From the NCBI GenBank assembly GCA_934099115.1, contig CAKOPK010000004.1, positions 13,752 to 77,751 of the forward strand: DNA of 64,000 nucleotides, written 5' to 3'. The stretch comes from an uncultured Bacilli bacterium. GTDB taxonomy: Bacteria > Bacillota_I > Bacilli_A > RF39 > UBA660. The notes below the pieces were generated by a model, which had not been told where the DNA came from, ran no database searches, and saw only the letters and a list, made by a program, of their open reading frames with translations. Positions 1 to 64,000 of the stretch are shown here, piece after piece; position 1 is the first letter of the stretch, and every line of letters starts with the position of its first letter. The position numbers and the translations under genes are program-made.

Positions 1-105
1 TTGCATAGATTTAACCCATCTTTTTATAAATTTTTCTTCATTTTTACATATTCCATATACACAGACTTTATATTTATTCAAAAATATTCACCCATAAAAC
101 TATAT

Positions 106-135
106 GCAAAAGAAAAGATTATTTTAGCAATAATC
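106..135 (-). terminator. Rho-independent terminator downstream of the collagen-like gene
   Basis: Minus-strand hairpin GATTATT-gctaa-AATAATC (117-135) followed by a TTTTCTTTT run. Confidence 0.6.
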
Positions 136-1185
136 TTAACCTCTACCTAAATATTCTATAATTATACTTACTGGCATGTTTATAAAATGAGAATTTGAAT
201 TAATATTCTTATTTACTGGTGTTTTTAAGTAAATTCTTCTATTGGTTAAATTTACTAGTTCATAAGGAGTTGCTACATCATTTACCGTTAATATTCCTTG
301 ACCTATTATAGGATATGATAATTCATCATATATCCACTGGCTTCCTCCTATATAGATATTATCTGTATCTACTGCTCGAAAGCCAATCGAAACAAAATCT
401 ACCTCTGGATCAAAGTCTGTATTAAAATATGGTACATAAGCATTAACTATAAAACTGATTTTATAATAACCAATTTTAGAAAATTTAATTGTATTATCAT
501 CGGTATTAATAGTGCATATCATGTCAGTATCTATTTCTTTTCTTGTTAGAGGCAAACGTTCTTTAACTTCTACTTTATATGCATTTTCATTATTTTTAAA
601 GAATGTTACTACATAGCAGGCATTAATTTTATAAGGGCCTGCTGGACCAGTAGGTCCTACTTCCCCTTGTATTCCTTGGGGGCCTCTGATTGGTCCTACA
701 TTTTTCCAATCTTGATCAGTTTCCGACCAAACATATAAATCATTGCCTACTAAATAAGAATCTCCAACATTTCCTTGTGGTACTTTCGTTTTTAAGTCTA
801 AAATTGTATCATAAGAGCCTAAAATGGTTGTACTGGCTCCATCTTTACCGGCAGGACCTGCTGGGCCTGCTGGACCGGTTGCTCCTGTTAGTCCAGTTAA
901 TCCCGGAACTCCTTGAATGCCTGGTTCTCCCTTTTCTCCTTTAGCTCCAACTTCCCCTGCTGGAATATAAAAATCTAGAACAACATCTTTTTCTGTTCCA
1001 ACATTTATTACTTCGGCATCATTACCTGCAGCAGTAGTAGTGACACTTCCTACCTTAATGGATGTTGCAGATGGTCCTGTGGGTCCTGTTGGTCCAGTAG
1101 GTCCATAACAAGAATAAGATATCGGTCCATGTTCTTTTTGATAACATTTTATTTTTTGCTCTGCTTTTTTGATATTTTGGTTCAT
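136..1185 (-). CDS. Collagen-like triple-helix repeat protein with a globular C-terminal domain (BclA-like spore/surface glycoprotein candidate)
   Basis: Three G-X-Y tracts (GPTGPTGPTGP; GEKGEPGIQGVPGLTGLTGATGPAGPAGPAGKDG; GPIRGPQGIQGEVGPTGPAGP). These are followed by about 170 aa of non-repetitive sequence. GGAG RBS upstream of the ATG. Confidence 0.8.
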   Translation of the reverse strand: MNQNIKKAEQKIKCYQKEHGPISYSCYGPTGPTGPTGPSATSIKVGSVTTTAAGNDAEVINVGTEKDVVLDFYIPAGEVGAKGEKGEPGIQGVPGLTGLTGATGPAGPAGPAGKDGASTTILGSYDTILDLKTKVPQGNVGDSYLVGNDLYVWSETDQDWKNVGPIRGPQGIQGEVGPTGPAGPYKINACYVVTFFKNNENAYKVEVKERLPLTRKEIDTDMICTINTDDNTIKFSKIGYYKISFIVNAYVPYFNTDFDPEVDFVSIGFRAVDTDNIYIGGSQWIYDELSYPIIGQGILTVNDVATPYELVNLTNRRIYLKTPVNKNINSNSHFINMPVSIIIEYLGRG

Positions 1186-1319
1186 AAAATTCTCCTTTCT
1201 CTACTATAGTATGATAATCTAAAAAATCTAACATTACTTTTGACTATATTTCCTATTCCTAAAGGAAATTTTATTGTTTTTAAGCAAAAGATGGCTAATT
1301 TCTTAGTCATCTAATTAAT

Positions 1320-2732
1320 TTAAAATCTAAAATAGATAAAAGGATTATAACTGGAACTTGTAAGACAAACAATACATATTCCAAATAATATTAATAATAT
1401 TATATTTATTATTATTGTATATAAAGCTTTACTAGAATATTTCTTTTCTATAATTTTAATTATTGGAAAAGATAATATAAATGCTGGTAGTATATAAATA
1501 AGTGAATTAAACGTTGAAAGATTATTTGCCAAAATAGTTAACCAATCAGTTTCCTTATATATAAACATTGTTTTTATAAATAATAAAAGTTCATTTAAAG
1601 AATTTGATCTAAATATCATCCATCCTATCATTATTATAATAAATGCATATAACCAGTTTATGAATGCTGGTAATTTTTTTAAAACTTTATTAAAAAATAA
1701 TTTTTCAAATAATAATAATAATCCATAGTATAATCCCCAAATTACAAAGTTCCAAGCAGCTCCATGCCAAAGACCTGTTAATATCCATACTAATAAGATA
1801 TTTCTGATCCATTTTAATTTACTTACTCTATTTCCCCCTAAAGGAATATAAATATAATCTCTAAACCAAGTAGATAATGACATATGCCATCTTCGCCAAA
1901 ATTCTGTTACAGATTTAGATATATAGGGATAATCAAAATTTTCTAGAAAATGAAAGCCAAATATTCTTCCTAAACCTATAGCCATATCACTATATCCTGA
2001 AAAATCAAAATATATTTGTAGAGTATATGCTAGAGTTCCTAACCAAATTATAGAGGTTCCATAACTAACATTATGACTATTAAAGACTAAATCTGCTAGT
2101 AAAGCCATTTGATTGGCTATAATAACTTTTTTAGATAAACCTATAATAAATCTCTTTGTTCCTTTAATAACATCTTCTTTTGTTTCTTTTCTATTATCGA
2201 TTTCATCTTCAACTGTTTCGTATCTAACTATTGGTCCCGCTATTAATTGAGGAAATAATGATACATATAAAGCAAGTGAAAAATAATTTTTTTGTAATTT
2301 TATTTTCTTATTATATAAATCTATTATATATGATAATATTTGAAAAGTATAAAAGCTTATACCAATTGGCATTATAACATTTAATAAATTAAATTTTGTT
2401 TTAAAAAGAGAGTTTACATTTTCTATTAAGAAATTGCTATATTTAAAAAATAATAAACTTCCTAATACTAATATAATACATATTATTAAGCTTGCTTTTT
2501 TTAAGCCTTTTTTATTTTCTTGATCAAATTTATCTATTAATATGCCAAAGAAATATACAATAAGTATTGTAAGTAGCATTAGTAGAATATACTTTGGTTC
2601 TCCCCAAGCATAAAATATTAAGGAAAAAATTAATAATATTATATTTTTATATTTTCTATTTTTTATTATAAAATAAAGTATTAATAATATTGGTAAAAAT
2701 CCAAATAAGAATGTTAAACTACTAAATAACAT
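1320..2732 (-). CDS. MBOAT-family membrane O-acyltransferase (AlgI/PatA/DltB class)
   Basis: 470-aa polytopic protein with the family signature FWRRWHMSLSTWFRDYIYIPLGGNR, including the conserved His. Confidence 0.85.
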   Translation of the reverse strand: MLFSSLTFLFGFLPILLILYFIIKNRKYKNIILLIFSLIFYAWGEPKYILLMLLTILIVYFFGILIDKFDQENKKGLKKASLIICIILVLGSLLFFKYSNFLIENVNSLFKTKFNLLNVIMPIGISFYTFQILSYIIDLYNKKIKLQKNYFSLALYVSLFPQLIAGPIVRYETVEDEIDNRKETKEDVIKGTKRFIIGLSKKVIIANQMALLADLVFNSHNVSYGTSIIWLGTLAYTLQIYFDFSGYSDMAIGLGRIFGFHFLENFDYPYISKSVTEFWRRWHMSLSTWFRDYIYIPLGGNRVSKLKWIRNILLVWILTGLWHGAAWNFVIWGLYYGLLLLFEKLFFNKVLKKLPAFINWLYAFIIIMIGWMIFRSNSLNELLLFIKTMFIYKETDWLTILANNLSTFNSLIYILPAFILSFPIIKIIEKKYSSKALYTIIINIILLILFGICIVCLTSSSYNPFIYFRF

Positions 2733-2733
2733 G

Positions 2734-3930
2734 TTATACCTCCAAGTTAAATGTACTTATTGCAAAGTAATCTTTATTACCAATTAATAGTACTTTATCA
2801 ATATTGTTCTTTTTTAAATATTCTTTATAATTAAATTCTTGATTATTTTCTCTGGCATAATTTCTAAGGTCTATGGAATAAGTTTTATTAAAATGACTTG
2901 CTAACAACTTTAATAAAGCATTATCGTATGATTCTCCTATAATTAAAATATTTTCTTTTGTTTTATCATGATTATCAAAAATAATTTCACCGTTATCTCC
3001 ACCATAAAAGCTTCCATATGTCACATACGCTTCTGGTTTTTGTAAGTGATATTCTTGATTTCCATAATCTTCTTTTTCTCCATTTATAAATATATCGTAG
3101 TCTGGAAAATCAAATTCATATGCACAAAATTCTTCTTTATAAAAACGGGATGCTCCACTAAAATTTGCTTTCGATCCACTAAAGTTACTATTTAAGCAAA
3201 CTGCATTTATATATTTTAAAGGTTCATCATTAGTTAATATTTTAACAAGTTCTGTATAGGCTAAATACGATCCTTTATAATTCCAGTGATGATCTGTCTT
3301 ATAAAATCTATCTTTAAATTCTCCAAAGTTATTTATCTCATACTTATATATTTTATCTGTATGAATATTTGCTTTTAAATACTCAAATATACCTGTTTTT
3401 TCATTAGTAGTAAAATTTATATCTGTGTCTTTTTCAATATAATATATATAGGTATCAATTGTTGTATTTGCTATAGCTTTATTTATATTTTCTATTCGTT
3501 CATCGTAGGCTGATTTAGCATCTGTAATATAACTTGGAAGATATACTAAATTTTTATCACAGCCAAAACTGACTGTAGATGATCCTAAACTTATATATCT
3601 ATTACTGCAATTGTTTTTAAAGCCAATATCTGATACCATATTACTAGTTACGTTATGTAAAAAATTATAACCCTTTTTCATAACTGTTGCTAAAGGTATC
3701 TGATCGGAAAATGCTAATTCTACTTCGTCTTGAAAAGATTTATCTAATATCTTCTTCAGGCTTATCTTAGGCATTTTATATGCCGTTCTATTTTCATAAT
3801 AATTTATATCATCAGCATTTAATAATGAATTTAATAAGCCAACAAAAATAATTAGAAATACCATTATTATAAAAATATCATTTACTATTTTTTTGCTATC
3901 TCGGTTCTTAATTTTAAATAACTTCTTCAT
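2734..3930 (-). CDS. DHHW-motif protein, extracytoplasmic partner of MBOAT O-acetyltransferases (AlgX/AlgJ/PatB-like)
   Basis: N-terminal membrane anchor and the literal motif KTDHHWN. Lies 1 nt upstream of the MBOAT gene. Confidence 0.75.
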   Translation of the reverse strand: MKKLFKIKNRDSKKIVNDIFIIMVFLIIFVGLLNSLLNADDINYYENRTAYKMPKISLKKILDKSFQDEVELAFSDQIPLATVMKKGYNFLHNVTSNMVSDIGFKNNCSNRYISLGSSTVSFGCDKNLVYLPSYITDAKSAYDERIENINKAIANTTIDTYIYYIEKDTDINFTTNEKTGIFEYLKANIHTDKIYKYEINNFGEFKDRFYKTDHHWNYKGSYLAYTELVKILTNDEPLKYINAVCLNSNFSGSKANFSGASRFYKEEFCAYEFDFPDYDIFINGEKEDYGNQEYHLQKPEAYVTYGSFYGGDNGEIIFDNHDKTKENILIIGESYDNALLKLLASHFNKTYSIDLRNYARENNQEFNYKEYLKKNNIDKVLLIGNKDYFAISTFNLEV

Positions 3931-4036
3931 TTTTAAGCCCTCCTAATTTTTAGCTAAGTCAATTATAACAAAAACACTCTTAAAAAGGAAGCTTTTCCAG
4001 GCTTTTATTTTATTAAATTATACTTTTTACTAACTT

Positions 4037-4062
4037 TTAAAAAAGGACTAAATTATAGTCCT
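4037..4062 (-). terminator. Rho-independent terminator ending the T4SS-like operon
   Basis: Minus-strand hairpin AGGACTA-taatt-TAGTCCT overlaps the VirB4 stop codon and is followed by TTTTT. Confidence 0.6.
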
Positions 4063-5837
4063 CCTCCAGATCCAAAAGAATCTAATTCTTCTTGAGTTAC
4101 AACAACATTAATTCTCATTCTACGATTACCACAGATAAATAATGCTTCTCCTTGATTATAGTATTTAATACTATCTTTTTCAGATTCATTTAAATCAATT
4201 AATTTTGCTAAATCATCTACTGCTTGTTTTCTAAGTCCCATTACTAAATAATAAGATGCATTATCAAAGATAGCTTTTCCATGTACAATCATATTAGGAG
4301 CTGCAAAGTCTGTTGGTTGTTGGGTTATAATAATTGTTCCTGTATTATATTTTCTAGAACGTCTTTGAATTTGTGCTAAAAATTCTGCTCCAAGCTCATT
4401 TCTACTAGATAATAAAACATGGGCCTCATCAACCATCATAACAGTGTTAATATCTTTATCTAAACATAAGCCCCAGGCATATTTTAAAATATTAAAGAAT
4501 AAAGCATTTTTAATATTTTCTTCACTATTCATTAACTCTTTAATATTAAATACTATAAAGTCACTAGTAAATCTTAGGGTTGTATGGCCTGTAAAATAAT
4601 ACCTTAACTCTTTGGTTAATGGTCTAATTTTTAACTCTAAACGTTCAATAACATCTCTTTCTCTTGTAGCATCTGGCATAGATAATATTCTACCTTTTAT
4701 AGTTGCATATACATCATCAAATGTTGGATAATCTTCACTACTAAAGTTTCTAAAATCTGTATTAAAATCTATTTTATAACGTTTATATGTATCTTGAACA
4801 ATTTCACTAAACATCGTTAAGACATCTGCTTCAATATCAGGATATAAGTATTTCATAAACGCATTTAATTGTTGTAAAGTACGAGTTAAAATTGTATATC
4901 CTAATCCTTGAGCAATTTCTTCTTCATCAGCATCTACTACGACTTCTAGAGGGTTAATCATTCCAAAGTCTCCGCCTTTTCCTAAATCTAAGAAATCTCC
5001 TCCTAGTCCTCTTGCCATTTCTTCTAATTCACCCTCAGGATCAATACAAACTACTTTGCATCCATTTCTTAAATGGGTTCTTAATAATAATTTAGCAGCT
5101 GTTGATTTTCCAGAACCAGATGTACCTAATAAAATCATATTCGCATTATTACGGTTAAACTCTTTTTTGATTTGATATAAGAATTGATTAAATAAAACTA
5201 CTCCTCCAGAAAAATCTACACCAAATAGAGTTGCATTTCCTGGGTCTTTGATACTGTCAAATACAAACGGATACATGGCTGCTACTGTAACAGAAGGAAT
5301 TGGAGTACCTATTCTATCTTCTATATCTTGTTTTGGGAATATTGGAATAATTGATTTTAATACTTTTTCTTGTTCAAACATTAAACTTATTCCACGCATT
5401 CCTAAAGCATCTAAATAAGTACGTACTTGCATTTTTTTAATTTCTAAATCTTCTTTAGAATCTGCACTAATCATTACATGCATTTGAAAATCAAAAATAC
5501 GGGCTTGAGTAGCTGCTAACATAGAAATAAATTGTTCTAAAGATTCATAATCTTGACGTATTCTTTCTTGAATTGTACGGTCTCTTTCACTTTGATAACG
5601 CATTTTTAAATCTGCTATTTCTTTATTTAACATTTTTTGTAAAGTACTAAATTCAATAGGAATATGTTTAATTGCTACTTTAACTCCACTAATGCTTGTT
5701 ATATCAGATAGGTATCCAACATAAACACTTTTTGGAAAACTAATAATTGTCATTATTGTACAGTATTTACCTCCTAAAGTAAATTCTGTAGGTTTAAACT
5801 CCATTCCTTTAGGAGCTACTTCACTTTTTAAACTCAT
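4053..5837 (-). CDS. VirB4-family type IV secretion ATPase (main body)
   Basis: Walker A LGTSGSGKST, Walker B MMVDEAHVLL and the IIITQQPTDF motif. The N-terminal region (APKGMEFKPTEFTLGGKYCTIMTIISFPKSVYVGYLSDI) is typical of Gram-positive VirB4/TrsE/PrgJ-type proteins. Confidence 0.85.
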   Translation of the reverse strand: MSLKSEVAPKGMEFKPTEFTLGGKYCTIMTIISFPKSVYVGYLSDITSISGVKVAIKHIPIEFSTLQKMLNKEIADLKMRYQSERDRTIQERIRQDYESLEQFISMLAATQARIFDFQMHVMISADSKEDLEIKKMQVRTYLDALGMRGISLMFEQEKVLKSIIPIFPKQDIEDRIGTPIPSVTVAAMYPFVFDSIKDPGNATLFGVDFSGGVVLFNQFLYQIKKEFNRNNANMILLGTSGSGKSTAAKLLLRTHLRNGCKVVCIDPEGELEEMARGLGGDFLDLGKGGDFGMINPLEVVVDADEEEIAQGLGYTILTRTLQQLNAFMKYLYPDIEADVLTMFSEIVQDTYKRYKIDFNTDFRNFSSEDYPTFDDVYATIKGRILSMPDATRERDVIERLELKIRPLTKELRYYFTGHTTLRFTSDFIVFNIKELMNSEENIKNALFFNILKYAWGLCLDKDINTVMMVDEAHVLLSSRNELGAEFLAQIQRRSRKYNTGTIIITQQPTDFAAPNMIVHGKAIFDNASYYLVMGLRKQAVDDLAKLIDLNESEKDSIKYYNQGEALFICGNRRMRINVVVTQEELDSFGSGGGL

Positions 5838-6385
5838 TAGTTCATCACCGTCCCAAAATTCGTATGAGTTCCTCCGTTTAAGAAATTATCTAAAATCATT
5901 CTTAAATCATCATTTGATGTTTGTGTAGAATTTAAGCCAGAATTGGCAAGGCCACTAATTAAAGTGTGTAATTTCTTTTGAATTAGTTCCATTCTTTTTT
6001 CTTTAAATAAAATAAAATATTCGGTATCTACAACGTTATACTCTGCACTCATAAACATATTTGCTTTATTAATGTCTTGCATAATTAATTTCTTACTAAC
6101 AGGACTATTCGTGTTGTTATATAAAATTTGTAATTGCGATAAATAAATGCCAATATCTACTGGACGATCTGCTATAATTAGCCAAAATTCAAAGTTAATT
6201 GAATTATAAAAGTTTCTTAAATTACCAATAATCGCATTTTGTAAGCCTTGGTCAACAATAAAGATATTTCTAGATTGTACTTTAACTCCTGTTACATATT
6301 CTCCATTGTCTAGTTGAATCATACCATTTAAAATTTGCTTAATTGGTAACCAATCCTCACTATATCCATAATTACTTGTCTTCAT
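5837..6385 (-). CDS. Separate ORF corresponding to the N-terminal extension of Gram-positive VirB4 proteins
   Basis: The LPIKQILNGMIQLDNGEYVTGVKV... segment resembles the first 200 aa or so of Tn916-Orf16-type VirB4. Its stop overlaps the next start as TAATG. I prefer the ATG at 6385, preceded by GGAGAGG, over the track start at 6442. Confidence 0.5.
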   Translation of the reverse strand: MKTSNYGYSEDWLPIKQILNGMIQLDNGEYVTGVKVQSRNIFIVDQGLQNAIIGNLRNFYNSINFEFWLIIADRPVDIGIYLSQLQILYNNTNSPVSKKLIMQDINKANMFMSAEYNVVDTEYFILFKEKRMELIQKKLHTLISGLANSGLNSTQTSNDDLRMILDNFLNGGTHTNFGTVMN

Positions 6386-6686
6386 CACGACACCAACCTC
6401 TCCAAACATATCTTCTTTTTTCACTAAAGAATGTATATACATTTACTATAAATTGTAAAACATTATGATAATTAGGTACAGGCATTACCAAAAAGCCTGT
6501 TAATAGTGCGGGTGCTAGAATTAATATCATGACTATAATATTGGTACTTTTAATGGTTAATAATAAAACTAAAGTAATTAAAATACCAATACCAAATAAG
6601 CATGCATCAAAAAGATTTAAAAATCCTAAAATTAACTGTGATTTCTTAGAATTAGCGGGTATTAAATAATTATTCATGAATTCCAC
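6372..6686 (-). CDS. Small two-TM membrane protein, VirB3/PrgI/TcpE-like
   Basis: 104 aa with two hydrophobic helices, placed immediately upstream of VirB4 as in Gram-positive T4SS operons. AGGAG RBS. Confidence 0.5.
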   Translation of the reverse strand: MEFMNNYLIPANSKKSQLILGFLNLFDACLFGIGILITLVLLLTIKSTNIIVMILILAPALLTGFLVMPVPNYHNVLQFIVNVYTFFSEKRRYVWRGWCRDEDK

Positions 6687-6752
6687 TCCTATTTTTACTA
6701 CTTCATTATATCATAACTAAAAAATAAAATAAACAAAAAAGATACTGTTATA

Positions 6753-6990
6753 GTTTTAATTACGGTTGAATTAAAACATCAGTATCACATGTTTTAGCAA
6801 TTGCTATAGATTAATCTTGTATCCTAGTTCTTTATATTTAGCCTTAACCAAATATGTAAGTTTTAAAAGGATATTGGGCGCACACCATTCGTGTTGTTCA
6901 CGTTGTTCCAGTCGAGGTTGCTTTGAACACGAACGCACTTTCCGTTAGAGTTTAAGATATACGGAGACAAAAGTGTCAACTCTGTTAGAT
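6753..6990. promoter_or_regulatory. GC-rich structured intergenic element (candidate leader RNA, ncRNA or oriT-like site)
   Basis: A 308-nt gap in an otherwise overlapping operon. The core at 6868-6990 is visibly GC-richer than its surroundings. There is a 10-bp inverted repeat (6886-6895 / 6926-6935) and a hairpin GTTTTAATT...AATTAAAAC (6753-6777). Confidence 0.35.
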
Positions 6991-6994
6991 TAAC

Positions 6995-7675
6995 CTAAAA
7001 TTTTCTTTTTGCTTGATTATATTCTATGTTTTGTTTTTTAACTTCTAAATCTTCTTCAACTTTTTCTAAGTTTATTACATATGCAATAGCTTTTTCATTT
7101 CTATCTCTTAGTAATTCTCCATCATTTCCTAGAATTAATTCTATATTTTCTGGAGCTCCTATAATATTTCTTGATGTTCCATTTTTAATTCTTATGAGAT
7201 TAGCCATTTTGCAATTGCCAAATATTATTATGTAATGCTTTGAAATAATATCTGTTTGTATTTGTTTTTTTAAAAGTTGTAGGCGATCTAAGTTCTCTAA
7301 AGCTTGATAAAATAATTTAAACTCATTATTATTTTGAAAAATTATGCCAGAATAATTTGCAAAAGATTTTGCAGTCGCTTCTTTTGCTTTACCGAGTTCT
7401 AATCCTTGGGATAAAAACAGAGATATCTGTTTATAATAATTGGGAGTATTATAATATTTTAAAAATTCATTTATATTTTTATAAGAATATAATCCGCTTG
7501 TAAAAGTTGTCAATTCTTTTTCAATATCTTGATATGATCGGTCATTTTTCCAAACATTGGTTATATTTGTAATATATTCTAAAATTGTATTTAGAATTTT
7601 TAAATTTATTTCATCTGATATTTCTACACCATGTGCCCAATTATAAATTGCTTCTTTTTGCCTTTTAAAGAACAT
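6995..7675 (-). CDS. Hypothetical cytoplasmic protein in the T4SS-like operon
   Basis: 226-aa ORF with no TM segments. Its start overlaps the upstream stop as TAATG. I recognise no family. Confidence 0.5.
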   Translation of the reverse strand: MFFKRQKEAIYNWAHGVEISDEINLKILNTILEYITNITNVWKNDRSYQDIEKELTTFTSGLYSYKNINEFLKYYNTPNYYKQISLFLSQGLELGKAKEATAKSFANYSGIIFQNNNEFKLFYQALENLDRLQLLKKQIQTDIISKHYIIIFGNCKMANLIRIKNGTSRNIIGAPENIELILGNDGELLRDRNEKAIAYVINLEKVEEDLEVKKQNIEYNQAKRKF

Positions 7676-16971: not shown

Positions 16972-18867
16972 TTAGAAGCCTCGGCCTCCCCCTCCTCCTC
17001 CTCCGAAGCCTCCTCCGGAAGAAAATCCTCCACCAAATCCTCCACCTGAAGATGATGAAGAATGACTATTATTATAATTAGCTGCTTGTCTAGAGTATGC
17101 ACTACTAAGTGCGCTATTAATACTAGAATTGATGGTTGGACTTAAATCAAAATAATAATAAACAGGATAGTTACTCGTTACATCTATTTCTTTAATATGA
17201 ACATTCATAGCTTTTTGTACTTTATCTGCTAAACCGAAAATAGTAGCATATACTAAATATCTTTCCCATAAAACTATTTCTGGTAATTCTTTAATATCAA
17301 AAGCACCAAAGTCATTTAAGAAATTTTTAAATGCTTTCCATTTATCATAATGTAGAGAGCCTTTCTCTGTTTTTTTATGTAATAAACAGGTATAAATTAA
17401 GAATATAACACCTAATAATGGAACAAAGTATGTTGGTAAGAAATCTGCTCCTACACCACAAGAATAAGCAAAAAGTAGGATAGCAAATATCATCATAATT
17501 ATGCCAAACATTATGGCTTTAAAAGAAGGTTCGTAAAAATTTTCTTTTTGGCCTTGTTCTAAAACACTATTTTTCCATTTTGTATAACTAGATAGAAAAG
17601 TATCACATGTCTTAGTACCACTAGCATAGGCCTTTAAATCAAGGGTTGTAAATTCTTTTTGTCCAGAAACATTTAGACTATTCTTTCCTACTTTATCAAA
17701 TAAAAATTCAATTAATATTTGTTCACTATTATTTGTATTATCACTATTTAATAGTGTAAAACGATAATTTTTTTTCTTTTTATTATCTGGTATTTCTTCT
17801 GCTTTTATATTCTTTTTATAAATTAAATTTAAGATAGATGCACTCATTGCATTTGGTGTAATCTTTAATTTCATTAAATAATCTATTACTTCAACATTAT
17901 AATCATCTATAAATTCTCTATTATATTTGCTATAATAGCCAGATTTAGGACTTTTACCATATCTTAAATAAACATAAATTCCTAAGCCAATTAGTAAGAT
18001 ATAAAATATAATTGTAGTGTATTTAACAATATTATATTTTCTTAAAAGTTCTGCTCTTAAAGCATTGGCAACATCCGCTCTTGTTGTTTCTACTTCAATA
18101 ATTTTATCAAGAGCTACTTCATTACTCCTTTTTATATTAGTTGTATCTGTTAAAATTTCTTTGTTAAAAGTAGTACGAATATCTACAGATTCTCCTGGTA
18201 TTACTTCATCTATAGATGTTTCTATATATCCATCTTCTAAAGATACATTACCAGATAAATTACCATGAGCCCAAGCTCTAAATAGATTACTATTATCTTT
18301 GTTAGGTAAATTTACTTTAATAGCAATATTTTTAATTTTATCTTCAAAACCACTTGGTACAAAAGTCCAATAAAGTTCTGCTACATCTTCATGCAATACT
18401 ACAGCATTTTTTACTATATAATGAATGTAAAATGCTACTTTTTGATTATTAGCAGGATAATACATTCTAATGCGATATCCTCCTGTTAAATTACTTAAAA
18501 CATATTTACTATCTTCACCATTTGATGCATTATAAACCTTAGTAAATGAACTAAAATCTGGTTCATTAAAAGTTGCATAAGAAACAGCATTTACATATTT
18601 TGCTTTAACTTCTATATTTGTTATATCACTAGCATTATATAGCGTATTATTAGCAAAATCATCTCCTGATAAATTACTATTTTCATATAATATATCTCTT
18701 TCATAGCCATTAAAATTACCATCTAATACTAGTAATTCATTAACTTCTAAATCACCATTTTCTAAAATATTAGAATTTACTATGAAGTTTGTAATATCAT
18801 AAGAAGTAGCAGAACTTATCATAGGAAATATTAAAAATAATAATATACTTAAAAATATTTTTTTCAT
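16972..18867 (-). CDS. DUF2207-family membrane protein
   Basis: Signal peptide, large extracellular domain, internal TM helices and a Gly-rich tail (SSGGGFGGGFSSGGGFGGGGGGGRGF). It is paired with a LemA gene, as is typical. Confidence 0.7.
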   Translation of the reverse strand: MKKIFLSILLFLIFPMISSATSYDITNFIVNSNILENGDLEVNELLVLDGNFNGYERDILYENSNLSGDDFANNTLYNASDITNIEVKAKYVNAVSYATFNEPDFSSFTKVYNASNGEDSKYVLSNLTGGYRIRMYYPANNQKVAFYIHYIVKNAVVLHEDVAELYWTFVPSGFEDKIKNIAIKVNLPNKDNSNLFRAWAHGNLSGNVSLEDGYIETSIDEVIPGESVDIRTTFNKEILTDTTNIKRSNEVALDKIIEVETTRADVANALRAELLRKYNIVKYTTIIFYILLIGLGIYVYLRYGKSPKSGYYSKYNREFIDDYNVEVIDYLMKLKITPNAMSASILNLIYKKNIKAEEIPDNKKKKNYRFTLLNSDNTNNSEQILIEFLFDKVGKNSLNVSGQKEFTTLDLKAYASGTKTCDTFLSSYTKWKNSVLEQGQKENFYEPSFKAIMFGIIMMIFAILLFAYSCGVGADFLPTYFVPLLGVIFLIYTCLLHKKTEKGSLHYDKWKAFKNFLNDFGAFDIKELPEIVLWERYLVYATIFGLADKVQKAMNVHIKEIDVTSNYPVYYYFDLSPTINSSINSALSSAYSRQAANYNNSHSSSSSGGGFGGGFSSGGGFGGGGGGGRGF

Positions 18868-18902
18868 ATAAACCTCTCTAAAAAAGGCTTACAATCGTAA
18901 GC

Positions 18903-19457
18903 CTAAAATTTTACTTGAACATTTTCTTTTTCAGTTTCAGATGCTGTAAAGAAAGATTCTTTTTTAAAATTGCATAAGCTTGCTACAATATTTGATGGTA
19001 TCATCTCTACTTTATTATTATATTGCATAACAATATCATTATAAAATTGTCTAGACATTGCAATTTTATTTTCTGTTTCATTAAGTTGTTCTTGTAAACT
19101 TGTGAAATTTTGATTTGCTTTTAAATCAGGATATGATTCTGTTAAAGCAAATAATTTATTAATAGCTTGAGTTAATTCACCATCTGCTTTCATTTGGTCT
19201 TCTGGTAAGGAAGCAGTCATATAACTATTACGAGCCTTAATAACATTTTCTAAAGTCTCACTTTCATGTTTAGTATAACCTTTAACAGTTTCTACTAAAT
19301 TTGGGATTAAATCAAATCTTCTTTTTAATTGAACATCAATTTGACTCCAAGCATCTTTTACACGGTTACGTAGTGATACTAAACTATTTCTAGTAGCTAT
19401 AAACCATAGAATAAGAACTACTACAATAACGATTAAAATAATAAGCCATCTTGGCAT
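18903..19457 (-). CDS. lemA: LemA family protein
   Basis: N-terminal TM plus the conserved LemA core ([39 protein letters not shown]). Confidence 0.85.
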
Positions 19458-19520
19458 TTTCCATTCCTCCTCTTAATTTCATTTTAGCATATAACCCTTA
19501 AGAAAACTAGTATTTTTTTA

Positions 19521-22500
19521 CTAATTTACAACTTCCTTTGGTGTTAATTCTAAAACTTCATTATCTAATATAGAGTATAGATATAATCTTACAGATTTAT
19601 TACTAACTTTTTTGATATATCTTCTATAGACATCTAATTGTTTTTGATATGCTTTATCTTTTATATTCTTTAATTTATAGTCTATAATTTTAATTTCATC
19701 AGGATATTCTAACATTAAATCAATTATACCATGATATTCTGTTTCTTCTTCCCGAAATATAAACTCTAATTCTTGATATATTTTTGCCTCTTGAAAATTA
19801 AATTGCTTTATTAAATTATTTATATAAATATTACTTGCATCAGGTTTTTTAAAATCTGTTAGTTCTAGCTTTTCGTGTAAATTAGTACCAAATTCTAAGG
19901 TTTTTTCTTCTTCATAGCTTAGAATATTTTCAATAGTTTTGGAAGCATGTTTATTTTCAATAATTTTGAAATCATGTTTATTTTCTCGTAATATTATTTT
20001 TTCATCGGTTGTTGCAAAACTTTTTTCGACTTTTTTAGTTAATTCATAATCTTTTGTAATATCAATTTCTGCACTCGATATGTATTGCATATAATTTTTT
20101 AAATTAAGAGATATTGTATTTATAAAATCATAAAAGGAACGGAATTTTATTCCCTCTAAATAAGTAATACTTTTTTTTATTTGATGTTCACTCTTAAAGT
20201 TGGGTATTACCATAATCATTTTTTCTTTTGCTCTGGTTAAAGCTACATAGAATAGACGTACTTTTTCGCTAATTTCTTCCTCATAATAATTCTTTTTTAT
20301 TAAAGTTTTGATAAATGTAGATGCTACTCCATCTTGATAAAATGGTGTCATAATTCCATAATGATTATCGAATAAAAAACGATTTTGTAAGTCTCTTAAA
20401 TTAAATTTCTTCTTAAAGCCTGCAAAATAACATACTGGAAATTCTAATCCCTTAGATTTATGAATATTCATGATTTTAACACAATTTCCTTCACTTTTAG
20501 CTTCTTTATAACGAATTTCACTTTCATTTTCAGTCATTTCTTCTAAATAGGTCTTTAAATCACGAATTGTGAAACCTAGGCTTTCCATATTTAGAGATAA
20601 ATCTAAGAGATGACTAATTCTTACTTTAGCAGCTTCTATATTTCCTACTAGAATTAGATTCTCATAAAATGCGAATTCATTAATAATTTCTTGTAATAGA
20701 GAGTTTGGAGTTTTTAATTCTAAGGATTTTGCCAACTTTTCACATTTTTTATAAATAGTTGTACTAAATAGATTATGCTCTTTTAAAACATCATAAATTT
20801 CTGAATCTTGCATTGACCCCACATAACTTCTAGCAATACTTGTAAAATAATAATTTGTTTCTTTACCATAATTTTTATCATATATAGCAAGTATTAAACT
20901 AATTATATTTTTGATGATATATATGTCATTTTCATTTATTAAATTACTATCTTTATATAATTCTAAAGGAATATGAAAATATTCAAATATTTTTTTATAA
21001 AGATTCATTGCACTTCCTCTATCTAGGATAATACAAAAATCATTAAATTTGGCTTCTCTATTAGAATTTAAATCAAAATCAAATACTTCATAATGGTTAT
21101 TTATTTTATTTAATATATCTTTTGCTATAATAAAAGCTTCGTATTCATCACAACTATATTCTTTGTCAGTATCATCATATTTTAAAATTTCTAAATCATG
21201 ATTTTCTTTGTTAGCTCCCTCTTTTTCATAAGTATGATTTCCATAGACCATAGCATGATTATTTTGATAATTTACACTTCCAATACTTTCTGTCATGATA
21301 TAGTTAAATATTTCATTTATATTAAATAATACTTCTTCTCGAGAACGAAAGTTTTTTAATAAATCTATTTTTTCACCATCTAAATGATTGCTGTAATTAT
21401 CATATTTGTCTTTAAAAATATTGGGGTTGGCATTTCGAAAACGATAAATTGATTGTTTAATATCTCCTACCATATAAACATTATTATTTGCTATTGCTTT
21501 AATAAATATTTCTTGTAAATCACTAGTATCTTGATATTCATCTATCATTATTTCATTAAAATAATATTTTAATTCGTCTCTAACACTATCGAATGTATAA
21601 ACAATCTTAATAGCCATTTTAGCAATATCTACAAATTCAAATGCTCCATTCTTATATTTATATAAATCTAATTTTTCTTCTAATTCCTTAATAATATCAA
21701 TAATTATAGATACATAATCTTTCGTACTTTCTAATTGTTTTTTTAGTTCTTCTTCACTATAATATGTTAATTCTATTATTTCTGTAAATGTATTTTTAAT
21801 ATTTTCTTTTAATGATACTCCCTCTTCATCTAAATTACGGAAAGCTGGTAGTTTTAAATTATTATTACTATGTAAATCATTATATTCATTTGGTTTAAAT
21901 AATTTATTTACTGCTTCATATAATTTTAAATAATCTTTTTCTTCCATGAAAGATTCTATTGCATAAATATCTTCTTCTAGGATTTCGGCTAAATTTTTTA
22001 AATAATTAAAATATTCTATAAATAATTTATTAATATTTTCAGAATTATAAAAATTAGGTATATATTTTTCTAAGTATTCTTCTTTATCATATTTTAAATT
22101 TAAAGAATCATTAATACTTAATATTGATGCCATAATACTGGAATCATCACGGTTTGTAAAATCTCCGATTAATTTTAAAAATCTTTTATCTTTATTTTCA
22201 TAATATGTCTTAAATATATCTTCTAAAATTTTCTTTTTCTCTAATAAAATAATTGAAGAATCAATAATTTTAATTTGTTTAGGGAGACCTAATAAATAAT
22301 GATATTTTTTTACTATGCTTAAAGCATAGGCATCAAATGTAGTAATATAAGCCGAATTAATATATTCTAGTTGGTCTTTTAGACCTGCTTTTTTTATTTT
22401 TTTACGAATACGCATAGCCATTTCTCCTGCTGCTTCATTGGTAAATGTTAGCATTAAAATCTTTCGAATGTCTACTCCTTCTTTTAGTTTCCTTAAAACA

Positions 22501-22613
22501 CGTTCTGATAGTACGGCTGTTTTTCCACTTCCTGCTCCTGCTGAAACTATAATATTACTGCCTTCTTGATTAATTGCTAATGCTTGTTCTTCCGTCCAAT
22601 TCATCTTTTTCAC
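19521..22613 (-). CDS. addA: ATP-dependent helicase/nuclease subunit A (UvrD-like helicase plus PD-(D/E)XK nuclease)
   Basis: AGAGSGKT Walker A, DEYQDT motif II and a C-terminal GIIDLM...IIDYK nuclease motif. Confidence 0.8.
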   Translation of the reverse strand: MKKMNWTEEQALAINQEGSNIIVSAGAGSGKTAVLSERVLRKLKEGVDIRKILMLTFTNEAAGEMAMRIRKKIKKAGLKDQLEYINSAYITTFDAYALSIVKKYHYLLGLPKQIKIIDSSIILLEKKKILEDIFKTYYENKDKRFLKLIGDFTNRDDSSIMASILSINDSLNLKYDKEEYLEKYIPNFYNSENINKLFIEYFNYLKNLAEILEEDIYAIESFMEEKDYLKLYEAVNKLFKPNEYNDLHSNNNLKLPAFRNLDEEGVSLKENIKNTFTEIIELTYYSEEELKKQLESTKDYVSIIIDIIKELEEKLDLYKYKNGAFEFVDIAKMAIKIVYTFDSVRDELKYYFNEIMIDEYQDTSDLQEIFIKAIANNNVYMVGDIKQSIYRFRNANPNIFKDKYDNYSNHLDGEKIDLLKNFRSREEVLFNINEIFNYIMTESIGSVNYQNNHAMVYGNHTYEKEGANKENHDLEILKYDDTDKEYSCDEYEAFIIAKDILNKINNHYEVFDFDLNSNREAKFNDFCIILDRGSAMNLYKKIFEYFHIPLELYKDSNLINENDIYIIKNIISLILAIYDKNYGKETNYYFTSIARSYVGSMQDSEIYDVLKEHNLFSTTIYKKCEKLAKSLELKTPNSLLQEIINEFAFYENLILVGNIEAAKVRISHLLDLSLNMESLGFTIRDLKTYLEEMTENESEIRYKEAKSEGNCVKIMNIHKSKGLEFPVCYFAGFKKKFNLRDLQNRFLFDNHYGIMTPFYQDGVASTFIKTLIKKNYYEEEISEKVRLFYVALTRAKEKMIMVIPNFKSEHQIKKSITYLEGIKFRSFYDFINTISLNLKNYMQYISSAEIDITKDYELTKKVEKSFATTDEKIILRENKHDFKIIENKHASKTIENILSYEEEKTLEFGTNLHEKLELTDFKKPDASNIYINNLIKQFNFQEAKIYQELEFIFREEETEYHGIIDLMLEYPDEIKIIDYKLKNIKDKAYQKQLDVYRRYIKKVSNKSVRLYLYSILDNEVLELTPKEVVN

Positions 22614-24915
22614 CTCCTAATATAACTTCATCATTTTTAGTATGATAACATATATCTTTAAATTTACAGTAAGTACATGATACATTTTTTCCTTTTACTA
22701 CTTTAGGATTTATCACAAATTCACCATTCATAATACTCGCTAAACCTTCTTCTATTTTATTATCTACTACACTTATTAAATCTTCCATTTCTTCTTGAGA
22801 TAATACTTTAGCACCACTGTATAAGCTTCCATCTTTCTTAAAACGTAATCCTTTAATCATTTTACTATCTAAATAATTTTCATCTAATAATTCTAATATT
22901 TTTTCATCACTATTAGAAAAGCCTTGTAATCTTAAATTTTCTTTTTTTACCTCTTCGATGCTTTTTTTGTGATTAATAGGCATTACTCCACTTAGTACTT
23001 TTTCTAGATAAAATCCTGCGATTATAGAATCTTTAAAACGTTCCGATTTCTTTAATAAGTATAAGTATATAGGCAATTGAAGATTTAGGCCATATTCTAA
23101 AGTATCTAAAGATATACTTTTATTACCAGTTTTATAGTCTACGACTGCTAGAACTTCTTTTCCATTATAAGTTGTATACATAACTTTATCTATAAACCCT
23201 TTAAATGTGATATTTATATCATTATAATCTTTGTATACATATAATTCATTTTCAAATAAATATTCTTTTAATTTACTTTCATTTTCTTTTTCTTTTAAAT
23301 ATTTTAAAACAAATTCTAATTCTTTGGCTAGCAATTCTAAATAAAATAACTCTTTACTAGTTAGTTCATAATCATTATCTTTAACAAATTTAATAATCTC
23401 TGTTTCGATAGATATTTCTTTTGTTATTCCTAATTCTAATATATGATGGGTAATTGAACCTACAATACTTTTAAAACTATTAGAATAAATATTTAATCCT
23501 AAAATATTACTTAAATAATAATGAAAACTACATTCATAAAACATTTCTAGACTGGTATAAGAAAGAGATAATCCTTCTTTTAATTGTTCTTGAAGTTTTA
23601 ATTTATTAATACCTTTAAATGTATTATTATATTTTTTATAGGGAATATCTAAATTGTTATGCAGTAGTATTAAAGAATCATTCACAGTATTAAACTTATA
23701 TAAATCATCTAAATCTTTTGCATATTTTAATTCACTATTTAGTTTAGAATATATTACATGATAATCTAGTTTTATCTTTTCTATATTAATATCTAATAAA
23801 TCTAATAGAAATGATGGATAATTTGCTCCATTTTCACCATATAGTTTATATGTAATTGTTAAATGGTTGATGTTTTTAATGCTTTCTATTATCTTGTTAT
23901 TTGCTAATATATTTTTTTCTACTGAAGTATCTATTTGTAGTTTTGCTTTTATTTCATCTTTTAAATAATCATCATCTTTTATAATCTTAGGAATAGAATT
24001 AATATTAAATCCTAATAAAAAAACATAATCATTATCATTAAAACAATCATATAAATCACAGACTTCTATTGATTTTTCATATCTTATACTCTTTACTTTA
24101 GCTTTTTTTAAATCATCTATAATAAAAGATTTACGAATTTTTTTATCTCTTACTAAAACAGAGCGATTAATAATTGTTATTAGATCACCTATATCTTGAT
24201 ATTTTTCTTTTAATTTTTCAATATTATCTTTAATAGATAGTTCATCATAAGAATTTAAAAATTCTTTAGCTATTAAAGTACTATAAAAAGAGTTTTCACT
24301 TTCTATGGCAAGTGGTATTTTATATAAAGAAAAATAATATTTTAGAGTTTTAGAATATTCATTTCCAGCGATAATTTTGATATTATCAATGTTTATATTT
24401 TGATATAATAATTCACTAATTTCATTTACTACATATTCTACTTCTTCGGAAATGTTTTTGGCTTCTAATACCCTGGGAATAAAAGATTTATGTTCATATT
24501 TTAATTCATATGGAATACCCTCTAATATCTTTTGTTCTTCTAAGCTTAAAAAAGAACTACCATATACAATAACTTTTTGCTTTTTAATGTAGGTGATAAA
24601 ATTAGAAGTTATTTTTAATAATTTATTTTCTTCTAACTCTCTTTTTAATTTATTTAAAAATTGTACTTTCTCTTCGTCTAGATCTTTTAAATAATACATG
24701 TTTTTTATGTATATTTTAGCTAGTTCTAAAGGCACTTGATAATTAATCATGATATATTCTAAAGTCTTATTATCATAGTCAAATATTAGTTTTCTTTTTA
24801 GTTCATCAAAATTAAAAAATTTTATTCTTATTAGACGATGGTCTTCGCTTAATTTTCTTAATATTGCTTTTTTATTACTATCACTACAAATAATAATTAT
24901 ATTTTCATTCTTCAT
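22570..24915 (-). CDS. addB: Helicase/nuclease subunit B (AddB/RexB-like, compact)
   Basis: It overlaps addA. VVDYKTG nuclease motif and a terminal Cys cluster CTYCKFKDIC. No N-terminal Walker A is visible. Confidence 0.6.
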   Translation of the reverse strand: MKNENIIIICSDSNKKAILRKLSEDHRLIRIKFFNFDELKRKLIFDYDNKTLEYIMINYQVPLELAKIYIKNMYYLKDLDEEKVQFLNKLKRELEENKLLKITSNFITYIKKQKVIVYGSSFLSLEEQKILEGIPYELKYEHKSFIPRVLEAKNISEEVEYVVNEISELLYQNINIDNIKIIAGNEYSKTLKYYFSLYKIPLAIESENSFYSTLIAKEFLNSYDELSIKDNIEKLKEKYQDIGDLITIINRSVLVRDKKIRKSFIIDDLKKAKVKSIRYEKSIEVCDLYDCFNDNDYVFLLGFNINSIPKIIKDDDYLKDEIKAKLQIDTSVEKNILANNKIIESIKNINHLTITYKLYGENGANYPSFLLDLLDINIEKIKLDYHVIYSKLNSELKYAKDLDDLYKFNTVNDSLILLHNNLDIPYKKYNNTFKGINKLKLQEQLKEGLSLSYTSLEMFYECSFHYYLSNILGLNIYSNSFKSIVGSITHHILELGITKEISIETEIIKFVKDNDYELTSKELFYLELLAKELEFVLKYLKEKENESKLKEYLFENELYVYKDYNDINITFKGFIDKVMYTTYNGKEVLAVVDYKTGNKSISLDTLEYGLNLQLPIYLYLLKKSERFKDSIIAGFYLEKVLSGVMPINHKKSIEEVKKENLRLQGFSNSDEKILELLDENYLDSKMIKGLRFKKDGSLYSGAKVLSQEEMEDLISVVDNKIEEGLASIMNGEFVINPKVVKGKNVSCTYCKFKDICYHTKNDEVILGGEKDELDGRTSISN

Positions 24916-25054
24916 AATATTTTTATCCTTTTCCTATAACCTATTTTACCATAAATATTGCTTTTAGAAAATAATCACTTTTTACCATTTACTATTTTTA
25001 TTTATACAAAAAATAGAACAAACTGGACTAAAATTGCCAGTCTATTTGTCAATT

Positions 25055-25095
25055 TAAAAGAAAAAGAAAACAAATCCAGATTATTTCTAGATTTG
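25055..25095 (-). terminator. Terminator of tRNA-Asn
   Basis: Minus-strand hairpin CAAATCTAGAAATAATCTGGATTTG followed by TTTTCTTTTTCTTTT. Confidence 0.7.
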
Positions 25096-25107
25096 TTAAT
25101 ATTCAAA

Positions 25108-25183
25108 TGGCGCCTGTTGTAGGACTCGAACCTACGACCTAACGGTTAACAGCCGTGCGCTCTACCGACTGAGCTAAACAGGC
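25108..25183 (-). tRNA. tRNA-Asn (anticodon GTT)
   Basis: 76-nt cloverleaf. Acceptor GCCTGTT/AACAGGC, anticodon loop CTGTTAA, T-arm GTAGGTTCGAGTCCTAC and an encoded CCA. Confidence 0.95.
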
Positions 25184-25202
25184 AAATTCAAATTACTCTT
25201 TG

Positions 25203-25231
25203 ATTATAGTAAATATTATGCTATTTGTCAA
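25203..25231 (-). promoter_or_regulatory. Consensus sigma-A promoter of tRNA-Asn
   Basis: On the minus strand, TTGACA, a 17-nt spacer, then TATAAT, about 20 nt upstream of the tRNA 5' end. Confidence 0.75.
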
Positions 25232-25291
25232 TACTTTTATACTAAAAAAATAAAAAACCTCTCTATGAAGGTTCTTTATTTAATATATTAA

Positions 25292-25678
25292 TTATTTGGC
25301 TGTACAACCGTCTTCTGATAATGTACCTTTACATTGAGCTTTAGCAGCTGCTTCACACTTTCCTGGACTAGAAATACATGTAGAACATACTGAATATTCA
25401 GCTTTTAAATCATTGAAGCTGCCAACCATCTTAAAGATAGCTCCTACTAAAGTTGGTACAAAGAATATGAATACACCTGCTACAGCACGCATTGCAAGAC
25501 TCTTAATTGATTTTTTAATTTCGTCATCTTTACTTGCTACTACAGCTTTTCCTAAATCAATAATACCAAAAACAATAATTATGATAGGAATTACAATCTT
25601 AAAAACAGTTAAAACATATCCTAAAAGTTGCCAAATACTCCATAAATCAGTACAAGGAGCAGCATCCATTATTAACAT
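25292..25678 (-). CDS. Minimal VirB2-like two-helix hairpin protein with a Cys-rich tail (candidate filament subunit)
   Basis: 128 aa. IPIIIIVFGIIDLGKAVVASKDDEIKKSIKSLAMRAVAGVFIFFVPTLVGAIF is followed by a C-rich tail (CSTCISSPGKCEAAAKAQCKGTLSEDGC). GAGGAA RBS. It is the last gene of the Tad-like operon. Confidence 0.5.
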   Translation of the reverse strand: MLIMDAAPCTDLWSIWQLLGYVLTVFKIVIPIIIIVFGIIDLGKAVVASKDDEIKKSIKSLAMRAVAGVFIFFVPTLVGAIFKMVGSFNDLKAEYSVCSTCISSPGKCEAAAKAQCKGTLSEDGCTAK

Positions 25679-25759
25679 ATTTATTCCTCGCTTTCTCTAT
25701 ATCTTAATTTTAACTTAACAAAGCTTTCTTGTCAAGTTTTTCGCTATATTTCTGTAAAA

Positions 25760-26548
25760 TTATAGATTCATAATTAATAAAACTGCTAATACTAGTAATA
25801 TCATTACTCCAATACCTGTTGTAATTAACATACTCATGGTTTTACTTTCCATTTTATCTAGACGATTTTTATATTTTGTTTCTCTTGCTTTTTGTTGTAG
25901 ATTAGATATTGTTTTAGAAAACGCTAATAATTGCTCTTGTTTTCTCTCCTGTCTACCTAGACTTAAACGATATAAAAGTCGCATCATACGCATGGAATCA
26001 CGAACTGGGTATTGTTTTGCAAAATTCATATACGGTTCAATAGTATCATTACCAGCATTAATTTCATTTATTAATTCTTTTAAACCATCTTTAAATATTT
26101 CGGGAGCATCTTCTAAAGATTTACCCATTGCTACCGGTACTGTGTAGTGTTGGATTAGGATTTCTAATCCCTTTAAATAGTAAGGAAGCATTGTATCAAT
26201 TTCATGTAAGTGTTTTTTATAATAACTTTTTAATTTTAAATAATCTAGCTTAAAAAAGCCAAAACCTGCAAGTAAACAAACTAGAAAATAAACATAAGAC
26301 ATATTTTTTAGTAATAAGCAAAAGACAACTAATATAATTATTAGTGCACTTTGAATTCTTTTATTAAATAATATATCTGGATTGACGGAATCGCCAAATT
26401 TGGCTTTTACATAAAAGTCATAGTCACTTTCTTTTAATTTTCTTAAATATATTTCATTATCTGCGATTAATTTACTAATACTTATCTTACCACTTTTTGT
26501 CATAATATAGAATATAATAACCGCTACAATTGTTATTTCTATTTGCAT
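25760..26548 (-). CDS. TadC-like platform protein (T2SS-F-like topology)
   Basis: TM helices flank a helical cytoplasmic domain of about 130 aa. TAATG coupling to the upstream paralog, downstream of the CpaF-type ATPase. Confidence 0.5.
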   Translation of the reverse strand: MQIEITIVAVIIFYIMTKSGKISISKLIADNEIYLRKLKESDYDFYVKAKFGDSVNPDILFNKRIQSALIIILVVFCLLLKNMSYVYFLVCLLAGFGFFKLDYLKLKSYYKKHLHEIDTMLPYYLKGLEILIQHYTVPVAMGKSLEDAPEIFKDGLKELINEINAGNDTIEPYMNFAKQYPVRDSMRMMRLLYRLSLGRQERKQEQLLAFSKTISNLQQKARETKYKNRLDKMESKTMSMLITTGIGVMILLVLAVLLIMNL

Positions 26549-27444
26549 TATTCTACCCCCACATCATCATTATAATATTTCTCACCTGTTAATAAGAAAT
26601 AACAGTTAATAATAATAATTGCATGTAAAACAATGTGAACATACCAAATATTTAATAATGCTAGATAACTTTTTTTTCCTAATAATACCTGCATTACTAA
26701 TACTAGTAAGAATAATACTAAAGCAAAGGTAATAAACTTCGTATGGAATTGTTTACGATCCATTTGGTCTCTATAAACACCTTCTACTAAAGCATCAATA
26801 TCCATACTCATGTTTTCTAGAGCTTCTCCACTATCTTTGGCACCTTCTTTAGTTATTTGTAAAAATAATTGATGCATATTTTTAACCATATAATAAGGGT
26901 ATTTTTCGTTAAAGTATTCAATAGATTCATCAATAGTACCATTTTGATAAGACATATTAATCATTGTTTTAACATCTTCTAAAACTGGGTCTTCTAGAAT
27001 TCCAGAATCTCTTACTCCTTCTAGGGACTTAACGAAACTCTGAGTAGTATTAAATTCCATGATAACGTTAGTCGTATAAACTTGGATTTGTTCAAATATG
27101 TACTCACTATAAATTCTTTTGCTACGAAGCCAAGCAAGATAAGGAATGAAAGCAATAGCTATGCCTGTATAAATAATAACTACTATTAAATTATAAAAAT
27201 ATAAAAAGGCAATAGCAGCGGCAAGCCCTCCTATAATTGCTATTTGTAGAACATAATCTTTTACAGTATACTCCTGTTTTAGTTCTTTCATTTTTTTACT
27301 AATTGTTTGAAAACTATATGGTGCATACTTTTCATAAATAATTCCAAATCTTGATTTAAAGAAATTATAAAAAGTTTCACTACCATCATTTTGTCTATAT
27401 ATAATTACAAATATTGCAATAGAAAATAAAATAACTAATACCAT
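26548..27444 (-). CDS. TadB-like platform protein (T2SS-F-like topology)
   Basis: Same topology as its neighbour, immediately downstream of the ATPase. Confidence 0.5.
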   Translation of the reverse strand: MVLVILFSIAIFVIIYRQNDGSETFYNFFKSRFGIIYEKYAPYSFQTISKKMKELKQEYTVKDYVLQIAIIGGLAAAIAFLYFYNLIVVIIYTGIAIAFIPYLAWLRSKRIYSEYIFEQIQVYTTNVIMEFNTTQSFVKSLEGVRDSGILEDPVLEDVKTMINMSYQNGTIDESIEYFNEKYPYYMVKNMHQLFLQITKEGAKDSGEALENMSMDIDALVEGVYRDQMDRKQFHTKFITFALVLFLLVLVMQVLLGKKSYLALLNIWYVHIVLHAIIIINCYFLLTGEKYYNDDVGVE

Positions 27445-27460
27445 GTAAGTACCTCCCTTT

Positions 27461-28549
27461 TTATAAAGTTTCTATATTTTCTGTTTTTTTATCATTTAAA
27501 TGGAATAAATCTTCTTCTAATATTACTCCTTGAATAGAAAGATAACTTCTTAAATGTTTGGTTGGATTATTAATTGTAAAGTTACCATCCAGTGTTTTTT
27601 GATAAATAGTATTAACTTGAGGTTTGTTATCTTCATCAACATAGAATTCACATATCTCCATAATCTCACGTTGAAATCTTCCAAGCTTTTCACTCATGTA
27701 TCCTTTTACATAGATACCAATTTGAACGTATCGATGAATTGTTGTAATAAATTGTTCTACATCAATGTTAGACTCAATTAAACTATACATACGCATTGGT
27801 ATTAAAGCTGCTTTATCTGAGTGGATAGTCGATATAATGTGGTGACCTGAAGAAATAGAGTTACGTACTGCCATAACGGCTTCCGCACTACGAACCTCGG
27901 ATAGTAAAATCCATATTGGGTTTTGTCTCATACAAGTAACTAATACATCTGAATAAGAAGCAATATTATTTGTTTTCATAGCTACTATATCACGATGTGG
28001 GAAGATACGGTCTAGATGTAGTTCTAGTGTATCTTCAATAGTAATAATTTTTTCATTTTCTTTAGTCGTGCTTGCTAAATATTTAACTAACTCTGTTTTA
28101 CCAGAACCAGTCTCTCCACTTACAATAATATTGGCATGTCCTTGAACGCACTTGAGTAAGAAATCTAGTAAATCAGCACTAACATATTCTTCTTTTAATA
28201 ATTTATCACGGTTTAAACGAATTTTTGCTGGAGTTTTACGTATAACTAATGCTACTCCATTCGTGGCAATCGATTCATGGACGAAATTAAGACGTAATTC
28301 TGTACTTTCAGCATCTAAAAAAGGATGTGCCATGTTGAATGTTTTTCCCATTACATTAGAACATTGGAATGCTAGCTTTTCTATTAATGCGTTATTAATT
28401 TCAGGTCTATCTACACGATAAACTCCTTTAGTTAACGATTTAAGCCATACTTGTCCCCCATTACTATACGAAATATCGGTAATATCATCTATATCGATAA
28501 ATTCTTTTAGTGGTCCAAAGTCTATTTGAGAAAATATTGCATCATTCAT
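27461..28549 (-). CDS. CpaF/TadA/VirB11-class secretion ATPase
   Basis: Walker A SGETGSGKTE, Walker B / Asp-box region PIWILLSEVRSAEA and His box SGHHIISTIHS. Length 362 aa. Confidence 0.85.
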   Translation of the reverse strand: MNDAIFSQIDFGPLKEFIDIDDITDISYSNGGQVWLKSLTKGVYRVDRPEINNALIEKLAFQCSNVMGKTFNMAHPFLDAESTELRLNFVHESIATNGVALVIRKTPAKIRLNRDKLLKEEYVSADLLDFLLKCVQGHANIIVSGETGSGKTELVKYLASTTKENEKIITIEDTLELHLDRIFPHRDIVAMKTNNIASYSDVLVTCMRQNPIWILLSEVRSAEAVMAVRNSISSGHHIISTIHSDKAALIPMRMYSLIESNIDVEQFITTIHRYVQIGIYVKGYMSEKLGRFQREIMEICEFYVDEDNKPQVNTIYQKTLDGNFTINNPTKHLRSYLSIQGVILEEDLFHLNDKKTENIETL

Positions 28550-28584
28550 TTAGACACCTCCTTTTTATATATATTCTTTTAATT

Positions 28585-29382
28585 TTATTGTACAACTTCG
28601 TCAGGGATATCTGAAGTATATTTTAATACTTCATTTCTTAAATATTCACTTGTTACTTTTGTTTCCCCTACTGTTGATGTATAAGTTTTATTGCCTGGTA
28701 CTGGAACTAAAGTAACATTATTTAAATATGTTGCTTTTGCTAATAATAAATATAGCTCTGATGGAACAGCAAATAATAATTCTGCTGGAACGCCAGTTTG
28801 AGTAGTTGCAAATACACTATTACCACTGCTATCGCGAACGTCTAAGATTGGTAATTTAGAAATAAATCTACCATATATTAACTTGCCGTCTGTAGATTGC
28901 ATTTTTACATATAAATCAATATAATCTCCAGGGTACATTGAATTACCATATGTGGTATGTAAATCAACTGGCAAACTAACTGGTGAGTAACCATCAGGCA
29001 TATCATTAAATACATTATTACTTATCGTATTACAAAGAGCAACTTGTTCTGTATAAAAGAATCCTCCCGTAGGAATACTAGTTCCGGTTTTAACACAATA
29101 AGGTTTTTCTGTACTTATAATATTATTTATATTTGTAATAAGAGTTTTGCTAGAGCTTACAAAAGATTGTAGTACTTCAATATTTCCTACGCTATCTTTT
29201 GTAATTTCACTGGTAGCAGTTAAACTCTTTTTGGCATAAGGTATTGATACTGTGTTAATTGCTTTCTTTACTTGATAATTATAACCTACATAAAGAACTA
29301 TAATACCTAATAAGACACCTAAAATAGTAACGGTATTTTTATTTGATAAAAATCTTTTAAAAGTAGCCACTATATTTCCCAT
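28585..29382 (-). CDS. CpaB/RcpC-like membrane-anchored assembly protein (tentative)
   Basis: N-terminal TM followed by a beta-rich domain. Its position directly upstream of the ATPase matches cpaB in monoderm Tad loci. Confidence 0.35.
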   Translation of the reverse strand: MGNIVATFKRFLSNKNTVTILGVLLGIIVLYVGYNYQVKKAINTVSIPYAKKSLTATSEITKDSVGNIEVLQSFVSSSKTLITNINNIISTEKPYCVKTGTSIPTGGFFYTEQVALCNTISNNVFNDMPDGYSPVSLPVDLHTTYGNSMYPGDYIDLYVKMQSTDGKLIYGRFISKLPILDVRDSSGNSVFATTQTGVPAELLFAVPSELYLLLAKATYLNNVTLVPVPGNKTYTSTVGETKVTSEYLRNEVLKYTSDIPDEVVQ

Positions 29383-29402
29383 TTTTATCCTCCTTCACTT
29401 TA

Positions 29403-29813
29403 TTAAGATACTACTTCTTCAGCAAAAATCTGAATAATAGCATCTGCTCTACTTGTTACATCATAACCACTTTGAACAAAATTTGTTCCACTGCTGCTTT
29501 TTACTTCTACGCTAACTTTTGGTGGAGCTTCATAAATTCCGTAAAAATTAACTTGATAAGTCTCACTAGTACCCATAGCTTCTGCAAGCATTCTAACAAA
29601 TACTTCCATAAATTTCTCTTTATTAATTTTTACTTCATTATAGTCACGATAATAACCATAGTCTACAGCCTCTAACATTGAAGCTTCTGTAATTTCTTTT
29701 AAACTATAATAATCTTGGGTAGTGGTAGTTGTAATACCTTGTACCGAAATCATTAAACCAATGATGGCAACACCCATTACAACTAACCAATAACCCCAAT
29801 AAGAACTTTGCAT
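29403..29813 (-). CDS. Small N-terminally anchored protein of unknown function
   Basis: 136 aa with one N-terminal hydrophobic helix (YWLVVMGVAIIGLMISV). Its position suggests a minor-pilin or TadE-type role, but no motif supports this. Confidence 0.4.
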   Translation of the reverse strand: MQSSYWGYWLVVMGVAIIGLMISVQGITTTTTQDYYSLKEITEASMLEAVDYGYYRDYNEVKINKEKFMEVFVRMLAEAMGTSETYQVNFYGIYEAPPKVSVEVKSSSGTNFVQSGYDVTSRADAIIQIFAEEVVS

Positions 29814-29831
29814 ACTTTAAAACTCCCCTTT

Positions 29832-32800
29832 CTACTTCCAAGATGGACCAAGCATATCATTTTCAGAAATTCGCTCTGTCCATAGAGTAAAGTAATCTTT
29901 ATTATCACTTGATACTGTACGATACTTATCATTAGCGATTAAACTATCGCTTGATACAATATTATTACCATACTTACCATCTAGTAAATCACTAATAAAT
30001 GAACTATAACATGCTACTCTTTCATAGCCATCGATAGAATAACAACTCATTGTAGAATTAGAATATCCTCCTGAATCTTCTTCAGAGTCATTGTAAGCTT
30101 TAATTACTCTAGCCGTAGAAGGATCAATAGTAATACTTAATATTGGTGTACTATCATATATAGCATTACCAGTATTTTGGATTTCTGAAATTGTGCTTCC
30201 TGCTTTTGAGTTTACATTAGCATTCCAGTTATAAGAATTTGTACCATTTGGAAATAAATTACTTAATGAAACGGTTTTCTCTACTAATGATGTGCCTGCA
30301 TCTTCGTCGTAGATACATCCAAGTCCAATACAGTCTGCTACACAGTTTCCACCATCACATGCTGTATCACAATTTGGACCAATACAATCAAAATCACAAT
30401 TTCCTTTACAACTGTTGAAATCACATACTAATTTATCTTGATCTGTAATTGGCATATTAACTAAATAAGAACAATTATATTCAAGTTTATTAGGATCTAT
30501 AACAGCACTACTTGCACCGACATATCTACCCAGATTATTCTTAGAACTAATACTATAGAATTCTCCTAAATTTTCAATATTTACACTATATTTATAAATA
30601 CCACGTTTTGTATTTAATGCTACTGGAAGTTTATTTGTTAATTCAACGCTATTATCAGATTTATTAACTGTTATTTCTCCACTTGGATATACATTATAGA
30701 ATAATGTTGCAGGTTTATATTCTGCTGAAATAACTGAAGTAGTTTTCTTATATGTTGCATCAGAAATATCTTTATAATCTGTATAACAACCGTTAGTAGT
30801 ACATACTGTATATGCAATAGATGTCTTACGGTATCCTGTTAAAGATGTTGAACAACTTGTGTAAGCTTTATCATTAATTTTAGCAGCTGTGTAAAATCCA
30901 TTGCTACTAGCTGTACCATTGCAATACCATTCAGATGAACTAATTGTAGATTTTGTTTCATCCATCTTTCCTTCTAAATTGAATTTTTCTAAATATTTTT
31001 CGTCATAGTCATAATAAACGTTAGGATCATAATTAATTTCAGAAGACCATCCAGAACATTCATTATATTCTTTTATGATTGCCTCATATTTTTCCTTTGC
31101 AGCTTGTAATGCATTTTTAGCACTTTGGAGATTTTTGGCTATATTATCTTTTAGAGTACTTTCTTTTCCACTAATTCCATCATGGCAACTAGCATAACAA
31201 CATCCACTTCTACAATAGCCTGAAACATGGCCATCTTCATAATAACTTGCATATTCTTTTTCACTAGATATTGAAATAGTTCCTGTATTATAATTCTTTG
31301 ATCTATCTTTTACATAAAAGCTTGTATATTTTGCATCTTCTACAAAATATTCTGTCCAGACGTTGGTTTGATCAGAAGCGCTGCAAGTGCAACTGCAAGA
31401 TCTATTTTTTCCACTACCAGAGCATTTTCTACAACATGGGCTAGCACTTCTTTGCTCATCTCTACTCTTGATAGGTTCTGAATCTAATGCTACCCATTTT
31501 AAGTATTCTGTGTAAGCATCAACCATAGCTACCTGAGCATCCACAATATCTTTATTATATTTATCTCTGTCAATTGTATTTGTATAACATGTTTTAGTGC
31601 CTTCTACTTTGGCTTTGAATGTAAAGTATCTTCCTGCATTTACTAGTTTAGCGGTAGGCATTGTCATTGCATAATCTTCTTTACAAGAGACTGAGCAATA
31701 GGCATTTGATTTCATTTCTGCTAAAGTAAATGAATTATCTTTTTGATCCTTTACGCCTTCAACATTGGCATTATTTTTATATGTTCCATCACCATTTTGC
31801 TGTGCTTGAGAGTCCATTTTAGAAACGAAACATGCTTTTATTTCACTTTCTTCTACTCCGTTTATTCCAACTTCATGATTATCTAATGTAGAAACTATTA
31901 AGTTGTTTGAAGAGTCACAACACTCGAAAGTATCAGCGACAGTTTTACATGTAACTTCACAAACTTCTGCATATTTTTCTTCGTCACATTCGCTCGAATT
32001 TGGATTTATATCGCATGCTGCTTTTATCCAAGAACAATCACCACAGTTAGATTCTTTTAATTCTTGACATGCGTTACTATTTAAATTTCTTGAATTAACA
32101 CAAGCGGTAATTAAATCATCACAATTGCAAGCTTCGATTAGATAAGTTTCATACGATGAAGTCCAAGGTGCTTCAAGTGAATTTTGACCTTTTTCAATTC
32201 CGATATATCTTTGAGCTTCTGCTTCTCCAGAATACCAGATAACTGCAATATAATCACCAAAATTTCCAAAATTGCTTGCACTATTTATTCCGGAAATTGA
32301 ATATTTGATTGGGGATTGTCCACATTTTAAAACGCTAATGTTAGAATCTGTGGAAGATTTCCATCCTTCAAAGTGAACTGTAATTTTTACTGTCATATCT
32401 TTTCCTGGGGTTACATAACCATCACCAACTAGATTTTGGCCTAAAATTGCTTTTACTTGATCTACTCCAGAAATAACATTTCCACCTTCGAATTCTATAT
32501 TTGAAATGTAAGCTGTTAAGCCATCATAATTACCATCTAGATTAACTCCAGTACCAGTAGTTCCAGCATTAATTATAAATTTATCTGTGGAATTAAAATC
32601 ATATATTTTGATTTCATGGACTACATCTTTGGATATGAACTCATTTCCTTTTTCACCAGTAGTTGTAATCTCTGATGCTGTTGGAGAAGTTTTAGTATCA
32701 ACTTTTCCAGTAGCATCAGAAAAATCATTTAAGAAGTCAGCAGCATCTATTAATGCTGTATTAAAATAGCTTTGTGCGTCATTCACTGGTGACCCTGTAT

Positions 32801-33503
32801 AGTAATAATTATTATCTATGCTTTTAACATTTGTTAATGGTGTTAAACCAGCATTTTTAAAGGCTTGATTTAAAGTGTTAAATGCAGATGGATCATTTTT
32901 AATCCAATTTTGGACAGTTGTAAGGCCTGCATAATAAGCATTTTTATAATCGGTATTTGCATTATTGTAATATCCATATAAATAAGTTATTCCTCTTATT
33001 GCTTGCAATCTTGCCCAGTAATCGCTTAGATTGCTATCATTTACACTTAAAATTGGGTTAGATCCACTAGCAGTTAAAACGCTCATGATTGCATAGTCGA
33101 ATGATTGTAATTTTTTACTAGAATCAGCAGTAAGTAAAAATCTTTCGGCGTATAATGTGTTTCCACCTTCATATTGAGCATCCAAGCAATATAGAGCAGA
33201 CGCTTTATCGTTATAAGCTCCGTAATAATACTTTCTATTTGAACTTCCAAAATGAGTAGTAACTCCTATATCTGTATAGAAATTACGACCTTTATTGTAA
33301 TAAATTTTAGTTGTTTGGGTACTTGATTTTAAATATTTAAGATTTCCGCCAGATGTTTTAATAACGCCATGAATTGCTCCTATACGGCAGCGATTATTAT
33401 CTAAATCACCACATTCACCATCAGCATAAACATTTGATGTAAAACCAAAAGTTACAATGCATAAGATAATAAATAAACTAGTATTTTTTAAGATATTTTT
33501 CAT
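29832..33503 (-). CDS. Giant secreted cysteine-rich protein
   Basis: 1223 aa with a signal peptide ending ...NVYA. By hand count it has about 45-50 Cys, concentrated in clusters (CNCDDLITAC..., SPCCRKCSGSGKNRSCSCTCS, YCRSGCCYASC, CDFNSCKGNCDFDCIGPNCDTACDGGNCVADCIGLGC). No anchor or sorting signal. Confidence 0.75.
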   Translation of the reverse strand: MKNILKNTSLFIILCIVTFGFTSNVYADGECGDLDNNRCRIGAIHGVIKTSGGNLKYLKSSTQTTKIYYNKGRNFYTDIGVTTHFGSSNRKYYYGAYNDKASALYCLDAQYEGGNTLYAERFLLTADSSKKLQSFDYAIMSVLTASGSNPILSVNDSNLSDYWARLQAIRGITYLYGYYNNANTDYKNAYYAGLTTVQNWIKNDPSAFNTLNQAFKNAGLTPLTNVKSIDNNYYYTGSPVNDAQSYFNTALIDAADFLNDFSDATGKVDTKTSPTASEITTTGEKGNEFISKDVVHEIKIYDFNSTDKFIINAGTTGTGVNLDGNYDGLTAYISNIEFEGGNVISGVDQVKAILGQNLVGDGYVTPGKDMTVKITVHFEGWKSSTDSNISVLKCGQSPIKYSISGINSASNFGNFGDYIAVIWYSGEAEAQRYIGIEKGQNSLEAPWTSSYETYLIEACNCDDLITACVNSRNLNSNACQELKESNCGDCSWIKAACDINPNSSECDEEKYAEVCEVTCKTVADTFECCDSSNNLIVSTLDNHEVGINGVEESEIKACFVSKMDSQAQQNGDGTYKNNANVEGVKDQKDNSFTLAEMKSNAYCSVSCKEDYAMTMPTAKLVNAGRYFTFKAKVEGTKTCYTNTIDRDKYNKDIVDAQVAMVDAYTEYLKWVALDSEPIKSRDEQRSASPCCRKCSGSGKNRSCSCTCSASDQTNVWTEYFVEDAKYTSFYVKDRSKNYNTGTISISSEKEYASYYEDGHVSGYCRSGCCYASCHDGISGKESTLKDNIAKNLQSAKNALQAAKEKYEAIIKEYNECSGWSSEINYDPNVYYDYDEKYLEKFNLEGKMDETKSTISSSEWYCNGTASSNGFYTAAKINDKAYTSCSTSLTGYRKTSIAYTVCTTNGCYTDYKDISDATYKKTTSVISAEYKPATLFYNVYPSGEITVNKSDNSVELTNKLPVALNTKRGIYKYSVNIENLGEFYSISSKNNLGRYVGASSAVIDPNKLEYNCSYLVNMPITDQDKLVCDFNSCKGNCDFDCIGPNCDTACDGGNCVADCIGLGCIYDEDAGTSLVEKTVSLSNLFPNGTNSYNWNANVNSKAGSTISEIQNTGNAIYDSTPILSITIDPSTARVIKAYNDSEEDSGGYSNSTMSCYSIDGYERVACYSSFISDLLDGKYGNNIVSSDSLIANDKYRTVSSDNKDYFTLWTERISENDMLGPSWK

Positions 33504-34255
33504 ACTATCCTACTCCTTTGTTTTTTTACTATTATCGTTGTAACTAGTCCCCCTACTGCAATAATTCCTACTGAAGTAACAATAATTATTGCTTTATGTT
33601 CTTTTAAAAATTCTTTAAAACCTTTTTTCTTTTCATCTTTTTTGATTTCTTCTCCATTATCATCTACATTACCAGCTTTGTATTTTTCTACTAAGCTTTC
33701 GAAATTATCAAAAGATACATCTACTGATAAATAAGGATGACATAAGTAAAAATTTTCTATTCCATTACACATAACAGATTCACTATAATTATTATACATC
33801 GGTGTAGTCAGTGCTAAGCTATAAAGTTTGGTGTCAGGGCAACCTGTATTGCTAGAACTGTATACATCAATTGTATAATTGTTAATTATAACTGCTAATG
33901 CTTCATCAAAATATACTGTACCATTATCAGAATCACTATATCGGTAGGTTTTGCTTTCTTTGGTAGCTTGATCTGTTACTACTACATATAAATCTTCTGT
34001 TAAATTGGTAATAGATATTCGAAAAAACTTTCTTTTTACTACATAATTTTCAAACTCTTCTTCAGAAAGTCCATCAGGAAAATTGTAATTTTCACCTACT
34101 TCAATTTCTTTTTCAATTACCTCATAATTTGCTCCTACATTAACTGCTAAACTATTTAGTTTATTTTGCTCTTCAGCAGAGCATGCAGCATCTACATTTG
34201 TAAGGCAAATTAGAAAGGTAGCTAGGCTTAATAAACAACCTTTAAATTTTTTCAT
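33500..34255 (-). CDS. Secreted protein with a C-terminal membrane anchor
   Basis: Signal peptide (…LTNVDA) and a C-terminal TM plus basic tail (IIIVTSVGIIAVGGLVTTIIVKKQRSRIV). ATGA overlap with the next gene. The ATG at 34255 is preferred to the upstream TTG. Confidence 0.55.
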   Translation of the reverse strand: MKKFKGCLLSLATFLICLTNVDAACSAEEQNKLNSLAVNVGANYEVIEKEIEVGENYNFPDGLSEEEFENYVVKRKFFRISITNLTEDLYVVVTDQATKESKTYRYSDSDNGTVYFDEALAVIINNYTIDVYSSSNTGCPDTKLYSLALTTPMYNNYSESVMCNGIENFYLCHPYLSVDVSFDNFESLVEKYKAGNVDDNGEEIKKDEKKKGFKEFLKEHKAIIIVTSVGIIAVGGLVTTIIVKKQRSRIV

Positions 34256-34279
34256 AGTATACACCAACCTCTAATCCAA

Positions 34280-34308
34280 ATTATAGCATATTTCATAATT
34301 ATTTACAA
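34280..34308 (-). promoter_or_regulatory. Putative sigma-A promoter of the Tad-like operon
   Basis: On the minus strand, TTGTAA, a 17-nt spacer, then TATAAT, between the terminator of the SPKTG gene and the first operon gene. Confidence 0.5.
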
Positions 34309-34321
34309 CAAAAAACAAAAG

Positions 34322-34357
34322 GGTGCAAAAAACAAAAAATAGCATCGCTGCTATTTT
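34322..34357 (-). terminator. Rho-independent terminator of the SPKTG surface protein gene
   Basis: Minus-strand hairpin AAAATAGCA-gcga-TGCTATTTT followed by TTGTTTTTT. It overlaps the stop codon. Confidence 0.7.
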
Positions 34358-35021
34358 AAAGTTTATAGAATTTGCTTGACTTTTTAGTGTATAAATAAAC
34401 ACAAGCTACAGCAAGTAATCCCCCGCCGATTGCAACATATGGAACTACACTTCCTGTTTTAGGGCTTGGAACATCATTATTCTTATCGTCTGTTGTAGTA
34501 TTTCCACAAATAGAATTATATTCTTCTGCAGTAATTATTTTACCACTCTTATCGAAATAAGTATTATCAATTTGTGTACATGCTAGTGGTAATGGTGCAA
34601 AAGATATCTGACAAGCACTTTCGGAATTTGAAGTGTCTCCTGTAAAGTCTGCTATAACCGTAAATAATTCTTTTTGAGTGCCATTTAGTACTTGGCCATC
34701 TTTGGTTTTCATTAAGACTGTAACAGAGCCATCATCATTCTTTTCTTCAGAAACTTTTTCAAAATAAGTACTTGAATAAGTAATTGTTATATTGTCTACA
34801 TTGGTAATTGGTTGTATTTGCATGTAAACATATCCAGCTGCATTTGTTTTGCTTACATAATAGATTTGAGTTACCTTAGGATTGGCACTAGACCATCCTG
34901 TTTCATCAATTGCAGTACCATAAAGCTTATCATTCTTACTTTTTATTTCTGCACTAACATTATTAGGCATTATAGTAAGCATCATAAACATTAAACACAT
35001 AACAGTTAAAATTTTTTTCAT
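34356..35021 (-). CDS. Cell-wall-sorted surface protein with an SPKTG sorting signal
   Basis: Signal peptide ...NNVSA. The C-terminus has SPKTG, a hydrophobic stretch and a KKSSKFYKL tail, matching the (S/P)PXTG signals recognised by clostridial class B sortases. Confidence 0.75.
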   Translation of the reverse strand: MKKILTVMCLMFMMLTIMPNNVSAEIKSKNDKLYGTAIDETGWSSANPKVTQIYYVSKTNAAGYVYMQIQPITNVDNITITYSSTYFEKVSEEKNDDGSVTVLMKTKDGQVLNGTQKELFTVIADFTGDTSNSESACQISFAPLPLACTQIDNTYFDKSGKIITAEEYNSICGNTTTDDKNNDVPSPKTGSVVPYVAIGGGLLAVACVYLYTKKSSKFYKL

Positions 35022-35153
35022 TTCAATAACCTCTCTTTGCTATTACTATTATGACACAATTATAACATAAAAATGTAAAAAAGAAAGAATTTTTTCGAAA
35101 ATTTATAAAAAAATATGTCAATCTATGATATTATTAGAATGGAGGCTAATTCT

Positions 35154-36758
35154 ATGAAGAAGATTTTAATAAATATCGAAAATAATACTATTTGTTTTGC
35201 TTATAAAACTAGTCATCATAAAATTAATAATGACTTAATTAATACTAATATCATTAGTAATAATGAACTTATATTTAGTGATATTTATATAGAACAAAAT
35301 AAAAAAATATTGACTTCTTTTATAAAAGAATTAACTGTTCAATATCATATTAATAAAGTAATTGTTAAAGAATTAGATTTAGCTTTCTTAGTCATTAGTT
35401 TACTAAATAAATGTACTGAAGTAACTTCCTTATATATTATAGAAGATGACCCTATTACTTATCAGATTTGTGAAGCAATTATTAATAATAAAAATATAAA
35501 AGAAGTTAATTGCTATTCAATTCAAAGATTTATGATAGAAATATTAGATAAAAATGGTATAGAATGTACTTCTAGGTCAGAAATATTATATATTAGTAAT
35601 TTTATGGAAAAAAATAATTTGCTGTCTTTTTCTAATATTTATTATAAAACTAATATTAGAATTACTCTTCCCCTTTCTTTAGAAGACTTAAAAGATTTTG
35701 AAGAATTTTGTAAAATTAACAAATACTTAAAGTGTATTCATATTAATAAACTTATTAATACAGAATTAGAAAATATTATAAAAATATTAATAAATATTAA
35801 TAAGAAAAATATAAAAATAGTTATTCATGAAAATATTAATGATGAAAAAACTATTAATTATTTAAAAGACTTAAATAAAAAATATAAGAAAAAATATAAA
35901 ATAATTTTATCTTTAGAATATTCTAAAGAATATCTTGATAAGAATATTTTTAGACAAACAATAGTGAATTTATTAAGAGTTTGTGGTTTAATCGTTTCTA
36001 GTTTAGTTATCTTGGTTATTACTTATATTGGAGTATCTAACTATGTGGCTTTAAAACAAGTTACAGCGATTAAAGATGATTTAAAAAAGGTTGTTGATAA
36101 TACCAACGTTCAAGATATTATTCAAGATAAAGAGGAAGAAAATAGGCAGAATGCTATTATAGAAGAAGTTCCAGAAGAAGATGTTAAAAAAATAATTAAT
36201 AATGATTTAGCCGCTTTATTAAGTGTTAATGAAGATGTAGTTGGAGAGTTAAAAGTAAATAATACTAATGTAGATTATCCTGTTGTTCAAGCAAAAGATA
36301 ATGATTATTATTTAGGCCATAATATTAATAAAGAAAAGAATGCTAATGGTTGGGTATTTTTAGATTATCGTAATAATAGTATGAATCTTGATAAGAATAA
36401 TATTATTTATGGACATAATATGTATTATAGTGGTGTTATGTTTGGAACTCTTCATAAGACTTCTAATAAAAGTTGGTATACAAATCCTGATAATCAAATT
36501 ATTACTTATAATACTTTATATGAAAATATGAAATTTAAAATATTTTCTATTTATAGAGTTCCTAAAACAAATGATTATTTAAAAGTATATTTTGAAGATG
36601 ATAATGATTTCTTAGATTTTATTAAAATGATAACGGACCGAAGTATTTATGGCTTTAATGTTCCTGTATTTGCAAGTGACAAGATTCTTACTCTTTCTAC
36701 CTGTTCTAATAATGGTACTAAAAGATTAGTTATACATGCAGTGCTCGTTAATGAATAA
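35154..36758 (+). CDS. srtB: Class B sortase fused to an N-terminal cytoplasmic domain of about 280 aa
   Basis: The C-terminal domain has IIYGHNM (His), TLSTCS (Cys) and KRLVIHA (Arg). A TM lies at about residues 283-305 of the track ORF. The start is set at the ATG 9 nt after GGAGG. Confidence 0.8.
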   Translation: MKKILINIENNTICFAYKTSHHKINNDLINTNIISNNELIFSDIYIEQNKKILTSFIKELTVQYHINKVIVKELDLAFLVISLLNKCTEVTSLYIIEDDPITYQICEAIINNKNIKEVNCYSIQRFMIEILDKNGIECTSRSEILYISNFMEKNNLLSFSNIYYKTNIRITLPLSLEDLKDFEEFCKINKYLKCIHINKLINTELENIIKILININKKNIKIVIHENINDEKTINYLKDLNKKYKKKYKIILSLEYSKEYLDKNIFRQTIVNLLRVCGLIVSSLVILVITYIGVSNYVALKQVTAIKDDLKKVVDNTNVQDIIQDKEEENRQNAIIEEVPEEDVKKIINNDLAALLSVNEDVVGELKVNNTNVDYPVVQAKDNDYYLGHNINKEKNANGWVFLDYRNNSMNLDKNNIIYGHNMYYSGVMFGTLHKTSNKSWYTNPDNQIITYNTLYENMKFKIFSIYRVPKTNDYLKVYFEDDNDFLDFIKMITDRSIYGFNVPVFASDKILTLSTCSNNGTKRLVIHAVLVNE

Positions 36759-36764
36759 TATTTA

Positions 36765-36801
36765 AAAAACTATTCTTAAATTTGTTTCAAGAATAGTTTT
36801 T
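36765..36801. terminator. Bidirectional terminator after the sortase gene
   Basis: AAAAACTATTCTT-aaatttgtttc-AAGAATAGTTTTT, a stem flanked by an A-run and a T-run. Confidence 0.7.
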
Positions 36802-36970
36802 ATTTTAAATTTTCTGTAATGCTTATAAAAAAGTCTTTGCTCCAGATATTAAGGCTATCAACATCTTTTATGAATGGAATAACATCCTCTTTGCTTCCTG
36901 AGATAATTTCGTATCTTTATTTAAATAATTTACCAGTTTATTTTTCATGATATTATTAGTAATTATCATA

Positions 36971-36999
36971 TTTCACCAGTTTTTAAAAAACTGGTGAAA
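36971..36999 (-). terminator. Palindromic hairpin downstream of the 515-aa gene
   Basis: TTTCACCAGTTTTT/AAAAAACTGGTGAAA is a near-perfect palindrome 30 nt past the stop codon. Confidence 0.45.
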
Positions 37000-37028
37000 A
37001 TAAATGTTTTTTACTCAAAAAAAGAAGC

Positions 37029-38576
37029 CTATCTTCCATAGTTGCTTCTTTTAATATATTTAGAAATATTTACTTTTACTTCTATTCCCTTTTTTGCAAA
37101 TAAATCATCTAATAAATCTACAAATTTATCGTTTGATATTACCATTTCCCAAATAGGTTTTGTATTAATAAAATCTTTAAGTTCCCATGTTTCTTTTTTC
37201 TTATTATAGTGATTTACTTTTATATTTCTTCCTGTTGTATAAAAGCGAATATAATCTTTAAAGAATTCTACTTGGTCATGGACTACACTGGTACGCATAT
37301 TCCAACTAAAGTTTTTATTTATTTCACCATTTAAAGCTTCTTCTAATTTAGTTTCATAAAATTCTATTTGTTCTATTATATAATTGATAGAATATGGAGA
37401 ACCTTGATGTTCCTTTAACTCTTTTAAAGAACGATTTAATACCCTTAAGTATTCTTTATAAATATTTTTGGCATGAACATATCTTGTTTTTACACCATAC
37501 TTATTTAAGTATTCATCAGTTAGAAAATAATCTAAGTTAGATAAACCATTAAAACAAAGGTTAGCATATACCTTAAATAACATTAAAAAAGTATCGCGCA
37601 TTTTAAAAGTGTCTTTATTATCAAGTTCTTTACCTTCTTCTATTTTCTTTAATAAATCTAATAAATATTTGCTAATGATAGAGTTATAACGAAGGGGTTC
37701 TTCTAATTGTAAAGAATTTACTAAATAATTTATTTTATCGTCGTAACTTAATTCTTGAAAGTTTGCATTTTCTATTAATTCTCCAGTGATATCTACATTA
37801 AATAAGTCTAATTTGATTAGATGATGGTACTTTTCTTCAATTTCTTGAAAATACTTTCTTATTTTTCTTTCTACTTCATCAGGAGCTAATTTAAAAGAAA
37901 TAGAACGACTACTAATCTCTAGTTGGATTAAATGTAAAAGATATTCAAAGGTACACTCTTCTAAAGTTAAGTCTTTATATCCTAGTACATCACGTAGAGT
38001 TTCAGGATTATTTGTGGCACAAGTAACACGATAGATGTATATAAAACCTGCGTGTAATAAATCGGCAAAATTTATTTTTTCTTTTACATTTTTAGGGGTT
38101 AAAGTAATAAATGCATATTCACTCATGCCCTTTTTTAATAAATATCTATTGCTTGCTAGTACCATAAAGGTAAGCTTTTCTAACCATTCGATATCAAAGA
38201 TAGCTTTATATTCTGTCTTATCAATATATATCATATTTTTCTTTACAGTAAATGTTTTATGAGCTAATGCATCACGAATTAGTTTAAATTGTTCTTTATA
38301 GTTTAGAGTTGAATTGGTATGTATTCCTTTACCATAAGTTAAGATTTGATTGTTTTCTAAAAGAAGTGGTTTCATTAAGAAAGCATCTTCTAAATATTTT
38401 TCTGGTATATCATTTCCTAAATATTCAATATTATTTCCATAAAAAGTTATTAACAACCAAAGTTTTATCTCTGGAATACAATTTTTTACTACTAAAAAGT
38501 TTTCTAGTCTTTCATTTTCTAAATATTTAATTAAAGAACGTACTCCTAAAGCAGCTTTATCTATACCTAAATCCAT
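37029..38576 (-). CDS. Hypothetical protein with two R-x4-H motifs (candidate dual-HEPN RNase)
   Basis: 515-aa ORF. LIRDALAHKTF lies at residues 99-109 (DNA 38259-38276 for R..H) and NMRTSVVHDQ at residues 426-435 (DNA 37278-37295). It starts 5 nt after the trmB stop, using AAGGAG within the end of trmB. Confidence 0.35.
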   Translation of the reverse strand: MDLGIDKAALGVRSLIKYLENERLENFLVVKNCIPEIKLWLLITFYGNNIEYLGNDIPEKYLEDAFLMKPLLLENNQILTYGKGIHTNSTLNYKEQFKLIRDALAHKTFTVKKNMIYIDKTEYKAIFDIEWLEKLTFMVLASNRYLLKKGMSEYAFITLTPKNVKEKINFADLLHAGFIYIYRVTCATNNPETLRDVLGYKDLTLEECTFEYLLHLIQLEISSRSISFKLAPDEVERKIRKYFQEIEEKYHHLIKLDLFNVDITGELIENANFQELSYDDKINYLVNSLQLEEPLRYNSIISKYLLDLLKKIEEGKELDNKDTFKMRDTFLMLFKVYANLCFNGLSNLDYFLTDEYLNKYGVKTRYVHAKNIYKEYLRVLNRSLKELKEHQGSPYSINYIIEQIEFYETKLEEALNGEINKNFSWNMRTSVVHDQVEFFKDYIRFYTTGRNIKVNHYNKKKETWELKDFINTKPIWEMVISNDKFVDLLDDLFAKKGIEVKVNISKYIKRSNYGR

Positions 38577-38578
38577 AA

Positions 38579-39232
38579 TTACTCCTTCGTTGCAACTAAA
38601 TAATTTATTTTTACTCCCATGTCACGAAATTTTCTTTCATATTCTGTTGTAACGTTAGGAATATCTGTATTTGCTAAATCTAATGATACTTCTTTTAAGA
38701 TATAGCCATTTTCACTTAGACTAACTAGTGAACTTGCAAACAAACCAATATTATCTGTTTTCATAATTATCTTTTTAGGGCCTTTAAATAAATCATTATA
38801 TAAGTTTAGAAAAACTTCACTGGTAAGTCTACGGTCTTTCGTTCTTTTTTTAGGCCATGGGTCACTAAAATTTAAATATATTGTAGATATTTCTTTATTA
38901 AATACTTCTGTTATATTTTTAGCATCCATATTGATAATATATAAATTATTTAAAGCTTGAGGGTATTTTTTTATAGCACGGGCTAGGACTCCAGTATATT
39001 TCTCAATACCTATAAAATTAATATCTGGATGAAGAAGTGCCATATTATAAATAAAATCTCCTTTGCCCATTCCAATTTCTACATGAATATCATTATCATT
39101 TTTAAATACTTTTTGCCAGTTACCTTTATTTTCTTTAGCATCTTTTATTAAATAAGTACAATTATCTAGTAAAATATCTTTATCTTTTAAATTTCTAAGT
39201 CTCATAAAATCACAACTTTCTATCTTTATCAT
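38579..39232 (-). CDS. trmB: tRNA (guanine46-N7)-methyltransferase
   Basis: SAM-binding EIGMGKGDF, GIEKY and FSDPWPKKRTKDRRL motifs. The true start may be the MRLRN codon at 39205. Confidence 0.88.
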   Translation of the reverse strand: MIKIESCDFMRLRNLKDKDILLDNCTYLIKDAKENKGNWQKVFKNDNDIHVEIGMGKGDFIYNMALLHPDINFIGIEKYTGVLARAIKKYPQALNNLYIINMDAKNITEVFNKEISTIYLNFSDPWPKKRTKDRRLTSEVFLNLYNDLFKGPKKIIMKTDNIGLFASSLVSLSENGYILKEVSLDLANTDIPNVTTEYERKFRDMGVKINYLVATKE

Positions 39233-39257
39233 ATATTATATTGAAAGGAACGAAAAA

Positions 39258-39596
39258 ATGAAAAAAGAGCGTAATACTTTTTTTGGGGAGTCTAGTTTTA
39301 TGAATCAAACAGTATATCCCCAAACAGGTCTAAATATTGCTAATCAACCATTTCAAGCGACTAGTTATTCTAATCAAGGTTTCTATGCAGGAGCTCCTTT
39401 ACAACAAGGAAATTATACCACACAAATGCCTTCAAACACAAATACAAACATGACAAATTATGATTATAGTGAAATAGATGCTCGTATTTCTAAGATAGAA
39501 AGGCAAATAAGTAGATTAGATGCTCGTGTTAGTAAATTAGAAAATAGTACTTTCTATACTGAAGAAACTAATAACAATAATATTTATATGGTCTAA
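39258..39596 (+). CDS. Q/N/T-rich small protein with a C-terminal coiled coil
   Basis: 112 aa. The N-terminal half is low-complexity, followed by IDARISKIERQISRLDARVSKLENS. Confidence 0.45.
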   Translation: MKKERNTFFGESSFMNQTVYPQTGLNIANQPFQATSYSNQGFYAGAPLQQGNYTTQMPSNTNTNMTNYDYSEIDARISKIERQISRLDARVSKLENSTFYTEETNNNNIYMV

Positions 39597-41237
39597 TTAG
39601 GCCTCTTTTTTATGCTTTAATTTATTTTTAATTTTATTTAAGAAATCATCACCAAATATATGATTAATTAAACCCATTTTATAGGATATTATAAAATAGA
39701 TTAGTGCTCCAATTATAGATACTACTAAAACATATAATATGCAGGTTATACGACTTGTAAAATTAACAGGAATAAATGCTTTAATAATGAGTACTGCTAA
39801 TGTCATAACAATTAAAGGAATACTTATATCTAACATAGTTTTTAATATTCCTTTATAGTTAAATTTTAATAGTTTTTTTAGTATAATCATGGCTATTATA
39901 ACTGTAGATGAAAAGCCAAGAATAGTTGCAAATGTTGCTCCCCAATAAGATGGTAGCCCTATTAAATCAAATAAAAGCATACATGGAACATCTAGAATTG
40001 TATTTAGTAAAATACCAAATATAGCACTTATATATACATAACGATATTTATTTACACTTTGTAATGTATAATTAGAGATTGTAAATAAATTAGAAAATAA
40101 AGGAGAAAAAATACAAAATGCTAGAATCGTTGAGCCTAAAGGATTATAGCCATAAAATATTGTCCATATTGGAGTTGCTAATAAAGATATACCAATACAC
40201 ATAGGTGTAGTTATAAAGAAAGTTAATTCTAAAGCTTGATTAAATTTACGGTTTACTTCTTGATTATTATTTAAAGTATATGCTTCTACCATGCTTGTTA
40301 CTAAACTTGGGGCTAAACCTAAACCTATAGAAGTAATAATAATACTTATTTTTGAAGCCCATGTACTTATAGCAGTACTAATAAATTCTACATCCTTAGC
40401 AACGTATCCTAAATTATCCATGGTTCGCAATATTAAAATCATGTCAACATTATTATAGATTGATAAAGCAATGCTTATAATTACAGTTGGTATCGCATAT
40501 TTTAAGATTTTTTTAATAATTTCTTTATTTGTAATTTTATCTTTGGTAGTAAATTCTTCATTTAAACGAAAGCCTTGTTCATGTTTTTTTAACTTTGTTC
40601 GAACATAGATGTAGGCTGCTAAACCACCAACAAAGGCTCCAAAGACTGCTATACCTACAGATGCTGTAATATTTAAATGAAGAATTTTAAGGGCAATATA
40701 ACTTCCTACAACTATGAATAAAACTCTAACGAATTGCTCTATTACTTGAGAAAAGCTAGATACAGAGATAACACGGTGGCCTTGAAAAAATCCTCTTGTT
40801 ACGCTTAAAAAAGGAAATATTAATAAGGCAAAAGAAACACAACGAATTACAAAAGCAACATCAGCAATAGAATTTCCTCCAGATAAATCCCCTAATATTA
40901 AGTGAGCTAATTCTGGAGCAAAGAAAAACATTATAATAAAAGCTAATATAGAAATGAACATTAAAATATTTTTTCCTAGTTTAAAAGTTCTTACTTTTGC
41001 TTCTTGTTTATTTAAAGTATTTAACTCATTGATTAATTTTCCTACTGCATTTGGTATGCCTGCAGTAGATATTTCTAAGAATAATCCATATATATTATAA
41101 GCATAAGCATATAGGGCTGCTCCTTGTGAACCTACTATAGCATAAAATGGAATAACATAAACCATTCCTAATATTTTAACTAAGAAAATAGAAAAAGTTG
41201 CTATAAGTGTTCCCTCTATAAATGAATTTTTTTTCAA
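39597..41237 (-). CDS. MOP-superfamily flippase (SpoVB/YtgP/MurJ-like polysaccharide biosynthesis protein)
   Basis: 546 aa with about 14 TM helices. N-terminus FIEGTLIATFSIFLVKILGMVYVIPFYAIVG...GIPNAVGKLI is typical of the family. Confidence 0.75.
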   Translation of the reverse strand: MKKNSFIEGTLIATFSIFLVKILGMVYVIPFYAIVGSQGAALYAYAYNIYGLFLEISTAGIPNAVGKLINELNTLNKQEAKVRTFKLGKNILMFISILAFIIMFFFAPELAHLILGDLSGGNSIADVAFVIRCVSFALLIFPFLSVTRGFFQGHRVISVSSFSQVIEQFVRVLFIVVGSYIALKILHLNITASVGIAVFGAFVGGLAAYIYVRTKLKKHEQGFRLNEEFTTKDKITNKEIIKKILKYAIPTVIISIALSIYNNVDMILILRTMDNLGYVAKDVEFISTAISTWASKISIIITSIGLGLAPSLVTSMVEAYTLNNNQEVNRKFNQALELTFFITTPMCIGISLLATPIWTIFYGYNPLGSTILAFCIFSPLFSNLFTISNYTLQSVNKYRYVYISAIFGILLNTILDVPCMLLFDLIGLPSYWGATFATILGFSSTVIIAMIILKKLLKFNYKGILKTMLDISIPLIVMTLAVLIIKAFIPVNFTSRITCILYVLVVSIIGALIYFIISYKMGLINHIFGDDFLNKIKNKLKHKKEA

Positions 41238-41250
41238 ATAACTTCACCTC

Positions 41251-41418
41251 TTATGTATAAATAATCATAGCTGTAAAACAATAGATTTGTTCTTCTCCAA
41301 ACATTGTAATAGCAGTTTGAAATTTAATATCTATTACCTCTCCTTCTATAGTACTCAGAAATGCATTTACAGATGCTTCTAAATCTTTTTCATGAGATTC
41401 ATCAATAATTTTAACTTT
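41251..41418 (-). CDS. cse60: Sporulation protein Cse60-like
   Basis: MKVKIIDESHEKDLEASVNAFL...IDIKFQ...QIYCFTAMIIY matches my memory of the short Cse60 family. The start is set at the ATG after GGTG. Confidence 0.55.
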   Translation of the reverse strand, partial: KVKIIDESHEKDLEASVNAFLSTIEGEVIDIKFQTAITMFGEEQIYCFTAMIIYT

Positions 41419-41513
41419 CATATTATTCACCAAAATTAGAATAGCATAAATGAAAGAAAATATTTGTCGAATAAAATAATAAATTTTAAATCTCTTTCAT
41501 TTTATCACAAATT

Positions 41514-41542
41514 AAAATAAGTGTACAGTTAACACTTATTTT
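41514..41542 (-). terminator. Terminator downstream of the 76-aa gene
   Basis: 11-bp stem AAAATAAGTGT / ACACTTATTTT with a 7-nt loop. Confidence 0.55.
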
Positions 41543-41561
41543 AAAGTATATAATATGTCAA

Positions 41562-41792
41562 TTAATAGCCATATGGTCCTGGTACATAACCCCCATAAGA
41601 ATAATAAGCGTAAGGGTATCCAGGAGAATACATAGGTCTATTTTGATATCCTGGTGCTACATTATAAATTGGTCTAGGTCGTGTAAGACCAATAGCTGCT
41701 CCTCCCACTAATGCTCCAGTTAAGAATGGTACTATTACTTGTCTATCTCCTGTTGGATATACATAGGATATATTTTGATACATAAAACTCAC
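41562..41792 (-). CDS. Tyr/Gly/Pro-rich small protein with one hydrophobic segment
   Basis: 76 aa with C-terminus PGYQNRPMYSPGYPYAYYSYGGYVPGPYGY. GAGGTG RBS. Confidence 0.4.
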   Translation of the reverse strand: MSFMYQNISYVYPTGDRQVIVPFLTGALVGGAAIGLTRPRPIYNVAPGYQNRPMYSPGYPYAYYSYGGYVPGPYGY

Positions 41793-41855
41793 CTCTTGTT
41801 AGTAATGTATGTGAAATAATAAAAAAGAAAAAGGACATTAACCCAGAAAAAAAGA

Positions 41856-43082
41856 CTATTTTATAAGTCCTAAGTAATAGTTTTTCTTTCCTTTTTTGAT
41901 AATCATAACTTTGTTATCAATTAAATCTTCTTCTTTTATTTTATATTCTAAATTATCTATTTTTTTATTATTAATACGAATAGCATTTGCATTTACAAAT
42001 TCTCTTGCTTCTCTTTTACTTGTGCATATTTTACTATCTGTTAAGAAATCAATAATATTTGCTCCTAAAGATATATCTACTGTTGGTACTCCTTTTAAAG
42101 AATTAATAATATCTGTACTAGATAAAGATGTAACATTTTCGTTAAATAAAGATTCACTTATTTTTAAGGCTTTTTCATATTCTTCATGGCCATGTAAGAA
42201 GGTTATTACTTCTTCTGCTAGTTTCTTATGAGCTACTCTAAGTTCTGGTTGTTCTTTATGGATTTTTTCAGTTTCTTCTATTTCTTCTTTACTTAAGAAA
42301 GTTAATTTTTTTAGATAATCAATAACCATTTCATCTTCAGTATTAATAAAGAATTGATACATTTCATAAGCACTAGTTTTATTAATATCTAACCAAATAG
42401 CATTTCCTTCACTTTTACCAAATTTTGTACCATCTTTCTTTGTGATTAGAGGCATTGTAAAGCCATAAGCTTCTTCTCCTGTTTTTTTACGGATTAAATC
42501 AATACCAGCGGTTATATTTCCCCATTGGTCTTGACCCGCTACTTGCATTTTACAGTTTTTATTTTGATATAACCATAAATAATCTAAAGATTGCATAATC
42601 ATATAAGAAAACTCTGTATATGTAATACCTGCATCTAGTCTTCTTCTTATAATGTCTTTATCAAGCATATAATTGATAGAAAAATATTTGCCATAATCCC
42701 TTAAATAATCAATAAAGTTTATATCTTTACTCCAATCATAATTATTTACTATTTCAAAACCAAAGATTTTTTTTACTTGATTGGTTAGGGCTTCTACATT
42801 ATGATTTACAGCCTCTTTTGTAATCATTGGCCTTTCTGTTGTTGGCTTTGGATCTCCGATTTGACCGGTAGCACCTCCAATTAATAAAATGGGATGGTGT
42901 CCTGCTCTTTTTAGTCTAGTAGCCATTAAAAATGATGAAAAATGACCAATATGTAGGGAATCCCCTGTAGGGTCTGTTCCTATATAAAAAGTAACTCCTC
43001 CATTATTTAATAGTTCTTCTATTTTAGGACTAGAAATATCTTTAATTAGTCCTCTCCATTTTAAATCTTCAAAAAATGTCAT
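41856..43082 (-). CDS. tyrS: Tyrosine--tRNA ligase
   Basis: HIGH motif (SLHIGHF), KMSKS-type KFGKSEG and a C-terminal S4-like domain. Length 408 aa. Confidence 0.92.
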   Translation of the reverse strand: MTFFEDLKWRGLIKDISSPKIEELLNNGGVTFYIGTDPTGDSLHIGHFSSFLMATRLKRAGHHPILLIGGATGQIGDPKPTTERPMITKEAVNHNVEALTNQVKKIFGFEIVNNYDWSKDINFIDYLRDYGKYFSINYMLDKDIIRRRLDAGITYTEFSYMIMQSLDYLWLYQNKNCKMQVAGQDQWGNITAGIDLIRKKTGEEAYGFTMPLITKKDGTKFGKSEGNAIWLDINKTSAYEMYQFFINTEDEMVIDYLKKLTFLSKEEIEETEKIHKEQPELRVAHKKLAEEVITFLHGHEEYEKALKISESLFNENVTSLSSTDIINSLKGVPTVDISLGANIIDFLTDSKICTSKREAREFVNANAIRINNKKIDNLEYKIKEEDLIDNKVMIIKKGKKNYYLGLIK

Positions 43083-44287
43083 ACAATATCCTCCTGTATA
43101 AAATTTCCTTCTTTCATTATAACGACTTCTTTACCATTTTTCAAGACTGCTTTTACTTCTAAATCACTTGTTCCGATAAAAAAGTCTACATGAGTATGAG
43201 AATAATTAATACCACTTTCTAATAATTCTTCCTTCGTTTTTTCTAAGCCACTTTCAATGCACTCGCTAAAACCTGCTCCTATCGCTAAGTGACATGATGC
43301 ATTTTCGTCATATAAAGTGTTCTTAAAAATAATACCGGTTTTAGATATAGTGGAAGAATAATCAACTAAAGCACATTCTCCTAGATAATGAGAGCCTTCA
43401 TCTGTTTCAATAATTCCCTTTAAAATATCATATCCTTTTTTAGCACTATAATCTATAATTCTTCCATCTTTAAAAATTATACTAAAATCTGCTATCGCTT
43501 CATTATTATGAATTAATACTTTGGATGATTTTACAATTCCATTAACGCGTAGACGATCTGGAGATGCAAAAACTTCTAGAGTTGGCATATTCACTAGATT
43601 ATTGCCCTCTGCACTTTGAAATATATAATCTTTTGGGAGACCAATTTCTAAGTCTGTGCCTAAACTATTATGATAAATTAGTTTATCTATGGATAATCTA
43701 TTTAAATAATTTGCTCTTTCTTTAAGAGTATTTATTTGTTTTTCCCAAGCAAGAATTGGATTTTCTTCATTAATTAAACAAATATCAAATATATAATTCC
43801 ATAACTTAGTAGTATCACTATTTCCAAACAAATCATAAGCCCATAGATTATTTGGTACTGCAGAAATATTCCATTTTATCGTTCCTTTATTTTGGTAATC
43901 ACGATAAATAGAGATTGATTTCATTTGATAGGCGTTTACTTTACTTAATATTTCTTTATCTACATCTTGATAGAAATTAGGTAATGTTGAAGTTAAAATC
44001 ATGAAAGAATAACCTTCTAGAGCCATTTTATTATATTTTGTAATATCTATAAGCGGACTTTTTATAATCTCGTCATATGATTTCGTCATGTATAGTTCTT
44101 TTAGACTATCCGGTTCACTTATTAAAGTTTCAATTTCTGTTATTCCTATCTTTTGAGCTTCTTCAATTGCTATATCAATAAAGTCTTTTATAAAATCTAT
44201 TCCAACAATGAATAGTTTATCTTCCTTTTTTAATTTTAAACATCCCTCAAGGATAAACTTTGCATATTTTCTTTTATTATCTTCCAT
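43079..44287 (-). CDS. Aminopeptidase, M29 (AmpS/PepS) family
   Basis: 402 aa. The C-terminal region ...ENASCHLAIGAGF...HVDFFIG is typical of M29 thermophilic aminopeptidases. 4-nt overlap with tyrS. Confidence 0.7.
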   Translation of the reverse strand: MEDNKRKYAKFILEGCLKLKKEDKLFIVGIDFIKDFIDIAIEEAQKIGITEIETLISEPDSLKELYMTKSYDEIIKSPLIDITKYNKMALEGYSFMILTSTLPNFYQDVDKEILSKVNAYQMKSISIYRDYQNKGTIKWNISAVPNNLWAYDLFGNSDTTKLWNYIFDICLINEENPILAWEKQINTLKERANYLNRLSIDKLIYHNSLGTDLEIGLPKDYIFQSAEGNNLVNMPTLEVFASPDRLRVNGIVKSSKVLIHNNEAIADFSIIFKDGRIIDYSAKKGYDILKGIIETDEGSHYLGECALVDYSSTISKTGIIFKNTLYDENASCHLAIGAGFSECIESGLEKTKEELLESGINYSHTHVDFFIGTSDLEVKAVLKNGKEVVIMKEGNFIQEDIV

Positions 44288-44343
44288 TTTATTTCCTTTC
44301 TAAAAACAAAAAGTTCAATAGTATGAACTAACGAACTTTTTTA

Positions 44344-46230
44344 TTATCTATAATAACTATCTACAATCTCATAATCTCTATAAGAATTAGATTTCGATGC
44401 TTTATCATCAACACATTGGTCTAAATCTGTATATTCAATGTCAAAGTATAATGGAACAAAGTATACATAATAATTTGATGAAGTATAGAATTTGTCTGCT
44501 GTAATAGATAATAAACTGTATAAATTATTTCTTACTGTAAAATAATGTTCTTTTCCACTAGAATAATTATATGTAACATTTGTAGAGAAATTATTTGATT
44601 TTAAAGAATATCTCTTTAAGTTACTACCACTTCCAGCATCAACACTATTGCCAGATGCATTTATCATAATAATAGGTTTATTATAGCTCTTCCAATAATT
44701 GTATGCTCTATTGTAATCATTATTACTTAGAGTTCCATAATCTACTACTTTTACGTGATTTATATTGGAATTTGTATATCTTAATGTGTAATTAAAGTGG
44801 AATGAAGATGATGAGCCAATATCTGATTTTCCAACATACCCTGTTGAATAGATTCTATCACTTTCTATCTTACAATAAGTATGATACTGTTCTCTATCTT
44901 TTTCCCAATTAGCCACTAGTGTAATACTTTGATATACTCTTTTGTTAAAGTTATATTCATTACCATTATAGTACCAGCCTAAGAACGTATACCCATTTCT
45001 TGTTGGATTACTTGGTTTACTTGCCCTATTACCATCTTTTACAGTTTGAGTACGGACACTAGTACCCCCATTAGAATCAAAATATACTTTATGAGTTTCT
45101 ACACAACTTCCATTGTCTTCCCATTTGGCATATAATGTTATATTTTGGTAAACACCATTATTAAAATTGTATTTCTTAGTTAGTGAACTATCTGTATACC
45201 AACCAACAAAATCATAACAAGCTTTTGTTGGATTTCCTGGCTGATTAGCACGAGCCCCTTCTGTTACAGTTTGGGATGGAACACTAGTGCCACCATTGGA
45301 ATCAAAACGTACTGTATATTTATTCTTTACAGGATTATTATTATCATTGTTATTATCATTTTGATTTTTCTTCCATTTGGCTATTAAAGTTATTTTTCTA
45401 GTTACTGGAGTATTAAAATCATATTCTTCACCATCTAAATACCAGCCTAAGAATGTATACCCATTTCTTGTTGTTGTTTTATATTCTGCTGTAGCTCCTT
45501 TTCTAACTGTTTGAGAACGGACACTAGTTCCTCCATTAGAATTAAAGCTAACCGTATAATAAGCGTTATTTAAGCAGTCATTTTTGCAATCACTGCCTGT
45601 GCAACTATTACAATTGGTAATATAATTAATATTATAATTATTATTTATTACTGTACTCTTACTTGGAGTGTATGCAGTATTTCCTTTTGTACTAGTATTA
45701 TTTTTAGTACTCGTAGTGTTTGTACTACTACTATTTGTATTACTGCTATTATTATCTTTTACTTCTACTACTGTTTTATTATTACAATCAGTACATTCTG
45801 TATTAATTGTAGTAACAATATAATCAGTCTTATCTTCACAACTTAAGAATACTTTTAAAGCATATTCATTATCTAAAGTTTTAGTTGCTTGAATATAAGA
45901 ATCGGTCATATTACAAGTTTTACCATTTGCATCTTGAAATTCTACTATTAAATTGCTAGACACCATTTCTTCTAAAGACATACGATTTGTTTTGCCTATT
46001 TTGTCTGGTAAATTGCTACCCTTAAAGTATTCAAATCCAGCTTCTTTCATTAAATTAATATTGTTAACAAATACAGAATCATTGCCTGCTACAGAACCAT
46101 TACTCTTATTTTTAGGGTAAACAAGAACAATAATGATTACTAGTATAGCAATTAAAACTGTAAGCCCTATCACTTTAAACCAACTAATCTTGTATTCTTT
46201 TTCCATATTATCTGTCATATCCTTTACCAC
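44344..46230 (-). CDS. Membrane-anchored surface protein with three Listeria-Bacteroides (Flg_new) repeats
   Basis: N-terminal TM. There are three copies of ...F(N/D)SNGGTSV..QTV..G......P.R.GYTFLGWY....EY(D/N)FN......ITL.A.W... Confidence 0.7.
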   Translation of the reverse strand: MVKDMTDNMEKEYKISWFKVIGLTVLIAILVIIIVLVYPKNKSNGSVAGNDSVFVNNINLMKEAGFEYFKGSNLPDKIGKTNRMSLEEMVSSNLIVEFQDANGKTCNMTDSYIQATKTLDNEYALKVFLSCEDKTDYIVTTINTECTDCNNKTVVEVKDNNSSNTNSSSTNTTSTKNNTSTKGNTAYTPSKSTVINNNYNINYITNCNSCTGSDCKNDCLNNAYYTVSFNSNGGTSVRSQTVRKGATAEYKTTTRNGYTFLGWYLDGEEYDFNTPVTRKITLIAKWKKNQNDNNNDNNNPVKNKYTVRFDSNGGTSVPSQTVTEGARANQPGNPTKACYDFVGWYTDSSLTKKYNFNNGVYQNITLYAKWEDNGSCVETHKVYFDSNGGTSVRTQTVKDGNRASKPSNPTRNGYTFLGWYYNGNEYNFNKRVYQSITLVANWEKDREQYHTYCKIESDRIYSTGYVGKSDIGSSSSFHFNYTLRYTNSNINHVKVVDYGTLSNNDYNRAYNYWKSYNKPIIMINASGNSVDAGSGSNLKRYSLKSNNFSTNVTYNYSSGKEHYFTVRNNLYSLLSITADKFYTSSNYYVYFVPLYFDIEYTDLDQCVDDKASKSNSYRDYEIVDSYYR

Positions 46231-46342
46231 CCTTACTTCCTATAAGAATAGTATATCTATTTATATAATTAAAGTCAAGAAAATAAGCCAAAAATGTATA
46301 AAAAAAAGGAAAAAATAGTTTGTTTCTTTTTCCTTTTATTTA

Positions 46343-46768
46343 TTATTTACTTTTTGCTTTTTTAGGCTCTTCGTTTTTTAATTTTGCTGTTGCAGCTTCT
46401 AAAGCTTTAATTGTGCTTTCTTTAACTTCACGAGCTGCTGCTTCAATTACTGGAGTGCCTTTCTTAACTGCATAGTCTACTAAATCATCAGCTTTTTTCT
46501 TGATTTTTTTAGCTTGGTCTTTAATAGCACTTGCTACTGTTTCTTTATCTAATTTTTTTAAATCTTCTTTGATTTCTTCTACTTTCTTTTCAATAGTAGC
46601 TTTTACATCTTCTGCTTTAATGTTTTTTGCTTTTTCTAATAAATCATCCATTTTTGCTTTTAAGTCTTTACGTAGTTCTTTACCACTTTTAGGAGCAAGT
46701 AACATTCCTACTGTTGCTCCAAGTCCAACTCCTACTAAAAATTTTCCAATTCCATTATTTTTACTCAT
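46343..46768 (-). CDS. YtxH domain protein
   Basis: GKFLVGVGLGATVGMLLAPKSGKELRKDLK followed by a K/E-rich helical region. Confidence 0.8.
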   Translation of the reverse strand: MSKNNGIGKFLVGVGLGATVGMLLAPKSGKELRKDLKAKMDDLLEKAKNIKAEDVKATIEKKVEEIKEDLKKLDKETVASAIKDQAKKIKKKADDLVDYAVKKGTPVIEAAAREVKESTIKALEAATAKLKNEEPKKAKSK

Positions 46769-47063
46769 TATTTTCTTCTTCCTTCCTTTTATCCTTATTT
46801 CTTTTTCTGAAAATCAATTTTGATGCAATACCTGATAAACCATCCACTACTCGGTCTGTTAAAGTAACTATTTTATCAGTAGTAAAATCTACAATGTGGA
46901 ATAATCCATTTAAAGATTCTACTTTTTCATTTACATCTTCTACCACTTTTTCCACCTTATTGATGGTAATAATTGATTTGATACCTAATATTATGCCAAT
47001 AACTAATATAATTATTAATAAAAGATAAATAATTATTGGCAAAAATGATAGCCAAAATTCCAT
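46761..47063 (-). CDS. DUF948-like membrane protein
   Basis: 100 aa with an N-terminal TM and then a helical segment. It is paired with a YtxH gene, as is common in Bacillota. Confidence 0.6.
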   Translation of the reverse strand: MEFWLSFLPIIIYLLLIIILVIGIILGIKSIITINKVEKVVEDVNEKVESLNGLFHIVDFTTDKIVTLTDRVVDGLSGIASKLIFRKRNKDKRKEEENNE

Positions 47064-47929
47064 TATTTGTCACCCTCTCTATTCTCATACATCGAATCAA
47101 TTAAATCGAATAAATCACTTTCTAATGTGTCTTCTTCTAGGTTTTCTTCTTTTTTAGGTTCAACACTTTCTTGAATATTTTCTAAAGAATCTATATCATC
47201 AGCAACTGATTTATCCTCTTGTTCTTCACTACCTTTAACATCTATATAATCATCACTACTATCTTTTAATAATTCATCAATGGTTCTTGCTTTTTCTAGT
47301 TTTTCTTCTAAAATTTTATCTTCTTCTTGATTATCTATTTTTTCAATTTCAATTTTCTCTAATTCTTTCTTTTCTTCTAGAGACCCAAAAGCTTTTTTAC
47401 GAACACTATCAACATCTAAACTTTTTAGAGGCGTTACAGGTTTCGTTGTTATTTCATCAGGAGTATAATTTTTATCTAAAATGCCATATACAGGGCTAAT
47501 AATTGGCGATGGTTTAAATTTTGCTTTTGGAGTTTTTTCTTCTTCTTTTCGCTCTGGTCTTTTATATTCTACTTTTTTCTCTTTTTCCTGTTTCTTTTTC
47601 TCATATTCCATTATATTCGTAGAACGTTTAGGTCGTGCACTTTCAAATTCTTTTTCATCAAAATCCGGGAAATTAAAAGTACTTTCTGTTTTTATTGGAG
47701 CGCTTGGTTGCTCATATTTTTTTACAGGTTCTACTTTTTTTTCTTGATAAATAGGTTCTCTTGGCGTTTCTTCATAAAAACGAGCATAAGAGAAATCTTG
47801 TTTTGGCTCTTCCTTTTTAGGAACTTCATAAACAGGTTCTATTTTTTTTTCTTTCTTTTTTTCAATTACAGGAATTTCTACCTCTTCTTCTTCAAATAAT
47901 ATATTTTTTAATTTGCTAACTAAGCCCAT
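47063..47929 (-). CDS. E/K-rich low-complexity protein with an amphipathic N-terminus
   Basis: MGLVSKLKNILF... followed by charged repeats. The ATG after GGAAGGTG is preferred to the track GTG start. Confidence 0.45.
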   Translation of the reverse strand: MGLVSKLKNILFEEEEVEIPVIEKKKEKKIEPVYEVPKKEEPKQDFSYARFYEETPREPIYQEKKVEPVKKYEQPSAPIKTESTFNFPDFDEKEFESARPKRSTNIMEYEKKKQEKEKKVEYKRPERKEEEKTPKAKFKPSPIISPVYGILDKNYTPDEITTKPVTPLKSLDVDSVRKKAFGSLEEKKELEKIEIEKIDNQEEDKILEEKLEKARTIDELLKDSSDDYIDVKGSEEQEDKSVADDIDSLENIQESVEPKKEENLEEDTLESDLFDLIDSMYENREGDK

Positions 47930-47942
47930 TATTAACACCTTC

Positions 47943-48575
47943 CTATTTTATATAATCAGGGTCTTTTGCATCTCCTGTATCTGTGTCTTCTTCTGTAAAT
48001 TTTAGATAATTATCACTACCGACAATTTCGAATATATCAAAAGTTTCTTCTGGAGAGTCTAGAGTACTACTAGATAAATACTTTTCAATTACAGAATCAT
48101 TATATGTAACAGAAGATAAAACAACCATAGCATATGTAATGCATTTATTAATATCTTTTGTGTATGCTACTACTTCTATTTTAGCATAATTATACATAAT
48201 TTCAATTAAATATTGATTATTTTTATAATTATTAATCTCAATATACCCTTTTTTATCGTTTAATTGGAGAAAACTTGAATAAATACTATCTTCATTTACT
48301 TCATATTTAAAATTTGTTTTATTTAAGTAACTTACTACGTCTACGTATAAATAATAAGTATATTTTTGGTCTGTTAATACTTCATTAAAAGATTTACTAT
48401 TTTTAATACTTAATCCTCTTGGTAAATAATAACGATAGCCATTGCGATTTACATTTGTAATAGATACTTTACTATTTAGTACTTCATCTATAACTTCTTG
48501 ATAACTTTCTTTTTCAATACTTGTACATCCGGTTAATGTAAATATAAGAATACCTAATAATAATATTTTCTTCAT
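47943..48575 (-). CDS. Lipoprotein of unknown function
   Basis: Lipobox LTGC after a signal peptide (MKKILLLGILIFTLTGC). Confidence 0.6.
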   Translation of the reverse strand: MKKILLLGILIFTLTGCTSIEKESYQEVIDEVLNSKVSITNVNRNGYRYYLPRGLSIKNSKSFNEVLTDQKYTYYLYVDVVSYLNKTNFKYEVNEDSIYSSFLQLNDKKGYIEINNYKNNQYLIEIMYNYAKIEVVAYTKDINKCITYAMVVLSSVTYNDSVIEKYLSSSTLDSPEETFDIFEIVGSDNYLKFTEEDTDTGDAKDPDYIK

Positions 48576-48649
48576 TGGTAGTCCTCCTACAATTCATAAT
48601 TATAAACAATTATAGATTAAAAAGCAAGAAAAAAGAAAGGGCATCCTTT

Positions 48650-49087
48650 CTACAAATACTTCTTAAACTCTTCACGGTTGTGCTCTGTTGTTGCTAATAA
48701 TTTTTCTGCTAAAGAAACAATTTCTTCATCTTGTTCCTGATAAGCATTTAATTTTTCTTGAATGGCTACTGCTCCTTTTTCATTTCCTTCCATCATTAAT
48801 TTAACAATTTTTTTATCATCGGCATTTATAGTCATCGCTTCAGTCATTAATTTACTAGCAAGCTCTTTTACTTTTCCTATTTCTTCTTCTTTAGCACCAT
48901 ACGCTAAAAGTATTTCTCTAGCATGCTTACAAATATCCTCGTATTCTTTTCTTTGACTTTCAATAATTTTAGAAATCTTACTACTTTCTACTTTTCCTAA
49001 GACGTTGTCAATTCCTAAAATACCCATTTCGGCGTTTTGATAAATTAAATTTAAAAATATAATATGTTCATTTTCTTTTTCTTTCAT
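48650..49087 (-). CDS. Hypothetical helical protein
   Basis: 145-aa ORF with an RBS. I recognise no family. Confidence 0.45.
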   Translation of the reverse strand: MKEKENEHIIFLNLIYQNAEMGILGIDNVLGKVESSKISKIIESQRKEYEDICKHAREILLAYGAKEEEIGKVKELASKLMTEAMTINADDKKIVKLMMEGNEKGAVAIQEKLNAYQEQDEEIVSLAEKLLATTEHNREEFKKYL

Positions 49088-49127
49088 AAAAAATCACCCA
49101 TTTATAGTATGGGTAATTTCTTATGTT

Positions 49128-50762
49128 TTATACTTCTTGAACAACCGCGATAATCATTGGTTTACATTCTGTTTCTTCATATAAATACTTAGAAAGCTCA
49201 TCTCTTATTTCTGTTTTAATTTTATTATAATCTACAAAATTTGGAGTTATATTGCGTTCAATTATTACAGTACATATTTTCTTAATTTCACTAATCATAT
49301 CTAGAGAGTCTTTAATATAGATAAATCCTCTTGTTGTTACTTCTGGCCCTACTAGTAATACCTTATCTTGTTTAGAGACTGTGGCACTAATTAAGACAAT
49401 ACCATTTTCACTTAACATTTCTCTATCTTTAATAACTAATTCACCAATATCATCACTTGATTTACCATCAATTAGACAGTCATTTACTTTAATTTTATCG
49501 CCTTTGCAAACTAATTCACCATTAATTAATTCAATTATTTCACCATTTTGCTTTAATATAACATTTTCTTTTGGCATTCCTAGACTATAAGCTAAATCAG
49601 CATTTCCTACCATGTAACGATATTCACCTTTTACGGGCATGTAATATTTTGGACGCATAAGCTTAAGCATTTGCATTAAGTCTTCACTAGAAGCATGATG
49701 TAAAATCGTCTTATCACTTGGGATATTTACTATTTCACAGCCAAATTCTGCTAAATCATTTTCTAATTTTACTAATACTTTTTCGTTACTATCATATCTT
49801 GGCTCTGCAAATACAATTGTGTCATTTTGCTTTAATTTTATAAACTTATCATAACCATTATATATTTTACTCATAGCTGCATATGGGCTAGATTTATCAT
49901 CACATATTAATAAGATAGAATTACTATCATTTATATTAGATAAATCTCCTAGTAAGCCTTCTTCTGCAGTTAAATATTTTTCCTTTAAGCCAAAATTTAC
50001 CATGTTTTGAAGACGTTTTCCCATTATTACTATTTTGCGATGAGAATTAGCAGCGGCTTTAAATATTTCTTCAATCGTATATAAATGGGTTGGTAAAACC
50101 ATAAATAATACTCTACCATCAGCATTTTTTATAGTATTTGCAAAGTGTCCTTCTAACTTGTGATTAGGGCTTGTATGACCTATGTTTTCACTAAATACAG
50201 ATTCACTTAATAAACATAAAACTCCTTGTTTTCCAACGTATGCTATTTTTCCTAAATCCATATCGTAGGCTCCCATCATAGATGGGTCAAAGATAAAATC
50301 TCCTGTATAACAAATGGCTCCGTCTTTAGTGTTAATAACATACATAACTGCATCAGGACAACTATGACTGACACTGATTGGGAATATGCTTACATGACCA
50401 AAATTCATTTTTTTATGGGCTTTTATTTCAATAATGTTTTCTTTATTAACACCCATTTCCATTAATACATATTTTGTAAATTTGGTCGCGTATACTTTTA
50501 AATTTGGTATTACACTTAATAAATCATTGGTTGCTCCCATATTTTCATAGTGACCATGGGAAATAAATAAGCCTTTTATTCTCTTCTTATTCTTTACTAG
50601 ATAAGAAAAATCGGGAATGATATAATCAATTCCAAGCATGTTTCCACTCGCATACTTAAGTCCACAATCAAACACAAAAATATCTTTATCTATTTCAACA
50701 CAATATATATTTTTACCATTTTCGTCTAGTCCACCCAAACTAAAAATCTTTATTTTACTCAT
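49128..50762 (-). CDS. rnj: Ribonuclease J family protein (degenerate metal-binding motif, J2-like)
   Basis: It has the metallo-beta-lactamase / beta-CASP / C-terminal domain order and the N-terminus KIFSLGGLDENGKNIYCVEI. Motif II reads HGHYENMG instead of HGHEDHIG. Confidence 0.8.
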   Translation of the reverse strand: MSKIKIFSLGGLDENGKNIYCVEIDKDIFVFDCGLKYASGNMLGIDYIIPDFSYLVKNKKRIKGLFISHGHYENMGATNDLLSVIPNLKVYATKFTKYVLMEMGVNKENIIEIKAHKKMNFGHVSIFPISVSHSCPDAVMYVINTKDGAICYTGDFIFDPSMMGAYDMDLGKIAYVGKQGVLCLLSESVFSENIGHTSPNHKLEGHFANTIKNADGRVLFMVLPTHLYTIEEIFKAAANSHRKIVIMGKRLQNMVNFGLKEKYLTAEEGLLGDLSNINDSNSILLICDDKSSPYAAMSKIYNGYDKFIKLKQNDTIVFAEPRYDSNEKVLVKLENDLAEFGCEIVNIPSDKTILHHASSEDLMQMLKLMRPKYYMPVKGEYRYMVGNADLAYSLGMPKENVILKQNGEIIELINGELVCKGDKIKVNDCLIDGKSSDDIGELVIKDREMLSENGIVLISATVSKQDKVLLVGPEVTTRGFIYIKDSLDMISEIKKICTVIIERNITPNFVDYNKIKTEIRDELSKYLYEETECKPMIIAVVQEV

Positions 50763-50882
50763 ACTATCATCTCATTTCTAAAAATATAAAATAAAAAAGT
50801 TTTAAGGCAAAAACATTATACCAAAAAACATTTTATAATTCAAGTTATTTACTTTTATATTAGAAGTTCTTTTATTTAACTT

Positions 50883-51662
50883 TTATTCAGTTATTAATTC
50901 GCTTAGGTTTACAATTGTTAAACCTTTATATTTTGCTAACATTAATAAATAAATTACATCATCTAGTTTAGCTTCTTTTGTTAAATAAATAATTCCTCCG
51001 TTTAGTATACCCTTTTTAGTTTCCGTTAAATTACTTCCTGTTAGACGATATTCTGGTTCTACTAAATAATTTTTATTCTTAAGACAAATATCTTTATTTG
51101 AGGTATTTATAATGCAGATATGTTTATTTTCCTTATTTAAATTTAAAGAATTTTCTAAAGACTTAAAATTGGTTACTTCATTATTAATCATTTCAAAATA
51201 TGATTTAGATTTATATGTTTCTACTGTTACTAATAAAGATAAAGGAATCTTATTTGCTTTAAAATAATTACTAACATTTCCTTCGGTTTCACTAATAAAG
51301 CTTATTTTTTTTAATTTTGGGTTTCCCTTTTTAATTATTTTATCTTTATGGTCTTCTAGGGATATTTCTGGTTTTATTTTATCAAATACTAAGAATGTAT
51401 CTTGAAAAACGTTATTTTCTTGCATGCGATAAAAAGATTCTCGAGAGTTTACTTTTTGCCCACGAATTCCTGGAATAATTGTGTCTCCATCAATAATGGC
51501 AGATACTGCAGATATTTCATAGTCACTTTCTTTTTCTTTAATAGCAATCATTAAAGGGTTTTTATTTAATACAATTGAAGATATTTGCTCTGTATAATAA
51601 AAGCTAAAGAGCATAATTAAAGCTAGGCCAAAATATTCATAATATTTTTTCAAATTAACCAC
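50883..51662 (-). CDS. Membrane-anchored protein, possibly a divergent polysaccharide deacetylase-like (PdaB-like) protein
   Basis: N-terminal TM. The C-terminus GGIIYLTKEAKLDDVIYLLMLAKYKGLTIVNLSELI resembles the end of PdaB-type proteins. Catalytic motifs are not evident. Confidence 0.3.
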   Translation of the reverse strand: MVNLKKYYEYFGLALIMLFSFYYTEQISSIVLNKNPLMIAIKEKESDYEISAVSAIIDGDTIIPGIRGQKVNSRESFYRMQENNVFQDTFLVFDKIKPEISLEDHKDKIIKKGNPKLKKISFISETEGNVSNYFKANKIPLSLLVTVETYKSKSYFEMINNEVTNFKSLENSLNLNKENKHICIINTSNKDICLKNKNYLVEPEYRLTGSNLTETKKGILNGGIIYLTKEAKLDDVIYLLMLAKYKGLTIVNLSELITE

Positions 51663-51701
51663 CTAAAAAATTATATGCAAAAAAAAATAGCTAATTACTG
51701 T

Positions 51702-52061
51702 TTAGCCAATTTCTTTTTTAATCAAATCTGCACCTCTTTTAGGGTCTTCTAGAAGAATATCATATACTAACTTATTTTTCTTTAATTCTTCAATAAAGAT
51801 AATTTCTTCTTTTGTCATTGATGCATAAATTTCATTGTTATCTTTATCACTAGTTTTTACTAGATAATCTGTTCCTAAAAGATAGTCAGCACTTACTCCA
51901 AAAACGAGCATCATTTCTATTACTGCTTCCAAAGTTGGATTTCTTGTTTCTTTTTCATAACAACAAATAGCTGATTTGCCTACGCCGATTAAATCTCCTA
52001 ACTTTTCTTGAGTTAAACCTTTGGCTTTTCTTGCCTCTCTTAGCCTACTTCCGTTTAACAT
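51702..52061 (-). CDS. XRE-family helix-turn-helix transcriptional regulator
   Basis: LREARKAKGLTQEKLGDLIGVGKSAICCYEKETRNP is a classic Cro/C1 HTH. Confidence 0.8.
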   Translation of the reverse strand: MLNGSRLREARKAKGLTQEKLGDLIGVGKSAICCYEKETRNPTLEAVIEMMLVFGVSADYLLGTDYLVKTSDKDNNEIYASMTKEEIIFIEELKKNKLVYDILLEDPKRGADLIKKEIG

Positions 52062-52206
52062 CCCATCACCCTCGTTCTAAACTTGATTATAACTTTACTT
52101 CATTTATATTTGGGATTTTTTCACCTATGGTAAAAATTACCAATAAATTTTAATTAATTATCAAGCATATTGAGGTAAATTTCAACCAAAATTAAAAGAA
52201 AGTGGC

Positions 52207-52536
52207 TTAATTTTCCACTTTTTTGGTCGAAATAAAGGTTATTTTTTCAACGATTACTTCTAAAGTACTTCTATGCTCTTTTTCACTAGTTTCAAAATTA
52301 TAAGATTGTAGTTTTCCCCTTATTCCCACTAAATCTCCTTTATGACAATAATTTTTTGTAGCTCCTGCTATACCATTCCATAAGACACATTTTACAAAGT
52401 CAGCATCATTATTGCCTTCTAAATTCTTATAGTCACGAGAGACTGCAATTCTGATTGTAGTTCGATAGGTTCCATCTGTTAATTCTCTTATTTCTGGGTC
52501 ACTGGTAAGTCTACCAACCAAAACCACTTGATTCAT
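52207..52536 (-). CDS. ssb: Single-stranded DNA-binding protein, short form lacking the acidic tail
   Basis: OB-fold signature MNQVVLVGRLTSDPEIR...FVKCVLWNG...KGDLVGIRGKLQ. It ends without a DDDxPF-type tail. Confidence 0.8.
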   Translation of the reverse strand: MNQVVLVGRLTSDPEIRELTDGTYRTTIRIAVSRDYKNLEGNNDADFVKCVLWNGIAGATKNYCHKGDLVGIRGKLQSYNFETSEKEHRSTLEVIVEKITFISTKKVEN

Positions 52537-52683
52537 GCTTTTCCCTCCTTTCTAAAGGAAATATAGCATTTTTAATTCCTCTTTGTCAAAAACGAAAAAA
52601 ACAAAATTTGCTAACAAGAAATTTTGCTTTTTTATATACCAATTTTTATAAATTAGTTAGATAAATAACTAAAATCTGCATAA

Positions 52684-53979
52684 TTAATTATTTTTCAATA
52701 AACGATTTAATTCTACTGCATATTCTAAAGGTAGTTCATGTTTAAAGTCACTTATAAAGCCCATGATTAATAATTCTTTTGCTAAATCTTCGCTTAAGCC
52801 TTTGCTCATTAAATAAAATAGCTTTTCTTGGCTAACTTTAGAAATTGTTGCTTCATGTTCTAGAATAGAACTTTTATTATTTACAATATTATCAGGATAG
52901 GTATCACTTTTAGAAATTGGATCTAGAATGATAGTATCACATTTAATAGAAGCTTGAGAATTGATAGCATTTTTTGTAATTTTAGTAGTGCCTCTATAAT
53001 TGCTTACCCCACCATTTAAAGCGATAGATTTACTTACAATATTACTTTTAGTATTTTTTCCTAAATGAATCATTTTTGCTCCAGCATCTAAGACTTGGTC
53101 AGCATTTGCATAAGCGATACTAATGGAATTTCCTACGGCATAATCTCCTTTTAAGATACAGGATGGATACTTCATTGTAACTCCACTTCCAACATTGCCA
53201 TCAATCCATTGCATAAATCCAGATTCTTCTACAATAGCTCTTTTAGTAACTAAATTGTAAACATCTTTACTCCAGTTTTGAATTGTAGAATATTTACAAC
53301 TGGCATTTTTCCCAACATAGATTTCTACTACTCCGGCATGTAGACTAGTGCTAGAATAACTTCTTGCTGTACAGCCTTCAATATATTCTAATTCGGCATA
53401 ATCATCTACTATAATGATTGTTCTTTCAAATTGGCCAAGATTTTCTGTATCGATACGAAAGTAACTTTGTAACGGGCGGTCTAATTTAGTGTGTTTTGGA
53501 ATATAAATAAAAGAACCTCCACTCCAAAAAGCACTGTTTAAAGCAGTATATTTGTTTTCATTGTATTTTACAAGATTATTAAAATGTTTTTTAAATAGTT
53601 CTGGATATTTTTTTAGAGCATCATCCGTACTTGTAAAGATAATACCACTGTCTTTATCTTTCATATTGTGATATATGACTTCACTTTCATATTGATTAGT
53701 AACACCATATAAGTATTCTTGCTCTGCTTTTACTACCCCTAAATCACAAAAAGTTCCATAGATGTTTTGTTCTACTTTATTCCATTCATCAGTCATTTCA
53801 TTTTTATTTTCTTTATAATACACAATTTTATCAAAATCGATATTTAAAGTTGGACCAAATGATGGTTCATCCATTTCATTAAAAGTTTCTAATGCTTGTA
53901 AACGAAAATTAAGCATCCATTCTGGCTCTTTTTTCTTTTTACTTAAATCTATAACGTATTTTTTATCTAATTGTGTCAT
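52684..53979 (-). CDS. sufB: Fe-S cluster assembly protein SufB
   Basis: YIEGCTA, KYSTIQNW, KYPSCILKGD and KMIHLGKNTKSNIVSKSI motifs. The ATG at 53979 (MTQLDKKY) is preferred to the track TTG start at 54009. Confidence 0.85.
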   Translation of the reverse strand: MTQLDKKYVIDLSKKKKEPEWMLNFRLQALETFNEMDEPSFGPTLNIDFDKIVYYKENKNEMTDEWNKVEQNIYGTFCDLGVVKAEQEYLYGVTNQYESEVIYHNMKDKDSGIIFTSTDDALKKYPELFKKHFNNLVKYNENKYTALNSAFWSGGSFIYIPKHTKLDRPLQSYFRIDTENLGQFERTIIIVDDYAELEYIEGCTARSYSSTSLHAGVVEIYVGKNASCKYSTIQNWSKDVYNLVTKRAIVEESGFMQWIDGNVGSGVTMKYPSCILKGDYAVGNSISIAYANADQVLDAGAKMIHLGKNTKSNIVSKSIALNGGVSNYRGTTKITKNAINSQASIKCDTIILDPISKSDTYPDNIVNNKSSILEHEATISKVSQEKLFYLMSKGLSEDLAKELLIMGFISDFKHELPLEYAVELNRLLKNN

Positions 53980-54156
53980 AATAATTACCCCAGAAACATT
54001 ATACAACAAATTCCGTTATTTGTTTAGAATTTTTTGCCTTACAGATTCATAATTGTTTTGTTAGTTAACTGCAATAAATTTTTTTGGTTTTTTTGTATGG
54101 TATATATTGTTTTTTTTATGTTTTTTTGATACAATGATAAAGTATAGAGAGGCAAA

Positions 54157-54897
54157 GTGATCGCTATGAATCAAAGTTATACGAATAGTCCAATAGATTT
54201 ACCAAATAAAAAAGTAGATTATAATAGTTTAACCGAAACAAAAGTTGTAAACATTAATGATTTTATTTTTAATCAAAATTTAGAATTTTATCCTAATTTA
54301 TCTAATATTAGTTGTCAAGATAATACTTTGATTTATAAAGAAAATGATGAAGAATTAGCAAGAGAAGTTTTGACTTTTGATTTAAGAACTCTTCCAGGTA
54401 GTGTATGGACATTATCACCAAAAGAATTTTTAAGCGTTATTAAAATAAATAAGGATTGTAAAGGATTGTTAGAGTTTGCTAGTTTGTTAAATCAAAAAGC
54501 TTTTGATCAGTTTATAATAAATAATGATGAATTAGAATTAAAAGTTTCTAATTATATGAGTTTATATTTTAGTATTAAGGAATCTTTTTCTCTTCTTACA
54601 GAAGATAATAAAATTTTTATTAGTAATATGGAGACTTTAATAGCAACTACTCCTAAAGAAACTGCGATTGGAGCGATAGTAAATAAGAAGTTAGACGAAT
54701 ATTTAGAACTTACTAAAACTATTGGAGATGAAAAAGGAAAGACAATGGCTTTAGTTTTAAAAAATAAAAATTTGCCATCTTTAATTGAAGAAGATGTTCC
54801 TGTTCGAATTACCAAGGCTGGTTATATTAATATTGCTATTTTATTATATGGCATGATTAATATTGCTTTTATCGTTGCTGTTGCACTTATGAAGTAG
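54157..54897 (+). CDS. Hypothetical protein with a C-terminal TM anchor
   Basis: 246-aa ORF ending GYINIAILLYGMINIAFIVAVALMK. I recognise no family. Confidence 0.45.
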   Translation: MIAMNQSYTNSPIDLPNKKVDYNSLTETKVVNINDFIFNQNLEFYPNLSNISCQDNTLIYKENDEELAREVLTFDLRTLPGSVWTLSPKEFLSVIKINKDCKGLLEFASLLNQKAFDQFIINNDELELKVSNYMSLYFSIKESFSLLTEDNKIFISNMETLIATTPKETAIGAIVNKKLDEYLELTKTIGDEKGKTMALVLKNKNLPSLIEEDVPVRITKAGYINIAILLYGMINIAFIVAVALMK

Positions 54898-54923
54898 AAA
54901 TACTTCTTTTTTTCTTTTTTCTG

Positions 54924-54932
54924 TGTTATAAT
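54924..54932 (+). promoter_or_regulatory. Extended -10 element of the ssrA promoter
   Basis: TGtTATAAT ends 10 nt upstream of the mature tmRNA 5' end. Confidence 0.5.
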
Positions 54933-54942
54933 ACTGTTATCT

Positions 54943-55313
54943 GGGGTAGCCTAGGTTTCGACATGTATTACTAGATAAGACTGCAAGTGGGAGTGACACC
55001 TTAAGTCTAAAATTAAATTTAAATGACAAGAATGAAAGTTCTTTTGCTCCAAATGCTTATGCATTTGCCTAATTAATTAAATAGGATAAGCAAGCTTCCC
55101 TTTATTTTGCTTATAGGATAAAGAAGAGGCTCATATATATAAGCTATAGTAATTATTCGTTTAAGATAATTACCGAAATTTTTGATTAAACTATGGTCTT
55201 TTTATAGGTTGGTCTTGAGCCAGTAGAAAGATGACTTTTAAATCAAGCTAAACTTGTAGATGTTTTATCATAGAATATATTGGACAGGAGTTCGATTCTC
55301 CTCTACTCCACCA
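54943..55313 (+). ncRNA. ssrA: tmRNA (transfer-messenger RNA)
   Basis: 5' GGGGTAG...GGTTTCGAC and 3' GGACAGGAGTTCGATTCTCCTCTACTCCACCA. The acceptor carries a G3:U70 pair. The tag ORF GAC AAG AAT GAA AGT TCT TTT GCT CCA AAT GCT TAT GCA TTT GCC TAA encodes DKNESSFAPNAYAFA. Confidence 0.93.
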
Positions 55314-55355
55314 AATTGATAGAAAACTTGAACTTTTCGAGTTTAAGTAATAAAT

Positions 55356-55382
55356 GCTAACTAGAAATAGTTAGTTTTTTTG
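55356..55382 (+). terminator. Terminator of ssrA
   Basis: Hairpin CTAACT-agaaat-AGTTAG followed by TTTTTTT. Confidence 0.7.
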
Positions 55383-55410
55383 TTATTTAAGAAAGGAAAG
55401 TGATCGAGTT

Positions 55411-55677
55411 ATGACAATAGAAACTAAAAAACTTGTAATAAGTGAAGAATTAAAAAGAAAGGTTGAAATGATATGTAAGTTTGCTTATGTGGAATATTCC
55501 TTTACTAATGGATATATTATAAATCTTAAAAATACTAATATAGCCTATGTAAAACCCCATATTTTAAAAGTTAAAGACAATGACTACTTAATATTTGAAA
55601 ATAGTGAAAATGTCTTTATAAACGGTTATAATAACAAAATTAAGTTTAAAGATTTAGCAGTATCCAGTCTTTTATAA
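55411..55677 (+). CDS. Hypothetical small protein
   Basis: 88-aa ORF with an AAAGGAAAG RBS, followed by a hairpin at 55703-55736. No family recognised. Confidence 0.35.
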   Translation: MTIETKKLVISEELKRKVEMICKFAYVEYSFTNGYIINLKNTNIAYVKPHILKVKDNDYLIFENSENVFINGYNNKIKFKDLAVSSLL

Positions 55678-55995
55678 GAAACTATTGACAAATTAGAAAA
55701 AGAAAGACTAACATAGACAAAATAATGTTAGTCTTTAATCATCATATAAATTTCACAAAAAGTAACCAAAAAGTATGATATTATAAATATCAAAACCGTT
55801 ATTTTATAAGGCCCAACTCTCATATAATCCTAATATCAACCCACAAAGTAGGTTGAATTACGTAAGTACGGAATTAGTCTTGTGTAACACTAAACCCTTA
55901 TGAAATAAGGAAAAGTTTAGTATAGTTGCACACGTTTCTTATCCTGCTTTTTTACATATATTAATATTTATATATAAAATCATCCTATTTATAAA

Positions 55996-56026
55996 AAGTA
56001 AAAAAGACCAACTATTAAAGTTGATC
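55996..56026 (-). terminator. Weak terminator after the HTH-TM gene
   Basis: Minus-strand short stem CAACT/AGTTG followed by TTTTTT. Confidence 0.35.
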
Positions 56027-56048
56027 TCGACGATAAATTGTAATTTAT

Positions 56049-56615
56049 TTAACAATGTCCACCATTATCCTTAAAATAAGAATTTATATATTCAATCATT
56101 ATTTTTCCTCGATTAAATTTTTTATTTGTTAAAATATTCTCTATATATTTGCTTCCACTAGCCTCAATTAAATTATCATCACTATCAGTTTCAACCATAT
56201 ATCGATATGTTTTATTATCAATAGTACATTCTAATTGTGTAGTTTGATTGCTAGTAATTGTTTCTGTTGAATTTCCTTTTTTCATACCAAATAAAAATAT
56301 TGCAAGTATACATATTACAAAATATGTAACAAATAATATTCCTATAACTTTTAAAATTTTAATAATAATTCCTGCCAATTTTTCTGTATTGCTTACTTTA
56401 TCAATAATAACTGATTTAACATCATTATTAAGCAATTCATCAATACTTACATTTAATGCTTTAGATAAAAGTTTTAATTGTTCTGGATTAGGTGATGTTT
56501 CTCCTAATTCCCAATTCGATATTGTTTGTCTTGTGACATCAATCTTTTCTGCTAATTGTTCTTGTGAAAGTTTTAAGTCCTTTCTTAACTTCTGAATATT
56601 ATCTCCTAATTTCAT
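56049..56615 (-). CDS. XRE-family HTH protein with a TM helix and an extracytoplasmic C-terminal domain
   Basis: N-terminal LRKDLKLSQEQLAEKIDVTRQTISNWELGETSPN, a central TM (ILKVIGILFVTYFVICILAIFLF) and a C-terminal domain of about 75 aa. Confidence 0.75.
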   Translation of the reverse strand: MKLGDNIQKLRKDLKLSQEQLAEKIDVTRQTISNWELGETSPNPEQLKLLSKALNVSIDELLNNDVKSVIIDKVSNTEKLAGIIIKILKVIGILFVTYFVICILAIFLFGMKKGNSTETITSNQTTQLECTIDNKTYRYMVETDSDDNLIEASGSKYIENILTNKKFNRGKIMIEYINSYFKDNGGHC

Positions 56616-56752
56616 TCATATTCCTTCCTTTCACTTACAATTATACTTTTGCAAACTTTTGTAATCTACCAAATATCTTTGGAACTTTGTCAAAGGGTTT
56701 TAACATTTGCTTTGAAAATTACTATTTTTCTAACTAATTACTAAATTGTAAT

Positions 56753-57007
56753 TTATTTGATTAAATGTGCTGTAATAATTGTATAATTATAAGAGTTAAT
56801 AGTTATTTTAATATTATCAATTTCACAATACCAATTTTTACCCTGCTTATAAATATTACAATTCTTATCTAAAATTTTATTTTTACAAAATTCAACTACA
56901 TCATTAGTATTCAATTTTAGATTCTTCTTAATTCTATCAATTCCCATTTCAGTAGGATGAATTTTATATATACTAGATAATAATATGTCTTTATTCAAAA
57001 ATATCAT
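56753..57007 (-). CDS. DUF3781-like small protein
   Basis: IHPTEMGIDRIKKNL...GKNWYCE...ITINSYNYTIITAH matches my recollection of the DUF3781 pattern. Confidence 0.5.
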   Translation of the reverse strand: MIFLNKDILLSSIYKIHPTEMGIDRIKKNLKLNTNDVVEFCKNKILDKNCNIYKQGKNWYCEIDNIKITINSYNYTIITAHLIK

Positions 57008-57261
57008 CTCACTTTCAAATTACTATTTGTCTTTCAGTTTCTATTATATCATTTTATTTACTTAAAATATTAAAATGTTGGTTAATTTTAATAAAATCAT
57101 GTTATACTAATTTTAGTTAGTAGTTATTACTACCTATAATTTATTGCTTATAATGGTTGTTATACCAGAACCATAAGGGCACCAAATGTGATTTATCGCC
57201 CTGTTTTAGGACTTTTTATATTATTTTTTTAAATTACCCACCAATTTTAATATAAATTTTT

Positions 57262-57295
57262 TGAAAATAAAAAATTAGTTTTCATTTAACTAATT
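57262..57295 (-). terminator. Rho-independent terminator about 200 nt downstream of ylxM
   Basis: Minus-strand hairpin AATTAGTT-aaatgaa-AACTAATT followed by TTTTTATTTT. Confidence 0.6.
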
Positions 57296-57490
57296 TCTAT
57301 TTAGGGCTAAACTCTTAAGGTAATACTAAATGATGTTTAAAGGTAAGAATAAAAAATTATATACTTTTTGGATAATATAATGAAATAAAATTGTTTCAAA
57401 AAAAAAATACAAGAGCGATTATTTATTACTAATAAAAATAATAAGAAAGAATTACTAAATAAAAATGTATTCTTTAGCAAATTAAAAAAG

Positions 57491-57793
57491 TTACTCTTGA
57501 TTTAGTAACTCTTTTAGTTTATTTTTTAATACTTCTAAGTTTTCTTCTTCTAATAGATTTTCTAATTTTTTCTTTTTAGATAAGTCTTTTAAAATATTTT
57601 CAAAATATAATAATTTGTCTATAGACCCTTTTAGTGTTTTACCAACACTACTTTTTGTAATATTTCTATTTTCTGCTATTTCACTTAAGGATAAATCTTC
57701 TTCATAATAATTTATAAAGGTTTCTTGTTCAATGCTTGTTAGTAAGTTTCTATATATATCAAATAGTTGATTGTAATATTCTCTATTTTCCAT
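57491..57793 (-). CDS. ylxM: YlxM/UPF0122 putative DNA-binding protein
   Basis: 100 aa with a sigma-70-region-4-like HTH (EDLSLSEIAENRNITKSSV). It overlaps the end of ftsY. Confidence 0.8.
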   Translation of the reverse strand: MENREYYNQLFDIYRNLLTSIEQETFINYYEEDLSLSEIAENRNITKSSVGKTLKGSIDKLLYFENILKDLSKKKKLENLLEEENLEVLKNKLKELLNQE

Positions 57794-58778
57794 CGGGTAT
57801 CATATCCTTGAATAAACCATATATATATGCTTCGATATCAAAAGCTTTTAAATCATCAATGCCTTCACCTAAGCCTATAAACTTAACAGGAATATGGACA
57901 TTTTCTTTAATAGCTAGGACTATTCCTCCTTTAGCTGTTCCATCTAGTTTGGTTAAAACTAACCCTGTGATATTAGTTATTTCTTTAAAGCTTTCTGCTT
58001 GTAAAATACCATTTTGGCCAGTTGCAGCATCTATTACTAGTAATGTTTCATGGGGAGCTCCAGGGATATGAGTTCCAATTACTTTGTTTATTTTTTCTAA
58101 TTCTTTCATTAAATTTACTTTATTTTGAAGTCTTCCTGCTGTATCTACAAGTACTATATCTACATTTTCTTCTTTTGCTTTTACTATGCCATCATAAATT
58201 ACTCCGGCAGGGTCAATGTTTGCTTTTCCATAGAATAGTGAGTCTGTTCTTTTGGCCCATTCTTCTAATTGTTTAGTTGCTCCAGCACGGAAAGTATCAC
58301 CAGCGATTAACATTACTTTTTTGCCTTCTTTTCTATATTTATGAGCTAGTTTACCAATTGTAGTAGTTTTTCCTACACCATTTACTCCTACCATTAATAT
58401 AACAGTTGGGCCATCTTCATTCATGTTAATTTTATCACTTAGGTTTTCTCCTTCTACATAGATAATAAATAATTCATCAATGATTACTTCTTGTAAATAA
58501 TTAACATCCGTAATATTTTCTTTTTTAACACGAGAACGTAAGCGATCCATGAAATTCATTACAGTAGATACACCAATATCTGCCATGATTAATAGGTTTT
58601 CTAACTCTTCATAGTATTCTTCACTTACTTTGGTATATTTATGTCCTAAGATACTTAATTCATTTACAAATTCATTTCTGGTTTTTTCTAAACCTTGGTC
58701 ATACATTTTTAATGTTTCTTGTTCTATTTTATCTTCTTTTTTTCCAAAAGCTTTTTTAAATTTATCAAATAGTCCCAT
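57783..58778 (-). CDS. ftsY: Signal recognition particle receptor FtsY
   Basis: SRP-GTPase motifs GVNGVGKTTT, DTAGR and TKLDG. Length 331 aa. Confidence 0.92.
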   Translation of the reverse strand: MGLFDKFKKAFGKKEDKIEQETLKMYDQGLEKTRNEFVNELSILGHKYTKVSEEYYEELENLLIMADIGVSTVMNFMDRLRSRVKKENITDVNYLQEVIIDELFIIYVEGENLSDKINMNEDGPTVILMVGVNGVGKTTTIGKLAHKYRKEGKKVMLIAGDTFRAGATKQLEEWAKRTDSLFYGKANIDPAGVIYDGIVKAKEENVDIVLVDTAGRLQNKVNLMKELEKINKVIGTHIPGAPHETLLVIDAATGQNGILQAESFKEITNITGLVLTKLDGTAKGGIVLAIKENVHIPVKFIGLGEGIDDLKAFDIEAYIYGLFKDMIPDGK

Positions 58779-58873
58779 TGTCTAGCCTCTTTTCTTGATT
58801 TCTATTATATCATGTCTTTAGGGAAAGGAAAACTAAAATTCTTCAAGTTTTTGTCAATTTTTGTTACTAAAGT

Positions 58874-58902
58874 TTGCATTCAATTGTTCTTTACGTTATA
58901 AT
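58874..58902 (+). promoter_or_regulatory. Putative sigma-A promoter of ftsK
   Basis: TTGCAT, a 17-nt spacer, then TATAAT, 18 nt upstream of the ATG region. Confidence 0.5.
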
Positions 58903-58919
58903 AAGTATGGTGAATAAAA

Positions 58920-61172
58920 ATGGCAAAGAAAAAGAAATCAAAAGCAAGCGAAAAAGAAAGCTTTCAATATAGTGTAGAAATAACAGGGTTAATTTTAATA
59001 TTAATTGGTTTAATTGGTTTTGGATTTGGACCGGTTGGCTCAATTATAAAAAGATTTGCAATGTTTTTAGTTGGAGGATGGGCTTGGATATTCTTATTAA
59101 TCCTTATATTATATTTAGGTACTTATATGTTATTTAAGAGAAAATTACCAAAATTTATGAGTCAAAAACTAATTGGTTTATATGTTTTAATTATAGTTAT
59201 TTTAGTTTCTAGTCATTTTGGTTTTATAAGAGAATGTAAATCCCCTACTGATATTTTTCAATCCACTATTGACCAGTATATGGATAGAATATCTACAATA
59301 GGTACAAATACTGCTTTATTTACTAGTGGGGATACCTCTATTGAAATAGGTGGTGGAATGATTGGAGCTATTTTTGCAGTAGCATTTAGTTCTCTTTTTG
59401 GACTTACTGGTACAAAAATAGTTTGTGTTATTTTAGTTATTTTTAGTTTCGTTTTATTATTTAATATTACTTTTGCAGACATCTTAAATAAAATTAAAGA
59501 CTTCTTTAGTTCTTTAAAGAATTCTAGTGGTGAAGAAAAAGCTCCTAAGAAAGAAAAAATTAAAGCTCCTAAAGTATTTGAGAATGGTGAAGAAACTAGT
59601 TATGAAGCACCTAAAGAAAAAGAGGATAAGATTATTATTACAAGTATGGATGAACTTAAAAATTTAAAAGAACAACCTGTTAAAGAAAATTTAGAAACAC
59701 CTAAAAAGGAAGTTTATGAGACAAATTCTAATTATACTTTACCTCCTCTATCTTTATTAGATGATAGTGCTCCGCAAAAGAAAGTAAATTCTAATAATTA
59801 TATACGTAGTAATAAGGAGAACTTAGAAAGAGTTTTAAAAGATTTTCAAATTAATGGTCAAGTTGTTGAAATTCATATTGGACCTGCGGTTACTCAGTAT
59901 GAAGTAAAAGTTCCTAGTGGTACTAAAGTAAGTAGAATCAGTGGTATTAATAAAGAGATTGCTCTTGCTTTAGCTGCTAAAGATGTTCGTATACAAGCTC
60001 CTATTCCTGGTAAAAGTACAATTGGTATAGAAATACCTAATCCATCAATTAGTATGGTTAAGTTTAAAGAAGTATTATCTTATCAAGGAAAAGAAAATAG
60101 TAATGCTAAAATATTAGTAGCACTTGGTAAAGATATTATGGGTATGCCTAAGCTTGCTGATTTATCAAAAATGCCCCATTTATTAATTGCTGGTTCTACA
60201 GGTTCTGGTAAATCTGTATGTACAAATACTATTATTTGTTCAATATTAATGCGTTATAAACCCGATGAAGTTAAATTAATGTTAGTAGATCCTAAGAAAG
60301 TTGAATTATCAAATTATAATGGAGTTCCTCACCTATTATGTCCTGTTGTTAGTGACCCTAAGAAAGCTAGTATTGCTTTACAAAAATTAGTTACTGAGAT
60401 GGAAAGAAGATATGACTTATTTAGTGAAAAAAATGTTAAAAATATTGGTAGTTATAATGATTGGGTAGATAAAGAAAATAAAAATAATGATACAAAAATA
60501 CCACGTATGACTTATATAGTGGCAATTATTGATGAGTTAGCAGATTTAATGCTTGTTGCTAGTAAAGAAGTTGAAGATTCTATTATGAGAATTACACAGA
60601 TGGCTAGAGCAGCTGGTATTCATTTAATTGTTGCTACTCAAAGACCTTCTACTGATGTTATTACTGGTGTTGTAAAAGCAAATATTCCATCACGTATAGC
60701 ATTTGCTGTTGCTTCTAATATAGATTCTAGAACTATTTTAGATTCTAGTGGAGCAGAAAAATTATTAGGTAAAGGTGATATGTTATTCTTACCTATGGGA
60801 GAAAATGTTCCTACTCGTATTCAAGGTTGTTTTATTGATGATAATGAAATTAAAAGAATTATTGATTTTACTTGTAAACAACAAGCTGCTCATTATGATG
60901 AAGAAATGCAAAATTTAAATGCTAATGGAAATGGTATTCATGGTTTACCTAATGAAAAAGAGGAATTTGATGACCCTTTATATAACGAGATTGTAGAATT
61001 TGCAATTCAAACGGGTAAAGTAAGTACTTCCCTACTTCAAAGAAGGTTTAGACTTGGTTATAATCGTGCAGCAAGAGTTGTAGATTTATTAGAAGAAAGA
61101 GGTATTATAGGTCCCGCTAATGGTTCTAAGCCTCGTGAAGTATTAATAAAATTAGAAGATAAATCTGAATAA
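58920..61172 (+). CDS. ftsK: DNA translocase FtsK/SpoIIIE
   Basis: N-terminal TM helices, a linker, motor domain Walker A AGSTGSGKS, Walker B IIDELADLM and a C-terminal gamma winged helix (LLQRRFRLGYNRAARVVDLLEERGIIG). Confidence 0.92.
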   Translation: MAKKKKSKASEKESFQYSVEITGLILILIGLIGFGFGPVGSIIKRFAMFLVGGWAWIFLLILILYLGTYMLFKRKLPKFMSQKLIGLYVLIIVILVSSHFGFIRECKSPTDIFQSTIDQYMDRISTIGTNTALFTSGDTSIEIGGGMIGAIFAVAFSSLFGLTGTKIVCVILVIFSFVLLFNITFADILNKIKDFFSSLKNSSGEEKAPKKEKIKAPKVFENGEETSYEAPKEKEDKIIITSMDELKNLKEQPVKENLETPKKEVYETNSNYTLPPLSLLDDSAPQKKVNSNNYIRSNKENLERVLKDFQINGQVVEIHIGPAVTQYEVKVPSGTKVSRISGINKEIALALAAKDVRIQAPIPGKSTIGIEIPNPSISMVKFKEVLSYQGKENSNAKILVALGKDIMGMPKLADLSKMPHLLIAGSTGSGKSVCTNTIICSILMRYKPDEVKLMLVDPKKVELSNYNGVPHLLCPVVSDPKKASIALQKLVTEMERRYDLFSEKNVKNIGSYNDWVDKENKNNDTKIPRMTYIVAIIDELADLMLVASKEVEDSIMRITQMARAAGIHLIVATQRPSTDVITGVVKANIPSRIAFAVASNIDSRTILDSSGAEKLLGKGDMLFLPMGENVPTRIQGCFIDDNEIKRIIDFTCKQQAAHYDEEMQNLNANGNGIHGLPNEKEEFDDPLYNEIVEFAIQTGKVSTSLLQRRFRLGYNRAARVVDLLEERGIIGPANGSKPREVLIKLEDKSE

Positions 61173-61232
61173 AAACAAAGATTGAAAATAAAATTATTAT
61201 ATGATAAAATACTATTGAAAGGATATGATTAA

Positions 61233-61751
61233 ATGGCTAAAGCTAAAAAGAAAAATATATCCACATCTTCAAAAAATTGGATAATTGGTATATGTACAAT
61301 TATTGTATTAATATTACTTGCTCTTTATTTTTATAAATGGCATGTTGTAAAAGAAGAAGAAAAGTACTTAAATAGTTATCTAATAGAAACGAATACAATT
61401 AGCTTACAAATGAATGATATTAGTGAAATTGCTGCAGTTTTATCAGAGACACCAAATGAATACTTTGTATATGTTAGTTATACAGAAGATAAAGATATTT
61501 ATGAGTTTGAAAAGAAATTAAAACCGATTATTAAAAAGTATGCAATTCAAAATAATTTTTATTACTTAAATATTACAGATATTAAAAAGGAAAATGATTA
61601 TATTAGTAAAGTTGCTACTGCTTTAAATATTAGTGAAAAAGAACTAAAAAAAATACCAGTTATTCTTTATTTTAAAGATGGTAAACTGGTTGGTAATGGA
61701 GTTACTTCAATAAATGGCTTTAAAAAGTTATTAGATAATATAACAAATTAA
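61233..61751 (+). CDS. Membrane-anchored protein, possibly with a thioredoxin-like fold and no CxxC
   Basis: N-terminal TM. The C-terminal IPVILYFKDGKLVG resembles the thioredoxin beta-strand motif. No redox Cys pair is present. Confidence 0.3.
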   Translation: MAKAKKKNISTSSKNWIIGICTIIVLILLALYFYKWHVVKEEEKYLNSYLIETNTISLQMNDISEIAAVLSETPNEYFVYVSYTEDKDIYEFEKKLKPIIKKYAIQNNFYYLNITDIKKENDYISKVATALNISEKELKKIPVILYFKDGKLVGNGVTSINGFKKLLDNITN

Positions 61752-61771
61752 TACTCTTAGGAGTATTTTTT

Positions 61772-62908
61772 TTACCAAAAATTTGTTAGATTGCCCTCTT
61801 TTTGATAATAATCATCCATGGTAACTTGCCAATAGAAATTACGGGTTAATCCTTCTTTAGTATATGTCATAGCAACTGCTCCATAAGCAATTCCTCCCCA
61901 TAGACTTTCTGCAACATAATATCTGCCATTATTTATACCTATTAGTATTGCAATATGACCACCATTTCTTGATGCTCCACTTAATAAATCTCCTACTTTT
62001 AGAGTGTTATTTTCTACTGCAGATTTTAATAACACTTTGGTTCCTAAGTCCGTAAAATCAAAATTAACTGTTATTCCTGCGCCAATATCTCCTGGGTCTA
62101 AGCCACCATTATAGAAAACCCAAGAGATGAAGCCACTACAGTCTAAGCCATTATTGCGTAGAGCTTTAGCTGGTATAGAATAGATAGAACATCCCCAAGG
62201 AGCAGGACCTGTACTACTTTTTTTAATATTCTTATAACGTGATTTATGAAGATATAATCCTTCATGATAATATCTACCCTCTCCATCTACGTAAGAAGTA
62301 TTATTAAAGCTGGTAAGTCTACCATTTTCAGAAAAATAAGTGATGCGATACGGAAACTCAAGAGTAAGAAAGCGAGCAGCCGCTATTACTCCTGCTCTTG
62401 TTCCTAAGCCAGCTTCTACTACTCTACTTTTTAATATTTTGTCTAAAATATCATTATCTTCTTCTGTATAAGTTTGACATCCTACCGCTGTTTTATTGGG
62501 ATTGGGATTATTTTTTTCTATTAAATTTGTTACTAGGACTTTGGCAGTCCTAACTTCATCTTTTACTTTCATACTAATTTCTGTTTCACCATTTGATAAA
62601 GATTTTATATTTCCATTTTGGTCTACAGTTGCAATATTGGGATTTTTACTACTAAAAGATATTTCTTCTTCGTAATTATTTGATGTTTCTAAATTATACT
62701 TAATTTTTGTTATATCATGTGGAGCCATGTATATTTCTGCATTTATGATATTAAAATCCAAAATATCATAATATAAAGTAGGTTTAATATTATAATAAGA
62801 TTTTTGGGGATTTTGAGAAAAAGAATTATTATAGGCATAAGAAATTTCAACCATTAAAATAGTTGAAAACAAAACAAATATAACACTTATTAATAACTTC
62901 TTTTTCAT
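61772..62908 (-). CDS. Secreted NlpC/P60 cell-wall hydrolase with a Big_2-like domain
   Basis: Signal peptide, an Ig-like segment (FSSKNPNIATVDQNGNIKSLSNGETEISMKV), the catalytic Cys context GLDCSGFISWVF and the His context GGHIAILIG. Confidence 0.8.
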   Translation of the reverse strand: MKKKLLISVIFVLFSTILMVEISYAYNNSFSQNPQKSYYNIKPTLYYDILDFNIINAEIYMAPHDITKIKYNLETSNNYEEEISFSSKNPNIATVDQNGNIKSLSNGETEISMKVKDEVRTAKVLVTNLIEKNNPNPNKTAVGCQTYTEEDNDILDKILKSRVVEAGLGTRAGVIAAARFLTLEFPYRITYFSENGRLTSFNNTSYVDGEGRYYHEGLYLHKSRYKNIKKSSTGPAPWGCSIYSIPAKALRNNGLDCSGFISWVFYNGGLDPGDIGAGITVNFDFTDLGTKVLLKSAVENNTLKVGDLLSGASRNGGHIAILIGINNGRYYVAESLWGGIAYGAVAMTYTKEGLTRNFYWQVTMDDYYQKEGNLTNFW

Positions 62909-62959
62909 ATCCTCACTACCATAATAATCATAGCATAGAAAAAGAATAAAAGCTATAAG

Positions 62960-63589
62960 CTATAAGTTCTTATTCTTTTCTTTACAAAAACTAATAAAGG
63001 GACAATTCTTACAATCAGGTTTTAGAGCTTTACATTTATAACGACCAAATAATACTAATTGGTGATGTAGTCTACTCCATCTTTCTTTGGGGAACTTTTT
63101 CATTAATTTGTTTTCTATTATGGTTACGTTATCATCATCTTTAGCTAAGCCTAATCTTTTAGAAACTCTTGTAACATGAGTATCTACAGCGATTGTAGGA
63201 ACATTAAATATATTTGATAAAACTACATTACTTGTCTTTCTTCCTACTCCTGGTAGACTCTCTAAATATTCTCTATTATTTGGTACTTTGCCATTATAAT
63301 CATTTACTAATTTAATAGCAATATTTTTAATATAGATGGCTTTTTTAGTATAAGAGCCACATGGTCTTATTATTCTTTCTATGTCTTTTAGAGGAGCATC
63401 TTTTAAAGAATAAATATCATATTTATTAAATAATACTTTGGTTACTTCATTTACTCTTTTATCTGTGCATTGAGCACTTAATACAGTTGCAATTAATAGT
63501 TCATAATCTTTTGTATATTCAAGTTCACATCTAGCATCGGGAAATAAAATATCTAACCATTCTATAATATAATTACTCTTCATAATCAT
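62960..63589 (-). CDS. nth: Endonuclease III
   Basis: HhH-GPD motif LPGVGRKTSNVV and the 4Fe-4S cluster loop CKALKPDCKNCPFISFC. Confidence 0.9.
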   Translation of the reverse strand: MIMKSNYIIEWLDILFPDARCELEYTKDYELLIATVLSAQCTDKRVNEVTKVLFNKYDIYSLKDAPLKDIERIIRPCGSYTKKAIYIKNIAIKLVNDYNGKVPNNREYLESLPGVGRKTSNVVLSNIFNVPTIAVDTHVTRVSKRLGLAKDDDNVTIIENKLMKKFPKERWSRLHHQLVLFGRYKCKALKPDCKNCPFISFCKEKNKNL

Positions 63590-64000
63590 CTAACCAATTA
63601 TAATCAAATAATTCCTTTTTAGGTTTATTTTCTTCTTTTTTTTCTAAATGATTATGAACATCAGATAAGTTTTTAAAACCCTTTTTGCTCCATTCAAATA
63701 ATATTTTATCAATATAGCGGAAATTATTTACACCATTATATACTGCTTCTTTTAAAGCTCCAATAATTAATTCTTCACTATAATTATTTTCTAGCCAAGC
63801 ATTTATAATTTCATATTCCATACTAGTTATGGGACGCCCAAATTCTTTTTCAAATACACTATAAATGTCTGTTTTTGTTTCTTCTTTCTTTTCTTCTATT
63901 TTTTCTTCTGTTATCATATCATAAAAATTGTCTAAGTTAACTCTTTCAATCATTCTGCCTTCTATATCTTTTGTGCTTTCTATAACTATTAATTTTTTAG
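63573..64000 (-). CDS. dnaD: DnaD-domain replication initiation protein (5' end runs off the window)
   Basis: DnaD C-terminal domain (FGRPITSMEYEIINAWLE...YIDKILFEWSKKG). The frame stays open from 63953 to the window edge. The gene is adjacent to nth, as in Bacillus. Confidence 0.7.
   Translation of the reverse strand, partial: KKLIVIESTKDIEGRMIERVNLDNFYDMITEEKIEEKKEETKTDIYSVFEKEFGRPITSMEYEIINAWLENNYSEELIIGALKEAVYNGVNNFRYIDKILFEWSKKGFKNLSDVHNHLEKKEENKPKKELFDYNWLDDYEE

What the first reader, a model, noticed from the sequence alone, without database searches (positions are those of the whole stretch)
25292..34267. Tad/CpaF-type operon lacking Flp pilin, prepilin peptidase and TadZ, with a T4SS-type hairpin protein instead
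Seen: eight co-directional genes run 34255->25292 behind their own TTGTAA-17-TATAAT promoter. Overlaps (ATGA at 33500-33503, TAATG at 26546-26550) and short spacers join them. In order they encode a secreted C-terminally anchored protein, a 1223-aa Cys-rich secreted protein, a 136-aa N-anchored protein, a CpaB-like protein, a CpaF/TadA/VirB11-class ATPase (GETGSGKT, LLSEVR, STIHS), two TadB/TadC-like platform proteins and the 128-aa hairpin protein. Not seen: any Flp-like short pilin (the spacers of about 20-90 nt leave no room), a prepilin peptidase or a TadZ/ParA ATPase. Known: Tad pili need an Flp pilin processed by TadV, and CpaF and VirB11 belong to one ATPase superfamily. The locus at 4-12 kb has VirB4, VirB3 and VirB6 but no VirB11-class ATPase. 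Inference: the two loci are complementary halves of a hybrid Tad/T4SS-derived machine that assembles or exports VirB2-like hairpin subunits and displays the giant Cys-rich protein. I know of no described system with this composition.
Basis: partly seen in the sequence, partly recalled or inferred. Interest (0 to 1): 0.8.

Follow-up and report, generated by a model that had tools for sequence, protein, structure and literature searches.

The report
Split chromosomal conjugation-type pilus/secretion gene cluster
The operon is the pilus-motor half of a combined pilus and type IV secretion gene set, already known by sequence from Gram-positive conjugative plasmids, that here sits on the chromosome of an uncultured gut bacterium, split into pieces and without its pilin genes nearby.

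Summary
The eight genes are real and are conserved in the same order in more than 500 species of uncultured low-GC gut Bacilli. All eight are under purifying selection (ATPase dN/dS 0.01-0.04).

The operon is not a pilin-less oddity of unknown composition. In most relatives the gap between gene 7 and gene 8 holds 2-3 short pilin-like genes, two pseudopilin-like genes and a TadZ/ParA-like gene. The cluster then runs into VirB2-like hairpin genes, VirB6-like, VirB3-like, TraC-like and VirB4 genes, and often a cell-wall hydrolase and a VirD4 coupling protein.

Gene 8 (the hairpin) has its own conserved promoter and is the first gene of the secretion module. The window's 4-12 kb locus is the rest of that module.

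The same composite layout occurs on the Bacillus thuringiensis conjugative plasmid pBMB68. It was also described for pAW63/pXO2 (2005) and for Listeria island LGI1 (2010).

Its claims of a hairpin replacing Flp and of no described precedent are not. In this clade the pilin/TadZ module, the coupling protein and a relaxase are absent from the 64 kb window. Whether they lie elsewhere in the genome is unknown.

The parts
34280..34308 (-). Promoter-like site TTGTAA-17-TATAAT (TG-extended) upstream of gene 1
   Evidence: It lies in the intergenic region. Such matches are not enriched over shuffles.
33500..34255 (-). Gene 1: secreted protein of about 251 aa with conserved Cys and a C-terminal membrane anchor. 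Its stop overlaps the start of gene 2 (ATGA).
   Evidence: Always the first gene of the cluster in relatives, 25-57% identity. dN/dS 0.2-0.5. No Pfam or NCBIfam hit.
29832..33503 (-). Gene 2: 1223-aa secreted Cys-rich protein, a candidate surface or tip adhesin. The N-terminal half is hypervariable; the C-terminal third is more conserved.
   Evidence: 48 Cys, many invariant. 24-56% identity across species. dN/dS 0.36-0.69. Positional counterparts: the 851-aa protein of pBMB68 and the 1416-aa 'cell surface protein' of pAW63.
29403..29813 (-). Gene 3: DUF5411 protein with an N-terminal membrane helix, possibly a minor-pilin-like or alignment subunit
   Evidence: Pfam 4e-51. Its N-terminal M-x-E/S-S-Y-W-G-Y-W motif resembles those of the pilin-like and pseudopilin-like proteins of relatives. 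The AF2 model has low confidence. A DUF5411 gene holds the same position in pBMB68.
28585..29382 (-). Gene 4: CpaB/RcpC-like N-anchored protein
   Evidence: Pfam RcpC 1.3e-3 for the window protein. 18 of 18 family members hit RcpC, best 8e-7. NCBIfam CpaB 9e-5. 25% identity, E 8e-12, to the SAF-domain protein of pBMB68.
27461..28549 (-). Gene 5: CpaF/VirB11/FlaI-class hexameric secretion ATPase
   Evidence: Pfam T2SSE 5e-27. PDB: CpaF 1e-16, FlaI 2e-15, VirB11 1.4e-14. NCBIfam: VirB11 9e-33, TadA conjugation-associated 2e-29, all below cut-offs. 77-96% identical in more than 500 species. dN/dS 0.01-0.04.
26548..27444 (-). Gene 6: polytopic membrane protein, TadB-like platform candidate
   Evidence: No Pfam or PDB hit. 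Paralogous to gene 7 (hhalign 88.9%, E 2.4e-6). Homologous to the 316-aa protein after the ATPase of pBMB68 (E to 6e-11). dN/dS 0.06-0.10.
25760..26548 (-). Gene 7: polytopic membrane protein, TadC-like platform candidate
   Evidence: No direct Pfam or PDB hit. 3 of 60 distant homologues hit T2SSF weakly. The most probable Foldseek matches are GspF cytoplasmic domains, but E>1. Homologous to the 297-aa protein of pBMB68 (E 4e-8).
25707..25735 (-). Conserved promoter TTGACA-17-TAAAAT for gene 8
   Evidence: Conserved together with the GAAAGCGAGGAA ribosome-binding site in all close-clade loci despite saturated synonymous divergence. A similar motif precedes the first hairpin gene in relatives.
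25292..25678 (-). Gene 8: 128-aa two-helix hairpin, VirB2/T4SS_pilin-like. It is the first gene of the T4SS unit.
   Evidence: Pfam T4SS_pilin 3.9e-5, 24.1 bits against a cut-off of 26.6. 13 of 16 family members hit, best 9e-7. Paralogous to the C-terminal hairpins of the 255-aa and 390-aa proteins at 9.9-11.8 kb.
11062..11829 (-). 255-aa secreted Cys-rich protein with a C-terminal VirB2-like hairpin
   Evidence: Pfam T4SS_pilin 8.4e-6; sequence.
9888..11060 (-). 390-aa secreted protein with a C-terminal hairpin of the same kind
7675..9882 (-). 735-aa polytopic VirB6/TrbL-like protein with a long hydrophilic tail
   Evidence: NCBIfam pLS20_p028 conjugation membrane protein 2.5e-8. The orthologue in L084 carries a weak TrbL hit.
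6995..7675 (-). 226-aa soluble protein of unknown role within the T4SS locus
   Evidence: No Pfam hit.
6372..6686 (-). Two-helix protein of about 101-104 aa, VirB3/PrgI-like by size, topology and position
   Evidence: Conserved before the TraC-like and VirB4 genes in relatives. In the same position as the PrgI family gene of pBMB68.
5837..6442 (-). TraC-like (PF26593) protein of about 182-201 aa
   Evidence: Precomputed Pfam on the identical gene in L206. 30% identity, E 3e-17, to the 227-aa protein before VirB4 in pBMB68.
4053..5837 (-). 594-aa VirB4-like ATPase
   Evidence: Pfam AAA_10 and P-loop_TraG. NCBIfam Mycoplasma-ICE VirB4 3e-104 and CD1110 3e-49. 28.7% identity over 614 aa to VirB4 of pBMB68.

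Best explanation
The operon at 25.3-34.3 kb and the locus at 4.1-11.8 kb are two fragments of one ancestral gene cluster. That cluster combines a Tad-like (type IVc-like) pilus machine with a Gram-positive (MPF-FATA-like) type IV secretion system. It is the same composite that forms the transfer region of Bacillus cereus-group conjugative plasmids (pBMB68; pAW63/pXO2) and of Listeria island LGI1.

In this lineage of uncultured gut Bacilli the cluster is chromosomal, inherited vertically and strongly conserved.

Shown by the sequence data:
- gene content and gene order;
- homology to the plasmid system;
- contiguity of the two halves in relatives;
- purifying selection on all eight genes;
- a separate conserved promoter for gene 8.

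Inferred mechanism:
- The CpaF/VirB11-class hexamer (gene 5) drives the paralogous platform pair (genes 6 and 7).
- This extrudes a thin fibre of short pilin-like subunits. The fibre is primed by DUF5411 and pseudopilin-like proteins and guided through the wall by the CpaB-like protein (gene 4).
- The fibre carries the fast-evolving Cys-rich protein (gene 2, with its anchored partner gene 1) as adhesin.
- The fibre brings a partner cell into contact.
- The VirB4/VirB3/VirB6/VirB2-like channel, with a hydrolase and a VirD4 coupling protein in relatives, then moves a macromolecule, most likely DNA.

In the window's own clade the pilin/pseudopilin/TadZ module, the coupling protein and the hydrolase are not next to either fragment. 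They are either elsewhere in the genome or lost.
For: - Conserved order of genes 1-7 in 80 of 80 species loci.
- Pilin-like, pseudopilin-like and TadZ-like genes lie between gene 7 and the hairpin in 36 of 46 non-clade loci.
- Continuous clusters run through VirB4.
- A coupling protein (T4SS-DNA_transf 2e-56) and hydrolases are present in relatives.
- Gene 8 is paralogous to the hairpins of the 4-12 kb locus.
- A conserved promoter precedes gene 8 and the first hairpin gene of relatives.
- dN/dS is 0.01-0.69 with saturated dS.
- pBMB68 has the same composite, with detectable homology for CpaB, the ATPase, both platform proteins, the TraC-like protein, VirB4 and the coupling protein.
- Literature: pAW63 tra region (PMC1196294) and LGI1 (PMC2834635).
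- No relatives on viral contigs.
Against: - No expression or functional data exist.
- The platform, TadZ-like, pilin-like and pseudopilin-like assignments rest on weak or indirect similarity.
- The pilin-like proteins lack the Flp G/XXXXEY motif, and no prepilin peptidase was seen.
- The modules are unlinked in some genomes, so physical cooperation between pilus and channel is inferred from neighbourhood only.
- Relaxases were sought with only two queries.
- Only 64 kb (+10 kb) of this genome was visible.
Confidence: 0.7

Rival explanations
1. There are two independent systems that are merely neighbours. One is an adhesive Tad-like pilus. The other is the remnant of an integrated conjugative element whose T4SS genes are decaying or work separately.
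For: - The modules can be unlinked. Some loci end at gene 7 and some begin at the pilins with no gene 7 upstream.
- The best matches of VirB4 and the VirB6-like protein are ICE and plasmid conjugation proteins.
- In the window the T4SS locus lacks a coupling protein, a hydrolase and a relaxase.
Against: - Of 57 species loci, 43 have a T4SS-type gene within 10 kb of the Tad ATPase.
- T4SS genes are interleaved in different orders, with the coupling protein upstream of gene 1, after gene 7 or after VirB4. This argues for selection for proximity.
- The same pairing is kept on self-transmissible plasmids.
- Gene 8 is under purifying selection. Selection on the genes of the 4-12 kb locus was not measured.
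Confidence: 0.15
2. In this clade the Tad-type motor has no pilins of its own. It assembles or exports the VirB2-like hairpin proteins, acting as the missing VirB11 of the T4SS, and displays the giant protein.
For: - All 11 close-clade loci with at least 3 kb of sequence after gene 7 (22 of the 23 clade loci overall) lack the pilin/TadZ module and keep the hairpin directly after gene 7.
- The genes remain under strong purifying selection.
- The ATPase scores as well against VirB11 models as against CpaF.
Against: - The pilin module can lie at a separate locus in other genomes, so its absence from 64 kb proves little.
- Gene 8 is transcribed from its own promoter, which is ancestral to the T4SS unit.
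- DUF5411 and CpaB-like genes, which are typical pilus parts, are retained.
Confidence: 0.1
3. It is a sporulation-associated envelope machine, for example a channel or spore-surface fibre system analogous to SpoIIIA-SpoIIQ, rather than a cell-to-cell transfer apparatus.
For: - The organism has sporulation genes: SpoIIP and the germination protease lie between the two loci.
- The hydrolases in relatives carry SpoIID domains, and L084 lies next to spoIID and M23 genes.
Against: - Component-level homology is to conjugation systems: VirB4, VirD4, TrbL, PrgI and TraC-like proteins.
- The upstream sites found match the housekeeping TTGACA/TATAAT consensus. No scan for sporulation-sigma promoters was run.
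- The same composite sits on plasmids next to relaxases.
Confidence: 0.05

Closest known systems
Transfer region of Bacillus thuringiensis conjugative plasmid pBMB68 (NZ_CP010581.1) and the pAW63/pXO2/pBT9727 tra region
   Same: The composite and largely the same local orders are shared:
- VirB2-like hairpin, TrbL/VirB6, PrgI/VirB3, TraC-like protein, VirB4, cell-wall hydrolase;
- large secreted surface protein, DUF5411, SAF/CpaB-like protein, CpaF/VirB11-class ATPase, two membrane platform proteins, small pilin-like and pseudopilin-like proteins;
- TadZ/ParA-like proteins.
Pairwise homology was detected for CpaB, the ATPase, both platform proteins, the TraC-like protein, VirB4 and the coupling protein.
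   Different: - The plasmids carry a relaxase and a coupling protein next to the T4SS and are self-transmissible. The window has neither in 64 kb.
- The window's cluster is chromosomal and split by 13.5 kb of housekeeping genes.
- It lacks the pilin/pseudopilin/TadZ module in cis.
- Identities are low (21-31%).
- The window's T4SS locus has hairpins fused to large secreted domains.
Listeria monocytogenes genomic island LGI1 and the proposed pXO1 secretion system (Gilmour 2010, PMC2834635; Grynberg 2007 as cited there)
   Same: These are Firmicutes clusters described as combining virB4, virD4, virB11, virB6 and related genes with cpa/tad pilus-type genes, a hydrolase and an adhesin.
   Different: They are horizontally acquired islands or plasmids of restricted distribution. 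No sequence comparison with LGI1 was made here.
Canonical Tad/Flp (type IVc) pilus, e.g. Caulobacter Cpa, Aggregatibacter Tad, Bifidobacterium breve Tad
   Same: - An ATPase of the CpaF clade followed by two paralogous platform proteins.
- A CpaB/RcpC-like protein.
- In relatives, short pilins with a strongly conserved hydrophobic N-terminus, two pseudopilin-like proteins and a TadZ-like protein with an N-terminal domain plus a degenerate ParA domain.
   Different: - No Flp G/XXXXEY motif and no Pfam Flp, TadE or T2SSF hits.
- No TadV seen.
- Extra conserved genes: the anchored protein, the giant Cys-rich protein and DUF5411.
- Physical linkage to a T4SS.
CpaF-PilC-DUF5411 operon predicted in Roseburia, Ruminococcus and Eubacterium (Miller et al. 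2022, PMC9523054)
   Same: An operon of 8-9 genes with CpaF, a PilC/GspF-type protein, DUF5411 and a large surface protein, flagged as an uncharacterised secretion-related system.
   Different: It was described without T4SS genes. The platform there is a single PilC-like protein of about 434 aa. No sequences were compared here.
Chromosomal relaxase-less T4SS of Patescibacteria with VirB2-like gene arrays (bioRxiv 10.1101/2025.01.22.634366)
   Same: A monoderm organism with a reduced genome, a chromosomal MPF-FATA-related VirB4/VirB3/VirB6 set, several PF18895-type VirB2-like genes and no relaxase nearby.
   Different: It is a different phylum, and no linked CpaF-type module was reported there.
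IncI plasmid R64 thin pilus plus T4SS
   Same: A type IV pilus with a variable tip adhesin, encoded beside a conjugative T4SS and used for mating-pair formation (mentioned). This is a functional analogy only.
   Different: It is a Gram-negative type IVb pilus and is not homologous at the operon level.

Membership tests
Tad/Flp (type IVc) pilus system | TadA/CpaF-type ATPase | tested here: met
   Pfam T2SSE 94.8 bits, above the cut-off. The best PDB match is CpaF at 1e-16, but FlaI and VirB11 are nearly equal. All NCBIfam equivalog scores are below their cut-offs. Membership holds at superfamily or clade level only.
Tad/Flp (type IVc) pilus system | TadB and TadC platform proteins (T2SSF domain) | tested here: inconclusive
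   - No Pfam, NCBIfam or PDB sequence hit.
- Genes 6 and 7 are paralogues (hhalign 88.9%).
- 3 of 60 distant homologues hit T2SSF weakly.
- The Foldseek matches with the highest probability are GspF cytoplasmic domains, but E>1 on a model of pLDDT 66.
Tad/Flp (type IVc) pilus system | Flp-type pilin with the G/XXXXEY processing motif | tested here: not met
   None is in the window. Relatives have 75-92-aa proteins starting MKEATGELNMTVV with a hydrophobic helix and a Cys-rich tail. These have no Flp motif and only a faint archaeal Pilin_N hit.
Tad/Flp (type IVc) pilus system | Dedicated prepilin peptidase (TadV, peptidase A24) | tested here: not met
   No A24 hit among about 50 of the window's 64 ORFs of at least 100 aa that were scanned. 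The rest of the genome could not be searched.
Tad/Flp (type IVc) pilus system | TadZ/CpaE (receiver-like domain plus ParA-like domain) | tested here: not met
   Absent from the window and from all clade loci. Relatives have a protein of about 331 aa with this architecture, but support is weak: CbiA in 3 of 18 members, best 0.0018, and no PDB hit.
Tad/Flp (type IVc) pilus system | CpaB/RcpC | tested here: met
   RcpC hits in 18 of 18 family members, best 8e-7. The window protein alone is below the cut-off at 1.3e-3. NCBIfam CpaB 9e-5.
Gram-positive conjugation-type T4SS (MPF-FATA-like; pAW63/pBMB68/LGI1 type) | VirB4 ATPase | tested here: met
   Pfam AAA_10 and P-loop_TraG above their cut-offs. 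NCBIfam Mycoplasma-ICE VirB4 3e-104, 349 bits against an equivalog cut-off of 590.
Gram-positive conjugation-type T4SS (MPF-FATA-like; pAW63/pBMB68/LGI1 type) | VirB6/TrbL-like and VirB3/PrgI-like membrane proteins next to VirB4 | tested here: inconclusive
   The 735-aa protein scores 2.5e-8 against pLS20_p028, below the cut-off. The orthologue in L084 has a weak TrbL hit. The VirB3-like assignment rests on size, topology and position only.
Gram-positive conjugation-type T4SS (MPF-FATA-like; pAW63/pBMB68/LGI1 type) | VirD4-type coupling protein | tested here: not met
   None is in the window. It is present in the cluster of at least 10 relatives (T4SS-DNA_transf 2e-56).
Gram-positive conjugation-type T4SS (MPF-FATA-like; pAW63/pBMB68/LGI1 type) | Relaxase / origin of transfer (needed for a conjugative element) | tested here: not met
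   No homologue of the MobP3 or MobQ relaxases in the window or in about 200 related loci. No relaxase domain among the window proteins scanned. Other MOB families and oriT were not searched.
Gram-positive conjugation-type T4SS (MPF-FATA-like; pAW63/pBMB68/LGI1 type) | Linked CpaF/VirB11-class ATPase module with DUF5411, a CpaB-like protein and a large surface protein | tested here: met
   Same composite and local order as pBMB68, with pairwise homology.
VirB2/TrbC-type T4SS pilin (Pfam T4SS_pilin PF18895) | Two-helix hairpin matching the family model | tested here: inconclusive
   Gene 8 scores 24.1 bits against a cut-off of 26.6. 13 of 16 orthologues hit, best 9e-7. One relative also hits CagC. 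No evidence on polymerisation.

The most novel reading that the evidence does not exclude
A conjugation apparatus of the pAW63/LGI1 type (Tad-like pilus plus T4SS) has been domesticated on the chromosome of a whole lineage of small-genome gut Bacilli. It is kept under very strong selection for a non-plasmid function such as DNA exchange or uptake, or contact with partner cells, in parallel with the essential T4SS and pili of Patescibacteria. In the window's clade the motor has lost its own pilins and now serves the VirB2-like/T4SS part as a VirB11 equivalent.
Probability: 0.12. Interest if true: 0.8.

Novelty: new variant of a known kind. Interest (0 to 1): 0.5.

Why it matters
A recent review states that Gram-positive T4SSs universally lack VirB11 homologues and that pilus-forming potential among monoderms is unique to Patescibacteria (PMC12857230).

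This cluster, together with its plasmid relatives, shows a recurrent and conserved pairing in Bacillota. An MPF-FATA-like T4SS carrying VirB2-like genes is paired with a CpaF/VirB11-class motor and a Tad-like fibre module.

Here the pairing is chromosomal and has no relaxase in view. It is present in more than 500 uncultured gut species, and its ATPase is among the most constrained proteins seen in these loci. That makes it a candidate lifestyle-critical surface machine in a poorly understood group of gut bacteria. It is also a natural series of rearranged variants for asking which parts must stay together.

Tried and rejected
- Profile searches of genes 6 and 7, the TadZ-like family and the CpaB-like family against PDB sequences gave nothing useful.
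- Pfam scans of every member of the gene 6 and gene 7 families gave no T2SSF hit.
- The AlphaFold model of DUF5411 had pLDDT 59, and its Foldseek matches were meaningless.
- The gene 7 model (pLDDT 66) gave only non-significant GspF matches.
- tblastn for the pilin, pseudopilin and TadZ-like genes found nothing in the window or beyond its left end. The right-end walk gave only a 2-kb contig.
- A metagenome scan with the pilin N-terminus showed that the module can be unlinked, but it could not be tied to this clade.
- A prophage or phage origin was rejected: no relatives on viral contigs.
- Recent horizontal spread as the reason for the 77-96% ATPase identity was rejected, because dS is saturated.
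- Rfam found only tRNA-Asn and tmRNA.
- Literature searches for RF39 with T4SS, for CpaF with VirB2, and for a Tad pilus in pAW63/pXO2 found no functional study.
- The canonical Tad locus of Bulleidia (PMC12786226) is a different system.
- NCBI taxonomy gave no useful placement.

Full report
**1. What is in the window**

The window has about 27% G+C. Eight minus-strand ORFs occupy 34267-25292 with overlaps or 16-81-nt spacers.

- Pfam gives T2SSE (5e-27) for the 362-aa ATPase and DUF5411 (4e-51) for the 136-aa protein.
- It gives a weak RcpC/CpaB hit for the 265-aa protein and a weak T4SS_pilin hit (24.1 bits, cut-off 26.6) for the 128-aa hairpin.
- It gives nothing for the two polytopic proteins, the giant protein or the anchored protein.
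- tRNA-Asn follows the operon.
- The 4-12 kb locus encodes a VirB4-like ATPase, a VirB6-like polytopic protein, a VirB3-like two-helix protein and a TraC-like protein. It also encodes two secreted proteins whose C-termini are hairpins of the same family as gene 8.
- No prepilin peptidase, Flp, TadE or TadZ domain was found among the window proteins scanned.

**2. Distribution and selection**

- The ATPase has relatives of 77-96% identity in more than 500 species-representative genomes, all uncultured Bacilli, 'Tenericutes' or Mycoplasma sp. CAG:776-like gut MAGs.
- In all 80 loci fetched, genes 1-7 keep the same order.
- Conservation falls from the ATPase and the two membrane proteins (60-96%) to the giant protein (24-56%).
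- Within the window's own clade, synonymous sites are saturated (dS about 1-1.5). dN/dS is 0.01-0.04 for the ATPase, 0.05-0.11 for genes 6 and 7, 0.12-0.39 for genes 3, 4 and 8, and 0.2-0.7 for genes 1 and 2.
- The high identity therefore reflects constraint, not recent transfer, and the operon is functional.
- No relative lies on viral contigs.

**3. What relatives have between gene 7 and gene 8**

In L030 and most non-clade loci the interval holds three kinds of gene:

- two or three genes of 75-92 aa, whose products start with the almost invariant MKEATGELNMTVVTVVAIAAVAAFFYAFVWP and end in a Cys-rich tail;
- two genes of about 165 aa starting MREAIGGTW plus a hydrophobic helix;
- a gene of about 331 aa with an N-terminal domain and a degenerate ParA-like C-terminal domain.

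These look like major pilins, pseudopilins and TadZ, but database support is faint. DUF5411 proteins share the M-K/R-E-S/A..G N-terminal pattern.

Among 46 non-clade loci with at least 3 kb after gene 7, 36 have this module. All 11 such clade loci lack it and have the hairpin gene directly after gene 7.

The window, and 10 kb beyond its left end, has no homologue. In other genomes the module starts a locus of its own with no gene 7 upstream (L090, L121, L144, L168). Other loci end at gene 7. Absence from this window therefore does not show absence from the genome.

**4. The two loci are halves of one cluster**

- After the TadZ-like gene, relatives continue with one to five hairpin genes, then a VirB6/TrbL-like gene, a VirB3-like gene, a TraC-like gene and a 594-aa VirB4 at 65-80% identity to the window's.
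- A SpoIID/CHAP, NlpC-P60 or M23/lysozyme hydrolase often follows, and then a VirD4-type coupling protein (T4SS-DNA_transf 2e-56).
- The coupling protein sits after VirB4, after gene 7, after TadZ or upstream of gene 1 in different genomes. This pattern is expected if proximity is selected.
- Of 57 species loci, 43 have a T4SS-type gene within 10 kb of the Tad-type ATPase.
- Gene 8 is preceded by CTTGACA-17-TAAAAT and a conserved ribosome-binding site in every clade locus. A similar motif precedes the first hairpin gene in relatives.
- Gene 8 is therefore the first gene of the T4SS transcription unit. It was left attached to the Tad-like operon when the cluster was broken by about 13.5 kb of housekeeping genes: tRNA-Asn, AddAB, LemA, DUF2207, a transglutaminase-like protein, GPR, SpoIIP and a Mur ligase.

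**5. Identity of the parts**

- The ATPase is equidistant from CpaF, FlaI and VirB11 and falls below every NCBIfam equivalog cut-off.
- Genes 6 and 7 are paralogues (hhalign 88.9%, E 2.4e-6).
- 478 cluster representatives match gene 7, including fused proteins of about 500 aa. Three of 60 distant ones hit T2SSF weakly.
- The gene 7 model is all-helical (pLDDT 66). Its most probable Foldseek matches are GspF cytoplasmic domains, although not significant.
- The CpaB-like assignment holds at family level (18 of 18 members), as does T4SS_pilin for the hairpins (13 of 16).
- The DUF5411 model is of low confidence: a membrane helix, a long helix, a short helix and three strands. It is compatible with a pilin-like or PilO-like protein but does not diagnose either.

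**6. Comparison with what is known**

tblastn against plasmids led to Bacillus plasmids. B. thuringiensis pBMB68, typed as conjugative, carries the following in one direction:

- MobP3 relaxase, VirD4-like protein, a 126-aa signal-peptide hairpin, TrbL, PrgI, a 227-aa protein, VirB4 and NlpC/P60;
- a 436-aa TadZ-like protein, an SLH protein and an 851-aa protein;
- DUF5411, a SAF/CpaB protein, a ParA-like ATPase and a T2SS/T4P/T4SS ATPase;
- two membrane proteins, a 115-aa pilin-like protein and DUF4320.

The window and its relatives show pairwise homology for CpaB (8e-12), the ATPase (4e-35), both platform proteins (to 6e-11 and 4e-8), the TraC-like protein (3e-17), VirB4 (2e-80) and the coupling protein (7e-70). 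A B. subtilis plasmid has a simpler version of the Tad-like operon next to a MobQ relaxase.

- The pAW63/pXO2/pBT9727 tra region was published in 2005 with 'VirB11, VirB4 and VirD4' homologues. It has the same local layout: a 1416-aa surface protein, small proteins, VirB11, two proteins of about 250-280 aa, small proteins, a membrane protein and VirD4.
- Listeria LGI1 was described in 2010 as a T4SS plus cpa/tad genes, with related islands in clostridia and a similar proposal for pXO1.
- Miller et al. 2022 flagged a CpaF-PilC-DUF5411 operon in Clostridia as an unknown secretion-related system.
- I found no functional study of the Tad-like module in any of these.
- A 2025 review still states that Gram-positive T4SSs universally lack VirB11.

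**7. Verdict**

The inference that the two loci are complementary is supported by conserved neighbourhood. The system, however, is a member of an already sequenced and described, though functionally unstudied, kind.

New features here:

- the chromosomal, vertically inherited and highly constrained state across a large group of uncultured gut Bacilli;
- the apparent lack of a relaxase (a limited test);
- the modular shuffling of the cluster;
- in this clade, the loss or relocation of the pilin/pseudopilin/TadZ module, the hydrolase and the coupling protein.

The mechanism is inference by analogy with Tad pili and conjugative T4SSs: a pilus brings cells together and the T4SS channel moves a macromolecule.

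Noticed in passing
window 34356-36758: Directly upstream of the operon lies a 221-aa secreted protein ending in an SPKTG sortase-type sorting signal. A 547-aa sortase-domain protein is divergently transcribed from it. The 221-aa protein also lies upstream of gene 1 in several clade relatives (31-54% identity) but not in others.
   Followed up: partly
window 6687-6994 (minus strand): A 308-nt gene-free gap sits inside the T4SS locus, between the 226-aa gene and the VirB3-like gene. Its G+C looks higher than its surroundings by eye (not measured), it has modest predicted structure (z = -2.05) and a TGATATAAT-like -10 element at its end. There is no Rfam match. L063 and L066 have only about 20 nt at this position.
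   Followed up: partly
window 13708-15556: SpoIIP and germination protease (GPR) genes show that this small-genome, 27% G+C 'Mycoplasma-like' bacterium is a likely spore former with a cell wall. Mur ligase and MurJ-like genes are also present.
   Followed up: no
window 136-3930: Downstream of VirB4 lie a DHHW protein and an MBOAT O-acyltransferase pair, then a 349-aa collagen-triple-helix-repeat protein. In relatives a cell-wall hydrolase occupies this position.
   Followed up: no
window 25203-25231 and 25108-25183: A perfect-consensus promoter, TTGACA-17-TATAAT, drives tRNA-Asn immediately after gene 8. A terminator-like hairpin follows the tRNA at 25097-25069.
   Followed up: no
window 44344-46230: A 628-aa protein with Listeria-Bacteroides (InlB B-type) repeats. 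Miller et al. noted an internalin-like protein in the Clostridial CpaF-DUF5411 operon. Here the repeat protein lies 10 kb away, and no link is shown.
   Followed up: no
L077 15070-17394; L168 1045-1467: Relatives encode classical type IV pilin-like proteins with KGFTLIE/KGFTLVE N-termini near the cluster (774 aa and 140 aa). This implies that a PilD/ComC-type prepilin peptidase exists in these genomes.
   Followed up: no
L066 7051-8577; L005, L007 and L014 between genes 3 and 4: In L066 the DUF5411 gene is extended to 508 aa. In L005, L007 and L014 there is about 1 kb more between the starts of the DUF5411 and CpaB-like genes than in the window. The extra sequence was not examined.
   Followed up: no
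L209 (B. subtilis plasmid CP120579.1) 9791-18085: A compact operon lies next to a MobQ relaxase on a plasmid typed as non-mobilizable. It encodes a Ser-rich protein, a 775-aa secreted protein, a 126-aa N-anchored protein, the ATPase, two membrane proteins, a 114-aa N-anchored protein and 47-aa and 65-aa pilin-like proteins. Only the ATPase matches the window's proteins (31% identity); the resemblance to the Tad-like module is otherwise one of gene order and protein size. About 547 Bacillus plasmid records match the ATPase.
   Followed up: partly
window 54943-55313: A tmRNA gene with the tag peptide DKNESSFAPNAYAFA.
   Followed up: no
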